A stretch of 64,000 nt of DNA from contig JAFGEZ010000004.1 in NCBI GenBank assembly GCA_016931295.1, positions 34,745-98,744 on the forward strand. Reading direction: 5' to 3'. Origin of the DNA: Candidatus Krumholzibacteriota bacterium (GTDB lineage: Bacteria > Krumholzibacteriota > Krumholzibacteriia > Krumholzibacteriales > Krumholzibacteriaceae). This document shows, piece after piece, positions 1 through 64,000 of this stretch. Position 1 is the first letter of the stretch. Each line of letters opens with the position of its first letter. Both the position numbers and the translations under genes were made by a program. A model generated the notes under the pieces. It was not told the origin of the DNA and ran no database searches. It worked only from the letters and a program-made list of their open reading frames with translations.

Positions 1-98
1 AATACGGCCTGATTTTGCCCTCCGGGGGGGAACGGAAGTCAATTGAACGTTCGAAAGCCGTCGGCGAGCCCCGACGCCGGCTAACGCGGAACGGCAAT

Positions 99-1148
99 AT
101 GCGCTTTATCGATGCGACGAATTTCGAGAGACTGCTGAAGAAGCTCTCCGGCGACGGAGAGCTTTATGTTCCTGTGCGGAACGAGGAGACCGGCAAGCTC
201 CACCTCGAGCACGTCGAGGCATTTCCCCTGCCCGGGGAGATGACGCTCGAAGGCATCCGGACGGTCGAGCCGCTCAAGGGGATCGCGCAGCTGCTGCGGC
301 GCCCCGTGGCGGAGTACCCGTCCCCGGACGTCGACGAGATCGAGGCGGCGAACGGGCCCGTGACGATCGTCGTCGGCGCGCGCGCCTGCGACATCGCCGC
401 GCTCGAGCTCGTCGACAAGGTCCTCCTCGAGGGCGAGTTCGAGGATCCGTTCTATCGCGCGCGGCGCGAGAAAATGATCGTCATCGGCGCCGACTGCACC
501 GGGTGCGGGGATTCCTGCTTCTGCAACCTCCTCGGCGCCGGGCCCTGGCCGAAAAGCGGGTTCGACCTCGCCGTGTCGAAGGTCGGCGGCGGGTATCTCG
601 TCGAGAGCGGGTCCGATCGCGGAAAGACGATCGTCGAGGAGCACGGCGAGCTCTTCACCGAGCCGCGCGACGGGCAGAAGGAGGCGCGGGACGAGAAACG
701 GAACGAGGTCGTCCGCCTCCTCGAGGAGCAGAACGGCGGCTATCCCGCCGCGGAGGGGCTTCCCGAGAAATTGCGCGCATCGCTGGCAAGCGAGGTCTGG
801 AACGAGATCTCCGCGCGGTGCGTCGAGTGCGGCGCATGCACGAACATCTGCCCCACGTGCTATTGTTTCCTCCTCTACGACCAGAAATCCGGCGAGGAGA
901 CCGGCCAGCGGGTGATGACCTGGGATTCCTGCCAGGTCTCCGGGTACGCGCGCATGGCGGGGATGGGAACGCCGCGGCCGCGGCTGACCGATCGCGTCAA
1001 GCATCGCTTCTATCACAAGTACGACTATCTCGTGTTGAGTCACGGGGCGATCTACTGCACCGGATGCGGCCGGTGCATCGATACCTGCTCGGCCGGCATC
1101 GACATGCGCGATGCCTTCCGCCGGGTCGTCGCAACGGTCGCCGAGTAG
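99..1148 (+). CDS. 4Fe-4S cluster electron-transfer subunit, AsrA / sulfhydrogenase-beta (HydB)-like
   Basis: 349-aa product from internal ATG at 99 (same frame as track ORF 15..1148). Multiple Cys motifs (CTGCGDSCFC, CVECGACTNICPTCYC, CTGCGRCIDTC). Size and motif pattern match the AsrA/HydB family. The stop is 13 nt upstream of the AsrB-like gene. Confidence 0.6.
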   Translation: MRFIDATNFERLLKKLSGDGELYVPVRNEETGKLHLEHVEAFPLPGEMTLEGIRTVEPLKGIAQLLRRPVAEYPSPDVDEIEAANGPVTIVVGARACDIAALELVDKVLLEGEFEDPFYRARREKMIVIGADCTGCGDSCFCNLLGAGPWPKSGFDLAVSKVGGGYLVESGSDRGKTIVEEHGELFTEPRDGQKEARDEKRNEVVRLLEEQNGGYPAAEGLPEKLRASLASEVWNEISARCVECGACTNICPTCYCFLLYDQKSGEETGQRVMTWDSCQVSGYARMAGMGTPRPRLTDRVKHRFYHKYDYLVLSHGAIYCTGCGRCIDTCSAGIDMRDAFRRVVATVAE

Positions 1149-1160
1149 AGGGAGCGTGGG

Positions 1161-1979
1161 ATGAAGAACCCGTACTATCCCATCGACACCGTCGTCGAGG
1201 ACATCATCACCGAGACCCCGACCATCAAGACATTCTGCCTGAAACCGGTCCGCCCGATCGAGTTCCGCGCCGGCCAGTTCATGCAGCTCACGGTCCCCGG
1301 GGTCGGCGAGGCGCCGTTCACTCCCTCCTCGGATCCGAACGTCTCCGAGCGGATGGAGATCACGATCCTGAAGACCGGCAAGATCACCGACGCGCTCCAC
1401 GACCTCAAGCCCGGCGCCGCGGTCGGGCTCAGGGGGCCCTTCGGAAAGGGGTATCCCCTCGACCGGCTCGTCGGCAAGGAAGTGCTCGTCGTCGGCGGCG
1501 GCGTCGGGCTCGCGCCGTTGCGCGCGCTGATCTACGCCCTCTTCGACGACCCGTCGAGGTACGAGCGCATCTCGATCAAGTACGGGGCCCGCTGCCCCGA
1601 GGAGCTCTGCTTCCGACGCCAGTACGACGAGTGGTCCCGGATCGCGCCGAACGTCGATCTCACCGTCACGATCGACGTCCCCGCGCCCGCCTGGGACGGG
1701 CGCGTCGGCCTGGTGACGACCCTGCTCGACGACCTCGATATCAACCTCGACGAGAGCTACGCGCTGTCCTGCGGACCGGAGATCATGCTCAAGTTCGTCA
1801 CCCTCAAACTGCTCGAGGTCGGATACAAGCCGCCGCAGATCTATCTCTCGATGAACCGGAAGATGTCATGCGGCATGGGCAAGTGCGGACGGTGCAACGT
1901 CGGCCATTACTATCTCTGCGTCGACGGACCCGACATGTGCTACGACAAGATCAAACACGTTCCGAACGTATTCGGCTAA
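1161..1979 (+). CDS. FAD/NAD(P)-binding oxidoreductase subunit with C-terminal 2Fe-2S motif, AsrB / HydG / PyrK-like
   Basis: 272 aa. Flavodoxin-reductase-like fold signature (RAGQFMQL..., GGGVGLAPL). C-terminal CGMGKCGRCNV...C cluster motif. Tightly coupled to the upstream 4Fe-4S subunit. Confidence 0.65.
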   Translation: MKNPYYPIDTVVEDIITETPTIKTFCLKPVRPIEFRAGQFMQLTVPGVGEAPFTPSSDPNVSERMEITILKTGKITDALHDLKPGAAVGLRGPFGKGYPLDRLVGKEVLVVGGGVGLAPLRALIYALFDDPSRYERISIKYGARCPEELCFRRQYDEWSRIAPNVDLTVTIDVPAPAWDGRVGLVTTLLDDLDINLDESYALSCGPEIMLKFVTLKLLEVGYKPPQIYLSMNRKMSCGMGKCGRCNVGHYYLCVDGPDMCYDKIKHVPNVFG

Positions 1980-2010
1980 ACCAGGGCGAACGAGCCCGGG
2001 GACAGTACCC

Positions 2011-3798
2011 ATGAGCGACCTACGAAACAACTGCTCCTTCTGTTCGCTGGCCTGCCCCCTCGTGCTGCGCGGCGGCGGGCGCGGCCCCCTCTTCACCGCC
2101 GAGTCGCTCCTCTCGCTCGACTGGGACGAGCGGGAGGACTCGAAGTACGGCGGCAGCCTCTGCGCCCGCGGCAATGCGGCGGTGGAGTTCCTGTCGCACC
2201 CGGAACGGCTGGGCGATTCCTTCGTTCTCGGCGAACGGTCCACCCGGGACGCGGCCGTCACCGAGACGGCGAAAAATCTCGCCGCGGTGATCGAGGAGGG
2301 CGGCCCCGACGACATCGGTATCCTGCTGGGCGAGAATCTCACCGTGGAGGAGGCCTCCCTCGCCGCGGCCCTCGCCCGGGGGATCGGCACGAAGAACATC
2401 GCGCTCTTCGCACCGGACGACGCGCCGCTCTTCCGCGCCTGGCTCGCGTGCGATCTCTCCGGCGTCAAGCCGGCGGGGACGAAGCCTCCCGGCGAGCGCC
2501 AGGTCGCGCTGATCGTCGGCGATTCCTTCTCCGAGCACCCCTGCACGGCCAAGCGGGTGCTGCCGGGCAAGTACGGCGCGCGGGGAAGCGAGGTCATCGT
2601 CGTGAGCCCCGAGGTCAACCACGCCGCGTGGTTCGCCAACAGGCATCTCCGCTGCGCGCCCGGAGGCGAGGCCGCGGTCACGCTCGGCCTCGTCAAGGCG
2701 GCGGCCGCGGCGAGCGGCGCCGCGCTCCCCGACGGGCTGGCCTCCTTCGTCGCCGGCGTCGACTGGAACGAGATCGAGCGCCTCGGCGGCGTCAAGAAGG
2801 ACGACATCGAGGGAGCCGCCGCGGCGATGCTCGGCGCGGTGAGGGTGCGTTCCTTCGTCTCGAATATCTTCGGCAGGATGGGAGCCCCCGGGCTCGTCTC
2901 CCTCTTCACCGAGGCGGCCACGAGGCTCTGCCCGGGAACGGCCGTATTCGAGCCGCAGTTCGTCCAGCAGAACACGTGGGGGATCCACCGGGCGATCGCG
3001 GGCGCCGCCGCGCCGGACGTCATGAAGAAGCTCGGCGGGGCGGAGCTGAAGGCGCTCGTGCTGCTGGGGCTGGACCTCTTCTCGGTCTACCCGGCCGCGC
3101 CGGTGGAGAAGGCGCTCCGCGACAAGAAATTCACCGTCACGACGCAGCTCTTCTGGAACCAGACCGCGGCGCGCGCGACGGTGGTTCTGCCCGCCGCCGG
3201 TCTCATGGAGAAGACGGGGACGGTGCGGCCGACCTTCGATCCGAACGACGACTTCGTCCGCGGCGACGTGCTGCCCCCGCCGGGCGGCGCCGTCACCGAC
3301 GCCGAGTTCATCCGCCTTCTCGCGGGGGAGATGGACGTCGACCTGAACGAGGCGGCCGAGGCCCCGGCGGCGAGAGCCGCCTCCTTCGCCGTCGTCGCCA
3401 CGGACTGGAGCGCGTACACGAACCTGATGCGGGAGATCGATACGGCCGAGGTGGTGCTCATACCGTGGAGCGAGCCGGCGCACGCGGCCGACGGGTCGCT
3501 GAGCCGCCGGTTCCACTGGTCCACGGTCACCTGCCCCGGGCCCGTGCTGATGATATCCAACGAGTTCGCCGACGAGATGAAGCTGTCGTCTGGCGACAGC
3601 GTCACGGTTTCCTCGGAAGGCGGAGACGCGGTACTGCCGGTCGAAACGACGACCAAGCTCTGCGGCAAGGTCGTCGGCGCGACGATCCACTTTCCCTCCG
3701 TCCGCCGGCTGTTCCCGTGGCGGCTCGACGAGGGGAACGGGGAGATCCTCCTCGCGCCGGTGCCGGTGACCGTCGGACGCCAGGGTGAGAAGAGCTGA
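2011..3798 (+). CDS. molybdopterin-oxidoreductase (MopB) family subunit, FdhA/NuoG-like, 595 aa
   Basis: N-terminal CxxCxxxC...C motif (NNCSFCSLACP...SLCARG) of the Mo-bisPGD 4Fe-4S domain. No in-frame TGA, so no selenocysteine. Shorter than canonical FdhH. Lies between the AsrAB-like pair and the hydrogenase core. Confidence 0.55.
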   Translation: MSDLRNNCSFCSLACPLVLRGGGRGPLFTAESLLSLDWDEREDSKYGGSLCARGNAAVEFLSHPERLGDSFVLGERSTRDAAVTETAKNLAAVIEEGGPDDIGILLGENLTVEEASLAAALARGIGTKNIALFAPDDAPLFRAWLACDLSGVKPAGTKPPGERQVALIVGDSFSEHPCTAKRVLPGKYGARGSEVIVVSPEVNHAAWFANRHLRCAPGGEAAVTLGLVKAAAAASGAALPDGLASFVAGVDWNEIERLGGVKKDDIEGAAAAMLGAVRVRSFVSNIFGRMGAPGLVSLFTEAATRLCPGTAVFEPQFVQQNTWGIHRAIAGAAAPDVMKKLGGAELKALVLLGLDLFSVYPAAPVEKALRDKKFTVTTQLFWNQTAARATVVLPAAGLMEKTGTVRPTFDPNDDFVRGDVLPPPGGAVTDAEFIRLLAGEMDVDLNEAAEAPAARAASFAVVATDWSAYTNLMREIDTAEVVLIPWSEPAHAADGSLSRRFHWSTVTCPGPVLMISNEFADEMKLSSGDSVTVSSEGGDAVLPVETTTKLCGKVVGATIHFPSVRRLFPWRLDEGNGEILLAPVPVTVGRQGEKS

Positions 3799-3800
3799 GT

Positions 3801-4280
3801 ATGGAGAAGAGAGTCTACATCAATATGAACCTGTGCATCGGCTGCCGCGCCTGCGCCGCCGCCTGCGCGCAGGGGCATCACGACCAGGGGCTGCTCAAGC
3901 ACGGCCACGTCGAGGAAGAGGCCCTCCTGCCGATGCACTGCCGTCACTGCGACACGCCGCTGTGTCTCGAGGTCTGCCCGCAGGAGGCGATCAAGAAGAA
4001 GGAGGACGGCACGATCATCCGCATGAGCCATCTCTGCATCGGCTGCAAGTCGTGCATCATGTCCTGCCCCTTCGGCGTGATGTTCATGCATTCCACGTGG
4101 CACGTCTCGCCGAAGTGCGATCTCTGCCACGACCGCGTCGCCGACGGGAAAACGCCCCGCTGCGTCGCGACCTGCACGTCCGGCGCGCTGGTCTTCGAGG
4201 AACTCGCGACCCTCGAGAAGATGCAGAAACGCGCGGTCGAGGGCGGACGGTATTTCACCCGCTTCATGCTCAAGCGATAG
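3801..4280 (+). CDS. multi-cluster 4Fe-4S ferredoxin, HycB/HyfA-like
   Basis: 159 aa with four CxxCxxCxxxCP-type motifs (CIGCRACAAAC, CRHCDTPLCLEVCP, CIGCKSCIMSCP, CDLCHD...C). Confidence 0.7.
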   Translation: MEKRVYINMNLCIGCRACAAACAQGHHDQGLLKHGHVEEEALLPMHCRHCDTPLCLEVCPQEAIKKKEDGTIIRMSHLCIGCKSCIMSCPFGVMFMHSTWHVSPKCDLCHDRVADGKTPRCVATCTSGALVFEELATLEKMQKRAVEGGRYFTRFMLKR

Positions 4281-4292
4281 CGGAGAGGTCAC

Positions 4293-5225
4293 ATGGACGC
4301 TGCCAAGTACGTGCTCAACTACCTCGTGTTCCCGGGATTCCTCTTCTCGGCGATCGTCGGGCTGCTGACCACCTGGGTGGACCGGAAGGTCACGGCCCGC
4401 GTGCAGTGGCGGGTAGGCCCCCCGTGGTACCAGCCCTTCGCCGACACGGTGAAACTGATGGGCAAGGAGGTCGTCGTGCCCGCCGACGCGCGGCGCACGG
4501 GATTCCTCCTCATGCCCGTCGTCGGGCTCGCCGGCGCCACGCTCGCATCGACGATCCTGTGGATGGTCAATCTCTATCCCGGGGCCTCCTTCGTCGGCGA
4601 CACGATCGTCGTGATCTACGTCATGACGATCCCGGCGATCTCGATGATCCTCGGCGGCAGCGCCTCGGGCAACCCCCTCGGCGTCCTCGGGGCGAGCCGC
4701 GAGATGAAACTGCTCTTCGCCTACGAGCTGCCCCTCGTCCTCGCCGTGCTGACCACGGTGTACAAGGCGGGAAGCTTCTCCTTCCAGGATATCGTCGCCT
4801 ACCAGGACGCGAACGGGATCATGCTCGGATCCGTCTCGGGCGTCCTCGCCTTCATCGTGATGATCTTCTGCGCGCAGGCGAAGGCGACGATGCTCCCCTT
4901 CGACATCCCGGAGGCGGAGACCGAACTCGCCGGCGGCTCCCACATCGAGTATTCGGGAGCCCCGCTCGCGCTCGTTCGCCTGACGATGGCCATGATGCTC
5001 TTCGTGCTGCCGATATTCATCATCACCCTGTTCTGGGGCGGGATCGCCTTCGCCGGATGGCGCATCCTGACGTCGATCCTCAAGTACGTCGCGATCATCG
5101 TCATCATGGTGCTCATCAAGAACACGAACCCCCGCGTGAGGATCGACCAGGCGGTCCGGTTCTTCTGGGGTCCGATGTTCGTTTTGTCGGTCGTCGCCAT
5201 GATCCTGGCCGTGCTGGGATACTAG
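4293..5225 (+). CDS. membrane subunit NuoH/HycD/MbhM-like
   Basis: 310 aa, 8 predicted TM helices. N-terminus VLNYLVFPGF...WVDRKVTARVQWRVGPP is typical of the NuoH/HycD family. Confidence 0.8.
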   Translation: MDAAKYVLNYLVFPGFLFSAIVGLLTTWVDRKVTARVQWRVGPPWYQPFADTVKLMGKEVVVPADARRTGFLLMPVVGLAGATLASTILWMVNLYPGASFVGDTIVVIYVMTIPAISMILGGSASGNPLGVLGASREMKLLFAYELPLVLAVLTTVYKAGSFSFQDIVAYQDANGIMLGSVSGVLAFIVMIFCAQAKATMLPFDIPEAETELAGGSHIEYSGAPLALVRLTMAMMLFVLPIFIITLFWGGIAFAGWRILTSILKYVAIIVIMVLIKNTNPRVRIDQAVRFFWGPMFVLSVVAMILAVLGY

Positions 5226-5245
5226 GCCGCGGAGGAAATGCTGAT

Positions 5246-5659
5246 ATGTCCTTGGCGCTGAAAGCTCTCAAGAAATCGCCCTGGGTCTTCCACGTGAACA
5301 CGGGGGCGTGCAACAACTGCGACATCGAGGTGCTCGACGCCCTCACGCCGCGTTTCGACGTGGAGCGGTTCGGCATCGTGCTCGTCGGGAGCATCCGGCA
5401 CGCGGACGTGCTGCTGATCAGCGGCCCCGTCACCCGGAACGTGCTTCCGCGGCTGAAGCGCCTCTACGACCAGGCGCCGAGGCCGATCAAGGTGATCGTC
5501 ATCGGCGCGTGCGGCTGCCGCTGCGGGATCTTCCGCGACGGGTACAACATCGTCGGGCCCGTCGACAAGCATATTCCCGTCGACGCGTACATCCCGGGCT
5601 GCCCGCCGAAACCGGAGACGATCATCGCCGGCGTCGTGAAGGTACTGAACACGCTCTGA
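5246..5659 (+). CDS. [NiFe] hydrogenase small subunit (NuoB/HycG-like, proximal 4Fe-4S)
   Basis: 137 aa from ATG 5246 (RBS GGAGG at 5231). CNNCDIE, GACGCRCG and GCPP motifs of the NuoB-type N2/proximal cluster. Embedded in the 3' end of a longer artefactual ORF (3785..5659). Confidence 0.8.
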   Translation: MSLALKALKKSPWVFHVNTGACNNCDIEVLDALTPRFDVERFGIVLVGSIRHADVLLISGPVTRNVLPRLKRLYDQAPRPIKVIVIGACGCRCGIFRDGYNIVGPVDKHIPVDAYIPGCPPKPETIIAGVVKVLNTL

Positions 5660-5691
5660 ACGCGGATCGGCAAAGGACGGAAAGAGAAGCA

Positions 5692-6213
5692 ATGGAAAAA
5701 GAGGCACTGAAGAAGCGGATAGGCGACCGGTTCGGCGACAGCGTCCGGATCGAGGAGCGTTCGCCGGACCGCGTCTACGTCTGGGCGGAGAACGACATCT
5801 GGACCGATCTCGCCGGCTTCGTCTTCAACGACCTGGACTGCCGGTTCGACACGGGCGTGGCCGTCGACGACCGGGACGGCGTCGAGGTCATGTTCTTCTT
5901 CCCGGTCGACGCCGAGCACTACTATCTCACGGTCAAGACGTTCGCGCGCAAGCCGAAGCCCGAGCTCGAATCGATATCGAACCTGATACCGGGCGCGAAG
6001 TGGATCGAGCGGGAGATGTGGGAGATGTACGAGGTCTTCTTCCGGCATCACCCCGATCTCCGGCCGCTCCTGCGCGCCGACACCCGGCCCGACGATTTCT
6101 ATCCCGCGCGGCGCGAGACCAAGGAATCGCTCGAATGCACCCGCGTTCGGGACGACGGGAAGGAGCGCGCCGACGAGATCGCAGGGCGGCCGCTGAAGGG
6201 CAAGAACCCCTGA
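5692..6213 (+). CDS. NuoC/HycE-N-terminal-like 30 kDa subunit
   Basis: 173 aa from ATG 5692. Resembles the NuoC domain (hydrogenase large-subunit N-terminal domain encoded as a separate gene, as in MbhK). Confidence 0.7.
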   Translation: MEKEALKKRIGDRFGDSVRIEERSPDRVYVWAENDIWTDLAGFVFNDLDCRFDTGVAVDDRDGVEVMFFFPVDAEHYYLTVKTFARKPKPELESISNLIPGAKWIEREMWEMYEVFFRHHPDLRPLLRADTRPDDFYPARRETKESLECTRVRDDGKERADEIAGRPLKGKNP

Positions 6214-6238
6214 CACGCAGCAGAGAGGTGAGCTGGAC

Positions 6239-7459
6239 ATGGTGAAAAAGATCCCGATCGGCCCGTTCCATCCGATCCTCGAGGAACCGGAGTTCTTCGA
6301 GCTGCACGTGGACGGGGAGCGGGTCGTCGACATAGACATAACGATCGGATGGAGCCACCGCGGGATCGAGCTCCTCTCCGAGCACAAGACGTGGGACCAG
6401 GTGCCCTTCCTCGTCGAGCGCGTCTGCGGGATCTGCTCCTGCTCCCATCCCTACGCCTACGTCAAGGCGGTGGAGGACTGCGCCGGGATCGAGGTGCCGA
6501 TCCGCGCGCAGTACATCCGCGCGATCATCGCCGAGCTGGAGCGGCTCCACAGCCACCTGCTCTGGACCGGGTTGGCGGGGCATTTCCTCGGCTACAACAC
6601 GGTCTTCATGTGGACGTGGAAATACCGCGAGCCCCTCCTCGACATCCTCGAGGCGGTCACGGGCAACCGCAACCACTACGCGATGCTGCGGCCCGGCGGA
6701 GTGCGCCGCGACGTGCCGGCGGAGGAGATCCCGAACATCCTCACGATGCTGAACGAGCTCGAGAAGAAGAACGCGCTTCTCACCAACGCGATCGTCGACG
6801 ACCCGGTCATCCACGCGCGCACGAAGAACGTCGGCATCCTTCCGCTCGACAAGTGCCGCGAGTACGGTGCGCTCGGTCCGACGGCCCGCGCCGGCGGCTA
6901 CGACATCGATGCCCGGCGCGACCACCCGATCGACGTCTACGGCGAGCTGGATTTCGACGTCATCGTCTGCGAGAACGGGGACGTCTTCGACAAGGCCGTC
7001 GTCCGGCAGCGCGAGAATTTCGAGGCGATCAAGATCATCCGCCAGAGCCTGGAGAAGCTCAAGGCGCTGGGGGAGGGGCCGATCTGCACAGAGGTGCACG
7101 AGATCCCGCCCGGCGAGGGGATCGGCGTCTACGAGGCCCCGCGGGGCGAGGTGCTCCACTACGTCCGCTCGAACGGCGGGAACATGCCGATGCGGCACAA
7201 GATCCGGGCCCCGAGCTTCAACAACATCCTCACGAACGAGTACAGCGTCGTGGGGAACACCGTCGCGGACGCCGGGCTGATCACCGCCGCGGTCGATCCG
7301 TGCTACTCCTGCACCGAGCGGGTCGGCGTCGTCGACGCCTCCTCGGGCGACAGGAGCGTCCTGACCGAGGCCGATCTCATCCGGCTGTCGCAGGAGAAGA
7401 CCGAACAGATCAGGAAACGGCTGTCCAGGAACAGAACAGGTCGACCCTCGGCCGACTGA
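6239..7459 (+). CDS. group 4 [NiFe] hydrogenase large subunit (NuoD/MbhL/HycE-like)
   Basis: 406 aa. N-terminal L1 motif RVCGICSCSH and C-terminal L2 motif DPCYSCTER both carry Ni-Fe ligand cysteines. A 45-aa C-terminal extension follows the L2 Arg, consistent with endoprotease processing. Confidence 0.85.
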   Translation: MVKKIPIGPFHPILEEPEFFELHVDGERVVDIDITIGWSHRGIELLSEHKTWDQVPFLVERVCGICSCSHPYAYVKAVEDCAGIEVPIRAQYIRAIIAELERLHSHLLWTGLAGHFLGYNTVFMWTWKYREPLLDILEAVTGNRNHYAMLRPGGVRRDVPAEEIPNILTMLNELEKKNALLTNAIVDDPVIHARTKNVGILPLDKCREYGALGPTARAGGYDIDARRDHPIDVYGELDFDVIVCENGDVFDKAVVRQRENFEAIKIIRQSLEKLKALGEGPICTEVHEIPPGEGIGVYEAPRGEVLHYVRSNGGNMPMRHKIRAPSFNNILTNEYSVVGNTVADAGLITAAVDPCYSCTERVGVVDASSGDRSVLTEADLIRLSQEKTEQIRKRLSRNRTGRPSAD

Positions 7460-7472
7460 TGGAGCAGGATAC

Positions 7473-9326
7473 ATGAACGCACTTCTCTATCCCCTGGTTA
7501 TCCCGGCCCTCGCGGGGATCGTCCCCCTCTTCGTGCCGCGGAAAGGCAAGGTGGTGGCCGGCCTGGTCGCTCTCGCCGCCGCGGTCTGGACGTTCCTCCT
7601 CTCGATCCGGCTCTTCGGCGTCGGGACGGGCGAGTTCGGCTTCACCCTCTTCGACTTCGGCGGTGGGCTCGCGCTCGATTTCGGTCTCCGGCTCTACAGC
7701 TTCAGCGCCGTCATCCTGCTCTTCGTCTCGCTCTTCGCCGTGCTGATCGTCCTCTACTCGATCGGCTACCTGTGGAAGCGCGACACGTCGAGCGCCTACT
7801 ACTCCTTCATCCTCTGGACGCTCGCCGCCGCGGCGGGAGCCGTCCTCTCGGCGAACCTGCTGATGCTGCTGATCTTCTGGGAGATGCTCACGCTGCTCCT
7901 CTACCTGCTCGTCAACATGGGCGGCCCCGGGCACGAGGAAGCCGGGCTGAAGTGCTTCGCCGTCCTCGGCATCAGCGACGCCGCGCTCATGCTCGGCGTG
8001 CTGCTCGCCTGGTTCAACTACGGGACGCTCGACATGTCCCGGCTCGTCGTCTCCACGGCCACCCCGACCGGCGTCGCGATCTTCCTGCTCCTCTTCGCCG
8101 GCGCGATCGCCAAGGCCGGGGCGATGCCGCTGCACTCGTGGGTGCCCGCGATCGCGAAATCGACGCACGCCTCGGTGATGGCCTTCCTCCCGGCGGCCCT
8201 CGACAAACTCCTCGGCATCTACCTGCTGGCGAGGATCTCGCTCGACATCTGCCGCATCCAGGGCGGATCGGCGCTCTCGCTGGTGATGATGATCGTCGGC
8301 GCGGTCACGATCCTCTTCGCGGTCCTGATGGCCCTCGTCCAGCACGATCTCAAGAAGCTCCTCTCCTTCCACGCGGTGAGCCAGGTGGGCTACATGGTGC
8401 TCGGCGTGGGGAGCGGGATCCCCGTCGCGATCGTCGGCGGGCTCTTCCACATGCTGAACAACGCCGTCTACAAGAGCGGGCTCTTCCTCTCGGCGGGCGC
8501 GGTGGAGAAGCGCGCCGGAACGACCGAGCTGGACAAGCTCGGCGGCCTCGCCCGGCTGATGCCGGTGACCTTCGTCACCACGCTCGTCGCGGCCCTGTCG
8601 ATCTCCGGCGTGCCGCCCTTCAACGGCTTCGCCTCGAAATGGCTCGTCTACCAGGGGATGCTCGAGGGACGGCAGATCGTCTTCCTCGTCGTCGCCATAT
8701 TCGGTTCGGCCCTGACGCTCGCCTCCTTCGTCAAGGTCATCCACTCCCTCTTCCTCGGACGGCGACCGGAGCGGCTCGAGGGTGTGCGCGAGGTGGATTT
8801 CTCGATGCAGCTGCCGATGATCTTCCTCGCGATCCTCTGCGTCGCCTTCGGCGTGTTCGCCCGGTACCCGATCGAGCGCTTCATCGCGCCGGCCGTGGGA
8901 AGCACGGGGATCGTCTTCACCGGCGGGGAGATCGACGTCGCCGGCGGCCTCTGGAGCCCCGGCCCGGCCACGGTGATGATCGTGATCGGGGTCGTCGTCG
9001 GCCTCCTCCTCTACGCGTTGAGCAACATGCGCCACGTCCGCGTCGACGAGAATCCCTGGGTCGGCGGCAACATCATGGACCGGGAGGAGACGCGGATACC
9101 GGGAACGCATTTCTACAAGACCGTAACCGAGCTCAACCCCCTCTTCAGCGCGGGATTCCGCGACGGCGAGAAGGGGGCGCTCGATCCGTACAATGTCATC
9201 GGCAGGCTCGGGGGCGCCTTCGTCCAGGTGCTGCGGGGGCTTCACAACGGGATTCTCAGCACGTACCTGTCCTGGGCGATCATCGGGCTGGGAGTGATTG
9301 CGTTCATACTGATGTTCCACTTCTAG
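7473..9326 (+). CDS. NuoL/MrpA-like antiporter-type membrane subunit
   Basis: 617 aa polytopic membrane protein. NuoL/MrpA/HyfB family conserved segments (WEMLTLLLYLLV, HAVSQVGYMVLGVG, YKSGLFLSAGAV). Confidence 0.8.
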   Translation: MNALLYPLVIPALAGIVPLFVPRKGKVVAGLVALAAAVWTFLLSIRLFGVGTGEFGFTLFDFGGGLALDFGLRLYSFSAVILLFVSLFAVLIVLYSIGYLWKRDTSSAYYSFILWTLAAAAGAVLSANLLMLLIFWEMLTLLLYLLVNMGGPGHEEAGLKCFAVLGISDAALMLGVLLAWFNYGTLDMSRLVVSTATPTGVAIFLLLFAGAIAKAGAMPLHSWVPAIAKSTHASVMAFLPAALDKLLGIYLLARISLDICRIQGGSALSLVMMIVGAVTILFAVLMALVQHDLKKLLSFHAVSQVGYMVLGVGSGIPVAIVGGLFHMLNNAVYKSGLFLSAGAVEKRAGTTELDKLGGLARLMPVTFVTTLVAALSISGVPPFNGFASKWLVYQGMLEGRQIVFLVVAIFGSALTLASFVKVIHSLFLGRRPERLEGVREVDFSMQLPMIFLAILCVAFGVFARYPIERFIAPAVGSTGIVFTGGEIDVAGGLWSPGPATVMIVIGVVVGLLLYALSNMRHVRVDENPWVGGNIMDREETRIPGTHFYKTVTELNPLFSAGFRDGEKGALDPYNVIGRLGGAFVQVLRGLHNGILSTYLSWAIIGLGVIAFILMFHF

Positions 9327-9345
9327 GGCAGGGAAAGGCGGAAGG

Positions 9346-9939
9346 ATGGAGATCTTTCTCCTGTTATTGCTGGCGTTCATGATCATCGGGTCGCTCGTGG
9401 CGATCGAGACGAAGAACCTCCTTTCCTCGGTCATCTCGGTGGGCGTCGTCGGATTCAGTCTCAGCATCGCGTTCCTGATGCTCGGGGCCCCCGACATCGC
9501 GATCACGCAAGTGGTCGTCGAGATCCTGATCCTCGTGATCCTGATCCGCGCGACCATCACGACCGACAACACGGCGATCGAGGGCGGCAGGGACACCTTC
9601 CCCTTCGTCTCGAGCCTCATCTTCTTCGGGCTGTTTCTGATCTTCGCGTGGTTCGCCATCCAGGAGCTGCCCCGGTTCGGCGAGCCCCTCATGCGGGTCT
9701 CCGACCACTACCTCCGCACGGGGGCCGAGAAGACGGGCGCGACGAACATCGTGACGAGCGTCCTCCTCGATTTCCGGGGATACGACACGGTCGGCGAGGC
9801 GACGGTGCTCTTCACCTCGATCGTCGGCGCCTTCGTGATCCTGCGGCGGCGCGGGCGCAAGAAGGCCGGCGAGGAGGATCACGAGAAGTTCGGGATCCTC
9901 GAGGACGACGACATAAAGAAGACGTTCGAGGGCTTCTAG
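9346..9939 (+). CDS. MrpB-family membrane subunit, part 1 (MbhD/DUF4040-like)
   Basis: 197 aa hydrophobic protein. LLDFRGYDTVGEATVLF motif characteristic of MnhB/MrpB. Confidence 0.6.
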   Translation: MEIFLLLLLAFMIIGSLVAIETKNLLSSVISVGVVGFSLSIAFLMLGAPDIAITQVVVEILILVILIRATITTDNTAIEGGRDTFPFVSSLIFFGLFLIFAWFAIQELPRFGEPLMRVSDHYLRTGAEKTGATNIVTSVLLDFRGYDTVGEATVLFTSIVGAFVILRRRGRKKAGEEDHEKFGILEDDDIKKTFEGF

Positions 9940-9952
9940 GGGGGAGCCGGCG

Positions 9953-10441
9953 ATGGACAAGAACGAGCTGATCAACGACCAGACCAAGGGCATGACCCCC
10001 ATCGTGAAGACGATCGTCCGTTTCGCCATGGGCATCATCGTGATCTTCGGCGCATACATCGTCCTCTACGGGCACCTGACCCCGGGGGGCGGGTTCGCCG
10101 GCGGGGTGATACTCGCCTGCGGCTACATCATCCTGACCCTCGCATTCGGCAAGGAGCTCGCCTTGGGGAAGCTGAGCAACACGGGGGCGTCGATCCTCGA
10201 CAACTCCGGGGCCCTTCTCTTCGTCTCGATCGGGCTTCTCGGCTATCTCGGGGGCGTGTTCTTCCTGAACTTCCTCCCGAAGGGCAGGATGTTCGACCTG
10301 GTCAGCGCGGGGACGATCCCCCTGTGCAATATCGCCATCGGCCTGAAGGTGACCGCGTCGGTCTTCGCCGTGTTCATCGCGCTGTCGATCTTCGGCCGGT
10401 TCATCTACGAACAAATCGGGGAAGACCAGAACGAGGAGTGA
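9953..10441 (+). CDS. MrpB-family membrane subunit, part 2 (MbhE/F-like)
   Basis: 162 aa. HLTPGGGFAGGV motif typical of MnhB. Together with 9346..9939 forms a split MrpB as in Mbh complexes. Confidence 0.6.
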   Translation: MDKNELINDQTKGMTPIVKTIVRFAMGIIVIFGAYIVLYGHLTPGGGFAGGVILACGYIILTLAFGKELALGKLSNTGASILDNSGALLFVSIGLLGYLGGVFFLNFLPKGRMFDLVSAGTIPLCNIAIGLKVTASVFAVFIALSIFGRFIYEQIGEDQNEE

Positions 10442-10447
10442 CGACGG

Positions 10448-10798
10448 ATGATCCTGTACTTCCTTTCCCTGGTGTTGCTGGTGATGGGGCTCTACTGCCT
10501 CATCGCGAAGAAGAATATCGTGAAGAAGATCATCGGGATCACCATCACGGAGTACTCCATCAACCTCTTCCTCGTCCTGCTCGGGTACAGGCAGGGGGGC
10601 GTCGCGCCGATCCTGCTCAAGGGGATGAAGAGCGGCGAGATCGTCGAGCACGCGGTCGACCCGTTGCCGCAGGCGCTCGTGTTGACCTCCATCGTGATCG
10701 GGCTCGGCGTGCTCGCCCTGATGGTGTCGATGTGCCTGCGCATCTACGAGAAGTACAAGACGTTCGACATGTCAGAGATCAACAGGCTCAGGGGCTAG
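10448..10798 (+). CDS. MrpC/NuoK-like subunit
   Basis: 116 aa with 3 TM helices. Position and size fit MnhC. Confidence 0.7.
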   Translation: MILYFLSLVLLVMGLYCLIAKKNIVKKIIGITITEYSINLFLVLLGYRQGGVAPILLKGMKSGEIVEHAVDPLPQALVLTSIVIGLGVLALMVSMCLRIYEKYKTFDMSEINRLRG

Positions 10799-10814
10799 AC
10801 AAGCCGGGGTGCAC

Positions 10815-12308
10815 ATGCAGGGATATTATCCGTTATTCACGGCGTTACCGCTCGCGGCGGCGTTCTTCAACCTCCTCGTGACGAAGATCAACCAGAAGTT
10901 CGCCGACGTCATCGCCTTCGTCGTGACCGGGGCGCTGGCCGTCATGGCGGTCCTCATGCTCTTCGAGCCGTCCTTCGTCTACCACGTCGGTGGGCACGAC
11001 GCCCCCTGGGGCATCCTCCTCGTCAACGACGGCCTGAGCACGCTCATGCTGGTGGTGATCAACGTCATCGGCTTCCTCGCCATGATCTTCTCGCTCCGGT
11101 ACATGACCACCTACACGGCCAAGCCGAAGTATTTCACGCTCTACATGCTGATGATCGCGGGGATGAACGGCGTCGTCATCACGGGCGACCTGTTCAACCT
11201 CTACGTCTTCCTCGAGATCGCGTCGATCGCCTCCTACGCCCTCGTCGGGTTCGGCACGGGGCGGCGGGAGCTCGAGGCCTCCTTCAAGTACCTGATCCTC
11301 GGGAGCGTCGCCTCGACGGCCGTCCTCTTCGGGATCGCCTTCATGTACTCGATGACCGGCACGCTGAACATGCCGGACATGGCGCAGCAGCTCGCCCTCG
11401 TGGGGATGAACCGGGCCGTGGCCTTCGTCATCGCCCTCTTCATCATGGGCTTCGGTTTGAAGGCCTCCACGGTGCCCTTCCACGCCTGGCTGCCCGACGC
11501 CCACCCGAGCGCGCCGGCGCCGATCTCCGCGATGCTCTCCGGGGTGCTGATCAAGGCGCTCGGGATCTACACGATCATGCGCGTCATGTTCCACGTCATC
11601 GGGCGGAACGCCCTCGTGGCCTCGATACTGATGTTCCTCGGGGCCCTCTCGATGGTCGTCGCCGGGCTCATCGCGATCGGCCAGAGCGATTTCAAGCGGA
11701 TGCTCGCCTATTCGTCGATCAGCCAGATGGGATACGTGCTGATCGGCGTCGGCGTGGCGCTCAACCCCGCGGCGACGCCGGTCGTCGCCGCCTTCGGGCT
11801 CGTCGGCGGGCTCTTCCACCTCGTCAACCACGCCGTCTTCAAGTCGCTCCTCTTCCTCGCTTCCGGCGCCGTCGAATACTGCACCGGCACGAGAGACCTG
11901 CACAAGCTCGGCGGGCTCATCAGGAAGATGCCGGTCACCGGCGTCGCGACGGCCATCGGCTCGATGTCGATCGCCGGGCTGCCGCCCTTCAACGGGTTCG
12001 TCTCGAAACTCCTGATCTTCATCGCCCTTTTCAAGGGCGGATACATGATCTACGGCATCGTCGCCGTGGCCGTGGGGTTCGTGACCCTGTTCTACTTCCT
12101 CAAGCTGCAGCGCGACGTGCTCTTCGGCTCGTTGCCGGCCGCCCTCGCCTCGGTGCGGGAAGCGCCCTTCGCCATGACGCTGCCGCTCGTCATCCTCGCG
12201 CTTCTCTGCCTCGCGATGGGAGTGGGATACACGTTCGTCGACTCGCATATGCTCCAGGCGGCCAAGGACGCCCTCCTGGACCAGGTGGCGTACATCAACC
12301 TCTTGTAA
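10815..12308 (+). CDS. MrpD/NuoM-like antiporter-type membrane subunit
   Basis: About 497 aa from ATG 10815 (track ORF starts at GTG 10809). NuoM/MrpD family motifs (HAWLPDAHPSAPAPISA, HAVFKSLLFLASGAV). Confidence 0.8.
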   Translation: MQGYYPLFTALPLAAAFFNLLVTKINQKFADVIAFVVTGALAVMAVLMLFEPSFVYHVGGHDAPWGILLVNDGLSTLMLVVINVIGFLAMIFSLRYMTTYTAKPKYFTLYMLMIAGMNGVVITGDLFNLYVFLEIASIASYALVGFGTGRRELEASFKYLILGSVASTAVLFGIAFMYSMTGTLNMPDMAQQLALVGMNRAVAFVIALFIMGFGLKASTVPFHAWLPDAHPSAPAPISAMLSGVLIKALGIYTIMRVMFHVIGRNALVASILMFLGALSMVVAGLIAIGQSDFKRMLAYSSISQMGYVLIGVGVALNPAATPVVAAFGLVGGLFHLVNHAVFKSLLFLASGAVEYCTGTRDLHKLGGLIRKMPVTGVATAIGSMSIAGLPPFNGFVSKLLIFIALFKGGYMIYGIVAVAVGFVTLFYFLKLQRDVLFGSLPAALASVREAPFAMTLPLVILALLCLAMGVGYTFVDSHMLQAAKDALLDQVAYINLL

Positions 12309-12335
12309 GGGGCCGGAAAAGGGAAAAGGGAGAAG

Positions 12336-12821
12336 ATGAAACGCATCATTCACTTTATCATCCTGATGATCGTCTGGCTGCTGCTGACCTGGTCGCTCCA
12401 GTGGCAGGAAGTGCTCGTCGGCGTTGTCGTCTGCCTGCTCGCCGAGCTGCTGCTCGGTGACATCTTCCCCCACGGCGCGGTCTACATCTTCAGCCCCGTG
12501 CGGCTCTTCTGGATGATCGTCTACACCGTCGTCTTCATCGCCTTCGTCGTCAGGGCGAATTTCGACGTGGCCTACCGCGTGCTGAACATCTACATGCCGA
12601 TCCGGCCGGGCATCGTGAAGGTGCGGACGGCGCTCAAGACCGACATGGCGAGGACCTTCCTCGCCAACTCGATCACGCTCACGCCGGGAACGCTCAGCGT
12701 CGACATGATCGACGACCATCTCTACGTGCACTGGATCAACATCACATCCGAGGATCCCGAGAAGGAGACGGAGATCATCGTGCGGCGGTTCGAGAAGCTG
12801 CTAGAAAGGGTGTTCGAGTAG
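12336..12821 (+). CDS. MrpE-like subunit
   Basis: 161 aa small membrane protein following mrpD. RBS AAGGGAGAAG upstream. Confidence 0.55.
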   Translation: MKRIIHFIILMIVWLLLTWSLQWQEVLVGVVVCLLAELLLGDIFPHGAVYIFSPVRLFWMIVYTVVFIAFVVRANFDVAYRVLNIYMPIRPGIVKVRTALKTDMARTFLANSITLTPGTLSVDMIDDHLYVHWINITSEDPEKETEIIVRRFEKLLERVFE

Positions 12822-13075
12822 TGAACGCAATTATCGCGCTATTGATTCTGTGCATCTTCCTGTGCATGTACCGGGTCGGGAAGGGCCCGACCGCGCCGGA
12901 CCGGACGGTCGCGATCGACATTCTCGGCACGCTGGTGGTGGGGTTCTGCGCCCTCTACACCATCATCACGGGGAAGGACCTCTACATGAACATCGGCATC
13001 TCGTGGGCGCTGCTCAGCTTCATCGGCACCCTCGCCCTGGCCAAGTATCTCGAAGGGAGGGGTTTCGATGAGTGA
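12821..13075 (+). CDS. MrpF-like subunit
   Basis: 84 aa from a GTG start overlapping the upstream stop by 1 nt. MnhF-like hydrophobic mini-protein. Confidence 0.55.
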   Translation: MNAIIALLILCIFLCMYRVGKGPTAPDRTVAIDILGTLVVGFCALYTIITGKDLYMNIGISWALLSFIGTLALAKYLEGRGFDE

Positions 13076-13409
13076 GACGATCGGACTGATACTGCTCATC
13101 GTGGGCATCTCCTTCGACGTCGTCGGGTGCATCGGGCTGGTGCGGCTCCCCGACATCTACAACCGCCTCCAGGCGGCGACGAAATGCGTCACGCTCGGCA
13201 CCTGCATGATCCTGTTGAGCGTCCCCTTCTACACGGGATTCAACTCGATGGGCATGAAGGCGCTGCTGTGCATCTGGTTCGTGCTGCTGACATCGCCGAC
13301 GGGGGCGCACGCCATCGCGCGCGCCGCCCACCGCTCGGGGATCCGCCTCTGGGAGGGCAGCGTCATGGACAAGTACGCGGAGGACCGCGAGGGCGCCGAG
13401 GACAATTGA
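13068..13409 (+). CDS. MrpG-like subunit
   Basis: 113 aa. Start overlaps the upstream gene by 8 nt. MnhG-like. Confidence 0.6.
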   Translation: MSETIGLILLIVGISFDVVGCIGLVRLPDIYNRLQAATKCVTLGTCMILLSVPFYTGFNSMGMKALLCIWFVLLTSPTGAHAIARAAHRSGIRLWEGSVMDKYAEDREGAEDN

Positions 13410-13444
13410 CGATCACGTAACGACACCGGGGGTTCAGACCGGCC

Positions 13445-14071
13445 ATGCGGAAACCGAAACTCAGAGAGCTGAAGGAGGCCCTGAACGCACTGTTCACGGG
13501 CCCGTACACGAGCAAGTTCCCCAAGGTGGCGCCGACGGTCCCCGCTCATTTCCGGGGCACGCCCACGTACGTCCCCGACGAGTGCGTCGGCTGCGGCGCG
13601 TGCGGCCAGGTCTGCCCCGCCGGCGCGATCGAGATCGCCGACGAGTTCAGCGAGGAGAAGGGCCGGCTCGTCCGCCGGATCACGCGCGACTGGGGCAAGT
13701 GCATCTTCTGCTCCCAGTGCTTCGTCTACTGCATCACGAAGAAGGGGATCGAGCTCGATCCCGACTTCGAGAAGTCGACGCTCGACCCGGCGACCAACAT
13801 CAACGAGCACGAGAAGGAGCTTCTCTTCTGCGAGAAGTGCGGGGGCGTGATCACCGCTGTCGACCACGTGACGTGGATGGCGCGCAGGCTCGGCGAGCTC
13901 GCCTTCGCCAACCAGACCTTCATGGTGGCGAAGATGGGCGAGCTGAAGCTGGTCGAGGAGACGGCGCCCCGCGAGGCCGAACGCGGTCTCGAACGGCAGG
14001 ACTTCATCCGTATCCTCTGCCCGAACTGCCGCGCCTCCTACATCCTCACCGACGAGTGGGGACAGAGCTGA
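13445..14071 (+). CDS. NuoI/MbhN-like 2x[4Fe-4S] subunit
   Basis: 208 aa. CVGCGACGQVCP and CIFCSQCFVYC motifs. Confidence 0.75.
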   Translation: MRKPKLRELKEALNALFTGPYTSKFPKVAPTVPAHFRGTPTYVPDECVGCGACGQVCPAGAIEIADEFSEEKGRLVRRITRDWGKCIFCSQCFVYCITKKGIELDPDFEKSTLDPATNINEHEKELLFCEKCGGVITAVDHVTWMARRLGELAFANQTFMVAKMGELKLVEETAPREAERGLERQDFIRILCPNCRASYILTDEWGQS

Positions 14072-14096
14072 CGAGGGGAAGAGACGGACATGCGAC

Positions 14097-14124
14097 GGGG
14101 CCCCCGCCGGGGGGCCTTTTTTTT
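14097..14124 (+). terminator. putative Rho-independent terminator (GC stem + T8)
   Basis: GGCCCCC/GGGGGCC stem with 4-nt loop at 14099..14116 followed by TTTTTTTT 14117..14124. Located after the nuoI-like gene and before hycI. Confidence 0.45.
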
Positions 14125-14181
14125 CGGGACGCCGGCCAACCCCGACCGCGGGACGCCGGCCGGACGAAAGGGCGAGGATCG

Positions 14182-14661
14182 ATGACGGACGAGGCCGGAA
14201 AGATCGTCGAACGGCTCCGCGGCAGGCGCTTCGGCGTCGTCTGCGTGGGAAACGATTTCCGGGGTGACGACGGGGCCGGTCCGGCCCTCGCCGCCGTGCT
14301 GGCCGGGCGGAAGATCGCCGCGCCGGTCGTCGACGCGACGGAGGTCCCGGAGAACTACGGCGGCTGGCCGGCGAAGGAGGGGCTCGAGAGCGTCCTCTTC
14401 GTCGACGCCGTCGAGATGGGAGCCGAGCCGGGCGTCTTCCAAATCATCCCCCTCGGGAAGCTGATGGTCTCGGCGAGCAGCACCCACCGCCTCTCGCTCC
14501 ACTTCACGATCCGCTTTCTCGAGAACGACTGGGACGGCGACGCCTTCCTCGTGGGCGTGCAGCCGAAGTCGATCGAGCTGGACGCCGGCCTCTCCGACGA
14601 GGTCCGCGCCGGCGTCGAAGCCCTCGCCGACGCGATCGAGCGGGCGGCGGGGGCGCCCTGA
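14182..14661 (+). CDS. hycI: hydrogenase maturation endoprotease (HycI/HybD family)
   Basis: 160 aa from ATG 14182. VGNDFRGDDGAGPA motif of hydrogenase maturation proteases. Sits in the 3' part of artefactual ORF 13582..14661. Confidence 0.75.
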   Translation: MTDEAGKIVERLRGRRFGVVCVGNDFRGDDGAGPALAAVLAGRKIAAPVVDATEVPENYGGWPAKEGLESVLFVDAVEMGAEPGVFQIIPLGKLMVSASSTHRLSLHFTIRFLENDWDGDAFLVGVQPKSIELDAGLSDEVRAGVEALADAIERAAGAP

Positions 14662-14689
14662 GGCGCCCCCGAATTTCCGCAGAAACCTC

Positions 14690-17356
14690 CTAGCGCAAGA
14701 GAACCATCTTCCGTGACTGCTCGAAAAATGCCGTCTTGACGCGGTAGAAGTAGACACCGCTCGCGACGCGCGAGCCGCGATCGTCCGTGCCGTCCCAGAC
14801 GACCGAGTACCGCGCGGCGGGGCGATGCTCGTTTACGAGGGTGCGCACGAGTGCGCCGGTCACGTCGTAGACGGCGAGGACGACGCGCGCGTCCCGGTCG
14901 ATCGAGAAGGCGATGCAGGTCGTCGGGTTGAAGGGATTGGGGTAGGCGGCGCCGAGCGCGTTCCTTGCGGGCGGAACGTCGTCGACGACGCCGGCGACCT
15001 CGACGGACAGGATCGAGCCGTCGGCGGCGAGCGCCTCGCCGAAGAGGCACGCGACCCCGTCGGGATCGGCCGCGCCGACGACGTCGAAGACCATCGTGCC
15101 GAGCTCGATCTCGCCGCCCTCCGCGTTGTCGAGCGAGAAGGCGGAGAGGAGGATCAGGTCCCGTCCGTGGTTACGGACCGGCGTGGCCACTGAGGCCACG
15201 GCGCAGGACGGATTCGGCTCCCAGGCGGCGAAGCGGACGGCGCCGGTTGATCCGTCGAACCCAAGGGTCGCTACCGGGATCGCCGTACGCGGCGCGAGAC
15301 GCACGGTGACGCAGAGCCGGTCGCCGATGCGCCGCGTCGCGAGACGGGCCCCGGCGGCGGCGCGGCCGTTCGTCGCGAGATAGAGCGGCGCGGGAGCGTA
15401 AATCGGCAGGCCGTGGTAGTAGTGCTCTCCCATGAAGGAGTAGTCGGACAGGTTCGTCCTGTCGTCGCCGTTGAAGTCGAAGTAGTCGTTGTAGCCGGCG
15501 TCGCCCCGCTGCTTGTTGTAGGTTTCGCCGAAGAAGGAGATGTCGCTCAGGTTGACCGTGCCGTCCGCGTTGTAGTCGGGGCTCTTGACGACGATGCCGC
15601 CGGCGTGCCCGAGCACGAATTCCCGGAAGCGGACGAGGAGCGAATCGGCCGCGCAGTCGTCGCCCGGCCCGGGGGTGTCGACGCTGGAGCAGGAATCGGA
15701 GAGGGTCGTCTCCCAGCCGTTGCCGGACGTGGCCGTCGAATCGGCGTGGACCGGATCGAGCCAGAAGACGTAGCGGCCCCCGGCCGAGCATGTCGCCATC
15801 GTCAGGTCACCGGCGACCAGGGGGCCCTCCATGTCGCCGTCGAGGAGATCGACGCCCACGACGAAGCGGTCCCAGTCGCCGCCGGGGCACCCGCACATGA
15901 AGGTGTCGCCGTCTGCGGCGACGGTGCCGGCGTCGCGTTCGTATTCCGCCCACAGGTCGCAGGCGGGCACGTACTGCAGCGAGGGGTGGGCGAGGCGCTG
16001 TGCGTAGACGTCATAGTTGCCGTTCCGGAAGTCGTACCAGGCGACGATGCCCCCATCGGTGAGGATCGGATGATGCTGCTCGCCGTTCGAGGAGCAGATC
16101 GCAACGCCGTTCGCCGTCCATGCGGCCTGGCCGCAGCGATCGAGCCGCTGTGCATAGATGGCGTCGGTGCTCCGCCCGTCGCACCACGCGACGACGACGC
16201 CGCCGCGGCCATCGGGCGCGACGCAGGGATGCGGGCAATCGGATTCGTACGCGCAGACGACGACGCCGTTCGCGCCCCACGCGCGCGTGCCGTCGCAGCG
16301 CACGCGGCTCGCGAGGACCTCGCCGCCGTCCGGGACGGCGATGATGACGCCGCAGGAGTCGTCGGTCGACACCGAGTACTCGCTGTAGTAATCGAGGTCG
16401 GTGATGGCGAGGGTCGGCGTCGCCTCGACGCCGTTGCTCGCCCACAGCCGCGTGCCGTCAGCGTCGTAGCGCTGGGCGTAGATCTCCGCCTCGTCGGGAT
16501 TGGGGTCGTAGTCGTGGTTTCTCGCATCGTACCAGGTGACGATGCAACCGCCGGCGCCGTCGGCGATGATCCGGGGCTGGAACTGGAGGCTGTCCGCGTC
16601 GCAGACCGTCCGGGCGCCGCCGAACCACGAGCTGCCGCCGTCGCGGTCGAGCGCGTAGAGCATGATGTCGCCGTTCTGATTGGCGTACGCGATGAACGCG
16701 CCGCCCTCGCCATCGGCGACCATCTCGTAGTTGTAATCGCCCTCGTACGCGTTGCTGACCACCACGGCGTTTTCCCAGAGAGGTTCGCCGTCGGGGCCGA
16801 TCCGCTGCGCCAGGAGGTTCGCGTCCTGGAAGAGGACGATCGCGCCGCCGTTCCAGTCGGAGACGATGCGCGGAAAGAGAGGGCTCCCGTAGCTCTCGTA
16901 CACGAGCTCGCCCCCGCTCGTCCATACCTCGTTGCCGTCAGCATCGATCCGCTGGGCATAGACGTCGCATGGCGACTGGGTGTCCGCGTTCATCGTCCAG
17001 ACGACGATCACGCCGCCCTCGCCGTCGGCGGCGAGGCGCAGGTGGCCCCAGGCGAGCGTCGGCGCGTTGCCGCTCTTGACGGCGACGCCGTTCGAGGTCC
17101 ACTGGACCGCGCCCGACGAATCGATCTTCTGGACGTAGTACTCGGGGTAGTCGTACCCGGCGCGCTCGTCCATCCACCCGATGAACGCGCCCCCGCGACC
17201 GTCGCGCAGGACGTGCCGGCACAGCTGGCGGCCGGTCGACGTGCAGACGGCGACGCCGTTCACCGACCACTCGATCTCGCTCGCCACGGCCGCGGCCGCG
17301 GCGAGGATCGAGACGCCCAAAAAGAGGAGAAGACAGGATGCGGAAAAGGATCTCAT
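14690..17356 (-). CDS. secreted repeat (beta-propeller-like) protein with C-terminal T9SS-type sorting domain
   Basis: About 888 aa from ATG (complement 17356). N-terminal signal peptide MRSFSASCLLLFLGVSILAAAAA. At least five YAQR(I/L/Y)DxxG..W repeats. C-terminus YPNPFNPTTCIAFSI...VWDGTDDRGSRVASGVYFYRV matches the Por/T9SS C-terminal sorting domain. Confidence 0.7.
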   Translation of the reverse strand: MRSFSASCLLLFLGVSILAAAAAVASEIEWSVNGVAVCTSTGRQLCRHVLRDGRGGAFIGWMDERAGYDYPEYYVQKIDSSGAVQWTSNGVAVKSGNAPTLAWGHLRLAADGEGGVIVVWTMNADTQSPCDVYAQRIDADGNEVWTSGGELVYESYGSPLFPRIVSDWNGGAIVLFQDANLLAQRIGPDGEPLWENAVVVSNAYEGDYNYEMVADGEGGAFIAYANQNGDIMLYALDRDGGSSWFGGARTVCDADSLQFQPRIIADGAGGCIVTWYDARNHDYDPNPDEAEIYAQRYDADGTRLWASNGVEATPTLAITDLDYYSEYSVSTDDSCGVIIAVPDGGEVLASRVRCDGTRAWGANGVVVCAYESDCPHPCVAPDGRGGVVVAWCDGRSTDAIYAQRLDRCGQAAWTANGVAICSSNGEQHHPILTDGGIVAWYDFRNGNYDVYAQRLAHPSLQYVPACDLWAEYERDAGTVAADGDTFMCGCPGGDWDRFVVGVDLLDGDMEGPLVAGDLTMATCSAGGRYVFWLDPVHADSTATSGNGWETTLSDSCSSVDTPGPGDDCAADSLLVRFREFVLGHAGGIVVKSPDYNADGTVNLSDISFFGETYNKQRGDAGYNDYFDFNGDDRTNLSDYSFMGEHYYHGLPIYAPAPLYLATNGRAAAGARLATRRIGDRLCVTVRLAPRTAIPVATLGFDGSTGAVRFAAWEPNPSCAVASVATPVRNHGRDLILLSAFSLDNAEGGEIELGTMVFDVVGAADPDGVACLFGEALAADGSILSVEVAGVVDDVPPARNALGAAYPNPFNPTTCIAFSIDRDARVVLAVYDVTGALVRTLVNEHRPAARYSVVWDGTDDRGSRVASGVYFYRVKTAFFEQSRKMVLLR

Positions 17357-17738
17357 GAACAGACCTCCACGGTTGCGGCGCACTCGCGCCGATACCCTTC
17401 GCCCGGAATACGCTTTCGGGCGCGTACGCGTGCGGCCGACGAACCCCCATCGGGCCGCCTCGTGCGCGCTGGACACGTTCCCGCGCGCTCGTCGGCATGG
17501 CCGGCGGCCGCACCGCGATCGGATTGAAACGGAGTGCGATACTGGACGTTGCCCCTGAACCCGTCTTCCACTATACGTGCTTCGTCACGCGAGTCAATCT
17601 GTTTATTGTATTATGTCGCTCAAATATTTCTCGCGACCGATTTCATCGCTTGCGGCCAGCGCAGAAGTCGTATATCATCTCTGCTTGTAAATCGTTGTGT
17701 TCTCGCGCAAGGGGCGGCGTCATATTATCGCAAGAACG

Positions 17739-17775
17739 CGTAAACAATATGTGATAGTGTAAAATATTGTTTACG
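17739..17775. promoter_or_regulatory. 12-bp perfect inverted repeat (CGTAAACAATAT-N13-ATATTGTTTACG) in AT-rich promoter region
   Basis: Seen directly in the sequence. Lies about 100 bp upstream of ATG 17877 in a locally AT-rich intergenic segment (17560..17876). Candidate operator. Confidence 0.4.
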
Positions 17776-17876
17776 TCTTGGCGGCGTCCGGTTTCTGGCT
17801 GACGCCGGAGCCGGCCACACCCCGAACGGCCAGGGAGTCCGGGCGCGGGGCGCATCGCAACGGAAAGGAGGCGCGG

Positions 17877-18227
17877 ATGAGACGGAACCGGATGATCCTT
17901 GCCGCGGGCGTGCTCGTGTGCGCGGCGGCGGTGTTCGTCGTCTTCGCTCTCGCTTCGCGGGGAGCGAACGCCGGCTTCTACGACGACGGCGACGTCCTCG
18001 TGATCGAGATCGACGAGTGCATCGGGTGCGGGGCGTGCGAGGGGATCGCCGACTGCATCGCCGTGGAGGATCACGCGTACTTCGTCGAGGGAGCGGACGG
18101 CGAGCCGTGTCCAGACTCCGACCATTGCGGCATCGTCTACAATAGCGCGATCCGCAGGGAACTCGTCGCCACCTGTCCTTTCTGCTTCATCAGGGAGAAG
18201 GAGAGCACCGACGACTGCTGCAACTGA
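17877..18227 (+). CDS. small exported/membrane-anchored Cys-rich ferredoxin-motif protein (paralog 1)
   Basis: 116 aa. RBS AAAGGAGG. N-terminal hydrophobic anchor MRRNRMILAAGVLVCAAAVFVVFALA. CIGCGACEGIADC...ATCPF arrangement like single-cluster 4Fe-4S ferredoxins. Confidence 0.5.
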   Translation: MRRNRMILAAGVLVCAAAVFVVFALASRGANAGFYDDGDVLVIEIDECIGCGACEGIADCIAVEDHAYFVEGADGEPCPDSDHCGIVYNSAIRRELVATCPFCFIREKESTDDCCN

Positions 18228-18300
18228 CGGACGTTCCGCGGGACGCGGGCGGGCGTGTCGTCCGCGGCGGCCCCGGAGACGCCGGCGGCGGATTCGATGC

Positions 18301-18324
18301 GCGGGCGGCCGGTCGGCCGCCCGC
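18301..18324. terminator. GC-rich hairpin between convergent genes
   Basis: GCGGGCGGCC-GGTC-GGCCGCCCGC perfect 10-bp stem, seen directly. Confidence 0.35.
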
Positions 18325-18330
18325 GCCGTC

Positions 18331-19059
18331 TCATCTGGCCGGCGTGGCGGTTTCCGCCCCGGCGAGGCGCGGGTCGTCGGGGGCGAGCCGGCGGCATCGT
18401 TCGAGCTGGGCCGCCGCCGCCTCGCGGCGGCCGCACCCGCGCAGGATCCTCAGGCAGAGGAATTCGATGTCGGGCTGCACGGACCGGCGACCGGGATCGT
18501 CGAGATCGACGCCGGCGCACGAGAGCCCGCCGCGCAGCGTCTCGAGGGCGCCGGCGAAGTCGCCCGTCTCGCACTCGACGCGCGCGAGTGCGACGCGCGT
18601 GCCGGCGTCCGACGGCTTCAGCTCGATCGCCCGCCGGTATGCGGCGACGCACGCATCGTGCTGTCCGAGGCGCCTGTGGGCGAGCCCCTTTTTGTGCCAC
18701 GGGCAGGCCCACGCCGGTCGCTCGGCGACGAGTCCGTCGTAGAGGACGAGCGCCTCTCGCGCGCGCCCGAGGCGCAGGAGGATGTTGGCGTAACCGAAGC
18801 GGGCGCGCGGGGGCATCGAGGCGGCGGCGCCCTCGAGAAGGGCGAGGTCGCCCGAGAGGGCACGCTGGTGCAACTCGAGCAGCTCGGCGATGGCGGCGGC
18901 GCTGTCGGCCGGGGCGCAGCGATCGAGCCGCGCGTGGCATGCCGCGAAGGCGGCGCGGTCCGGCGCCGTTTCCGAACGCGTCGCCGGCGCGGCGGCGGGC
19001 GCGGCGACGGCGGCGGCTGCTGCGAGCGCCGCGATGACAAAGAGCCTTTTCTCCGACAT
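18331..19059 (-). CDS. TPR-repeat protein with signal peptide
   Basis: About 242 aa from ATG (complement 19059). Signal-like MSEKRLFVIAALAAAAAVAAPAAA. TPR-like helical repeats (ALVLYDGL..., AYRRAIEL...). Confidence 0.55.
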   Translation of the reverse strand: MSEKRLFVIAALAAAAAVAAPAAAPATRSETAPDRAAFAACHARLDRCAPADSAAAIAELLELHQRALSGDLALLEGAAASMPPRARFGYANILLRLGRAREALVLYDGLVAERPAWACPWHKKGLAHRRLGQHDACVAAYRRAIELKPSDAGTRVALARVECETGDFAGALETLRGGLSCAGVDLDDPGRRSVQPDIEFLCLRILRGCGRREAAAAQLERCRRLAPDDPRLAGAETATPAR

Positions 19060-19118
19060 GGTCTTGTTCACACTCCGTTCCGCGGGTTCAGCGGAAACCG
19101 GTCACGCGGACCGGTCGT

Positions 19119-19457
19119 TCATTCGCACGGGTATTCGATCCACGGCACGATCGCGTTGACCGGGCAGCACTCCACGGCCTCGTAGGCATCCTCGCACGGA
19201 TTGACGAGAACGCACGAATTGGAGACGTACCCGCAGGTCGTGGACGAATTGAAGCGGGCCGTGCAGGTGTACTCGTCCTGCATGTAGATGTCCGGCCACG
19301 CGTAGTAGCAGACGCCGCAATCGATGCACTCCTCCTGGAGGATGATCAGGTACGCGCCGCCGGAGGATCTCGCCGGTGCCGGCAACGCCGCGTAGAGTGC
19401 GGCGAGGGCGACGACAGCGATGAAGACGACGGTCGCTCGCTGGATGGCAGCTCTCAT
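19119..19457 (-). CDS. small exported Cys-rich ferredoxin-motif protein (paralog 2)
   Basis: 112 aa. RBS AAAGGAG. Signal/anchor then EECIDCGVC...VECCPVNAI. Confidence 0.5.
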   Translation of the reverse strand: MRAAIQRATVVFIAVVALAALYAALPAPARSSGGAYLIILQEECIDCGVCYYAWPDIYMQDEYTCTARFNSSTTCGYVSNSCVLVNPCEDAYEAVECCPVNAIVPWIEYPCE

Positions 19458-19499
19458 CCGGTCTCCTTTCGTTGCGTCGGAGAAAAGGCAATTGCACTA

Positions 19500-20340
19500 T
19501 CAGTTAGACGTCGAACGCACGCAATTTCCCGGCCCGAACATGTTGATAATACAAAATATCGGCAACGGCGGCGCGGGGTGCAAACAAACGGTTACACTTG
19601 TAAGATATTGGCGACAACCGCCCGGTTCCGTCCAGGGATGGAACGGGTCTCCGCGATCCGGTGTAAACGCGTTGCGGGCGTGGATTCGAAGGAATACGAG
19701 CCTCGCGCGCATCCTCATCGCACCGATAAAGCCCGCCTCGACGACACCCTGCTATTCCATGAAAGGAAGATGATCAATCGCTTTGAATAATGTCAAAGGG
19801 ACATTCATTCGCTGCGTTATCGAGTTTTTCAATCTCTTCCGTATTCGAGGTGCTGTAATAGACACTCCACGTTTTCTCGAACAACGGCATCCCCTCCTCG
19901 ATACAGATGAGGCCGGGCGCCTCGTCAACGCATCGGCCACATCCGGTACAAGCATCCCTGTTTTCAAGCCTGTAAGTCTTTGTCTCCTCTTGCGCAACGA
20001 CGGAGACGACCAGGACTATGGCAATCGACACCAGAAAAACAATTGCCGTTCGCTTTCGCATCGGCGGCTCCTTTGGCGAAGTGTATGTTGGCACGTTAGA
20101 GTATTATATATATTTTATGACGTCAAGCACAATTTATTATATTTATTGCATTAACGGGGCGCAAGCGACGTAAATATCCCTATACTATGTCACATATATA
20201 TTATACCTTATTTGTCTTGATGGGTGTGTGGCGTCTTTGCTAGGTTCCTATAGATGAAGAGGTGTTATATGTGCTGATGACAAGCGCTGGCCGTTTCATC
20301 CATGCCCTTCGGGACCATCCGAAGCAGCCCGTTGGATCCT
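19500..20340. other. low-GC island / AT-rich divergent promoter region
   Basis: Visible drop in GC, including long A/T runs at 20100..20230, against the roughly 68% GC background. Confidence 0.5.
19774..20061 (-). CDS. small exported Cys-rich ferredoxin-motif protein (paralog 3, low-GC)
   Basis: 95 aa from ATG (complement 20061). RBS AAAGGAG. MRKRTAIVFLVSIAIVLVVSVVA anchor then CTGCGRC...NECPFDII. Coding sequence visibly lower GC than its neighbours. Confidence 0.5.
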   Translation of the reverse strand: MRKRTAIVFLVSIAIVLVVSVVAQEETKTYRLENRDACTGCGRCVDEAPGLICIEEGMPLFEKTWSVYYSTSNTEEIEKLDNAANECPFDIIQSD

Positions 20341-20350
20341 CGGGGTTTCT

Positions 20351-23300
20351 GTGCTGAAAATTCTGATACGCTACGAATCGAAACTCGTTCTTCGGAGTCG
20401 CCTGTTTGTCGGCGTTGCGGGGACTCTCCTGTCGGTCGTCGCGGTCGTGCAGTCGATTCGGATTGCGGCGGTCGTCAGAGAGGATTTCGATTATTCGTGG
20501 AAGGCCGGCCGTTTTCTCTGGCTCGCGGCATCCCTTCTGCCGACGGGAATTCCGTTGGAAACGGTCATCATTTCGACAATTACGATGTCGATCGTCTCCG
20601 TCTTTCTTGTCGACGCGGCGATTGGGCGTGATGGGCTGTTCGATACGGAAGCGGCCGCATCGGCGCGAAGCGTGACGAATCCCGAACTGGTCGCGGGAAA
20701 GACCATCGCCGTTCTGCTGGCCTGTGCATCGATCGTTGCGGTCGCCGAACTGCCCGCGATGATCTACAATCTTGCCGATCCCGACATCGCCGTGGATGCC
20801 GCCGCGTACCTGTATCTGCCACTGCTCGTTTTCCTGCCGGCCTTCGTTTTCGCTGCGGGAATCGTTCACTTCCTCCATGCGGCGAATCGCCACCGACAGG
20901 TGTTGCCCCCGGCTCTCGTCGCTCCCGTCGCCGCGCTGGGGCTCCTCGCATTGATTTCACTGGCCGGCATCTTCGATATTTTCGCCGTTTCCTCACCGCT
21001 CGTTCTGTCGCCGCTCGCGGGTGCGGGCGGAATCGGCCGAATCATCGCCCGGCGGGCGGTCGTTTTCTCGGCCGGCATCGCTCTCTGCGGCGCGGCGACA
21101 CACCTGTCGCGTCGTCCCCGGCAGGCCAGAGCGGTATACGTCGCAGTCCGTGGCATCGCTGCACTCGGTGCGGCAGCGGCGGTCGTACTGAGTTTCGCGA
21201 TCGTCTCGTCGGAAGGACGGGGTATACGGATCCGAGAACGGATGAGGAAGACCGGGACGACGTACGGAGTCGGTTCGGCAATCGCCGTGACCGACTGCGA
21301 TCTTATCGTTCGACATGAAGGGCAAAGCATCGACTGCACGGCGAGGATGCGCATCGCGAACGGGGAAAGCAGGGAAGCAGACAGCTATGTTTTCAATCTG
21401 AATCCCGGCCTCGAGATAACAAGCGTCTCGAGTACGAGGGGGGGCTGTCGGCGAAAACGGGAAGCGCATGTTCTCGTCGTCACGCCACCTCGCCCCCTGT
21501 TGCCGGGGTCCGTCGATACCCTGGAGTTCGCTTATCGCGGCCGCATCGACGAGGAGGCGATGTATCAGTACGCCGCGGAAAAAGACAGAGAGGACACGAA
21601 GCGCGAAAATGCGTATACGTTCCTGCGGCATGCGAGACGGTACGCCTTCGTGGAGCCTGGTATGGTCCTTCTCGTACCGGCGGCAGGGTGGTACCCGCGG
21701 GCGGGCGCAGGATTCGATCCGGGGGATCCTTCTCGTCGGCACGTCGACTTTACGCGGTACTCGCTCGACGTGACCGTCGCGGAGAGTCTCGTGCCGTTGT
21801 CGCAGGGCGGGAACCGCGATGCTGGCGGAGGAAGGTGGCTATTCGCCCCGGAAACGCCGCTTGCCGGCATATCGCTCGTTGCCGCGCCGTTCCGGACGCG
21901 ATCCGTCAATGTCGATTCGGTCACGTACCGTTGCCATACCTGCCGCGGTCACGATATCGGAGATCGTATCTTCCCGGCGCTCGGGGATACGATCGGGCCG
22001 GTCGTCCGTGGAATCAGGGAGGATGTGGAACGGAAGTACGGTCTCGTCTACCCGTTCCGGCGGTTCGCTCTCGTCGAGGTTCCCGCAACCTTCTCGTGGA
22101 TCGACGATCCGTTCCTCGTGACCGGAGACGCCGGAACGCAACCGGAGATGGTTTTCGTGCCCGAGAGGAAGGTCGGCCGGTTCGGCGGGCGCCAGTTCTT
22201 CGGTTTGCGCGCGATCTCGACTGGATTGCGTGGCATGAATGACGAGGATCCCACGCCCGAGCGGACACAGGCCGAGGCCTTGCGCGAAGTCGCGAATCCG
22301 CATCTGTCCCATCGGCTCTTTCTCTCGGGCGTACGGCATATCGTCCACCCGGACGTGCCGATCCTGGAAGCGGCTTTCGACGCCTACATCGCCTCCCGGC
22401 CCCTCGGCGGCCTCGTCCGCGTTGCCGGAGACGCGATGCGGGGCGAGGGAAGGGCCCCCGCCCCCGGGAATCTCAGCGCCCTCGAGACGGTGAACATGTC
22501 GCTGACGAAGCAAAGCATCCGATCGTTGGCCGCCGATGCGGCTGTCGATCGTCAGAGTCGAGCCGGAGTTGTGGTGAAAGGAGCATGGCTGTTCCGTTGC
22601 CTGGAGGCGAGTGTTGGCGAGGAAGTCTTCGCCGGACTGCTCGACTCGGCACTGACCGCGACTGCGTTCGAGCGTCTCGACGGCGATGCTCTTCTCGATG
22701 AGATCGGCAGGCTCGCACGCATCGACGCCCAGGATTTTCTGGCCGATTGGTACGTGGATACGGAGTTGCCGGCATACGAGATCGGCCGGATCTCCGTCGC
22801 GAAAGCACTGCGGGGCGATCGCGAGTTGTACAATATCCGGATCTGCGCGGCCAACACGGGAGCCGTCGGTGGGATGATCGAGGTCGAGGTGCTCTCCGGT
22901 GGACGCGACCGTTTCGCTCGACGGTATTGTCTCGACGGCGGAGAGGCGAAGGAATTCGGCATGCTCGTCTCGCGCCGTCCCCGCCGCGTGCTCGTCCATA
23001 CGCTGGTTTCGCGCAACCTTCCCGAGACGATCGCCTGGTTTCCGCGTGACGGGACGGTCGAAGATCCGGAAGAGATCCTCGATGGGAGCCGTTCCGTCAG
23101 CCTGGAGGAAATCACGGGCGAGGAGGCAGGAATCATCGTCGATAACGAGGACGACGGATTCGAGATCAAACGCGCGGAGACCGGCCTGCCCGGTCGGTTG
23201 CTGCCGTGGAGACGCGACGAGGACACCGGGCGCGGATATGTCTGCCTGGCCCGGAACGACTCGCCGCGGCGCTGGACGTTCGTCGTCGACCGGGCCTTTT

Positions 23301-23668
23301 ACGGCGGGATCGTCAGGTCGGCATGCGTCATCCGGGCGGGGCGTGGCGAGCGCGGCGTTTCCTGGAACGCAACCCTCCCGCGTTCAGGACGCTATGACGT
23401 CTACTCGTATCTGCCTCGGATGCGGGCGGGAATCGGGATTTCCGACCCGTTCATGTACGACAAGCCCTACCGGTATCTCCTCGCGCACGGTGAAGGCACG
23501 ACCGAGGTCGAAATCGTGCCGTATCGACGCGACGACGGATGGATACTGCTCGGACGGTACTCCTTTTCCATGGGGCCTGCGCGTGTCGAACTGAGCGACG
23601 AGTCGACGCACGGGCCGATCATCGCCGACGCCGTCAAGTGGGTGCCGGTGGACGATGGGACGCGTTGA
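20351..23668 (+). CDS. ABC-2-type permease fused to large extracytoplasmic M1-aminopeptidase-like (catalytically degenerate) domain, paralog A
   Basis: 1105 aa from GTG 20351. About 290-aa N-terminal polytopic region, then about 800-aa domain. Segment YGLVYPFRRFALVEVPATF resembles the M1 peptidase region preceding GAMEN, but GAMEN and HEXXH are absent. Paralogous to 24874..28206 (shared GWYPRAG and ADAVKWV motifs). Confidence 0.6.
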   Translation: MLKILIRYESKLVLRSRLFVGVAGTLLSVVAVVQSIRIAAVVREDFDYSWKAGRFLWLAASLLPTGIPLETVIISTITMSIVSVFLVDAAIGRDGLFDTEAAASARSVTNPELVAGKTIAVLLACASIVAVAELPAMIYNLADPDIAVDAAAYLYLPLLVFLPAFVFAAGIVHFLHAANRHRQVLPPALVAPVAALGLLALISLAGIFDIFAVSSPLVLSPLAGAGGIGRIIARRAVVFSAGIALCGAATHLSRRPRQARAVYVAVRGIAALGAAAAVVLSFAIVSSEGRGIRIRERMRKTGTTYGVGSAIAVTDCDLIVRHEGQSIDCTARMRIANGESREADSYVFNLNPGLEITSVSSTRGGCRRKREAHVLVVTPPRPLLPGSVDTLEFAYRGRIDEEAMYQYAAEKDREDTKRENAYTFLRHARRYAFVEPGMVLLVPAAGWYPRAGAGFDPGDPSRRHVDFTRYSLDVTVAESLVPLSQGGNRDAGGGRWLFAPETPLAGISLVAAPFRTRSVNVDSVTYRCHTCRGHDIGDRIFPALGDTIGPVVRGIREDVERKYGLVYPFRRFALVEVPATFSWIDDPFLVTGDAGTQPEMVFVPERKVGRFGGRQFFGLRAISTGLRGMNDEDPTPERTQAEALREVANPHLSHRLFLSGVRHIVHPDVPILEAAFDAYIASRPLGGLVRVAGDAMRGEGRAPAPGNLSALETVNMSLTKQSIRSLAADAAVDRQSRAGVVVKGAWLFRCLEASVGEEVFAGLLDSALTATAFERLDGDALLDEIGRLARIDAQDFLADWYVDTELPAYEIGRISVAKALRGDRELYNIRICAANTGAVGGMIEVEVLSGGRDRFARRYCLDGGEAKEFGMLVSRRPRRVLVHTLVSRNLPETIAWFPRDGTVEDPEEILDGSRSVSLEEITGEEAGIIVDNEDDGFEIKRAETGLPGRLLPWRRDEDTGRGYVCLARNDSPRRWTFVVDRAFYGGIVRSACVIRAGRGERGVSWNATLPRSGRYDVYSYLPRMRAGIGISDPFMYDKPYRYLLAHGEGTTEVEIVPYRRDDGWILLGRYSFSMGPARVELSDESTHGPIIADAVKWVPVDDGTR

Positions 23669-23945
23669 CCGGCCTGCCGGCGTTCCGTCGCGGACATCCG
23701 GCCGGTCAGCCCTGGATGGGATCGTATCGATTCGCGGCGACCGATCGGACGGCATCCATCGCCAAGGCGCTTGTGTCCCTGGCCGCCAGGGAGTACAGTC
23801 GGGAAGACGCCGCCACGCGGTTGCCGGGCAACAAACGGGCGCCGGCTCCCGTACCGGTTGACAGGCGGACGTTGGCGCGGCCGGCCCGTGTAACCGGCCA
23901 GATCACCGGTCGACGAGGAGAAGGTCAGGCTCACCGGGAGGGCGT

Positions 23946-24830
23946 ATGGATATCCGTATCAGGGACCTGGAGATGGTCTACAAGGGGGGCACGCGCGCCC
24001 TCGCCGACGTCGACCTCGCGATCTCGAACGGGATGTTCGGGCTCCTCGGGCCGAACGGCGCCGGCAAGACGACTCTCATGCGCATCCTCGTCACCCTGAT
24101 GGAGCCCACCGCGGGCACGGTCGAGGTGGACGGGATGGACCTCGCCCGCAACCGAGGCGCCGTCCGCGCGATGACGGGCTACCTCCCGCAGGACTTCCGT
24201 TTCTTCCCGAAGATCCGCACGTGGGAGTTCCTCGACTACATCGCCGCCCTCGCCGGGTTGCGCGACGGGCGGAAGCGGCGCGAGGCCGTCGACGGGATGC
24301 TCCACCAGGTGGGGCTCTGGGAGGCGCGCGACCGTTTCGCCTCGAAGCTCTCCGGCGGGATGAAGCGGCGCCTCGGCATCGCCCAGGCCCTGATCGGCGA
24401 GCCGCGAATCGTCGTCGTCGACGAGCCGACGACCGGGCTCGATCCCGAGGAGCGCATCCGGTTCCGCAACCTTCTCTCCGGGCTGAGCGGCAAGGATATC
24501 GTCATCGTCCTCTCGACGCACATCGTCGGCGACATCTCGAGCACCTGCCGCGACATGGCTCTCCTCGACAGGGGGCGCGTCGTCTACAACGGCCCCCCCG
24601 ACGGACTCGTCGAGAAGGCGAAGGGGCACGCCTGGCGCGTGACGGCCATCGACAGCGAGCTCGAGGCGCTCAAGGAGCGCTACCCGGTGATCTCGACCGT
24701 CCCGGCCGCGGGGGGCTGGGAGGTCGACATCGTCGCGGAGAATCCTCCCGAGGGGGCGCCCGCCGAGCCGGTCGATCCGGACCTCGAGCACGCGTACGTC
24801 TATTTCATGGAATTCCTGACGCCGCAGTGA
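23946..24830 (+). CDS. ABC transporter ATP-binding protein
   Basis: 294 aa. Walker A GPNGAGKTT, signature LSGGMKRR, Walker B VVVDEPTTGLD. RBS GGGAGGG. Confidence 0.9.
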   Translation: MDIRIRDLEMVYKGGTRALADVDLAISNGMFGLLGPNGAGKTTLMRILVTLMEPTAGTVEVDGMDLARNRGAVRAMTGYLPQDFRFFPKIRTWEFLDYIAALAGLRDGRKRREAVDGMLHQVGLWEARDRFASKLSGGMKRRLGIAQALIGEPRIVVVDEPTTGLDPEERIRFRNLLSGLSGKDIVIVLSTHIVGDISSTCRDMALLDRGRVVYNGPPDGLVEKAKGHAWRVTAIDSELEALKERYPVISTVPAAGGWEVDIVAENPPEGAPAEPVDPDLEHAYVYFMEFLTPQ

Positions 24831-24873
24831 GCCGGGCCGGCTCCGGGGCGGGAACGAAAACGGGAGGCTTCAC

Positions 24874-27800
24874 GTGTATACCCTCCTCACCGTGGCGAAG
24901 GCCGAGATCAGGCTTCTCCTCAGGAGCTGGTTCTTCCGGATCCTCTCCCTCGCCGCCCTCGCGATCCTGGCCTTCATGAGCCTCGGGCTCTTCACCGGGT
25001 TCTGGGGGCAGCCGTGGGTCTTCCGCGGTCTCGGCACCACGATCCCCCTCATCAATATCCTCTACCTCAACGTGGTGCAGGCGATCGTGGCGGTCTTCCT
25101 CTCGGCCGACTTCCTGAAACGCGACCGCAAGCTCGACACCACCGAGGTCGTCTACATGCGGTCGATGCCGAACGTCACCTACGTCGCCGGCAAGACCCTC
25201 GGGATCCTCGTGGTCTTCGCCCTGCTCGATCTCGTCGTCCTCGTCATGTCGGCCGTCTTCAACATCGCCTTCTCCGGCGGGCCCTTCGTGGCCTCCGCGT
25301 ACATCGTCTACCCGCTCCTCGTGGCCCTTCCGACGATCGTCTTCACGCTGGGCTTCTCCTTTCTCCTCATGACGGTCGTCCGGAACCAGCCGGTCACATT
25401 CGTTCTCCTGCTCGGCGTGATCGGGATCTCCCTCTTCTGGCTCGGTCCCAAGCAGCACGGCCTCTTCGACCTGCTCGGCTTGCACCTGCCCCTCGTCAGG
25501 TCGGGGATCGCCGGCTTCGCCGATCCCTTCGGACTCGTCCTGCAGCGGGGCGTCTTCCTGCTGCTCGGCCTCGCCGGGATCGCGGCCACCTCCCTCAGGC
25601 TCCGCCGGCTCTCCCAGTCGCGCGCGGCGACGGTCGCATCGGGCGTCCTCGCGCTTTTCTTCCTCGCCGCGGCGGTCGCCGCCGCCGGGATGCACGACGC
25701 GCGGTTCCGCCGGGCCGCCGCGGCCCGCGAGGCGATGCGCGCCTTGACGGCGGAGCTCGCCGGCGAACCCGCGCCCGCAGTCGAGCGGTGCGATCTCTCC
25801 CTCGTCCACGAGGGGAACCGGATCGACTGCGAGGCGGCGATCCTGCTCGCCAACGACGGCGACCGGCCGATCGAGCGCTATCTCTTCACGCTCAACCCGG
25901 GGCTCGAGGTGCGCGGGGTCGAACGGGGCGGCCGCGAGGCGGCCTTCACGCGCGACCGTCACGTCCTCTCGGTGACGCCGCCGGCGGCCCTGCCGCCAGG
26001 CGCGCGCGACTCCCTCGTCGTCCAATACGGGGGCGCGATCGACGACGGCGCCTGCTATCTCGACACGGGCGAGGAGGGGCGGGAGCCCTGGTTCCGGATC
26101 GCGATGTTCGTCATCGGCGAGCGCCACGCCTGGGTGACCCCCTCCTGGGTGCTGTTGACCCCCGAGGCGGGGTGGTATCCGCGCGCGGGGATGCCGTACG
26201 ATCCGGCGCGGCCCGAGACGAGGATGGCCGGCTTCGCCCGCTACCGCCTCGACGTGACGACGAGGCCCGAACTCCTTTCCGTCTCGCAGGGCGCGAGGGA
26301 AAAGCGCGGGGAGGGGCGCTGGCTCTTCGAGCCGGAACGTCCGCTCGACGGCCTCACCCTCGCGATCGGCCGGTTCGAGGAGCGGGCGATCGAGGTCGAT
26401 TCCCTCCGGTACGCCCTCTGCATCCGGGAGGGGAACGACTGGTTCGACGAGTACATGGACGCCGTCGGCGACACCCTGCCCGAGCTCGTCCGGGAGGTCC
26501 GGGCCGATTACGAGCGGCTCCTCGGCCTCTCCTATCCCGACCGGCGGTACACGATCGTCGAGGTCCCCGTCACCTTCGTCGCCCGCGAGCGGCTCTGGTC
26601 GATGCAGCGCGAGACGATCCAGCCGGAGATCGTTTTGTTGCCCGAGCGGGGCCTCCTCGTGCAGGAGGCGGATTTCAACATGTTCAAGCGGCAGATGGGC
26701 CGCAGGCGCCGCGGACCGGCCGAGGAGCTGACCCCCGCCGAGGAGCAGAGCCGGCAGTTCACGCGGTTCGCCGGGCGGGTGCTCGCCGGGGAGCTGAGCG
26801 AGCGGGGCTTCATGAACGATCTGTACCAGAACAACCGCATCTTCAACGCCTTCCCGATGTACTACACGCACGTCACACACGTCGGCTCCGGGCGGTGGCC
26901 CGTTCTCGACGTGGCGCTCGAATCGTGGATCGCCGGGCGGATCGAGGGGGAGGCGAGCCCGTTCACGAGCTTCTTCGGCGGGTTGAGCAGCGAGGAGGAG
27001 ACCAACCTCGAACTCGCGAAGACGAGCCTCGCTGATCTCGTGGCCGATCCGGAAAAGCGCGCGGCAGCCCCGGACGCCCTTCGGGCGAAGGGGCGCCAGC
27101 TCTTTCTCCTTCTCCAGCGGCACGCCGGCGAGGAGGCCTTCGCCGCCCTCGTCGACGAAGCGATCGAGGCGGGGCGGTTCGGCGGCATCGATGCCGACCT
27201 GCTGTCCGACGAGATGGAAGGCCGCTTCGGCATCGATCTCGCCGCGACGATCGATCGGTGGTACGGGGGGCGCGACCTCCCCGGCTTCATCCTCGCGGGC
27301 GTCCGCTCCTATACCGTCGTCGACGAGAACGACCGGACGCGCTACGAGGTGCGTTTCGTCGTCGGCAACGACGAGCCGGCGGACGGCGCGGTCGTCGTGA
27401 CCTTCACCGCGCGCGGACGGGGGCGGGGCTTCTTCGGCCCGCCGGGAGGCGGCGACGAGGAGAGTGTCGAACGGACGATCTTCCTCGAGGGGGGACAGGC
27501 CCGGGAGGTGGGGTTCGTCCTCGATTTCCAGCCGCGGCGGATGACCGTCAACACCCTCGTCTCGAAGAATCTTCCCGCGGCGATGATCCGCAACTTCGAC
27601 GATTTCGAGGAGGGATCGGGCGGGATCTTCGACGGCGAGCGTGTCCTCGACGCCATGCCGGCGCTCGCCGAGCCCGGCGAGATCGTCGTCGACGACCTCG
27701 ATCCGGGATTCTCGATCACCGGCGAGCGGAGCGCCGGGCTGCTCCGGCGGCTTTTGCGCCGCGGGCGCGGCGAGGAGGAGAACGAGTACGAAGGGATCGG

Positions 27801-28206
27801 CTTCGGCGCGCCGGAGGTCTGGAAGAAGGGGATCAACACCACCTTCTACGGCAGGCACGTCCTCTCCGCCCATTTCGTCCGGGCGGGGGACGGGAGCAAC
27901 CGCGCCTCCTGGACGGGGACGATCGAGAAGAGCGGCGTCCACGGCGTCTGGGCCTGGGTCGGCTCGGTGGAGTCGCCCTTCGGCAGGGGCCGCCGCGCCA
28001 ACCGGACCCAGGCGGGGAGCTACAGCTATCTCGTGCACCACGACGACGGCATCGACGAGGTGTCCCTCGACGCGCAGAAGGCCGAGGAGGGCTGGAATTT
28101 CCTCGGCTCCTGGTACCTCTCGGCCGGCGAGGCCCGCGTCGAGCTGACCGACGAGACGGACGGCGGGCGCGTCTTCGCCGACGCCGTGAAATGGGTGAGG
28201 CAGTGA
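24874..28206 (+). CDS. ABC-2-type permease fused to large extracytoplasmic M1-aminopeptidase-like (degenerate) domain, paralog B
   Basis: 1110 aa from GTG 24874 (RBS GGGAGG). N-terminal 6-7 TM ABC-2-like region. LGLSYPDRRYTIVEVPVTF segment. No HEXXH. Confidence 0.65.
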   Translation: MYTLLTVAKAEIRLLLRSWFFRILSLAALAILAFMSLGLFTGFWGQPWVFRGLGTTIPLINILYLNVVQAIVAVFLSADFLKRDRKLDTTEVVYMRSMPNVTYVAGKTLGILVVFALLDLVVLVMSAVFNIAFSGGPFVASAYIVYPLLVALPTIVFTLGFSFLLMTVVRNQPVTFVLLLGVIGISLFWLGPKQHGLFDLLGLHLPLVRSGIAGFADPFGLVLQRGVFLLLGLAGIAATSLRLRRLSQSRAATVASGVLALFFLAAAVAAAGMHDARFRRAAAAREAMRALTAELAGEPAPAVERCDLSLVHEGNRIDCEAAILLANDGDRPIERYLFTLNPGLEVRGVERGGREAAFTRDRHVLSVTPPAALPPGARDSLVVQYGGAIDDGACYLDTGEEGREPWFRIAMFVIGERHAWVTPSWVLLTPEAGWYPRAGMPYDPARPETRMAGFARYRLDVTTRPELLSVSQGAREKRGEGRWLFEPERPLDGLTLAIGRFEERAIEVDSLRYALCIREGNDWFDEYMDAVGDTLPELVREVRADYERLLGLSYPDRRYTIVEVPVTFVARERLWSMQRETIQPEIVLLPERGLLVQEADFNMFKRQMGRRRRGPAEELTPAEEQSRQFTRFAGRVLAGELSERGFMNDLYQNNRIFNAFPMYYTHVTHVGSGRWPVLDVALESWIAGRIEGEASPFTSFFGGLSSEEETNLELAKTSLADLVADPEKRAAAPDALRAKGRQLFLLLQRHAGEEAFAALVDEAIEAGRFGGIDADLLSDEMEGRFGIDLAATIDRWYGGRDLPGFILAGVRSYTVVDENDRTRYEVRFVVGNDEPADGAVVVTFTARGRGRGFFGPPGGGDEESVERTIFLEGGQAREVGFVLDFQPRRMTVNTLVSKNLPAAMIRNFDDFEEGSGGIFDGERVLDAMPALAEPGEIVVDDLDPGFSITGERSAGLLRRLLRRGRGEEENEYEGIGFGAPEVWKKGINTTFYGRHVLSAHFVRAGDGSNRASWTGTIEKSGVHGVWAWVGSVESPFGRGRRANRTQAGSYSYLVHHDDGIDEVSLDAQKAEEGWNFLGSWYLSAGEARVELTDETDGGRVFADAVKWVRQ

Positions 28207-28243
28207 CGCCCGGCGCCCGCGTCGCCCGGCGGACACGAGACGG

Positions 28244-29752
28244 ATGCGAGGAGACATGAGACCGAACAGGCACACGATACGCCGCCGGCGGCGAGCCGCC
28301 GCGCTTCTTGCGATCGCGATCGCCGTCGCCGCCGCGCCGGGGGCGCGAGGGGCGGAGCAAATCGACCTCGCGCGGGCGCTCGAGATCGCCATGTCGAACA
28401 GTCCGACGATCAGGAGGCAGCAGAACGCCCTCGAGCGGAGCCAGGAGAATCTCAACCGGCAGCGTGCGCGCCTGCGCACGAGCTTCTCGCTCTCGGTGAC
28501 GCCGATCGACTACAGCGAGCGGACGAACTTCAACGAGCTCTTCTCGACCTTCTACGATACGCGGACGACAACGTCGTCGGGGACCTTCACGATCAGCCAG
28601 CCGATCAAGCTCACCGACGGCACCCTCTACCTCGCCGACAACCTCAGCTACCGCGATTCCTACAGCGGATTCACCGACGAGACGGACATCTCGTACAGCA
28701 ACAGCCTCAGCCTCAACTACCGCCAGCCCCTCTTCACCTACAACGCGACGAGGATGGATACGAGGCGGCTCGAGCTCGCCCTCGAGAACACCGAGCTCTC
28801 CTACGCGATCGCGGTGCTCCAGCTCGAGTCGAACGTGATGAACGATTTCTACGGGGTCTACAAGGCGGGCGAGGAGCTGGCGATCCAGGAGGAGCAGCTT
28901 GCCGCCAAGGAGGAGAGCTACGGGATCGCCCGGCAGAAGGCGGACGCGGGCCTGATGGCCCTCGAGGCCCTCTACCAGGAGGAGGTGGGGCTCGCCCAGA
29001 CCCGCTCGAGCATCGAGACGAGCCGGGTCACCTATCAGTCGCGCCTCGACGGCTTCAAGAGGCTGATCGGCCTCCCCATCGACGAGGAGATCGAGATCGC
29101 CGCCGATATCGGGTACGAGCCGGTCTCCGTCGATTACGAGCAGGCCCTCTCGTACGGGCTCTCCCATCGCATGGAGCTGCGCCAGCGGGCGATCGCCCTC
29201 CAAAGCGCGATGGACGACGTCGTCCAGGCGGGCGCGGACAACGAGTTCGAGGGCGCGCTCGAGCTCTCCTACGGCACCTTCGGAACGAGCGGCAAGCTGG
29301 CCGACGTCTACGACGAGCCGGAGAAAGACCGGGGCTTCGCGATCACCTTCGAGATCCCGATCTGGGACTGGGGGGCGAAGAAATCGGGGATCCGCGCCGC
29401 GGAGACGAGCCTGCGCGACGCCGAGATCGATCTCGAGGAGCTCAAGACGGACATCGTCATCGACATCCGCTCCGCCTGGCGCAACGTCGAGGCGGCGGCC
29501 CGCCAGATCGAGCTGAAGAAGATCGAGGTGCGCAACGCCCGGTTCACCTACGATATCGCCCTCGAGAACTACCGGAACGGCGACATATCGAGCTATGACC
29601 TCAGCCAGCAGCAGACGCAGTTCACGCAGGCGCGTCTCGACGAGACGCAGGCGCTCATCGACTACCGCCTCGCCCTGCTCGAGATGAAGATCACGTCCCT
29701 TTGGGATTTCGAGAAGGAACGCCCCGCCGTCGACGCGCGGGCGCTGCGTTGA
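28244..29752 (+). CDS. TolC-family outer membrane efflux protein
   Basis: 502 aa. Signal peptide, then paired coiled-coil/beta repeats typical of OMF proteins. Confidence 0.8.
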   Translation: MRGDMRPNRHTIRRRRRAAALLAIAIAVAAAPGARGAEQIDLARALEIAMSNSPTIRRQQNALERSQENLNRQRARLRTSFSLSVTPIDYSERTNFNELFSTFYDTRTTTSSGTFTISQPIKLTDGTLYLADNLSYRDSYSGFTDETDISYSNSLSLNYRQPLFTYNATRMDTRRLELALENTELSYAIAVLQLESNVMNDFYGVYKAGEELAIQEEQLAAKEESYGIARQKADAGLMALEALYQEEVGLAQTRSSIETSRVTYQSRLDGFKRLIGLPIDEEIEIAADIGYEPVSVDYEQALSYGLSHRMELRQRAIALQSAMDDVVQAGADNEFEGALELSYGTFGTSGKLADVYDEPEKDRGFAITFEIPIWDWGAKKSGIRAAETSLRDAEIDLEELKTDIVIDIRSAWRNVEAAARQIELKKIEVRNARFTYDIALENYRNGDISSYDLSQQQTQFTQARLDETQALIDYRLALLEMKITSLWDFEKERPAVDARALR

Positions 29753-29774
29753 ATCTCCGCGAAGAGAGGATGAG

Positions 29775-30848
29775 ATGACCCACAAAACCAGGACGTTGCA
29801 CGTGGCGGGGCTTCTCGCGGTCGCCGCGGCCCTTTTTCTCGCCTCCTGCGGCGGATCGGGGGATGAGGAGGCGACCGAGATCGCCGTATCCGTTTCCGTC
29901 GAGGAGATACGCCCCGGCTCGATAGAGACCTTCATCGAGGCGACCGGGACGGCGGCCGCGATCGGCGAGGCGCAGCTCCTCTCCGAGAAGGCGGGCAACT
30001 ACCGGCTGCTGAAGAACCCGGTTACCGGCCGGGCATGGGCGCCGGGGGACCGCGTGGAGGCGGGGGCGGCCCTCGTCCGGCTCGAGAATCCCGAGGAGGA
30101 GAACTCGATCGCGATCGACGCGAGGAAACTCGCGTTCGAGAACGCCGAGCGCGAGCTCGAGAAGCAGCGCTCCCTCTACGAGAAGGGGGGCGTGACCCTC
30201 ACCGAGCTCAACCAGGCGGAGGAGAACTGGCTCAACGCGAAGTACGCGTACGGGAACGCGCGGATCAATCTCGCCAAGCTCACCGTCACCTCGCCGATCG
30301 CCGGCGTGCTCACCTCCCTTCCGTACCGCACGCCCGGCGTGCGGGTCGACGCGGGGACGGAGATCGCGTCGGTCATGGACTTCCGGCGGCTCGTCCTCGA
30401 TGTCGCCCTGCCCGGGAAGGACCTGGATCGCGTGAAACGCGGGCTCGACGTTCGCGTGACGAGCTACGCCGTATCGGGGGACACGCTCGCCGGCACGGTC
30501 GAACGGGTGGGGCCGGCGATCGATCCGGCGACGAGGACCTTTGCCACGTCGATCGTCGTCGAGAACCCCGATCTCCGCTTCCGCCCGGGGATGTTCGTCC
30601 GGGCCGAGGTCGTCACGGCCCGCCGGGACAGCACGATCGTCATTCCGAAAAACATCATCCTCTCCCAGCGGGAAGGCAAGGTCGTCTACATCGTCGAGAA
30701 GGGGGCGGCGCGGAGACGCCGCCTCACGACGGGCCTCGAGAATCCCACCCACGTCGAGGTCGTCGACGGGCTCGCCGAGAACGAGCGGGTCGTCGTCAAG
30801 GGATTCGAGACGCTCCGCAACGGCGCCAAGGTGAAGATCGTCCGGTAA
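29775..30848 (+). CDS. efflux RND/ABC periplasmic adaptor (membrane fusion protein), lipoprotein
   Basis: 357 aa. Lipobox LFLASCGG. Biotinyl-lipoyl/beta-barrel MFP pattern (ITSPIAGVLTSL). Confidence 0.8.
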   Translation: MTHKTRTLHVAGLLAVAAALFLASCGGSGDEEATEIAVSVSVEEIRPGSIETFIEATGTAAAIGEAQLLSEKAGNYRLLKNPVTGRAWAPGDRVEAGAALVRLENPEEENSIAIDARKLAFENAERELEKQRSLYEKGGVTLTELNQAEENWLNAKYAYGNARINLAKLTVTSPIAGVLTSLPYRTPGVRVDAGTEIASVMDFRRLVLDVALPGKDLDRVKRGLDVRVTSYAVSGDTLAGTVERVGPAIDPATRTFATSIVVENPDLRFRPGMFVRAEVVTARRDSTIVIPKNIILSQREGKVVYIVEKGAARRRRLTTGLENPTHVEVVDGLAENERVVVKGFETLRNGAKVKIVR

Positions 30849-30873
30849 CCGGCCGGCGAGGGAAAGAACCCTG

Positions 30874-33800
30874 ATGAAAAGCATCGCGACATTCTCCGTG
30901 CGGCACCCGGTGGCGGTCGTCATGATCGCCCTCGGCATCCTTTTGCTCGGCTACATCTCCTTCACCCGTCTCGGGATCGACCTCTTTCCCGCCCTCGATT
31001 CCCCGCGGCTCTTCGTCGAGCTCGAGACGGCCGAGATGCCGCCGGGGGAGGTCGAGGAGCGCTTCGTCGAGGGGCTCGAGGCGGCGGCCTCCCAGCAGGC
31101 CGACGTCGTCCGGGTCACCTCGGTCACCCGCGTCGGCGCCTCGCGCGTCACCGTCGAGTACTCGTGGAGCGCCGACATGGACGAGGCGTTCCTCAACCTC
31201 CAGAAGGCGGTCACGCAGGTGTCGCGCATGGAGGACGTCGAGGAGCTCGTCATCACCCAGCACGATCCGAACGCCGAGCCGGTCGTCACCCTCGCCCTGC
31301 TGCACCCCGAGATCGACGACATGGACGTCCTTCGCCGCGCGGCCGAGTCGCACGTGCGCAGCGAGCTCGTCCGCATCGAGGGGATCGCCGAGGTGGAGAT
31401 CTCCGGCGACGAGGAGAGGGAGGTCGTCGTCGAGACCGATCCCTACCTCCTCGAGGCGTACGGACTGACGACGTCGGCGATCGCGAGCCGCATCGAGGCG
31501 ATGAACGCCGACGCGACGGGGGGCTCGATCGTCGAGCTGGGGCGCGAGTACGTGATCAGGGGCATGGGGACCTTCGAATCGATCGAGGACATCGAAAACG
31601 CCGTCGTGACCTACGTTTCGCCGGAGGCGGCCGCGGGAGGCGGCGCCCCGGCGGGGAATGCCGCGGCGGGGTCGACAGGCCGGGTGCCCGTCTACCTCGA
31701 GGACGTCGCACGGGTGAGTTTGCGCAACCGCGACCCGGAGAGCATCGTCCGCGTCGACGGCAGGCGCTGCGTGGGGCTCGACGTCTACAAGGAGACGCGG
31801 TTCAACACGGTGCAGGCGGCGCGGGCCGTGATCGGGGAGCTCGACGGCCTCCGCGCGGGCCTCCCCGGCTACGAGCTCGTCGTCGTCCGCGACCAGGGGG
31901 CCTACATCACGGGGGCGATCGACGAGGTCAAGCAGGCCCTCCTCTTCGGGATCCTTCTCGCCGTGGCCGTCCTCTACGTCTTCCTCCGCCGCATCGGCAC
32001 CACGGCGATCGTCTGCGTGGCGATACCGATATCGATCGTGGCCACCTTCAATCTCATGTACTTCACGGGCCTCACCCTCAACATCATGACGCTCGGCGGT
32101 CTCGCCCTCGGGGCGGGCATGCTCGTGGACAACGCGATCGTCGTCGTCGAGAACATCCTGCGCCGGCGGGAGGAAGGGAAGGGGGCCGGCGAGGCGGCGA
32201 TCGAGGGGACGAGCCAGGTGGCCGGGGCCATCACCGCCTCGACGATCACGACGATCGTCGTCTTCCTGCCGATCGTCTACCTGCACGGCGCGGCAGGCGC
32301 CCTCTTCCGCGAGCAGGCGTGGACGGTCGCCTTCGCCCTCGTCTCCTCCCTCGTCGTGGCGGTCCTCATCATCCCGATGCTCGCCGGCCGTTTTCTCCGG
32401 GGCGGCCCGGCGGCGGCGCCGCGATCGATCCGCTTCGGCGGCTACGGGCGCCTGCTCGGCGCGCTCCTCGACAGGCGCCGTCTCGTCATCGGCCTCGCGG
32501 CGCTCCTCGTGGCCGGCGCGGCGGCGCTGCTGCCTTTCGTCGGGAGCGAGTTCATCCCCGGCTCCGGGACGGGCGAGTACACCCTCGAGCTCACGCTTCC
32601 CGAGGGAACGACCCTCGCGCGGACGGCCGCGGCGGTCGAGACGGTCGAGGAAATGATCCGCGAGCGGTTCGGCGACGAGGTGACCTCGATCTACAGCCGG
32701 GTCGGTCCCGGAACGGGGATGATCCGCACCGAGACGTCGGTCTTCGAGGACGAGAACACCGCGGTGATCCGGATCGTTACGGCCGCCGGCGGCGAGGCGG
32801 CGAGCGGGATGACCGCGGCGATCGACGCGATGATCGGGGACATCCCCGAGGTGGATGGGCGGTTCGTCCAGGACCGCTCGGCCCTCCAGACGACGCTCGG
32901 CACGGAGTCCTCGCCCGTCGTCGTCGAGGTGCGGGGGCCCGATCTCGACGTTCTCGCCGATCTCGCCCGGTCGATCAAGGAGATCCTCGCGGCGATCCCC
33001 GGGCTCGCCAATGTCGCGACGAGCTTCGAGGAAGGGCGGCCCGAGGTGCGCGTGGCCGTCGACCGCCGCCGCGCGGGGCACTTCGACGTCGACGTGGGCT
33101 CGATCGCCTCGCAGCTGCGCAACCGCCTCGACGGCACCGACGCCGGCGAGTGGGAGAGCGGGGGCGAGGAGACGCCCATCGTCCTCCGCCAGCCCGACGT
33201 GGGGATCGACGGTCTCGGCGACATCGTCCTCGAGGGGGCGGGCGGCGGGGAGGTGCGCCTCGTCGAGGTCGCCGACATCGGTCTCGGGCAGGCGCCGCGC
33301 GAGATACGCAGGCGCGACCAGGAGCGCGTCGGGCGGGTCACGGCCGACCGGTCCGACGACCGCGCCTTCGACCGTCTCGTGGCGGGGGTGCGCGAGCGCA
33401 TCGCCGCGGACGTCGACCTGCCGCCGGGATACCGCCTCGAGATCACCGGCGAGGAGCTGCTGCGGCAGGAGAGCTTCCGGTCGCTCCGCTTCGCCCTCGT
33501 CCTCTCGGTCGTCCTCGTCTACATGGTCCTCGCAGCCCAGTTCGAATCGCTCCGCCACCCCTTCACGATCCTGCTGACGATCCCGCTCGCCGGCGTCGGG
33601 GCCGTCTTCGCCTTCCTCCTCCTCGGGCGGACGCTGGACGTGATGGCCTACATCGGGATCATCATGCTCGCGGGGATCGCCGTGAACGACTCGATCATCC
33701 TCGTCGACGCGATCGGCGGACTCCGGCGCGGCGGGATGTCGATACGGGACGCGATCGTCGAGGCGGGGGTCCGGCGGATCAGGCCGATCGTCATGACGAG

Positions 33801-33975
33801 CGTGACGACGATCCTCGCCCTCCTCCCCCTCACGCTGGGATTCGGGGAGGGCGCCTCGCTGCGCGCCCCGATGGCGGTGGCAGTCATCGGGGGGCTCGTC
33901 ACCTCGACCCTCCTGACCCTCGCCGTGATCCCCTGCGTCTACCACGTCATCGACGGCCTCGGAAGGGGTGAATAG
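30874..33975 (+). CDS. RND family efflux transporter (AcrB/CzcA-like)
   Basis: 1033 aa. 12-TM RND architecture with two large periplasmic loops. GGAITASTITTIVVFLPI and similar motifs. Confidence 0.9.
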   Translation: MKSIATFSVRHPVAVVMIALGILLLGYISFTRLGIDLFPALDSPRLFVELETAEMPPGEVEERFVEGLEAAASQQADVVRVTSVTRVGASRVTVEYSWSADMDEAFLNLQKAVTQVSRMEDVEELVITQHDPNAEPVVTLALLHPEIDDMDVLRRAAESHVRSELVRIEGIAEVEISGDEEREVVVETDPYLLEAYGLTTSAIASRIEAMNADATGGSIVELGREYVIRGMGTFESIEDIENAVVTYVSPEAAAGGGAPAGNAAAGSTGRVPVYLEDVARVSLRNRDPESIVRVDGRRCVGLDVYKETRFNTVQAARAVIGELDGLRAGLPGYELVVVRDQGAYITGAIDEVKQALLFGILLAVAVLYVFLRRIGTTAIVCVAIPISIVATFNLMYFTGLTLNIMTLGGLALGAGMLVDNAIVVVENILRRREEGKGAGEAAIEGTSQVAGAITASTITTIVVFLPIVYLHGAAGALFREQAWTVAFALVSSLVVAVLIIPMLAGRFLRGGPAAAPRSIRFGGYGRLLGALLDRRRLVIGLAALLVAGAAALLPFVGSEFIPGSGTGEYTLELTLPEGTTLARTAAAVETVEEMIRERFGDEVTSIYSRVGPGTGMIRTETSVFEDENTAVIRIVTAAGGEAASGMTAAIDAMIGDIPEVDGRFVQDRSALQTTLGTESSPVVVEVRGPDLDVLADLARSIKEILAAIPGLANVATSFEEGRPEVRVAVDRRRAGHFDVDVGSIASQLRNRLDGTDAGEWESGGEETPIVLRQPDVGIDGLGDIVLEGAGGGEVRLVEVADIGLGQAPREIRRRDQERVGRVTADRSDDRAFDRLVAGVRERIAADVDLPPGYRLEITGEELLRQESFRSLRFALVLSVVLVYMVLAAQFESLRHPFTILLTIPLAGVGAVFAFLLLGRTLDVMAYIGIIMLAGIAVNDSIILVDAIGGLRRGGMSIRDAIVEAGVRRIRPIVMTSVTTILALLPLTLGFGEGASLRAPMAVAVIGGLVTSTLLTLAVIPCVYHVIDGLGRGE

Positions 33976-34006
33976 ACCGGCCGCGCCCGCGGCGCGCCGC
34001 CAGCCG

Positions 34007-37000
34007 ATGAGCATCATCGAGGGCGCCATCCGGCGCAGGACACTCGTCGCCATGATCTTCACCGGGGCGGTTCTCCTCGGCGTCGTCTCGTGGCGGCAGC
34101 TCCCCGTCGAACTCATCCCGAGCATGGAACTGCCGATGCTCGTCGTGAGCGTCTCGAGCCGCGCCTCCGCCGACCCCGAGACGATCGAGCGCCAGGCCGT
34201 GCTCGCCGTCGAGGGGGCGATCGGCACCCTCGAGGGGATCGAGAGCATCGAGACGCGCATCCGGCAGCGGAGCGCCGGGATCATGATCTCCTACCTCCAG
34301 GGCACGGACATGAAGTACGCCTACCTCCGGCTCGAGGAGAAGGTGAACCTCGTCCGCGCCTCCCTGCCGGACGGCTACGACGTCGCCGTTTCCGCGCCGC
34401 TGGACTTCTCGATGGCCGACGAGCAGCTCATGACCCTCCAGGCGCTCGGCGAGGGGGGCGTCGACCGGGTGCGCAGCGTCGTCGAGCAGCGGGTCGTCTC
34501 CCGGATCGAGGGGGTCGACGGCGTGGCCGCGGTCGGCGTGGCCGGGGGGAGCGAGGAGGCGGTCGAGATCCTCCTCGACGAGACGGCCTGTCTCGCGGTC
34601 GGCGTGACCGCCGCCGACGTCGCCGCGATCGTCAACGGCGGCGGCCCGAGCGACGCATTCGTCGGGCTCGCCGTCGACGGGGCCGAGCGGTGGTTCGTGA
34701 CGGTCTCCTCGTCGTACGAAGACGTCCGCGACATCGAGGATCTCGTCGTCCGCGGCGAGGGGGACGTCCGCCTCGGGGACATCGCGGAGATCAGGCTCGG
34801 GGCGAAGGAGGAGACGAGCATCAGCCGGGTGAACGGCAAGGACGCCGTCACGATCACCGTCACCCGCGAGAGCCAGGTCAACATCATCGACCTGTCCGGG
34901 CGCGTCCAGAAGACGATCGGCGAGATCAACCGCGATCTCGCCTCCCTCGGCGTCGAGCTCGCCGTCGAGACGGACGCGGCCGAGGCGATGCGGGAGAACG
35001 TCGATCTCGTCGTCCAGCTCGCCGTCGTCGGGGGGCTCTTCGCCGTCCTCGTCCTCTGGATGTTCCTCGGCAACGTCCGGCTCGTCGCCACGATCGCGCT
35101 GGCGATCCCCGTGTCCATCCTCGCGGCCTTCAACTTCTTCTACGCCGCCGACATCTCGATCAACCTCTTCACCCTCGTCGGGCTCGCGCTCGTCGTGGGA
35201 ATGCTGCTCGACAACAGCATCGTCGTCCTCGAGAACATCTACCGGCACCTCTCGTTCAACCGCGGCGACGTGACGGCCGCCGTTGCCGGGGGCACCGGCG
35301 AGGTCTGGCGGTCGATCCTCGCCGCCACGCTCACGACCGTCACCGTCTTTCTCACCTTCGTCTTCTCGGAGAGGATGGAGATCCGCCTGCTCGGCACCCA
35401 CCTCTCCGTCTCGGTCGTCTCCACCCTCCTCGTCTCCCTCGTCGTGGCCCTGCTCCTCGTGCCCGTCGTGACCCACGGCTTCCTCTCGCGCCGCGGCGGC
35501 GTCGACCACGCCCGTTTCCGCATCGTCACCAGGCGGAACCGGCTGATGCAGGCCTACACGACGCTCCTCAAGACGGCGCTGCGCCACCCGGCGCGGACGA
35601 TCGTTCTCGCCGTCGTCGCCTTCTTCTTCTCGCTCGCCCTCGCCATCGGCATGACGGCGGCTTCGGCCCCGGAAGAGGAGCCGAACCAGATCGACGTCTA
35701 CGTGACGATGCCGGAGGGGACGACGCTCGAGGCCACCGACGCGGCCATCGCCGACGTCGAGCAACGCCTCTCCGATCTCCCCGAGCGGGAACAGCTCCTC
35801 ACGCGCGTCGAGGCGGGGAGCGCGATGCTGCAGATCGACCTGAAGGAAGGCTACTGGGAGGAGCGGCGCTACACCTACGCGGCCGTCAAGGAGGACGTCA
35901 AGAGCCGCACGGACGAGCTGCGGGGCGGCGATGTCTCTATCGGCGAGAATCCCTCGGCCACGGGCTATCACGTGGTCGGCGGGGGAGGCGGCGGCGCGGG
36001 GGGCGCCGGGGGTCTTTTGGGCGGAGCGGCGACAACGGAGGAGATCCACGTGGAGGGGGACGATTTCGGCGTGCTGATGAACGTCGCCGAGGATCTCGTC
36101 TCCTACCTCGAGGACCTCTCGACCGTCTCGTCTGCCTCGCACGACGCGAGCGAGAACAGCCCCGAGCTGCACCTCTTCTTCGACGACGCCGTCGCCGGCG
36201 ACCGGAACGTGGCCCTCTCCGGGATCAGGCGGGAGCTCGCGGCCTTCACCGACGAGTACGGCGCCTCGGCCGTCCTCCATCGCGCGGGGGAGCGCATACC
36301 GATCGTCATCCGCACGGACGAGGTGGCGGCCGAGGGGGGCTCGGCGGGCAAGACGATCGACGAACTCCGCAGTCTTTCCGTGGCGACCTCGGACGGCGGC
36401 ACGGTGGAGCTCGGACAGATCGCCCGCTTCGTCTACGCCTTCGGCACGCCGCGGATCAACCGCTTCAACCAGGAGAAGCGCGTCACCGTGCGCTACGACT
36501 TCGCCTCGGAGGTCATGCAGTCCCGATCACTCCTCGGCGCGGCTCGCGGCGAGGTGGACGAACTCGTCGCGGGGCTCCGCCTCCCCGACGGCGTCGCCCT
36601 CGACATCGTCCACGGCGATCCCGAGTACCGCGAGTTCCTCTTCCTGATTTTCGTCGCCTTCATCCTGATCTACATGATCCTCGCCGCCGTCTTCGAGTCG
36701 CTCACCGCCCCGCTCGTCATCCTCTTCACGATCCCCCTCGCCGGCGTCGGGGCCTTCGTCCTGCTCATCCTCACCGGAACCCCCCTCGTCTCGATGTACA
36801 CGATGACCGGGCTCCTCATCCTCCTCGGCGTCGTCGTCAACAACGGGATCATCCTCATCGACTATACGCGGATACTGCGCGGGCGGGGATACCGCCGCGC
36901 CCGCGCGCTCATGACGGCGGGGCAGGCGCGCCTCCGGCCGATCATGATCACGGCGGTGACGACGATCGTCGGCATGATCCCCCTCGCGATGGGGAAGATC

Positions 37001-38752
37001 GAGCAGGCGACGATCCTCGGCGCTCCCTTCGCGATCACGATCATCGGCGGGCTCGCCTTCGGGACGGTCTTCACGCTCGTCCTCATACCGGTCGCCTACT
37101 CGGGGCTCGAGAACACGCTCGAGTGGATGCATCGCCGGGACCGGCGGCTCGTTCTGCTGCAGGCCGTCCTCTTCGCCGGCGGCGTCTGGCTCGCCTGGGC
37201 GCGGATCGACTCGCTCCTCTGGCGGATCGCCGCGATCTTCTCCCTGCTCTTCCTCGTGCCGGGATGCACCTGGTTCGTTCTGGCGAGCCTGCGACGGGCG
37301 CGGGCCGAGCTCGTTCCCGCGGAAGACGAGGTGGTCGTCAGCGTGCGCAACCTCGCCAAGGATTACGAACGGCCCACGCGCTTCGTCCGCGAGTGGCGCA
37401 AGGGGGCGCGGATCGCCGGCGAGAACGGCGGCGGGACGTCCACGTCGCGCATCCCCGGCGGGCTTCGCTGGGAGGCGCCGCTGCTCGCGTTCGCCGCCTA
37501 CTTCGTCTACGTCTACCTCGTGTCGGGCTTCTGGATATTCCTCCTCTCCCACGCCGTCTGGGCACTGGCGTGGCGCGCCTGGCGGTCGATCGAAACCGGT
37601 CTCGCCGCCCGGAGCGCGAGCGGCGAACGGATCGACCGCCTCTTTCGCGAGCTCCTCCTCTGGGCGTTCCCGGCGGCGAACCTCGTTTTCTTCTGGACGC
37701 GTTGGGAATCGCGGGCCGCCGTCGTCTTCGCGGCCGTCCTCTGGTTCGGCGCCCTCGGCGTGTACGCGCTCGCCGGGCGGGTGCGATCGGGACGCGTCGA
37801 CTTCGATCTCATCGTCGGCCGTTTCGCCGGGATCCGGCTCGCCGTCTACCGAGCCGTCTGGGCGCTGCCCCTTCTCGGACGGCCGCGGCGGCCCTTCCGG
37901 GCGCTCGGCGGCGTCTCGATGGAGATCGGCCGGGGGATGTTCGGTCTGCTCGGCCCGAACGGCGCGGGGAAGACGACGCTCATGCGTGTCGTCTGCGGGA
38001 TTCTCGAGCAGAGCTACGGCAAGGTCTTCATCAACGGGATCGACACGGCGGAGCGTCGCGAGGAGCTCCAGGGTCTCATCGGCTATCTCCCGCAGGAGTT
38101 CGGCACCTACGAGAACATGACGGCGCGCGAGTTCCTCGACTACCAGGCGATCCTCCGCGGGCTCGTCGATCGCGACGCCCGCGACGCGCGGGTCGACTAC
38201 GTCCTCGGGGCGGTCCACATGGACGAGCACGCCAACCGGCGGATCGGCGCGTTCTCCGGGGGGATGAAGCAGCGGATCGGGATCGCCCAGACCCTGCTCC
38301 ACCTGCCGCGGATCCTCGTCGTCGACGAGCCCACCGCGGGGCTCGACCCGCGCGAGCGGATCCGTTTCCGCAACCTCCTCGTCGAGTTGAGCAGGGAGCG
38401 GGTGGTCATTTTCTCGACGCACATCATCGAGGACATCTCGAGCTCGTGCAGCCTGGTGGCCGTCCTGAGCGAGGGGCTTCTCCGCTACCTCGGCGAACCG
38501 GCACGGATGACGGAGAGGGCCGAGGGGCGCGTGTGGATGGTGACGGTGCCCCCCGCCGAGTTCGAGGCGCTCCTCGCCCGCCACCGCGTCGTGCATCACA
38601 TGCGCGACGGGGCGATGGTGCGCGCGCGGGTCCTCGCCGGGGAGAAGCCCCACGCCGCGGCGGAGCGGGCCCGGCCGAGCCTCGAGGACGCCTACATCTG
38701 GCTGCTTCGCGGGAGCGGCGCGGAAGGGAGTCTGCCCCATGCCGGCAGGTAA
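34007..38752 (+). CDS. RND efflux transporter fused in frame to a TM linker and ABC nucleotide-binding domain
   Basis: Single uninterrupted reading frame of about 1580 aa (track ORF 33968..38752; likely ATG 34007). Residues about 1-1050 form a complete RND pump. They are followed by about 6 hydrophobic helices, then a full ABC NBD (GPNGAGKTT, FSGGMKQRIGIAQ, VVDEPTAGLD, STHIIEDI) paralogous to 23946..24830. Overlaps the downstream permease gene by 14 nt. Confidence 0.7.
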   Translation: MSIIEGAIRRRTLVAMIFTGAVLLGVVSWRQLPVELIPSMELPMLVVSVSSRASADPETIERQAVLAVEGAIGTLEGIESIETRIRQRSAGIMISYLQGTDMKYAYLRLEEKVNLVRASLPDGYDVAVSAPLDFSMADEQLMTLQALGEGGVDRVRSVVEQRVVSRIEGVDGVAAVGVAGGSEEAVEILLDETACLAVGVTAADVAAIVNGGGPSDAFVGLAVDGAERWFVTVSSSYEDVRDIEDLVVRGEGDVRLGDIAEIRLGAKEETSISRVNGKDAVTITVTRESQVNIIDLSGRVQKTIGEINRDLASLGVELAVETDAAEAMRENVDLVVQLAVVGGLFAVLVLWMFLGNVRLVATIALAIPVSILAAFNFFYAADISINLFTLVGLALVVGMLLDNSIVVLENIYRHLSFNRGDVTAAVAGGTGEVWRSILAATLTTVTVFLTFVFSERMEIRLLGTHLSVSVVSTLLVSLVVALLLVPVVTHGFLSRRGGVDHARFRIVTRRNRLMQAYTTLLKTALRHPARTIVLAVVAFFFSLALAIGMTAASAPEEEPNQIDVYVTMPEGTTLEATDAAIADVEQRLSDLPEREQLLTRVEAGSAMLQIDLKEGYWEERRYTYAAVKEDVKSRTDELRGGDVSIGENPSATGYHVVGGGGGGAGGAGGLLGGAATTEEIHVEGDDFGVLMNVAEDLVSYLEDLSTVSSASHDASENSPELHLFFDDAVAGDRNVALSGIRRELAAFTDEYGASAVLHRAGERIPIVIRTDEVAAEGGSAGKTIDELRSLSVATSDGGTVELGQIARFVYAFGTPRINRFNQEKRVTVRYDFASEVMQSRSLLGAARGEVDELVAGLRLPDGVALDIVHGDPEYREFLFLIFVAFILIYMILAAVFESLTAPLVILFTIPLAGVGAFVLLILTGTPLVSMYTMTGLLILLGVVVNNGIILIDYTRILRGRGYRRARALMTAGQARLRPIMITAVTTIVGMIPLAMGKIEQATILGAPFAITIIGGLAFGTVFTLVLIPVAYSGLENTLEWMHRRDRRLVLLQAVLFAGGVWLAWARIDSLLWRIAAIFSLLFLVPGCTWFVLASLRRARAELVPAEDEVVVSVRNLAKDYERPTRFVREWRKGARIAGENGGGTSTSRIPGGLRWEAPLLAFAAYFVYVYLVSGFWIFLLSHAVWALAWRAWRSIETGLAARSASGERIDRLFRELLLWAFPAANLVFFWTRWESRAAVVFAAVLWFGALGVYALAGRVRSGRVDFDLIVGRFAGIRLAVYRAVWALPLLGRPRRPFRALGGVSMEIGRGMFGLLGPNGAGKTTLMRVVCGILEQSYGKVFINGIDTAERREELQGLIGYLPQEFGTYENMTAREFLDYQAILRGLVDRDARDARVDYVLGAVHMDEHANRRIGAFSGGMKQRIGIAQTLLHLPRILVVDEPTAGLDPRERIRFRNLLVELSRERVVIFSTHIIEDISSSCSLVAVLSEGLLRYLGEPARMTERAEGRVWMVTVPPAEFEALLARHRVVHHMRDGAMVRARVLAGEKPHAAAERARPSLEDAYIWLLRGSGAEGSLPHAGR

Positions 38753-39461
38753 ACGGATCGCGGACGCCATCGATCTCGTGCGGCGGATCGTCCGCCACAA
38801 CCTGAAGATCGTCTTCGCGGGGAAGTTCGTCTATTTCCTCGGCGGGGCCGTCCTCTTCTACCTCGGCGTGACCGCGATCAACATCTTCGGCGAGGAGGCC
38901 GTGCCGACGGCCGGCACGGTCTACGATCTCCTGCTCTTCCCCGGGCTGCTCCTCGTCTTCTATCCGACGGTCTTCGGCATCCAGCAGGACGTCGACACGC
39001 GGATGATCGAGATCCTCTTCGGCATCCCCGACTACCGGTACAAGGTGTGGCTCGTCCGCCTCGTTCTCATCTACGCCATCGTCTTCGCGCTCCTCGTGCC
39101 CCTCGCCCTCTTCGCCGAGCTCGCCCTCGCGCCGATCGACGTCGGGGCGATGGTTTGGGAGCTCATGTTCCCGATCTTCTTCCTCGGCGGCGTCGCATTC
39201 ATGCTCTCGACGGTCGTCCGGTCGGGGAACGGGACGGCGGTGATCATGATCGTCCTGGCCGCGGGCTTCCTCTTCGCCGCGGGCCAGATCGGGGCGAGCC
39301 GGTGGAACGTCTTCCTCAATCCCTTCCGGCTCCCCGACGGGATGAACGAGTCCGTCTGGGCCGACGTCATCCTCAAGAACCGGATCTTCCTCGCGGCGGG
39401 AGCGGTCGTCTCCTTCCTCGCCGGCCTCTTCAACCTGCAGAAGCGCGAGAAGTTCGTCTGA
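38739..39461 (+). CDS. ABC-2 family permease (6 TM)
   Basis: 240 aa hydrophobic protein. RBS GGAAGGGAG. Start overlaps the end of the RND::NBD gene. Confidence 0.7.
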   Translation: MPAGKRIADAIDLVRRIVRHNLKIVFAGKFVYFLGGAVLFYLGVTAINIFGEEAVPTAGTVYDLLLFPGLLLVFYPTVFGIQQDVDTRMIEILFGIPDYRYKVWLVRLVLIYAIVFALLVPLALFAELALAPIDVGAMVWELMFPIFFLGGVAFMLSTVVRSGNGTAVIMIVLAAGFLFAAGQIGASRWNVFLNPFRLPDGMNESVWADVILKNRIFLAAGAVVSFLAGLFNLQKREKFV

Positions 39462-39517
39462 TCGGCGCGCGGGCACGGATCCCCGACCGGCGAGGCGCGC
39501 CGGCGCAGGCGCGGCGC

Positions 39518-39548
39518 AAAAAAAAGAGCGCCGCGAGGCGGCGCTCCG
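39518..39548 (-). terminator. Rho-independent terminator for iorB (minus strand)
   Basis: On the minus strand, GAGCGCCGC-CTC-GCGGCGCTC hairpin followed by TTTTTTTT (complement of A8 at 39518..39525). Confidence 0.5.
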
Positions 39549-39571
39549 TGCGGTCGTTTCCCGGGCGGCTT

Positions 39572-40153
39572 CTACTCGACGGCGCGCCCTTCGAGAAAGG
39601 CCTTCTTGTTGATCTCTCCCGTTCCCTTCGGGGCCATCCGCTCGATCACGTCGAGCCACGTCGACTCCTCGATGTCGATCGAGCGCGAGAGGACGCCGAG
39701 AAGGATCGTGTTCACCATCCGAGAATTGCCGAGCTTCTCGGCGAGCGCGAAGGCGTCCACGACCGTCGCTTTCGGCACGCGCTTCTTCAGCGCTTCCTCG
39801 ATATGGTCGGGGTAGGAGAACGTGCCCGTCGAGACGATCGTCGGAACGATCCGCTGGCTGTTTGCGATCAAGGCGCCGCCGTCGGCGAGCTCGTGGATCC
39901 ACCGGAGGGCCTCGGCGATCTCGAAGGCGAGGATGACGTCCGCCGTCCCCGTCGGGATAAGGGGCGAGTGGATCTTCCTGCCGAAACGGACGTGGCTCGT
40001 GACGATGCCTCCCCGCTGGGACATCCCGTGGACCTCGCTCTTCTTGGCGTCGAGCCCCGTCACCTTCGCCACTTCGCAGAGGATCTCGCTCGCCAGAAGC
40101 ACTCCCTGTCCGCCGACTCCCACGATCAGCACGTTGGTGGTCTTGTCGCTCAT
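39572..40153 (-). CDS. iorB: indolepyruvate:ferredoxin oxidoreductase beta subunit
   Basis: 193 aa. VLIVGVGGQGVLLAS Rossmann-like start typical of IorB/ketoacid oxidoreductase gamma. Directly downstream of iorA. Confidence 0.75.
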   Translation of the reverse strand: MSDKTTNVLIVGVGGQGVLLASEILCEVAKVTGLDAKKSEVHGMSQRGGIVTSHVRFGRKIHSPLIPTGTADVILAFEIAEALRWIHELADGGALIANSQRIVPTIVSTGTFSYPDHIEEALKKRVPKATVVDAFALAEKLGNSRMVNTILLGVLSRSIDIEESTWLDVIERMAPKGTGEINKKAFLEGRAVE

Positions 40154-40194
40154 CGTCGTTTCCTTTCACCGTCGGTTCGTCTTGGGCCCGCCGC

Positions 40195-41967
40195 TCATTC
40201 CCCGGGGGGAACGATCGCGTCGGCGGGGCAGACCTGCGCGCAGATCGAGCAGCCCGTGCAGACGGCGGGATCGATCTTCGATTTCGGACGACCCTTGTCG
40301 TTCGTCTCTTCGCTCGCCGAGATCGCCGGGCAGCCCACCTTGAAGCAGGCGCCGCAGGCGATGCACGAGTCGGCGACGACGTGGAAGGCGACGCCCTTCA
40401 CCTTCTTCGGGAAGAGCATGCAGGGCCGGGTCGTGATGATGACGCTCGGTTCGTTTCGCGCGATCTCCTCGGCGAGGACCGCCTCCGTCCCGGCGAGGTC
40501 GTAGGGATCGACCTTGCGGACGTGCTCGACGCCGAGCGCGCGGCAGAGCTTCTCGAGGTCGATCGCCTTCGTCTCCTCCCCCATCAGCGTCCGTTCGTTG
40601 GCCGGGTTGAACTGCCCGCCCGTCATGGCGGTGATGCGGTTGTCGACGATGATCGTGGTGGTCGTGCCCCTGTTGTAGACGACGCTCGCCAGGGAGGTGA
40701 TCCCCGAGTGGAGGAAGGTGCTGTCGCCGAGGAGGGCGACCGTCTTCTTTTCGGTCTTGCCGGCCTTCTCGATCCCGAAGGCGTGGCCGATCGAGGCGCC
40801 CATGCAGAGGGTGGTGTCGATCTGCTCGAGCGGCGGCAGCGCGCCGAGGGTGTAGCAGCCGATGTCGCCCGTGGTGAAGACCTTCTGCTTGCGCAGGGCC
40901 ACCATCATGCCGCGGTGCGGGCAGCCGGGGCAGAGGACCGGCGGGCGGGGAAGGACCTCCGCGCGCTCCCTGCTGGCGGGGAGGTGCTCCGCGGAGAGGA
41001 CGCCCGCCTCGACGAGCCCCTCGCGGACGCGATCGACGTTCAGCTCGAGATAGTTCGAGAAGAACTTCTTCCCCTCGACGGGGATTCCCGCCGCGGCGAT
41101 CTGCTCCTCGTAGAAGCCCTCGAGCTCCTCGACGACGAGGAGGCGTCCCACCTCGGCGGCGAACTCGCGGATCTTCTTCATCGGCAGGGGATAGCCGAGG
41201 CCGAGCTTGAGGATGCTCGCCCCGGGCATCGCCTCGCGCGCGTACTGGTAGGCGACCGACCCCGTGATGATGCCCACCTTCTTGCCGTTCCACTCGATGC
41301 GGTTGAGTTCGGTCGCGTCGGCGTAGGCGGCGAGCCGCTCGAGCCGCTCGATGACGATCCTGTGCCGCTTGATCGCGTGGCCGGGAACCATGACGTACTT
41401 CGTGATGTTGCGTTCGAAGCCGCCGTGCTCGACCGTCTCGCGCTCGCCGATCGTGACGAGCCCCTTGGAGTGGGAGATCCGCGTCGTGAGGCGCAAAAGC
41501 ACCGGCGTGTCGAACTCCTCCGAGATCTCGAAGGCGTACTTGACGAAATCCTTCGCCTCCTGGCTGTCGGACGGCTCGAGGACGGGAATCGAGGCGAACT
41601 TGCCGTAGCACCGGTTGTCCTGCTCGTTCTGCGACGAGTGCAGGCTCGGATCGTCGGCGCTCACGATGATGAGCCCGGCGCCGACGCCGGTGTAGGAGAG
41701 GGTCATCAGCGGATCGGCTGCGACGTTCACGCCGACGTGCTTCATCGCGGCGAGCGACCTGGCGCCGCCGTAGCTCGCGCCGACGGCGTTCTCGAGCGCC
41801 ACCTTCTCGTTGATCGCCCACTCGGCGTAGATGTCGTCCTTGAAGAACCGGCCGATCGTCTCGAGGATCTCGGTGCTGGGCGTTCCCGGATAGGCCGAGG
41901 CGAACTCACCCCCGAACTCGTACATGCCACGGGCGAGCGCCTCGTTGCCGGACAGCATCATCTCCAT
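40195..41967 (-). CDS. iorA: indolepyruvate:ferredoxin oxidoreductase alpha subunit (TPP-binding, C-terminal 2x4Fe-4S)
   Basis: About 591 aa from ATG (complement 41967) with RBS GGAGG. C-terminal CIACGACFKVGCP...CTGCSICAQVCP. Confidence 0.8.
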   Translation of the reverse strand: MEMMLSGNEALARGMYEFGGEFASAYPGTPSTEILETIGRFFKDDIYAEWAINEKVALENAVGASYGGARSLAAMKHVGVNVAADPLMTLSYTGVGAGLIIVSADDPSLHSSQNEQDNRCYGKFASIPVLEPSDSQEAKDFVKYAFEISEEFDTPVLLRLTTRISHSKGLVTIGERETVEHGGFERNITKYVMVPGHAIKRHRIVIERLERLAAYADATELNRIEWNGKKVGIITGSVAYQYAREAMPGASILKLGLGYPLPMKKIREFAAEVGRLLVVEELEGFYEEQIAAAGIPVEGKKFFSNYLELNVDRVREGLVEAGVLSAEHLPASRERAEVLPRPPVLCPGCPHRGMMVALRKQKVFTTGDIGCYTLGALPPLEQIDTTLCMGASIGHAFGIEKAGKTEKKTVALLGDSTFLHSGITSLASVVYNRGTTTTIIVDNRITAMTGGQFNPANERTLMGEETKAIDLEKLCRALGVEHVRKVDPYDLAGTEAVLAEEIARNEPSVIITTRPCMLFPKKVKGVAFHVVADSCIACGACFKVGCPAISASEETNDKGRPKSKIDPAVCTGCSICAQVCPADAIVPPGE

Positions 41968-42179
41968 GTCAGGGTTCCTCCTGGTGGATGTGATGTATCG
42001 GTAAGACAGTATCGTCATCGTGAAGACAAGGCATCGTTCGTCAAAGGTACGAGAAAAACCGGAAAAATTCAACTAATAATTATACGGACGAAGGGCCGAA
42101 AACCGTGGCCCCGCGGGGCGGATTCCCATACAATGCAATGCATTATGGAATCATGCCTCGCTGCCGTCCGGGAGGAACG

Positions 42180-43361
42180 ATGACACGGCGCCCCACATAC
42201 GAAGAGGTCGGCGAGATCGCCCGCTTCGACGAGCGGGACACGGTCTTCTCGCGCGAGACGCTCGCTCCGGGGAGCGCCGGGGAACGCGAGTACCACGGGC
42301 GCCACCCCGAGAAGAAGGAGATCGACCGCGAGCTGGCCAGGTTCCTCGCCGGAAAGATGGAGGGGGGCGCCGGCGTCGACCGGGTGGCCCGGGCGATCTA
42401 CGAGGCGCATTTCGTGCCCGTCTCGGCCCTCGCCCTTCCCGATCGCGTCGACGGCGTGCCGGCCACCGAGCGGGTCGAATGGGACCCCGCCGACGCCGCC
42501 CGCCGGATCAAGGCGTTCGCGCGGCTGCTCGGCGCCGACGACGTCCGTATCGGGCCCCTGCGCAGCGAGTGGGTCTACTCGCATCGCGGCGCGCGGCCCT
42601 TCTTCGAGGGCGGCGGCTACGTCAATCCCCCCTACTTCGAGGGCATCCCCCCCGGCTACGCGGGCGGCCGCTACGGCGAGCCGGTCGAGTTGGCGCACCG
42701 CTACGCGATCTCGCTCGCCTTCGCGCAGGAGAAGGATCTCGTCGCGACCGGGGCGAGCCGGGCCGTCGACTTCGAGGTGGGCCGCGTCTACGCGAACAGC
42801 GTTCTCGCCTCCGTGCAGCTCGCCCGGTTCGTCCGCGCCCTCGGCTGGCCGGCGCGCGCCCATCACATGCGCAACTACCTCGTCCTCGCCGTTCCGGTCG
42901 CCGTCGACGCGGGGATCGGCGAGCTCGCCCGCTGCGGCTACGTCGTGAGCCGCTCGCTCGGCGCCGATTTCCGGCTGGCCACCGTGACGACCGATCTGCC
43001 CCTCGCGCTCGACGAGCCGGTCGACATCGGCATCCAGGATTTCTGCGAGAAGTGCAGGAAGTGCGCGACGAACTGTCCCTCGGGGGCGATCCCCGAGGGG
43101 GAGAAGACGATCGTCCGCGGGATCCGCAAGTGGAAGCTCGACGAGGAGAAATGCCTGCGTTACTGGGGGAAGGCCGGGTACACCTGCGGGATCTGCCAGG
43201 CGGTCTGCCCGTGGTCGAAGCCCCGCACCCCCTTCCACCGCCTCGTCGCGGCTCTCGCCGTCCACGCCCCCCCGCTGCGACGCGCCCTCGTCCTCGGCGA
43301 CGACGTCGTCTACGGCTCCCGCTTCAGGGCAAGGCCCCTCCCCGACTGGCTCCGGACGTAG
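42180..43361 (+). CDS. cytoplasmic RdhA/QueG-family Fe-S protein (reductive dehalogenase / epoxyqueuosine reductase-like)
   Basis: 393 aa from ATG 42180 (RBS GGAGG). C-terminal FCEKCRKCATNCP and CGICQAVCPW motifs. No signal peptide. Confidence 0.5.
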   Translation: MTRRPTYEEVGEIARFDERDTVFSRETLAPGSAGEREYHGRHPEKKEIDRELARFLAGKMEGGAGVDRVARAIYEAHFVPVSALALPDRVDGVPATERVEWDPADAARRIKAFARLLGADDVRIGPLRSEWVYSHRGARPFFEGGGYVNPPYFEGIPPGYAGGRYGEPVELAHRYAISLAFAQEKDLVATGASRAVDFEVGRVYANSVLASVQLARFVRALGWPARAHHMRNYLVLAVPVAVDAGIGELARCGYVVSRSLGADFRLATVTTDLPLALDEPVDIGIQDFCEKCRKCATNCPSGAIPEGEKTIVRGIRKWKLDEEKCLRYWGKAGYTCGICQAVCPWSKPRTPFHRLVAALAVHAPPLRRALVLGDDVVYGSRFRARPLPDWLRT

Positions 43362-43406
43362 CGGCCGCCGCGAGGAAAACGACCGCCAGGATCGCTGCCG
43401 CCCCTC

Positions 43407-43940
43407 TCATGGCGATCGAAGATCCTGCTCGCCGGCGATTCCCGCCGGCTCGTGGAAGTAGAGGGTCCAGAGATCCTCGCCGCCCTGGTTGAATTGCAGG
43501 AAGAAGACGCCGAACCGCGCGTCGGTCCCCTCGCGCGCCTCGAGCCCCGCGACGGTGCGGGCAAGGAGCGCCTGGCGGAGCGCCTCGCCGTCGTTCGCGA
43601 GCGTGTCGATCTCGGAGACGATCCCGTAGGGAGGCCAGCAGGGGCCGTTGTGATGGTAGAGCTCGGTGCGCGACCACGCGTCGATCCCGAGGCCGTCCAT
43701 CGTCTCGTCGAGATCCTGTATCGCCACGGAGACGACGCCGAGGTCGACCTCGGCGACGCTGTGGTACATCACCCGGGCGGTCTCGTCCGGTGCGGACGGT
43801 TCGGTGAAGGCGAGGCCGCTCGTGGCCGTCTCGGTGTCGCACCCCCCGATCGATTTCTCGTCGTCGCACCCGGCGAACGGGGCGATGGCGACGAGGACGG
43901 CGAGGATCGTCAACGCACGGCGGCAGATGAACAGGTACAT
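43407..43940 (-). CDS. hypothetical lipoprotein
   Basis: 177 aa from ATG (complement 43940). Lipobox-like ...APFAGCDDEK. Confidence 0.45.
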   Translation of the reverse strand: MYLFICRRALTILAVLVAIAPFAGCDDEKSIGGCDTETATSGLAFTEPSAPDETARVMYHSVAEVDLGVVSVAIQDLDETMDGLGIDAWSRTELYHHNGPCWPPYGIVSEIDTLANDGEALRQALLARTVAGLEAREGTDARFGVFFLQFNQGGEDLWTLYFHEPAGIAGEQDLRSP

Positions 43941-44001
43941 CACGATTCCCCCTCCATTGCGATGCGCGCTGCCGGCGCGCGATGCACCGGCAGCGGCGGG
44001 T

Positions 44002-44685
44002 TCAGAACTCCTCGGGCGGCGGCAGCCAGACGAGGATGCCAACCCGGAGTTCGAAGGCTGCGTAGCGGTCCTCGAGCGGCTCGCCGTCGGTGCGGAGGAC
44101 GGCGTCCTCGCCGGCGATGTTCTCGAGGAAGGGATTCTCGAAGGCGTCCTCCGCGAGTCCGTAACAGTAGGAGGCCTCGAGAAGAAAGGACAGGTTTTCC
44201 CGCATGGCGATCTCGAGCTGCGCGAGACCGAGCAGCTCGACGCCCTGCGTCTTGCCGCTGCCCGAGATGAGGTTGGTCACGCCCCAGCCGGCGCCCGCGC
44301 CGATCCAGGGGCGAAAGACGTCGCTTTCGGGAAGCAGGTTCTTCTTGGCGACGAGGGCGAAGGAGTAGTGCGTGAGATCGGCGGTGAAATCCTCGTACTC
44401 GTTGACGTAGGAGAACTCCGGGAGGAAGGAGACGCCGAAGTGCAGCTCGAAGGCCCAGGCGTGCTCGGCGAGGGTCCGGCCCAGGGCGATCGCGAAGGAG
44501 TAGCCGCCGCCGATCGATTCGTCTCCCTGCAGCCCCAGTTCGTCTGAGAGGTTCGGCATCGACGGCAGCCCGGCGCCGAGATCGGCCTTGAGAAAGAACT
44601 GGTCCCGTGTGTCCGTCTGCGCCCCGGCGGGGGCCGTGGCGGCGGCGAGCAGAAGCGCTGCCGCGGCGATGGCGATCGATCTCAC
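44002..44685 (-). CDS. putative outer-membrane beta-barrel protein
   Basis: About 227 aa from GTG (complement 44685) with RBS GGGAGG. Signal peptide. Alternating hydrophobic beta-strand pattern. Ends in ...WLPPPEEF. Confidence 0.45.
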   Translation of the reverse strand: MRSIAIAAAALLLAAATAPAGAQTDTRDQFFLKADLGAGLPSMPNLSDELGLQGDESIGGGYSFAIALGRTLAEHAWAFELHFGVSFLPEFSYVNEYEDFTADLTHYSFALVAKKNLLPESDVFRPWIGAGAGWGVTNLISGSGKTQGVELLGLAQLEIAMRENLSFLLEASYCYGLAEDAFENPFLENIAGEDAVLRTDGEPLEDRYAAFELRVGILVWLPPPEEF

Positions 44686-44747
44686 CGTCGAAACCTCCCT
44701 GGTTGCCCGGAGCGCCGCCGCCACGAGGTGTGCAGCGTCCGCTCCGG

Positions 44748-45143
44748 TCAGCGCGAGGCCGCTCCGTCCGCTTCACCCGTGGCGAGGGCGCGGTCGATCC
44801 ATCCCCTCAGATCGTCGAGGGGAACGAGGCCGACGAGGCGGTCGGCGACCGATCCGCCGCGGATGCAGAGGACCGTCGGCACGCCCGTCACGCCGTGCGC
44901 GGCCGCGGTGCGCGGATTCTTGGTGGCGTCGAGCTTGAAGAAAAGTGCCCGGCCGACGTAATCGGGGCCGATCTCGTTGAGCAGCCCTCCCATCACCTGG
45001 CACCCGGAGCACATCAGTGTGAAAACGTAAACGAAACAGGGGAGGTCGCTCGCCGGCACGAGCGCATCGTAGCTGGCGTCTGTCAGGGGGGCGGGCTCTC
45101 CCGGGATCGTCTCGAGCCCGAGGAGACGTTTCAGAAAACCCAT
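44748..45143 (-). CDS. thioredoxin-like protein (CSGC active site)
   Basis: 131 aa from ATG (complement 45143) with RBS AAGGAG. FVYVFTLMCSGCQ motif. Embedded in artefactual ORF 44748..45920. Confidence 0.6.
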   Translation of the reverse strand: MGFLKRLLGLETIPGEPAPLTDASYDALVPASDLPCFVYVFTLMCSGCQVMGGLLNEIGPDYVGRALFFKLDATKNPRTAAAHGVTGVPTVLCIRGGSVADRLVGLVPLDDLRGWIDRALATGEADGAASR

Positions 45144-45280
45144 TCGTCGCTCCTTATGAATACAGGGGTAATATAGCACGTGGGCGGGGACGGGGCACGC
45201 GGAAATCGCATCCGACGTGCCGAAACCGGTCGGGCGCTCCGCGGCCGGACGTTCGCGCCGCCCGGCACTGACGCGGCCGG

Positions 45281-46732
45281 TCACTCCTTCTTCAGCGCCG
45301 CGCCGAGAACGGACTGGAGGTCCTCCGCGCGATAGGGCTTGGGGATCGAGCCGCGGAAGCCGAAGGATTTCGGCGTCTGCATGATCGGGTCGGTCCCGTA
45401 CCCGCTCGTGACGATCGCCCGCACGCCGGGATCGATCCGCCGCAGCTCCTCGAGCGTCGAGCGGGCGCCCATGCCGCCGGCGACGGTGAGGTCGAGTATC
45501 GCGACATCGAACGGCGAGCCGGCCTCGATCGCCCGTCGCCAGAGTTCGACGGCGTCCTCCCCACGGCCGGCGAATTCGACGGCGTAGCCGAAGTTGTCGA
45601 GCAGTTTGCCGAGGACCTTGCGGATCAGGTCGTCGTCGTCCATGACGAGGATCTTCATGCGGCCGCCCGGAACCGGGGACGTCACGACCGGCGGACGCGC
45701 ATCGACGCCCGGCGAGGCCGGCAGGTAGATCGTCACCGCCGTTCCCTCCCCCGGCGTCGAGTCGACCTCGATGTGGCCGCCGTGCCGGCGGAGGATCGTC
45801 CACGCGGCGGGGAGCCCGAGGCCGCTTCCCTTCTCCTTCGTCGTGAAGTTCGGATCGAAGATCCGGACGATGTTTTCCCGCGGGATGCCGTGGCCGCGGT
45901 CGCGGACGACGATCCGGCACCAGTTCCCCTCGCCGACCGGGAGCCGACCCTGGAGGGCGACATGGAGGTTGTCGACGTCGATGTGGATGCGCCCTCCCTC
46001 GGGCGAGGACTCGCGCGCGTTCATCACGATATTGCTGAGGGCCTGCCGCATCAGCGATTCCTCAACCTCGACCGGCCAGAGCCCGTCGGAGACGCTGTAG
46101 TGGCAGGAGATGTTCGATCCGTGCAGCGCGAGCTCCGCCGAGTCGGTGACGAGGTTTCCCGCCGGCACCTTCCGCCTGGACGGCGGACCGTTTCCCGCGA
46201 GCGCCTGGAGCTGGCGCGTGAGCTTTCGCGCCTTGAGGGCCGCCTTCTCGAGATCGGCGAGAATCGGGGCGAGCTCGCCCTCGTCGTCGGCGTGGAGCTG
46301 GGCCAGGGAGACGTTCCCCATGATCGTCGCGAGGAGGTTGTTGAAATCGTGCGTGATGCCGCCGACGAGCGCGCCCGACGCCTCGAGCTTCTGCGTCTCG
46401 ATGATGATCTCCCCGGCGTCGGATTCCTTCCGCGTCTCGAGGATGGCGCGCGTCCTCGTGGAGGAGGGCTCCGGCGTGAGCGGAAGGACGGCCGCCGCGT
46501 CCGCGACCGCGGGGCGTGGCCGGCCCCAGAGATAGCCGAAGGCGGCGATGAGTCCGGCCGCCAGGGGACCCAGCCACACGGCGGGCGCGCTCGCGGCGAG
46601 AAAGCGCCCGGCGAGCGGACCGTCGGCGGCGAGGAAGGATTCGACGAGGCGGACGATCACCGCCGCCCCGAGGCCGACGGCGATCGCGCGCCAGGCGATC
46701 GAGCGCTCCGGCCGTCCATGTGCGTCGGTCAT
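45281..46732 (-). CDS. hybrid sensor histidine kinase / response regulator
   Basis: About 483 aa. Two N-terminal TM helices. H-box ITHDFNNLL, then HATPase, then C-terminal REC (MKILVMDDDD...). Confidence 0.8.
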   Translation of the reverse strand: MTDAHGRPERSIAWRAIAVGLGAAVIVRLVESFLAADGPLAGRFLAASAPAVWLGPLAAGLIAAFGYLWGRPRPAVADAAAVLPLTPEPSSTRTRAILETRKESDAGEIIIETQKLEASGALVGGITHDFNNLLATIMGNVSLAQLHADDEGELAPILADLEKAALKARKLTRQLQALAGNGPPSRRKVPAGNLVTDSAELALHGSNISCHYSVSDGLWPVEVEESLMRQALSNIVMNARESSPEGGRIHIDVDNLHVALQGRLPVGEGNWCRIVVRDRGHGIPRENIVRIFDPNFTTKEKGSGLGLPAAWTILRRHGGHIEVDSTPGEGTAVTIYLPASPGVDARPPVVTSPVPGGRMKILVMDDDDLIRKVLGKLLDNFGYAVEFAGRGEDAVELWRRAIEAGSPFDVAILDLTVAGGMGARSTLEELRRIDPGVRAIVTSGYGTDPIMQTPKSFGFRGSIPKPYRAEDLQSVLGAALKKE

Positions 46733-46912
46733 CCTCTCTCCTCGTCCAATGTCCGTCGTGATGTGACAGGCCGCTTCGTGAAGGAGCATACGGCCGTCCC
46801 GATGCGAAGACAAGACGAAAATCCGCCGTTTGTTGACCGGACAGAAAATGCGGGCGCCGCCGGCCGCCGATTCGTATAATCATCCGAGGGCGGACGACAG
46901 GAAGGAGTCGAC

Positions 46913-47827
46913 ATGAGACGGACGATAACGGCGGTGGCGATCTGCGCGGCTTTTTCGGCGGCCTCGCCGGCCCTGGCCGGATCCGGCCCCGGGGATCTTC
47001 TCCCGCAAGCGGGCGAGATCGCGGGCTGGGCGACGGACGGCGAACCACTCTTCTACGGGCCGGAGGACCTCTGGGAATACATCGACGGATCGGCGGAGAA
47101 TTTCCTTTCCTACGAGTTCGAGGCGGTCGCCGCGCAGGAATACCGCGACGACGCCGGCCGGAGCATCAAGGTGGAGATCTACCGTCACGCCTCGCCGCTC
47201 ATGGCCTACGGCATCTTCACGCAGTTCCGATCGCCCGATGCCGACGTCCTCGAAATCGGCGACGACGCGTTCGGCGACGCCTACTCCCTCCACCTTTTGC
47301 GGGGCCGGTGCTACGTGAAGATCGACGCCTACGACGGAAGCCCCGAATCGGCGGCGGGCATGCGGGCTTTCGCCGGGGCGATCGCGGCGAGGATCGACGG
47401 CGCGGGTGCGCCGCCGGCGGCCCTCGACGTTTTTCCCCCCGACGGGCTCGTCGCCTGGAGCGAGACCTTCATCAACGAGGGCGTCCTCGGCAGCGCGAAG
47501 TTCCCTCCGGCCTTCGTGGCCCTGTACGCCGCCGGCGAAAAGCGGGGGAAACTGTATCTCTTTCCCGGCGAGGACGACGAGGCGGCGCGAACGGTATTCG
47601 ACTGGTACACCGGCTCGATCGGGGCGGCGGTCGCCGGGCGCGAGGGCGCCGGCGGCTGGCTCGCCGCGGCGGGATCCGACCGGTACCGCGGCGACGTGCT
47701 CGTCTTTCTCCGCGGGGGATGGCTGGGGATCGTGACCGGGTTCGAGGGCGATCCGGCCGCCCGGGAGGACCTGGCGAGCCGCGCCGTGGAGCGGATCGCC
47801 GCCGCCGCGTGCGAAAAGGAGCCCTGA
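46913..47827 (+). CDS. secreted hypothetical protein
   Basis: 304 aa. Signal peptide MRRTITAVAICAAFSAASPALAG. No recognisable motif. Confidence 0.45.
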   Translation: MRRTITAVAICAAFSAASPALAGSGPGDLLPQAGEIAGWATDGEPLFYGPEDLWEYIDGSAENFLSYEFEAVAAQEYRDDAGRSIKVEIYRHASPLMAYGIFTQFRSPDADVLEIGDDAFGDAYSLHLLRGRCYVKIDAYDGSPESAAGMRAFAGAIAARIDGAGAPPAALDVFPPDGLVAWSETFINEGVLGSAKFPPAFVALYAAGEKRGKLYLFPGEDDEAARTVFDWYTGSIGAAVAGREGAGGWLAAAGSDRYRGDVLVFLRGGWLGIVTGFEGDPAAREDLASRAVERIAAAACEKEP

Positions 47828-47900
47828 CGTCCTCGAGGATCGGGCGGGAACCGGCGGGCGGCGATCCGGCAGCAGCGGAACCGGCCGGCACGGACGGGAA

Positions 47901-47926
47901 AACGGGGCGCCCCGCGGCGCCCCGTT
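47901..47926. terminator. perfect 11-bp-stem hairpin between convergent genes
   Basis: AACGGGGCGCC-CCGC-GGCGCCCCGTT, seen directly. TTTTCCC tract on the minus-strand side. Confidence 0.4.
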
Positions 47927-47955
47927 CATCGTTCCGGTCGGGATTGGTCTGCCGA

Positions 47956-48525
47956 TCATTCGAGCATGCGCTTGATCGCTCCCCAGCTCTTCGGCTCCAC
48001 GCCCGTCTGGTCGCACTCGACATCCGTTCCGCTCTCGGCGTTCACGTAGAGATTGGTGAAGACCGTGGCGAGGATCTCGGGAGCGCCCGCCGGACAGGGC
48101 GCCACCTGCACGACGCCCGAGGCGCCGTGCGGGACGATCTGGATCATCTTCTTGTCGGCCTCGTTCACGAAGAGCGCCTGCTGGAAGAGCCAGGTCCAGC
48201 CGTACTGGCAGGACTGGAAGCAGATGCTCATGCCCGTTCCGAGGTCGCCGAGGATGACCGAGTACTCGGGATTCGCCGTCGTCGTCGACGCGATGATCCC
48301 CGAGGCGGGATAGGAGACTGCGAACTCGGCGCAGAGCAGCGAGTCGTCGGTCGAGAGGGCCCACACCCACATCGTGACCTGGTAGAACGGCATCGCGCCG
48401 GTCGCGCACCACAGGCTGTGGCTGCCGTCGGCGTAGAGGCCGATGTAGGGCTTCGGGGGAAGCTGGGCGTTCGCCGATCCCGCGGCAAACACGAAAAGAA
48501 CGGCAACCAGTAAGAATCGTTTCAT
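47956..48525 (-). CDS. secreted hypothetical protein
   Basis: 189 aa from ATG (complement 48525). RBS AGGAGG 8 nt upstream. Signal peptide MKRFLLVAVLFVFAAGSANA. Confidence 0.45.
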   Translation of the reverse strand: MKRFLLVAVLFVFAAGSANAQLPPKPYIGLYADGSHSLWCATGAMPFYQVTMWVWALSTDDSLLCAEFAVSYPASGIIASTTTANPEYSVILGDLGTGMSICFQSCQYGWTWLFQQALFVNEADKKMIQIVPHGASGVVQVAPCPAGAPEILATVFTNLYVNAESGTDVECDQTGVEPKSWGAIKRMLE

Positions 48526-48928
48526 ACGCATTCCCTCCTGCATCGCGGGCGAAGAGCGCCCGCTCCGCCTTCATGTATGGTGTTGAGAAGAAACCGAGAT
48601 ATGCCTTCTCATCACCTCCTTCACCGCTCGTCCAAGAGGGCGTATGCCGGAGCGGCATGGCGGTCCGCCGGACCGCGCATTCGAAGGATTGCCCCGCACG
48701 GGGTCTTCGTCAACCCCCTCGAAAACAGCTTTTACCACCCGGGCGCGAGTGTCAACAGCTTTTTCAGGGGAGAATACAAGTTGCGTGCCAGCGGCGGGCA
48801 ACCTGCTCCGCGGCGAGCCGCCGCCGGCAAGGCCCTGCGGGCGAAAGCGTTCCGCGCGGCCGTCGCGTCGCGGGGCGACGGGCTCCCCCGCGCGGGGCGG
48901 CAGGTTTTCCACCCCGGCCGGCACGAGG

Positions 48929-49936
48929 CTAGACGACCGTCTTCGCCGCCCGCTCCATCAGCTCGGGGATCGGCAGCAGGTAGGGACACTTCTCCACGCA
49001 TGCCCCGCAGCCGGTGCAGTCGGCGTATCGCTTCTCGAGGCCGGCGAGCCGGGCGAGGGCCCAGTCGGTCAGCCCGTACCGGACGTAGTAGGCCTCGATG
49101 AGCAGGAGGAAGGGGATGTTGAGTTCGTTCGGACAGGGCATGCAATAGCCGCAGCGGCGGCAGAACTTCTCGCCCCACAGCGCGCGCTCGTCGGCGAGGG
49201 CGGCGAGCTCCTCCTCGTTCGGCTCCAGGAGCGGGTCGGCGGCGGCGCAGTTCTCGTCGACCTGTTCGACGGCGTCCATCCCGGGGATCGCGACGTCGAT
49301 GCCGCCGGAGAGGATGAACCGCAGCGAGGCGGCGACATTCCGCAGCGCTCCCCCGGCGACCGGCTTCATGCCGATCGTGCCGACGCGCCGGGCGGCGGCG
49401 GCGGGGAGGACGTCCTCGGACCATTCGGTCTCGATCGGGTTGAAGGGGAGCTGGACCGTGTCGAACCGGTCCGTCTCGACGGCCTCGAGGAGGACCGGAC
49501 GGGAATGGCCGGTCACGCCGATCCACCGGATCTTCCCCTCCTCGCGCGCCCGTTCGAGCGTCTCCAGGGCGCCGCCGGGCCCGAGGACCGTCTCGAGCAC
49601 CTCCAGCGAACCGACGGCGTGCAGCTGGTAGAGGTCGATCATGTCGGTGCGCAGACGGCGCAGGCTCGTCTCCAGTTCGCCGCGCATCGCCTCGGCCGTG
49701 CGCGACATCGCCTTGGTGGAGAGAAAGATCCGGTCGCGGTGCGGCGCTAGCGCGCGTCCCATCTTCTCCTCGCTGTCCGTGTAGCCGCGGGCCGTGTCGA
49801 AGAAGTTGACGCCCCGGTCGAGGGCGCGGAGCAGGACCGTCTCCGCCTCGTCCGCCGACAGCCCCTGGATGGGGATCCCGCCGAAGCCGACGACGGCGGC
49901 ATCGATGTCTGTTCGTCCCAGTCGTCTCGTCTTCAT
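48929..49936 (-). CDS. aldo/keto reductase fused to C-terminal ferredoxin-like Fe-S domain
   Basis: 335 aa. AKR N-terminal signature (GTMRFG-like GRTDIDAAVVGFG...FFDTARGY). C-terminal CRRCGYCMPCP and CTGCGACVEKCP. Confidence 0.7.
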   Translation of the reverse strand: MKTRRLGRTDIDAAVVGFGGIPIQGLSADEAETVLLRALDRGVNFFDTARGYTDSEEKMGRALAPHRDRIFLSTKAMSRTAEAMRGELETSLRRLRTDMIDLYQLHAVGSLEVLETVLGPGGALETLERAREEGKIRWIGVTGHSRPVLLEAVETDRFDTVQLPFNPIETEWSEDVLPAAAARRVGTIGMKPVAGGALRNVAASLRFILSGGIDVAIPGMDAVEQVDENCAAADPLLEPNEEELAALADERALWGEKFCRRCGYCMPCPNELNIPFLLLIEAYYVRYGLTDWALARLAGLEKRYADCTGCGACVEKCPYLLPIPELMERAAKTVV

Positions 49937-49960
49937 GTCGTCCTTCCCGGCCCGCGGGCC

Positions 49961-51076
49961 TCAGCCGGCGAGGAGCCGGTCGTAGAGTTCCTCGATCCGT
50001 TCGGTCATCAGCGCGGCCCCGAACCGCTCGCGAACCGCGGCCCGGCCGGCCCCGCCGAGCGCGGCGGCGCGGACGGGGTCGTCGAGGAGGGCGGCGATCG
50101 CCCCGGCGAGCGCCCCGGAGTCGCCCGGGGGCACGAGCATGCCCGTCCGGCCGTCCTCGATCACCTCCGGGACGCCGCCGACCGCCGTGGCGACGGCCGG
50201 CACGCCCGCGGCGAGGGCCTCGATCAGCGTCATCGGCATCCCCTCCGATCGCGAGGAGAGGACGAAGATGTCGAGTCCGCCGAGGAAGGTCGCCACGTCC
50301 GGCGTCGCCGGGATGATCGAGACGTTCTCGTTCAGGGAAAGCTCGGCGGCCCGGTCCTCGATCGCCCCGCGTTCCTCGCCCTCGCCCAGTATGGCGAGAT
50401 GGGCCGACGGGTGCGCCTCGTGCAGCGAGGCGAAGGCCTCGACAAGGAGACGGTGCTCCTTGACCGGCACGAGGCGGCCGACCGTGCCGACCACGGGGAC
50501 GCCCACGGGGAGGCGGAACCGTCTCCGGCACTCCTCGCGAGGCGGCAGGGCGCCGAAGGGCGCGAGTGCGACCCCGTTGGGGATCGTCACGAGACGCCCG
50601 GTCCGGCGGGGAAACCGGGCGGCGAAGGAGCGCCGCGCGTCCTCCGAGACGCAGACGATCCGCGCCGCACGGCCCAGGCCGACGGGAAAGAGGAGGCGGT
50701 AGGCGAGAGGCATCCCCGCCGGCGACCAGGGGTTGTGCATCGTCGCGACGACGGGGGCGCCGATCCCCGCCGCGATCGACGCCGCCGTGCCCCAGACGAG
50801 GCCGGGCGCGTTGTGCAGGTGGAGCAGCGCCGGCCGTTCGCGGCGCATCAGCGAGACGAGCGCCCGCATCGCGCCGAACTCGCCGCGGCGGCGTTTGCCG
50901 AGGATGACGACCGACGCGCCGATCGTGCGGAGGGCGTCGGCGAGGTCGCCGCCCCCGGCGAGCGCGCACACCGTGTAGTCGAAGTCGCCCCCCGAGGCGG
51001 ATGCCTGCGATTCGATGAGACGCTCGGCGCCGCCCCGGTAGAGGGAATAGATGACATGCAACACTCGCCGCTTCAC
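49961..51076 (-). CDS. GT4-family glycosyltransferase
   Basis: About 371 aa from GTG (complement 51076). GT-B fold motifs and an EX7E-like region. Confidence 0.65.
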   Translation of the reverse strand: MKRRVLHVIYSLYRGGAERLIESQASASGGDFDYTVCALAGGGDLADALRTIGASVVILGKRRRGEFGAMRALVSLMRRERPALLHLHNAPGLVWGTAASIAAGIGAPVVATMHNPWSPAGMPLAYRLLFPVGLGRAARIVCVSEDARRSFAARFPRRTGRLVTIPNGVALAPFGALPPREECRRRFRLPVGVPVVGTVGRLVPVKEHRLLVEAFASLHEAHPSAHLAILGEGEERGAIEDRAAELSLNENVSIIPATPDVATFLGGLDIFVLSSRSEGMPMTLIEALAAGVPAVATAVGGVPEVIEDGRTGMLVPPGDSGALAGAIAALLDDPVRAAALGGAGRAAVRERFGAALMTERIEELYDRLLAG

Positions 51077-51259
51077 CGCGCCTCCCCGTTTCCGCCGGCC
51101 CCGGTTGCGGGGCCGACCACCTATGAATAGCACATGGCGGCCGGCGATGCAAACGCCCCGCTTTCCGACGAAATGACTGTGCAGGCGGGCGCCGGGCGGG
51201 TACAATCAGGCGACGCGGCCGCCAGGGAGCCGCCTGCCGGAACGGGAGGAGAACGGACG

Positions 51260-52663
51260 GTGAGACGGGCGAAGATCGTCTGCACGATCGGGCCGGCCTC
51301 GAGCGACGAGAAGACGATCGGCCGTCTCGTCGAGGCGGGGATGGACGTGGCGAGGCTCAATTTCTCCCACGGCACATACGAGGAGCACCGCGCCGTTTAC
51401 GAGATCGTACGGCGCGTGGGCGACCGCGTGGCGATCATGCAGGATCTCAGCGGGCCGAAGATCCGCGTGGGCGACATCGGGCCGGAGCCTCTGCGCCTCG
51501 CGGAGGGGGACGAGGTGCGGCTCGTCGCGGGCGAGGGCGATACCGCGACGGGGCGCGTGCCGGTGAACTACCCGGATCTGTCGCGCGACGCCCGGCAGGG
51601 AAACGAGATCTTCCTGGCCGACGGGAGCATCCATCTCGTCGTGCGGGCGATCGAGCGGGGCGAGGTCCTCTGCGAGGTCGTGCACGGGGGCGTTCTCACC
51701 TCCCGCAAGGGGGTCAATCTTCCCGGCGTGCGCCTCGGTGTCGAGGCCCTCACCGAAAAGGACCGCCGCGACCTCGAGTTCGGCCTGTCGCTCGGAGTGG
51801 ATTACGTGGCCCTCTCCTTCGTCCGAGACGTCGCGGAGGTAAAGGAACTCCGGCAACTCGTCGGCCGACACGAATCGCACGCCGGCATCGTGGCGAAGAT
51901 CGAGAAGCGGGAGGCCCTCGAACGCCTCGACGGGATCATCGGGGCGTCGGATGCGCTCATGGTCGCCCGGGGGGATCTCGGCGTGGAGATCCCGCCGGAG
52001 GAGGTTCCCGTCGCCCAGAAGCGCATCATCGCCGCCTGCCTCGCCCGCGGCGTGCCCGTCATCACGGCCACGCAGATGCTCGAATCGATGATCGATCACG
52101 ACCGCCCCACGCGCGCCGAGGCGAGCGACGTCGCGAACGCCGTCCTCGACGGCACGGACGCCCTCATGCTCAGCGCCGAGACGGCGATGGGGAACCTGCC
52201 CGTCGAGTCGGTGGCGATGATGGACCGGATCGTCCGGCGGATCGAGGCCTTCGCCGCCGGGGCGGGAACGCGGCGGATCGAGAACGCCGCGTACGCGCCC
52301 GCCTCGCAGGGCGATCTCGACGGGGCCGTCTGCGCGGGGGCGGCCACGATCGCCGCGGAGACGGGCGCGTCGGCGATCGCCGTTCTCACCCACTCCGGCC
52401 GCACCGCCAGGCTCATGGCGGCACTGCGCCCCGGCGTACCCGTCGTGGCCATGACCGATTTTCTCCCCGTCGTCCGGCGGATGTCGCTCGTCTGGGGGGT
52501 CGAGGCGATCCCCGTGGGCAGCATCGAGGCCACCGAAACGGTCTTTCCCGTCGTCCGGGAAAAGATGCGCGAAGCGGGATTCGAGGGGACGATCGTCCTC
52601 ACCGCCGGGATCCCGACGCGCGAGCGGACACCGACGAACACCGTCCACGTCGTTCACATCTAG
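51260..52663 (+). CDS. pyk: pyruvate kinase
   Basis: About 467 aa from GTG 51260 (RBS GGGAGGAG). KIVCTIGPAS, MDVARLNFSHG and MVARGDLGVEIP hallmark motifs. Confidence 0.85.
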   Translation: MRRAKIVCTIGPASSDEKTIGRLVEAGMDVARLNFSHGTYEEHRAVYEIVRRVGDRVAIMQDLSGPKIRVGDIGPEPLRLAEGDEVRLVAGEGDTATGRVPVNYPDLSRDARQGNEIFLADGSIHLVVRAIERGEVLCEVVHGGVLTSRKGVNLPGVRLGVEALTEKDRRDLEFGLSLGVDYVALSFVRDVAEVKELRQLVGRHESHAGIVAKIEKREALERLDGIIGASDALMVARGDLGVEIPPEEVPVAQKRIIAACLARGVPVITATQMLESMIDHDRPTRAEASDVANAVLDGTDALMLSAETAMGNLPVESVAMMDRIVRRIEAFAAGAGTRRIENAAYAPASQGDLDGAVCAGAATIAAETGASAIAVLTHSGRTARLMAALRPGVPVVAMTDFLPVVRRMSLVWGVEAIPVGSIEATETVFPVVREKMREAGFEGTIVLTAGIPTRERTPTNTVHVVHI

Positions 52664-53281
52664 GGAAAGAATCTTTACGCTTGCAGGGAGTTTGTCAAGA
52701 TTCCTTATGGGCGGAGGTGTGGGACGACGATGCTAAGATCGCGCATCATGCGCGGTTACTGGAAAGCGTTCGGCGGCGGCCCATGCCGTAACATGCATCA
52801 TGGCAAGAGGCTGCGTGCATTTTCCACGGCTGTCCACGGGCTCGCTTGACGCATCGGGGCGCCGTCGACGCGAACGCCTCATTGGCACGATACTTGCGCT
52901 TATATGCGAAGCGCAAGAGCCATAACGAGCCCGCGGTTCCCCTCTGTATTTCCGACGCTGGGCGTTCCCCCCATCGTTAAGGGAATAGGCTCGAGAGTGG
53001 CCTGCCGAAGGTGGCCTGAGCAGCAAGATCCTTTGAACCTCCTTCGGAAAGAACGGGGCGGGTTTGCAGCGAGCCCGCCCCGGATTTTGTTTCCGGCACA
53101 CCGTTTCTCCGACAACACGATACGCCCCCGCATGTTGGCGCCGCCCCGCGCCGTGTTTCTTTGACACGGGGAGGCGAATTCATTACAGTAGGCTGGTGCC
53201 GCGGCGGCCGCCTGCCGTCGCGGGCGGCGGGCGGGTTCTCCCGCCGCGGTTTCGGGGGAAGATACAGACAGGAAGAGGGTC

Positions 53282-54493
53282 ATGAGCGAGACGAAAGCGG
53301 CCCGAACGGGCAGCGGGGAGAAGAAGGGCGACATTCTCGTCGTGCTCGAGAAGCAAACGAGCGGCGGCGTGTCGATCGAGGCGACGAGCACGGTCGAGGC
53401 GCTCTTCGGCGAGCAGATCCGCGAGCGAGCCGGGGAGACGCTGCGGGAACTCGGCATCGAGCACGCGCATCTCGTCGCCGAGGACAACGGCGCCTACGAT
53501 TACGTGATCATGGCGCGGATCGAGGCGGCGGCGAGGCGGTTGTGGGACGTGGCCGAACCGGGCTGCCCGCCCGCGCGGAAGGTGCCGGTGGCGTCGCCGG
53601 TGCGCGACCGGCTCCGCCGGACGCGCCTCTACATGCCGGGGAACGACCCGAACCTCATGTTCGGCGGAGGCCGCTACGGCGCCGACACGGTGATCCTCGA
53701 CCTCGAGGACTCCGTGGCGCCCGCCCAGAAGGACGCCGCGCGCGTTCTCGTGCGGAACACGCTCCTCTCCGTCGATTACGCCGGCGCCGAGCGGATCGTC
53801 CGCATCAATCCCCTCTCCACCGAGTACGGCGCGGCGGATATCCGGATGATCGTCCCCGCCGGCCCGGACACCATCCTGATCCCGAAGTGCGATTGCGCCG
53901 GGGACGTGGCCGCCGTCGAGGAGATCGTCGCGCGCGTCGAGGCGGAACACGGGATCGCCGAGCCGCGTCTCCTGATGCCGCTCATCGAGACGGCGCGGGG
54001 CGTGCTGAACGCCGCGGAGATCGCCGCCGCGAGCGACCGGGTCTGCGCCCTCTGCTTCGGGGCGGAGGACTTCACCGCCGATCTCGGCGTCGAGCGGACG
54101 CGGGAGGGGACGGAGAGCTTCGTCGCCCGCTCGCTCATCGTCCTCGGCGCGAAGGCGGCGGGCGTCCAGGCGATCGACACGGTCTACTCGGCCTTCAAGG
54201 ACACCGAGGGGCTCGTCGAGAGCACGCGCGAGGCGATGATGCTCGGCTTCGAGGGGAAGGGCGTCATCCATCCCTCGCAGATCGAGCCGATCCACGAGGT
54301 GTTCAGGCCGACCCCCGAGCGGATCGAGTACGCGAAATCGGTCGTCGCCGCCATCGAGGAGGCGCGCGCGAAGGGAAGCGGCGTGGCGACGATCAAGTCC
54401 AAGATGATCGACAGACCCATCGAGATGCGGGCGCGGAAGATCCTGCGTCTCGCCGGGGCCCTCGGCCTCCTCGACGAGGGGGACGCCGGCTGA
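53282..54493 (+). CDS. citrate lyase acyl-carrier (CitD)-like domain fused to citryl-CoA lyase beta subunit (CitE)
   Basis: 403 aa. N-terminal about 95 aa resemble CitD (ALFGEQIR..., NGAYDYVIMARIEAA). Remainder is HpcH/CitE family (LYMPGNDPNLM, DLEDSVAP). Confidence 0.7.
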   Translation: MSETKAARTGSGEKKGDILVVLEKQTSGGVSIEATSTVEALFGEQIRERAGETLRELGIEHAHLVAEDNGAYDYVIMARIEAAARRLWDVAEPGCPPARKVPVASPVRDRLRRTRLYMPGNDPNLMFGGGRYGADTVILDLEDSVAPAQKDAARVLVRNTLLSVDYAGAERIVRINPLSTEYGAADIRMIVPAGPDTILIPKCDCAGDVAAVEEIVARVEAEHGIAEPRLLMPLIETARGVLNAAEIAAASDRVCALCFGAEDFTADLGVERTREGTESFVARSLIVLGAKAAGVQAIDTVYSAFKDTEGLVESTREAMMLGFEGKGVIHPSQIEPIHEVFRPTPERIEYAKSVVAAIEEARAKGSGVATIKSKMIDRPIEMRARKILRLAGALGLLDEGDAG

Positions 54494-54517
54494 GCGCGGG
54501 GATTCGACGACCAAAGG

Positions 54518-56071
54518 ATGTCAGCGATGAAGATGGTCAGGAACGCGGCGGGGCGGATGATCCCCGAGGAGATCGACGGGCGCCGTCTTCGCCCCTTCGC
54601 GGGGGCGCACGCGGATCGCGGCGGCGGGCGGAAGGCCGCCCCGCCGGTGCGGGCGGTCGCCGATTACGGGAACAAGCTGCGGGCGTCCCTCGACGAGGCG
54701 ATCGAGGCGTGCAATTTGGCCGACGGCGCGACCGTCTCCTTCCACCACCACCTCAGGAACGGCGACGGCCTGGTCAACATGGTGGTCGACCGTCTCGCCG
54801 CACGCGGCCTCCGGAACCTGACCCTCGCCCCCTCGGCCCTCTTCCCCGTGCACGAGCCGCTCGTGGGCCACGTCGAGAGCGGCGTGATCTCGCATATCGA
54901 GGGGTCGATGAACGGACCGGTCGGCGAGGCCTGCTCGCTCGGGAAGATGTCCCGCTGCTGCATCCTCCGCTCGCACGGCGGCCGCTACCGCGCGATCCAG
55001 GACGGCGACATCCACGTCGACGCCGCGTTCATCGCCGCCCCGCAGGCCGACGAGCACGGCAACGTCAACGGCCTCGACGGGCCCTCGGCGTGCGGCGTGG
55101 TCTCCTACGGGCTCGCCGACTCCCTCTACGCGGAGAACGTCGTCGTCGTGACGGACAACCTCGTGCCCTTCCCCAACTACCCGTGGCCGATCATGGGGGG
55201 CAACGTCGATCACGTCTGCACGGTCGACCGGCTCGGCGACCCGGAGCAGATCATCTCGGGGACGACGCGCATCACCCGGTCGCCCACGAGGCTGATGATC
55301 GCGAAGTACGCGGCCGCCTTCGTCGACGCGATCGGCATCATGGAGGAGCCGGCCTTCTCCTTCCAGGCCGGCGCGGGCGGGATATCGCTCGCCTTCATCA
55401 AGTACCTCGCCGACATCATGCGCCGCAAGGGGCTTCGCGCCGACTTCGCCCGCGGCGGTTCCAACAAGTACATGGTCGAGATGCTCGAGGAGGGCCTCAT
55501 CGGGTGGATTCTCGACGGGCAGTGCTTCGACCTCGACGGCGTGCGGTCGCTGCGTGAGAACCCGCGCCACGTCGAGACCAGCCCCTTCACCTCCTACTGC
55601 TACCACACGAAGGGCTGCTTCGCGACGCGCGTGAAGGCGGCGGTCCTCGGGGCCACCGAGATCGACGTCGATTTCAACGTCAACGTCAACACCCATTCCG
55701 ACGGGTGGCTGCTGCACGGCATCGGCGGCTTCCAGGACGTCTGCGACGCCGGCATCACGATCGTCACCGCGCCGGTCGTACGCGGCCGCGTGCCGACGAT
55801 CGTCGACGAGGTCGTCTCGATCACGACGCCCGGCGAGACGATCGACGTGGTCGTCACCGAGTACGGGATCGCGGTGAACCCGGCCCGGGGGGACATCCTC
55901 GACCGCCTGAAGGGGAGCGCGCTGCCGCTCAAAACGATCGGCGAGCTGCACGAGATAGCGATCGGTATCACGGGGAAGCCGCGGAAGCCGACCTTCGGCG
56001 ACCGGGTCGTCTGCCTCGTCGAGTATCGCGACGGCACCGTGATCGACGCCGTCCGCCAGCTCGTTCCCTAG
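54518..56071 (+). CDS. citF: citrate lyase alpha subunit (citrate CoA-transferase)
   Basis: 517 aa. CitF family-wide similarity. 24 nt downstream of citDE. Confidence 0.8.
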   Translation: MSAMKMVRNAAGRMIPEEIDGRRLRPFAGAHADRGGGRKAAPPVRAVADYGNKLRASLDEAIEACNLADGATVSFHHHLRNGDGLVNMVVDRLAARGLRNLTLAPSALFPVHEPLVGHVESGVISHIEGSMNGPVGEACSLGKMSRCCILRSHGGRYRAIQDGDIHVDAAFIAAPQADEHGNVNGLDGPSACGVVSYGLADSLYAENVVVVTDNLVPFPNYPWPIMGGNVDHVCTVDRLGDPEQIISGTTRITRSPTRLMIAKYAAAFVDAIGIMEEPAFSFQAGAGGISLAFIKYLADIMRRKGLRADFARGGSNKYMVEMLEEGLIGWILDGQCFDLDGVRSLRENPRHVETSPFTSYCYHTKGCFATRVKAAVLGATEIDVDFNVNVNTHSDGWLLHGIGGFQDVCDAGITIVTAPVVRGRVPTIVDEVVSITTPGETIDVVVTEYGIAVNPARGDILDRLKGSALPLKTIGELHEIAIGITGKPRKPTFGDRVVCLVEYRDGTVIDAVRQLVP

Positions 56072-59052
56072 AAGAGGCTGTCGATCCCGACGGTCCAGCG
56101 CAGGTCCCACTCGTTTGATTCCCCGTTCAGCACGGGATTGCTCACCCAGACGGGCAGCTCCACGGTGATGCGCCAGATCCTGATGCCCACGCCCGCGTCG
56201 GCGAGGAAGCCGTCGAAGATCGTCTCGTCGAATCCCGCCCGCATCGCCGGGGGCAGCGCCTCGAGGGGCCGGGCGTCGAGGACCGACCCGGCGTCGCCGA
56301 AGAGGTAGAGCCGCCGGTCGCCAAGCGGGCGCCAGCGGCGCGCGCCGGGCAGCGGGAAGGGAATGGAGAGCTCGGCATTGGCGGCGACGATGCGCTTGAA
56401 GCTGAAGTCGCCGGCGTAGTAGCCGCGCAGGTTCGCGTCCCCCGGCACGTGGAAGCGGCCGTAGTCGTCCTTCGGGAAGCCGCCGACGCTCCTGAGCCAG
56501 AAATAGCGCTCCTTGTCGAGCGGGCCCGCGCCGGCGAGGTTGAAGCGCTCCTGCAGCGGCGGGTCGATCGAGCTGTGGCCGAACCAGAGCCGCAGCGAGG
56601 GATCGACGGGGCCGGGGAAGCGGCGGGTCGGCACGAGCGTCGCCTCGAAGACGGCCTGCTCCCACGAGTCGTCGCTCCCCCAGGTGGAGCGCGAGAGGTC
56701 GAGGCGGACGGCGCCGTCGGCGATGTCGGTGCGCGGGTAGAGGGCGAAGGTCAGCCCCGCCTCGATGAATTGTCCCTCGTCGTAGGTCCACGGGAAGACG
56801 TAGGCCGAATCGGTCAGCTCGTGGTAGCGGAGGTAGACGGAGATGTGCTTCGCCAGCGGCTCGGCGAGCGAGGACCGGCGGATCGTCGAGATCCGGGCCG
56901 TCGCGCCCCGGCGGCCTTCGCGGACGAACACGTCCGCACCGAACCGCGATTCCTTTCCCAGGTAGCCGAAGGGGGTTTCCCAGGCGGCGTAGACGCCGGC
57001 CTTTCCGCTCTCGAAGCCGTACGTGCCCTGCAGCGTCAGGTTGTTGTACGACCCGTCGTAGGAGCCGCGGAGCCGAAGACCGGCGACGCCCCCGTCGACG
57101 TCGTTGTAGAAGCCGAAGGGCAGCACGCGGTACTCGTAGGCGTCGTGCGGCCAGGGCGCGCCGGGGCGAAGGTCGAGCGCGAGGGACCGGCGCCGCGGCA
57201 GGCGGTTGTCGAGCTCGTAGGTGTCGAGGATCTCGTTGTCCGGATCGATCTCGCACGAGAGGGGCCTGATCTGGAAATCGAAGGTCCGGTCGATCGTCCG
57301 CGGCATCCCGTCGATCCGCTCGACGACGGTGTTGCCGTCCTCGAGCCGGAAGGCGAGCGAGAGGGGCATGATCATCTCGCCCTTCCGCTCGATCAGCACG
57401 CGCGTCTTCCATCCCCCGGCCGTCTTCTCTCGGGTGAAGCGCGCGAGACGGTAGTCGCAGGTCTTCGTCGTGTGCAGCCATTCCTTGAAGAAGAGGCCGA
57501 GGCTCTCGCCGCACACCTCCTCGCAGACGGAGCGGAAGGCCTCCTCGTCGACGTGCTTGTACTTCCAGCGATCCACGTAGAGGCGGAGGGCCTCGTCGAA
57601 GGCCTCCCCACCCATCCTGTAGCGGAGGGCCCGGAGGAAGAGGGCCGATTTCAGGTAGACGGTGGTGTGCGCGCCGTTGACGAGCTCGTGGTGCGGCGTC
57701 GCGGTCCGCTCGGCGAAGCCGTCGCGGTGCTGCTCTATGACGGGCCGCGAGATCCCCTCCCACATGGAGGCGCCGTGACCGCCTCCGGTTCCGCGCTCGC
57801 CGGCGCGGCGGAACATCAGGTACTGCACGAATCCCTCGTCGAGCCACGCCTCGTCGCGCTCGTCGTTGGCGAGGGCGCCGTAGAACCAGTTGTGCGCAAC
57901 CTCGTGCAGGACGAGCGACTCGTCGACGTACCCGTTCATGCAGAGCATCGGGTACTCCATCCCCCCGTGCCCGGGGGAGTCGGCGACGGTGATCTGCGGC
58001 CAGGGGCAGGGCCCCGCCGTCTTCTCGAGCCACGCGAGGGCGCGCAGCGTGTGGGCGAGGGTCGTGTCGGCCCAGGCCGCGTTCCACGAGCGGAAGATGC
58101 TCATCACGCGGATCCCGTGCCAGAGGGTGTCCTGCACGGCGAAGGTCGGGTCGGTCACCCAGGCGAAATCGTGCACCCGCTCGGCGGTGAACCGCACCGT
58201 CTTCGGCGGGCCCGCGGATGCCGCGGCCTCGGTCGGCGCGGCTCCGCCGGGCCGTGCCCCGGGATGGCCCCCGGGATGCCCGCCGGGGTGGCCGCCCCGG
58301 GCCGGCTTGCCGGCCCGCGCGCGCGGCGGCGCGTTGCGGTCCCAGCCGGGATCCCCCTCCACCGGGAGCCCCGTCGCCGCGACGACCCAGGGTTCGGGAA
58401 GGGTGATCCGGACGTCGTAGTCGCCGAATTCCCCGTAGAACTCGCCGAGCCTGAACTGGTCGGGATGCCAGCCGTCCGTGTCGTAGACGACCATCTTCGG
58501 GTACCACTGCGCGAGGGCGAAGTTCGAGCCTGACCATCCGGCCCGACCGGTGCGCCGCCGGATCTTCTCCCGGAAGGCGGCGTCGATCGTCACGGTCGCG
58601 CCCGGGGGAAGCGGGCGGGTGAACGCGCACTCGAGGATCGTTCCGTCCACCGTGAAGGCGGCGGCCACGCCGTCGACCGCGAGGGAATCGATCTCGATCC
58701 ACCCGCGCCGGCTCTCGTCGATCCCGCGGAAGAAGTAAAGGATCCCGGGATGGAAATCGCGCCACAGCGGGGTCACCTTGTCGCGATAGGCGTTCGCGTA
58801 GAGGTGCAGGTAGAAGCGCTCGAGCGTGTCGGGCGAGTTGTTCTTGTAGCGGATACGCTCCCGGCCCGCGAGAATCTTCGCCGCGGGGTCGAGGGAGACG
58901 TCGATCTCGTAATCGGCCCGCTGCTGCCAGTATTCCTCGTCGATACCGGGAATGCGGCTCGTCTCGCGGATCCCCGGCTCGACGGCCGGGGCGCCCGCGG
59001 CGATACAGAGGATCGCGGCAAGCAGTATGATGGCTGTTCCGGCGCGTCGCAT
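56068..59052 (-). CDS. secreted M1-family zinc metallopeptidase with C-terminal outer-membrane-like domain ending in Phe
   Basis: About 994 aa from ATG (complement 59052). Signal peptide. GGMEYP (GAMEN variant) and HEVAHNWFYG...E(18)...WLDEGF zinc motif. C-terminal about 400 aa rich in aromatic/Gly beta-strand pattern, ending ...DLRWTVGIDSLF. Confidence 0.75.
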   Translation of the reverse strand: MRRAGTAIILLAAILCIAAGAPAVEPGIRETSRIPGIDEEYWQQRADYEIDVSLDPAAKILAGRERIRYKNNSPDTLERFYLHLYANAYRDKVTPLWRDFHPGILYFFRGIDESRRGWIEIDSLAVDGVAAAFTVDGTILECAFTRPLPPGATVTIDAAFREKIRRRTGRAGWSGSNFALAQWYPKMVVYDTDGWHPDQFRLGEFYGEFGDYDVRITLPEPWVVAATGLPVEGDPGWDRNAPPRARAGKPARGGHPGGHPGGHPGARPGGAAPTEAAASAGPPKTVRFTAERVHDFAWVTDPTFAVQDTLWHGIRVMSIFRSWNAAWADTTLAHTLRALAWLEKTAGPCPWPQITVADSPGHGGMEYPMLCMNGYVDESLVLHEVAHNWFYGALANDERDEAWLDEGFVQYLMFRRAGERGTGGGHGASMWEGISRPVIEQHRDGFAERTATPHHELVNGAHTTVYLKSALFLRALRYRMGGEAFDEALRLYVDRWKYKHVDEEAFRSVCEEVCGESLGLFFKEWLHTTKTCDYRLARFTREKTAGGWKTRVLIERKGEMIMPLSLAFRLEDGNTVVERIDGMPRTIDRTFDFQIRPLSCEIDPDNEILDTYELDNRLPRRRSLALDLRPGAPWPHDAYEYRVLPFGFYNDVDGGVAGLRLRGSYDGSYNNLTLQGTYGFESGKAGVYAAWETPFGYLGKESRFGADVFVREGRRGATARISTIRRSSLAEPLAKHISVYLRYHELTDSAYVFPWTYDEGQFIEAGLTFALYPRTDIADGAVRLDLSRSTWGSDDSWEQAVFEATLVPTRRFPGPVDPSLRLWFGHSSIDPPLQERFNLAGAGPLDKERYFWLRSVGGFPKDDYGRFHVPGDANLRGYYAGDFSFKRIVAANAELSIPFPLPGARRWRPLGDRRLYLFGDAGSVLDARPLEALPPAMRAGFDETIFDGFLADAGVGIRIWRITVELPVWVSNPVLNGESNEWDLRWTVGIDSLF

Positions 59053-59368
59053 CGGTTTCCCTTCCTCCCCGGCCGGATGCCGATCCGGCTCGTCGGTTCC
59101 GAGAGCGTAGCACAGGCCCGCGAAGAGGCGCAAGGCAGATGCCGCCCGCGCCAGGCGGGGCGTCCGTACGTATACAACCGGCGCCGCGGAAACGTTTCAT
59201 CGCAATGAATCCGGTTGCCCGGAGCGGGCGGTGCTGCTAGGATATCCGTTCCCGCCGCGCCCTGGAGGCGGCGTTCTTCGCACCGCGCCGCGGCGTCCCC
59301 GCGGGGGGCGCCGGCGGCGTCGACGCCGCCGCGTTCGCCGCGGCGCACGGCTTCCGAAAGGAGGAGGC

Positions 59369-61291
59369 ATGTCTGGATCGAGAAGGGGCCGTTTCGTCCC
59401 GGTTCTCGTCGCGCTGGTCGCGCTCGTTCTCGCGGGGACGGCCGCGACCGCCGACACCCTGGTCGAGAAGGTCAAGGAGTTCGAGCTGGACAACGGGATG
59501 AAATTCCTCGTCGTCGAGCGGCCGGAGGCCCCGGTGGTCTTCTGCGCGGTCGTCTTCAACGTCGGTTCGGCGAACGAGTGGCCGAACGTCACGGGGATAT
59601 CCCACCTGCTCGAGCACATGATGTTCAAGGGCACGAAGATGATCGGAACGACCGACTACGACAGCGAGATCCCCTACATCGAGAAGACCGACGAGCTCGG
59701 CGAGCGGACGATCGAGCTCCGCAAGCAGCTCGGCGAATGGCGCTTCGGCGTCTTCAAGGGCTTCTCGCGGGATGTCCTCGCCACCTTCACCGACGAGGAG
59801 AACGAGGCGCTCGGCGCGTCGAAGGCCGCCCAGAACGCCCTGCTCGTCGAGAAGGTGCGCGCGATGGAGCGCATGCCCGACTCCCTCGCCGCGATGAAGT
59901 ATCTGCTCGCCGACGGCGACACCGACTACCTCGCCCTCTACCTCGAGTACGAGGAGGCGTGGGGCGAGATCCACCGCCTGCTCGACGAGCAGCGCCGGTT
60001 CATGGTGAAGGACGAGCTGTGGGAGACCTACATGAACAACGGCGCCCGCTTCCTCAACGCGGGCACCTCGTACGACTTCACCGTCTACTTCGCCTACCTG
60101 CCGGCCAACCGGCTCGAGCTCTGGCTCGATCTCGAGAGCGACCGCATGGCCGAGCCGGTCTTCCGCGAGTTCTGGTCCGAGCGGGACGTCGTCATGGAGG
60201 AGCGCAGGCTCAGCGAGAACGACCCCGACGAGATGCTCGAGGAGGCCTTCTACTCGGTCGCCTTCACCGCCTGTCCCTACAAGTGGCCCGTCGTCGGCTG
60301 GATGAGCGACCTGCTCACGATCGACCGCAAGGAGCTGACCGCATACAACCGCCGCTTCTACGCGCCGAACAACGCCACGGTGGTTCTCGTCGGCGACATC
60401 GACTACAAGCGGGCGAAAAAGCTCGCCAGGCGGTACTTCGGCCCCATCCCGGCCCAGGAGCCCACGACCCCGGTCGAGACGCGCGAGCCGGAACAGCAGG
60501 GCGAGCGCCGCGTGGTCATCGAGCACACGGCCAACCCGCGGCTGATGCTCGCGTGGCACAAGCCGAGCCACCCCGATCCCGACGAGGTCGTCTTCGACGT
60601 CATCACCGAGATCCTCGCCAGCGGCCGGACGAGCCGCCTGTACACCTCGATCTACGAAAAGCAGGAGCTCACCGCCGACCCGCCGAACTGCTCCACGGGT
60701 CCCGGCAACCGCTACGACAACCTCGTGATCGTCTCGGCCGAGCCGCGGGCGCCGCACACCATCGAGGAGGTCGAGGCGGCGATCGTCGCCGAGATCGACC
60801 GGCTGAAGACCGAGCCGGTGACAGAACGCGAGCTGCAGCGGATCAAGAACCAGATCGACGCCCAGACGATCCGGCAGCTCGGCTCCAACCTGGGGATCGC
60901 CTTCCAGGTGCTCTTCGGCGAGCTCTATCTCGGCGATTACCGGAAGATCTTCGACCGGTACGAGCGGATCAAGGAGGTCACCGCCGAGGATGTCATGCGC
61001 GTCGCCGGCACGTATTTCACCGAGCGCAACCGCACCGTCGGCTGGCGGGTCAAGGTGGAGGAGGACGCCGACGCCGCCGGAGGCGGGGAGCCCGAGGTGG
61101 ACATGCAGGCGATCCAGGCCTACGTGATGAGCCTCGACCAGGCGGAGCGAATGGAGATCATGCAGCGGTTCCAGAGCCTGCGGTCGGACGAGGAGCGGCA
61201 GGCGCTCGGGCTCGAGCTCTACGAGCGAGCGAAGGCCGCCGGCTTCGTCCAGGACGATGACGGCGGGGCGGAGAAGGGAGAATCGAAATGA
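59369..61291 (+). CDS. M16 (pitrilysin) family zinc peptidase, active subunit
   Basis: 640 aa from ATG 59369 (RBS AGGAGGAGG). Signal peptide. Inverted zinc motif HLLEHMMFKGT. Confidence 0.8.
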   Translation: MSGSRRGRFVPVLVALVALVLAGTAATADTLVEKVKEFELDNGMKFLVVERPEAPVVFCAVVFNVGSANEWPNVTGISHLLEHMMFKGTKMIGTTDYDSEIPYIEKTDELGERTIELRKQLGEWRFGVFKGFSRDVLATFTDEENEALGASKAAQNALLVEKVRAMERMPDSLAAMKYLLADGDTDYLALYLEYEEAWGEIHRLLDEQRRFMVKDELWETYMNNGARFLNAGTSYDFTVYFAYLPANRLELWLDLESDRMAEPVFREFWSERDVVMEERRLSENDPDEMLEEAFYSVAFTACPYKWPVVGWMSDLLTIDRKELTAYNRRFYAPNNATVVLVGDIDYKRAKKLARRYFGPIPAQEPTTPVETREPEQQGERRVVIEHTANPRLMLAWHKPSHPDPDEVVFDVITEILASGRTSRLYTSIYEKQELTADPPNCSTGPGNRYDNLVIVSAEPRAPHTIEEVEAAIVAEIDRLKTEPVTERELQRIKNQIDAQTIRQLGSNLGIAFQVLFGELYLGDYRKIFDRYERIKEVTAEDVMRVAGTYFTERNRTVGWRVKVEEDADAAGGGEPEVDMQAIQAYVMSLDQAERMEIMQRFQSLRSDEERQALGLELYERAKAAGFVQDDDGGAEKGESK

Positions 61292-62712
61292 CGAAAAGAC
61301 TCCTCTTCACGATCCTGGCGGCGGCCGCGGTGCTCGCACTCGCGACGCCGGCGCCCGCCGGGAAGGACACGCGCCCCCATCCGGGCGATCTCGAGTACGA
61401 ACCGCTCGACATCAAGACCCCCGAGGTGGCCGAGATCACGCTCGACAACGGCCTCGCGGGCTTCCTCGTGGAGGATCACGAGATCCCCGTCGTCGACGTC
61501 GTCATCCAGGTGAAGACGTGGTTCCCCGCGCCGGAGAAGACGGGGCTGAACGACATGGCCGTCTGGACGATGCGCAACGGCGGGAGCGAGGCGTGGCCCT
61601 CCGACCGACTCAACGACGAGCTGGAGTTCCGCGCCGCCCGGATCGAGTTCGAGGGAGGCGCCCTCGGCGCCACCTTCTCCTTCAACTGCCTGAAGAAGGA
61701 TCTCGACGCGATCCTCGGGATCTTCGCCGACCTGCTCATCCACCCGGCCTTCCCCGAAGAGAAGGTCGAGATGAAGCGGAAGACGATGCTCGAGGAGATC
61801 CTGCGGCGCAACGACCAGCCGCGCCGCATCGTGAGCCGCGAGTTCAACCGGCTGATCTACGGCGACCACCCCTACGCCCGCGAGGCGACCGCGGCGAGCG
61901 TGTCGGCGATCTCCCGCGACGACCTCGCCGCCTTCCACGAGGCATACGTCAGGCCGGGGAGCGCGGTCATCGGGATCAGCGGGGACGTCACGCGCGACGA
62001 GATCGTCCTCGCCCTGAACGGCGCCTTCGCCGACTGGGCGCCGGGCGCCGCCGAGATCCCCGAGGTCCCGCCCCTTCGGTTGCTTCCGCCCGCATCGTGG
62101 CACTACGCCTACAAGGACATCAACCAGGCCTACATGGCGATCGGACACGAGGGGATCAACGCGAACAACGAGGACCGCTGCGCCGTCGACATCATGAACT
62201 ACATCCTCGGCGGGGGCAGCTTCACCTCGTGGATCACCGAGAAGGTCCGCTCCGACGCGGGGCTCGCCTACTCGACCGGCTCGCGGTACTCGGCCGATCC
62301 CTGGACCGTCGGCGTCTTCCGCGCCTACGCGCAGACGAAGGCCGACGAGTACAGCCGGGCGATGCAGCTGATCATCGAGCAGATCGAGCGCATGCGCGAC
62401 GAGGGGCCGACCGAGGAGGAGGTCCGCAAGGCGGTCGACTCCTACGTCAACAGCCAGGTTTTCGACTACGAGTCGAAGGCGCAGGTCGTCAGGCGACTCG
62501 TCCAACTGCGTTTCCAGGGGCGCCCGCTCGATACGCCGGAGCGCGATATGGCCGCCTACGCGGCCATGACCGTCGAGGACATCCGCCGGGTGGCGAGGAC
62601 CTACCTGCACCCCGACCGGCTCACCATCCTCGTCGTGGGCGACCGCGATCAGTTCGACCGGCCACTCGAGGAGTTCGGCGAGGTCGACACGATCGATCTC
62701 GAGGCCGAGTAG
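61288..62712 (+). CDS. M16-family peptidase, non-catalytic partner (no HxxEH)
   Basis: 474 aa. M16 fold without the zinc motif. 4-nt overlap with the upstream M16 gene. Confidence 0.65.
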   Translation: MTKRLLFTILAAAAVLALATPAPAGKDTRPHPGDLEYEPLDIKTPEVAEITLDNGLAGFLVEDHEIPVVDVVIQVKTWFPAPEKTGLNDMAVWTMRNGGSEAWPSDRLNDELEFRAARIEFEGGALGATFSFNCLKKDLDAILGIFADLLIHPAFPEEKVEMKRKTMLEEILRRNDQPRRIVSREFNRLIYGDHPYAREATAASVSAISRDDLAAFHEAYVRPGSAVIGISGDVTRDEIVLALNGAFADWAPGAAEIPEVPPLRLLPPASWHYAYKDINQAYMAIGHEGINANNEDRCAVDIMNYILGGGSFTSWITEKVRSDAGLAYSTGSRYSADPWTVGVFRAYAQTKADEYSRAMQLIIEQIERMRDEGPTEEEVRKAVDSYVNSQVFDYESKAQVVRRLVQLRFQGRPLDTPERDMAAYAAMTVEDIRRVARTYLHPDRLTILVVGDRDQFDRPLEEFGEVDTIDLEAE

Positions 62713-62733
62713 CGCCGCCGGAACACGCCAGTC

Positions 62734-62772
62734 GCGGGGATGCCGGCGGATGCCGGCGTCCCCGCTTTTTTT
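62734..62772 (+). terminator. Rho-independent terminator
   Basis: GCGGGGA...TCCCCGC stem enclosing a GCCGGC repeat, followed by TTTTTTT (62766..62772). Confidence 0.55.
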
Positions 62773-62844
62773 GGTTGGAACGGGTGGCGCCCCGCGTTCG
62801 TTCCGGGTAGAATGGCGGGGAGACATCAACGGGAGGCGATCGGG

Positions 62845-64000
62845 ATGGAATCGACGACGGCGGTGGTGCTCGGCGGGGGGCGCGGCACGCGGCTCTTCCC
62901 CCTCACGAAGACGCGGTCGAAACCGGCCGTGCCGGTGGCGGGCAATTACCGGCTGATCGACGTCACGGTGAGCAACTGCATCAACTCGGGGATCGACCGG
63001 ATCTACATCCTCACGCAGTTCAACTCCGCCTCGCTGAACCGGCACGTCTCGTCCACCTACCGCTTCGACAACTTCAGCCACGGCTTCGTGGAGATCCTCG
63101 CCGCCGAGCAGACGCACGCCTCGCGCGACTGGTTCCAGGGGACGGCCGACGCGGCGCGCAAGGCGCTGCCACACCTCGACGACTATCCCTGCCGCGACGT
63201 CGTCATCCTCTCCGGCGACCACCTCTACCGGATGGATTTCCGCGAGTTCCTCAGGCACCACCGGGAGAGCGGCGCCGACATCACGATCGCCGTCAAACCG
63301 GTCTCCGCGTCGCGCGCCGGGGAGTTCGGCATTTTGCGCGCCGACCGCTCGGGGCGGATCGTCGAGTTCCGCGAGAAGCCAAAACGGAGCGTCCTCAGCC
63401 GGATGAAGACCGACACGCGCGTTCTCGGGCTCACCGCCGGCGAGGCCCGCCGCCGGCCCTACCTCGGCTCGATGGGGATCTACGTCTTCCGGTCCGAGGC
63501 GCTCCGCGAGACGCTCGATCGCGAGCCGACGGTGGTCGATTTCGCCAGGGAGCTCATCCCCCAGGCCCTCGAGCGGCTCCGCGTGAACGCGTGGCTCTAC
63601 GACGGGTACTGGGAGGACATCGGGACGATCCGCTCGTTCTACCGTGCGCACATGGACCTGCTCGCGCCCGATCCGGCGTTCAACCTCTTCGATCCGCGCT
63701 CGCCCCTCTTCACTCATCCGCGCTTTCTCGCGGGCTCGAAGCTGGAGAAGGCGACGATCGAGCGATCGATCATCAACAACGGCTGCCAGATCGGCCGCGC
63801 CAGGATCGTCCGCTCGATCGTCGGCGTGCGCTCCCGGATCGGCCCCGGCGCCGTCGTCGCCGATTCGCTCGTGATGGGGGCGGACCATTACGAGGGGGCG
63901 GAGGACTGCGGCGCCGAGCAGCCTCGGGCGGGGATCGGCCCGAACGCGCGCATCCGCCGGGCGATCGTCGACAAGAACGTCCTCATCGGCCGCGACGTCG
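62845..64000 (+). CDS. glgC: glucose-1-phosphate adenylyltransferase (5' portion, runs off window)
   Basis: Open frame from ATG 62845 (RBS GGGAGG). [34 protein letters not shown]-terminus diagnostic of GlgC. No stop before the window end. Confidence 0.8.

What the first reader, a model, noticed from the sequence alone, without database searches (positions are those of the whole stretch)
34007..38752. Single polypeptide fusing a complete RND transporter to an ABC nucleotide-binding domain
The reading frame runs uninterrupted for about 1580 codons. Residues about 1-1050 form a full 12-TM RND pump ending ...IPVAYSGLENTLEW. It continues through about six more hydrophobic helices into a canonical ABC NBD: Walker A GPNGAGKTT, signature FSGGMKQRIGIAQ, Walker B VVDEPTAGLD, H-loop STHIIEDI. 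The next gene, overlapping by 14 nt, is an ABC-2 permease, which is the TMD partner. A proton-motive-force-driven RND exporter covalently joined to an ATP-hydrolysing domain is not a described architecture. The even number of linker helices in each stretch keeps both modules cytoplasm-facing, which argues against a chance fusion.
Basis: seen in the sequence. Interest (0 to 1): 0.85.

Follow-up and report, generated by a model that had tools for sequence, protein, structure and literature searches.

The report
Natural RND pump–ABC ATPase fusion protein
One gene really does encode a complete RND efflux pump joined through six extra membrane helices to an ABC ATPase. The fusion is conserved in a seven-gene operon across many bacterial phyla and I found no description of it in the literature, so it points to an envelope export machine that physically joins two transporter classes normally treated as separate.

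Summary
Window 33968/34007..38752 (+) is one coding frame of 1594/1581 aa. It holds a full-length RND permease, six extra TM helices and a catalytically intact ABC ATPase. It is not a lost stop. The junction Trp is invariant. In 30 of 35 species-level genomes, cultured isolates included, the orthologue is one uninterrupted ORF of 1562-1616 aa. An independent 99.6%-identical assembly is also in frame.

The extra helices split as 2+4, and the four-helix bundle is inserted inside the NBD between strand β1 and β2. The next gene (240 aa, annotated "hypothetical") has the type V (ABC-2) permease fold.

The fusion sits in a conserved operon: ABC ATPase (46% paralogue of the fused NBD), giant ABC-2 permease, OMF, MFP, RND1, RND2::NBD, small ABC-2 permease.

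Both RND paralogues have Asn in place of AcrB's essential D408 and K940.

Most likely this is a type V ABC exporter tethered to a heterotrimeric RND tripartite pump for two-stage export. The closest analogue is mycobacterial MmpL7+DrrABC. An ATP-driven RND is not excluded.

Nine full-text literature searches found no description; NCBI names the protein only "efflux RND transporter permease subunit".

The parts
33968..38752 (+). Fused gene g6, RND2::TM13-18::NBD. GenBank MBN1884258.1, 1594 aa from GTG 33968; the probable true start is ATG 34007.
   Evidence: Continuous ORF. Constant GC3 phase. Pfam ACR_tran plus ABC_tran. Exact match to the NCBI protein. Orthologues of 1562-1616 aa in 30 genomes.
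34016..37102 (+). RND permease module (ORF residues 17-1045): 12 TM helices and two periplasmic loops. It includes an RND2-specific Gly-rich insertion at about residues 665-700.
   Evidence: ACR_tran E 5.5e-162 over the full model. The best solved relative is MdtB, 9lyq. The Gly-rich loop replaces AcrB 669-678 in RND2 paralogues only.
35204..35236 (+). TM4 motif LLDNSIVVLEN. AcrB D407 is kept; D408 is replaced by Asn.
   Evidence: Alignment with E. coli AcrB, MdtB and MdtC and 58 family RNDs. PDB alignments.
36830..36964 (+). TM10-TM11 motifs VVVNNGIILID and ARLRPIMITAVTT. AcrB K940 is replaced by Asn; R971 and T978 are kept.
37121..37132 (+). Junction GAG TGG ATG CAT (E-W-M-H). The Trp codon 37124-37126 is the site where a lost stop was suspected.
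   Evidence: This Trp is invariant in 16 of 16 aligned homologues at 52-60% identity. The following Met is not conserved (F/L/I/W elsewhere), so no conserved internal start exists.
37142..37303 (+). TM13-TM14 hairpin directly after RND TM12.
   Evidence: AF2 helices 20-40 and 44-73 with pLDDT 80-94. Family hydropathy profile. Coordinates.
37331..37426 (+). NBD strand β1 with the A-loop Tyr (VVVSVRNLAKDY), followed by the invariant amphipathic helix RFVREWRKG.
   Evidence: AF2 strand 85-92 and helix 99-114. K, R, R, E and G are invariant in A1 and A2. NCBIfam NBD models match only from their position 15-17 onward.
37457..37786 (+). TM15-TM18, a four-helix membrane insertion inside the NBD between β1 and β2.
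37916..38707 (+). NBD core plus C-terminal domain. It carries Walker A (37952-37978), Q-loop (38087-38098), signature (38252-38290), Walker B with the catalytic Glu (38312-38347) and H-loop (38414-38437).
38739..39461 (+). g7, a 240-aa six-TM type V (ABC-2) permease and the presumed TMD partner. GenBank MBN1884259.1, annotated 'hypothetical protein'.
30874..33975 (+). g5, RND1: a second full-length RND paralogue and the presumed heterotrimer partner. It shows the same D/N/N/R/T pattern.
   Evidence: ACR_tran E 2.7e-214. Alignable to RND2 at 29% identity over the N-terminal ~460 residues. An RND1 lies upstream of the fusion wherever sequence allows. Relay residues.
29775..30848 (+). g4, periplasmic adaptor (MFP).
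   Evidence: TIGR01730 RND_mfp scores 187.6 bits, above its cutoff of 94.9. Pfam HlyD_D23.
28244..29752 (+). g3, TolC-like outer-membrane factor.
   Evidence: Pfam OEP E 1.5e-40. TIGR01844 E 4.3e-29.
24874..28206 (+). g2, a 1110-aa protein: N-terminal ABC-2-like permease, about 800 aa of ectodomain, and Golvesin_C.
   Evidence: Pfam Golvesin_C. Homologues carry ABC2_membrane_2 and weak Peptidase_M1. HExxH is absent in 117 of 120 members. It lies directly upstream of the OMF in 29 of the 30 uninterrupted loci whose upstream flank is held.
23946..24830 (+). g1, a free ABC ATPase of 294 aa. It is a 46%-identical paralogue of the fused NBD, C-terminal domain included.
   Evidence: It is present upstream of g2 in Mangrovibacterium (L090) and a Calditrichaeota MAG (L091). 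The two paralogue groups diverged before the phyla did.
20351..23668 (+). g0, a lineage-specific paralogue of g2 (33% identity, 1105 aa, Golvesin_C).
   Evidence: It is absent from L090 and L091.

Best explanation
This is a genuine, ancient gene fusion, and the window comes from a Candidatus Krumholzibacteriota MAG. An RND permease (RND2) is covalently tethered to a membrane-anchored ABC ATPase of the DrrA/NosF/ABCG (type V, 'ABC-2') class. The tether is a two-helix hairpin plus a four-helix bundle inserted in the NBD. Inferred steps follow. With the adjacent ABC-2 permease g7, the fused NBD forms an ATP-driven type V exporter or floppase that sits beside the RND. RND2 assembles with its paralogue RND1 into a heterotrimer, as in MdtBC, which docks to the operon's MFP and OMF. 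The ABC module extracts or flips a hydrophobic or amphipathic substrate at the inner membrane. It hands the substrate directly to the RND, which passes it through the MFP-OMF duct across the outer membrane. This would be a hard-wired two-stage export line. The trimer-versus-dimer mismatch could be solved in two ways. In one, an RND1:RND2 = 1:2 trimer supplies two fused NBDs. In the other, a 2:1 trimer supplies one fused NBD that pairs with the free paralogue g1. Shown here: the architecture, its conservation, the folds, intact ATPase motifs, the operon, and the altered RND relay. Inferred: complex formation, stoichiometry, hand-off, and the substrate (unknown, possibly an envelope lipid or glycolipid rather than drugs).
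Against: There is no experimental or structural evidence for any complex, stoichiometry or substrate. AF2 was run on single chains only, and coordinates could not be inspected. The four-helix insertion in the NBD and the loss of D408/K940 in both RNDs are not required by a simple hand-off model. They may instead point to direct mechanical coupling, as in the rival below. One lineage (L088/L089) has split the protein and lacks RND1, MFP and OMF directly upstream of it, so covalent linkage and the full operon are not absolutely obligatory.
Confidence: 0.55

Rival explanations
1. ATP-driven or ATP-gated RND pump. ATP binding and hydrolysis in the fused NBD dimer is transmitted through TM13-18 to the RND transmembrane domain. 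It replaces or supplements the proton relay as the driver of the periplasmic conformational cycle. g7 serves as a stator or accessory TMD.
For: Both RND paralogues have Asn at AcrB D408 and K940. All closest solved HAE-1 pumps keep DD and K at these positions, and in AcrB they are required for activity (established knowledge: mutagenesis of D407, D408, K940). The NBD is held close to the membrane at two points, about 11 residues after TM14 and again via TM15-18 inserted in its β1-β2 loop. That looks more like a force-transmitting element than a flexible tether. The linker carries invariant residues and an invariant RFxREWKxG helix. A published suggestion holds that the relay-less MmpL7 works as a partner or scaffold of the ABC exporter DrrABC (PMC11539658).
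Against: D407, R971 and T978 are strictly conserved, so a reduced proton pathway is still plausible. An unrelated Bacteroidota RND (L073) also has Asn at position 940, so that substitution is not unique to ABC-linked pumps. The NBD has a conventional, conserved type V permease partner encoded next to it, which already accounts for the ATPase. No known RND uses ATP.
Confidence: 0.2
2. Co-localisation or stoichiometric co-expression only. The ABC-2 exporter and the RND pump act on related substrates but are mechanistically independent. The fusion merely guarantees co-assembly, membrane targeting or equal dosage. Alternatively, the NBD acts as an ATP-sensing regulator of the pump.
For: Gene fusions of pathway partners often reflect co-regulation. 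A natural fission variant exists in two independent assemblies (L088/L089), showing that the two halves can be separate polypeptides. The operon also carries a second complete ABC-2 pair, g1-g2, that is not fused.
Against: The linker length, helix number and many linker residues are conserved across phyla at only 27-36% overall identity. The linker family is never seen outside the fusion. The unusual insertion inside the NBD would be an odd solution for mere tethering. The seven-gene synteny holds wherever it can be assessed.
Confidence: 0.2
3. Artefact or pseudogene: a sequencing or assembly error, or a recent stop-loss mutation, joined two adjacent genes (RND, and ABC ATPase starting at MHRRDRR).
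For: A single-base change (TGA to TGG) or a 1-nt indel at GAGTGGATGCAT could in principle create such a fusion. The high-GC genome has long spurious ORFs. A few relatives are split (L086, L087, L037, L001, L002).
Against: The Trp is invariant and the Met is not conserved. Thirty independent genomes have the uninterrupted ORF. An independent assembly agrees. The GC3 phase is constant. The split relatives are frameshifts inside conserved sequence, with the conserved residues continuing in another frame, or come from long-read contigs with many frameshifts.
Confidence: 0.02

Closest known systems
MmpL7 (RND) + DrrABC (type V ABC exporter) in mycobacterial PDIM export
   Same: An RND-superfamily protein without the canonical proton relay is functionally linked to a DrrA-type NBD and ABC-2 permeases. 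DrrA's closest solved homologue, TM_1403, is also the top structural match of the fused NBD. Drr has two ABC-2 permeases (DrrB and DrrC), paralleling g2 and g7 here (PMC11539658).
   Different: In mycobacteria the proteins are separate and a physical complex is only hypothesised. MmpL7 belongs to the HAE-2/MmpL type and has no MFP or OMF. Here the RND is HAE-1-like with MFP and OMF, is covalently fused to the NBD, and keeps D407, R971 and T978.
MdtABC (E. coli), heterotrimeric HAE-1 RND pump
   Same: Two tandem RND paralogues share one operon with a single MFP. MdtB is the best solved relative of RND2. A heterotrimer gives a natural route to a non-3-fold number of NBDs (PMC8277102; the B2C stoichiometry is from memory of Kim, Nagore and Nikaido 2010).
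   Different: MdtB and MdtC keep DD and K in the relay. They have no extra TM helices, no NBD and no associated ABC-2 permease.
NosDFY and other bacterial type V (ABC-2) exporters (Wzm-Wzt, PmtCD, Rv1217c-1218c, ABCG/ABCA)
   Different: In all of these the NBD is a contiguous soluble domain, free or fused to its own TMD. None has a four-TM insertion between β1 and β2, and none is fused to an RND.
MacAB-TolC, ABC-driven tripartite efflux pump
   Same: An ATP-hydrolysing inner-membrane component works with an MFP and a TolC-like OMF.
   Different: MacB is a type VII ABC protein with four TM helices, a periplasmic domain and an N-terminal NBD. It acts as a dimer and has no RND component. No FtsX/MacB domain is found here.

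Membership tests
RND superfamily, HAE-1-like permease (AcrB/MdtB type) | 12-TM core with two large periplasmic loops, giving a full-length match to Pfam ACR_tran above the gathering score | tested here: met
   541 bits against a cutoff of 28; residues 17-1045 cover model positions 2-1018 of 1021.
RND superfamily, HAE-1-like permease (AcrB/MdtB type) | Canonical proton-relay residues D407, D408 (TM4), K940 (TM10), R971 and T978 (TM11) | tested here: not met
   The pattern is D/N/N/R/T in the window's RND2 and RND1. It holds in 28 of 31 RND2 (the rest have S or T at 408) and 26 of 27 RND1 orthologues. AcrB, MdtB, MdtC and the top solved pumps have DD and K.
RND superfamily, HAE-1-like permease (AcrB/MdtB type) | Reaches the curated cutoff of a named NCBIfam RND family | tested here: not met
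   The best hit is NF033617 RND_permease_2 at 501.9 bits against a cutoff of 1250. All other RND models are also below cutoff.
RND superfamily, HAE-1-like permease (AcrB/MdtB type) | Encoded together with a periplasmic adaptor and an outer-membrane factor | tested here: met
   OEP and RND_mfp genes lie directly upstream (TIGR01730 above its cutoff). This arrangement is conserved in relatives.
RND superfamily, HAE-1-like permease (AcrB/MdtB type) | Trimeric assembly (homo- or heterotrimer) | not testable with these tools
   This needs multimer modelling or experiment. Only the tandem RND1/RND2 arrangement was shown.
ABC ATPase (nucleotide-binding domain) | Walker A, Q-loop, LSGGQ-type signature, Walker B with catalytic Glu, D-loop and H-loop; Pfam ABC_tran above the gathering score | tested here: met
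   94.6 bits against a cutoff of 25. All motifs are present and invariant in 16 and 105 homologues.
ABC ATPase (nucleotide-binding domain) | Contiguous soluble domain (β1, A-loop, β2, Walker A without interruption) | tested here: not met
   About 165 residues, including four TM helices, are inserted between the β1/A-loop Tyr and β2. NBD family profiles match only from position ~15 onward.
Type V (ABC-2) ABC exporter | Six-TM permease with the type V fold as TMD partner | tested here: met
Type V (ABC-2) ABC exporter | NBD of the DrrA/NosF/ABCG/ABCA class | tested here: met
Type V (ABC-2) ABC exporter | 2 NBD : 2 TMD complex, with NBD and TMD actually associating | not testable with these tools
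   No multimer prediction or experiment is available. Adjacency and co-conservation only.
MacB-type (type VII) tripartite ABC pump | FtsX/MacB four-TM permease with a periplasmic domain, fused to an N-terminal NBD | tested here: not met
   No FtsX/MacB domain appears in Pfam or NCBIfam scans, the NBD is C-terminal, and the partner TMD has the type V fold.

The most novel reading that the evidence does not exclude
The RND conformational cycle in this family is powered or gated by ATP hydrolysis in the covalently attached, membrane-inserted NBD rather than by the canonical proton relay, which lacks D408 and K940 in both paralogues. That would be the first ATP-coupled member of the RND superfamily and a fourth energetic class of tripartite efflux machine.
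Probability: 0.2. Interest if true: 0.95.

Novelty: new variant of a known kind. Interest (0 to 1): 0.8.

Why it matters
Tripartite envelope exporters are classified by the energy source of their inner-membrane component: RND and MFS use the proton-motive force, ABC uses ATP.

A conserved natural polypeptide that hard-wires an RND permease to an ABC ATPase breaks that dichotomy. It is found mainly in phyla of the Fibrobacterota-Chlorobiota-Bacteroidota (FCB) group: Bacteroidota including gut Parabacteroides and Bacteroides, Calditrichota, Latescibacterota, Krumholzibacteriota, Zixibacteria and KSB1.

It acts as a 'Rosetta-stone' fusion, predicting that RND and type V ABC exporters form physical complexes. 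That bears directly on the open question of how MmpL7 and DrrABC cooperate in mycobacterial lipid export.

It also poses a clear structural puzzle, trimer against dimer, that can be tackled in cultured organisms such as Marivirga, Prolixibacter, Mangrovibacterium and Draconibacterium.

Two further unrecognised elements come with it. One is an NBD with a four-helix membrane insertion. The other is a family of more than 5000 'hypothetical' proteins that are type V ABC permeases.

Tried and rejected
- **Lost stop or frameshift at 37124-37129.** Rejected: the Trp is invariant, the Met is not conserved, 30 orthologues are uninterrupted, and an independent assembly agrees.
- **Conserved internal start producing a separate NBD protein.** Rejected: the residue after the Trp is F, L, I, W or M.
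- **Alternative long ORF 34090..38805.** Rejected as a high-GC artefact.
- **Stand-alone relatives (P0061, P0082, P0118).** L086 is a frameshift just after GLEN, with the conserved WIKS continuing in another frame. L087 has a frameshift inside TM12 and its junction is in frame. L088/L089 are a true fission caused by a ~60-nt tandem duplication. All are derived states, not the ancestral one.
- **Hits of 600-940 aa.** They looked like 'half-RND' fusions but are contig-end fragments or frameshifted long-read gene calls. Full-length proteins do exist in the same collections.
- **Is D408N/K940N specific to ABC-linked RNDs?** Inconclusive. The only unrelated RND in the fetched loci (L073) has DD but also N940, and no wider survey was possible.
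- **Are g2's TMD and g7 recognisable paralogues (hhalign)?** Only weakly, at E 0.026.
- **g2 as an active M1 peptidase.** Rejected: HExxH is absent in 117 of 120 members.
- **Literature.** Nine full-text searches using RND-ABC fusion phrases, Pfam names and review texts found no description. The 2021 Chem Rev review does not mention it in the held text. The Nikaido 2018 review could not be retrieved under the id I recalled.
- **AFDB fold search.** Unavailable.
Full report
**1. The observation**

The window has about 69% GC, so long spurious ORFs are common. Two overlapping + strand ORFs span the region.
- The ORF 34090..38805 translates to Arg/Pro/Gly-rich nonsense.
- The ORF 33968..38752 translates to a coherent protein.

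Third-position GC is 0.87-0.99 in a single phase from about 33950 to 38750. It does not change at the RND/linker junction. It switches phase only at the start of the next gene.

Pfam finds ACR_tran over residues 17-1045 (E 5.5e-162, essentially the whole model). It finds ABC_tran over residues 1315-1457 (E 1e-26). The exact 1594-aa sequence, starting at GTG 33968, is GenBank MBN1884258.1, 'efflux RND transporter permease subunit [Candidatus Krumholzibacteriota bacterium]', on a 164.8-kb contig. The ATG at 34007 fits RND N-termini better.

**2. Is the fusion real?**

The junction DNA reads GAG TGG ATG CAT. A TGA-to-TGG change or a 1-nt indel could have fused two genes, so I tested this directly.

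(a) A search with the C-terminal 541 aa returned many proteins at 47-63% identity. They carry both PF00873 and PF00005 and come from Bacteroidales, Zixibacteria, Krumholzibacteria, Latescibacterota and others.

(b) In an alignment of 15 of these with the window, all are in frame across the junction. The junction Trp is invariant. The following residue is M, F, L, I or W, so there is no conserved internal start.

(c) A scan of one genome per species (GTDB) gave 35 loci matching across RND C-terminus, linker and NBD.
- In 30 of them the frame is one uninterrupted ORF of 1562-1616 aa.
- Four others are cut by contig ends, and one long-read MAG is frameshifted.
- The 30 include Prolixibacter bellariivorans ATCC BAA-1284, Marivirga sericea DSM 4125 and Marivirga tractuosa (complete genome).
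- They also include Draconibacterium mangrovi, Maribellus maritimus, Parabacteroides massiliensis, Bacteroides sp. 224, and Calditrichaceae and Latescibacterota MAGs.
- The Mangrovibacterium diazotrophicum isolate genome has a 1575-aa gene call with both domains.

(d) An independent ENA assembly (L085) is 99.6% identical to window 31141-38524 without a single gap. Its gene call is 1571 aa.

(e) I searched 1.84 billion cluster representatives with the 281-aa junction-plus-linker segment (ORF residues 1040-1320) alone. This found 91 proteins. Every full-length one is 1550-1590 aa with the linker at about 1020-1305, and the rest are fragments.

The 600-940-aa hits are contig-end fragments or products of frameshifted long-read contigs.

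Three apparent stand-alone versions were inspected at the DNA level.
- L086 has a frameshift right after GLEN, and the conserved Trp continues in another frame.
- L087 has a frameshift inside TM12, and its junction is in frame.
- L088/L089, two independent assemblies, carry a ~60-nt tandem duplication of the β1 segment. It creates a stop and a new ATG, splitting the protein into RND2+TM13-14 (1101 aa) and β1+TM15-18+NBD (483 aa).

Fission therefore happens, but it is rare and derived. The artefact hypothesis is rejected.

**3. Anatomy of the C-terminal half**

A family hydropathy profile and an AF2 model built on 105 homologues (mean pLDDT 80; TM helices 83-94) agree. In order, the elements are:
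- RND TM12, followed by a short basic cytoplasmic turn (MHRRDRR).
- The TM13-TM14 hairpin, followed by about 11 residues.
- A β-strand, VVVSVRNLAKDY. This is the NBD's strand β1 with the A-loop Tyr.
- An invariant amphipathic helix, RFVREWRKG.
- Four TM helices, TM15-18, followed by a short helix.
- β2, Walker A and the rest of the NBD, then a C-terminal domain.

The 'six linker helices' are therefore 2 + 4, and the four-helix bundle is an insertion inside the NBD. This fits the fact that NCBIfam NBD profiles match only from their position ~15 onward. The even numbers of helices and the positive-inside distribution keep every soluble segment cytoplasmic.

All catalytic motifs (Walker A, Q-loop, signature, Walker B with Glu, D-loop, H-loop) are invariant. 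The NBD is the most conserved part of the protein, at 61-70% identity between phyla. The RND part is at 36-47% and the linker at 26-36%.

**4. The downstream gene**

g7 (38739..39461) overlaps the fusion by 14 nt. It has no Pfam or NCBIfam hit on its own. More than 5000 database relatives were found, and every one that carries a source name is called 'hypothetical'. Of 71 members scanned, 20 give weak ABC2_membrane_3 hits.

**5. The operon**

All gaps from 23946 to 39461 are 45 nt or less, or are overlaps. The next gene is convergent. The genes are:
- g1, an ABC ATPase.
- g2, a 1110-aa protein with an N-terminal ABC-2-like TMD, a large ectodomain and Golvesin_C.
- g3, a TolC-like OMF.
- g4, an MFP (TIGR01730, above its cutoff).
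- g5, RND1.
- g6, the fusion.
- g7, the small permease.

tblastn of these proteins against 37 related loci shows g2-OMF-MFP-RND1-fusion-g7 in the same order wherever the contig allows. With longer upstream flanks, Mangrovibacterium and a Calditrichaeota MAG also show g1 in front of g2.

g1 is a 46%-identical paralogue of the fused NBD, C-terminal domain included. Orthologues within each group are 60-70% identical and only about 40% identical between groups, so the duplication predates the phyla. g0 (20351..23668) is a lineage-specific paralogue of g2 at 33% identity.

The conserved unit thus contains two RND paralogues, two NBD paralogues, two ABC-2-type permeases, one MFP and one OMF.

**6. 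The RND proton relay**

I aligned both window RNDs and 56 orthologues with E. coli AcrB, MdtB and MdtC, taken from NC_000913.3.
- AcrB D407/D408/K940/R971/T978 corresponds to D/N/N/R/T in RND2 in 28 of 31 sequences; the rest have S or T at 408.
- The same pattern holds in RND1 in 26 of 27 sequences.
- Six further loci agree.

All best-matching solved HAE-1 pumps (CmeB, MdtB, MexB-like, MtrD-like) have DD and K at these positions. In AcrB these residues are essential (established knowledge). Retention of D407, R971 and T978 leaves room for a reduced proton pathway. One unrelated Bacteroidota RND has DD with N940. I therefore cannot say the change is specific to ABC-linked pumps.

RND2, but not RND1, also has a 20-35-residue Gly-rich insertion. 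It replaces the AcrB 669-678 loop at the bottom of the PC1/PC2 cleft.

**7. Mechanism**

*Shown:* a conserved covalent link between a tripartite-type RND subunit and a catalytically intact type V NBD. The NBD has its own type V permease next door.

*Inferred, best explanation (0.55):* a hard-wired two-stage exporter.
- The ABC module (fused NBD plus g7) extracts or flips a hydrophobic or amphipathic substrate at the inner membrane.
- It passes the substrate to the RND1/RND2 heterotrimer, which expels it through MFP-OMF.

The closest precedent is PDIM export in mycobacteria, which requires both the RND protein MmpL7 and the type V exporter DrrABC. The authors note that MmpL7 lacks the canonical proton relay, and they propose that it scaffolds DrrABC. 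They name TM_1403 as DrrA's closest solved homologue (PMC11539658). TM_1403 is also the top structural hit here.

The trimer/dimer mismatch has at least two solutions suggested by the operon.
- RND1:RND2 = 1:2, so that two fused NBDs dimerise over (g7)2.
- RND1:RND2 = 2:1, as in MdtB2C. Heterotrimers are documented for MdtBC (PMC8277102), and the stoichiometry is from memory. The single fused NBD would then pair with the free paralogue g1 over a g2/g7 TMD pair.

I could not discriminate between these.

*Rivals:*
- An ATP-driven or ATP-gated RND (0.2). It is supported by the altered relay and the double membrane anchoring of the NBD.
- Mere co-localisation or regulation (0.2).
- Artefact (0.02).

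The substrate is unknown. The giant non-catalytic ectodomain protein g2 lacks HExxH in 117 of 120 members. Together with the phyletic distribution, this hints at an envelope component rather than drugs, but that is speculation.

**8. Comparison with what is known, and novelty**

The RND part is RND by fold and context. It fails the canonical relay test and reaches no curated NCBIfam cutoff. The NBD is a true ABC ATPase but is not contiguous. g7 and the NBD are type V by fold. The system is not MacB-like.

Nine full-text searches of about 8 million papers and preprints, plus a targeted reading of the 2021 Chem Rev review, found no description of an RND-ABC fusion. NCBI names the proteins only 'efflux RND transporter permease subunit'. 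Pfam and NCBIfam have no model for the linker or for g7.

The sequences are public, including in RefSeq isolates, so the novelty is in recognising the architecture, not in the data. I rate it a new variant of known kinds (RND tripartite pump plus type V ABC exporter) with high interest. It is conserved, widespread, mechanistically puzzling and testable in cultured bacteria.

Noticed in passing
window 35950-36070 (ORF residues ~665-700); also L004, L007, L012, L022, L034, L086-L091: RND2 (the fused paralogue) has a 20-35-residue Gly-rich low-complexity insertion, GGGGGGAGGAGGLLGG in the window. AcrB has the 669-678 loop here, at the bottom of the PC1/PC2 cleft. RND1 lacks the insertion.
   Followed up: partly
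window 35204-35236 and 36830-36862 (RND2); equivalent sites in RND1 at 30874-33975: Both RND paralogues of the operon have Asn at AcrB positions D408 and K940, and this is conserved across phyla. About half of the RND1 orthologues have Asp at position 941, whereas RND2 always has Asn there.
   Followed up: partly
window 20351-23668 and 24874-28206: Two 33%-identical giant proteins (1105 and 1110 aa) share one layout: an N-terminal ABC-2-like permease, an ~800-aa ectodomain and a Golvesin_C domain. Homologues give weak Peptidase_M1 hits, but HExxH is missing in 117 of 120. g0 is a lineage-specific duplicate, absent from the Mangrovibacterium and Calditrichaeota operons.
   Followed up: partly
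window 38739-39461: The g7 family has more than 5000 database members, every named one called 'hypothetical', with no Pfam or NCBIfam model. Yet it has a clear type V ABC permease fold.
   Followed up: yes
L088 5750-6120 and L089 2780-3140: A natural fission of the fusion. A ~60-nt tandem duplication of the β1 segment introduces a stop and a new ATG. In this locus there is no RND1, MFP or OMF directly upstream.
   Followed up: partly
window 38525-38599 versus L085 7386-7430: The independent 99.6%-identical assembly is 30 nt shorter, in frame, within the C-terminal domain of the NBD. It also carries a frameshift in g7 (split into 185 + 74 aa). This is either strain variation or assembly error.
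   Followed up: no
window 14690-17476 (-): A 928-aa protein with a FlgD_ig/CHU_C-type C-terminal domain (type IX secretion signal) and a dockerin-like hit. It suggests a T9SS cargo in this Krumholzibacteriota genome.
   Followed up: no
window 39572-42072 (-) and 42105-43361 (+): A 2-oxoacid:ferredoxin oxidoreductase gene pair (POR gamma; TPP/POR_N/4Fe-4S fusion) lies convergent to the operon. It is followed by a 4Fe-4S protein. These mark the operon's 3' boundary.
   Followed up: no
The word-indexed homologue search listed no protein longer than 943 aa for the C-terminal query. Full-length orthologues of 1550-1600 aa are nevertheless in the collections. This is a tool property that could mislead towards a 'half-RND' reading.
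   Followed up: yes
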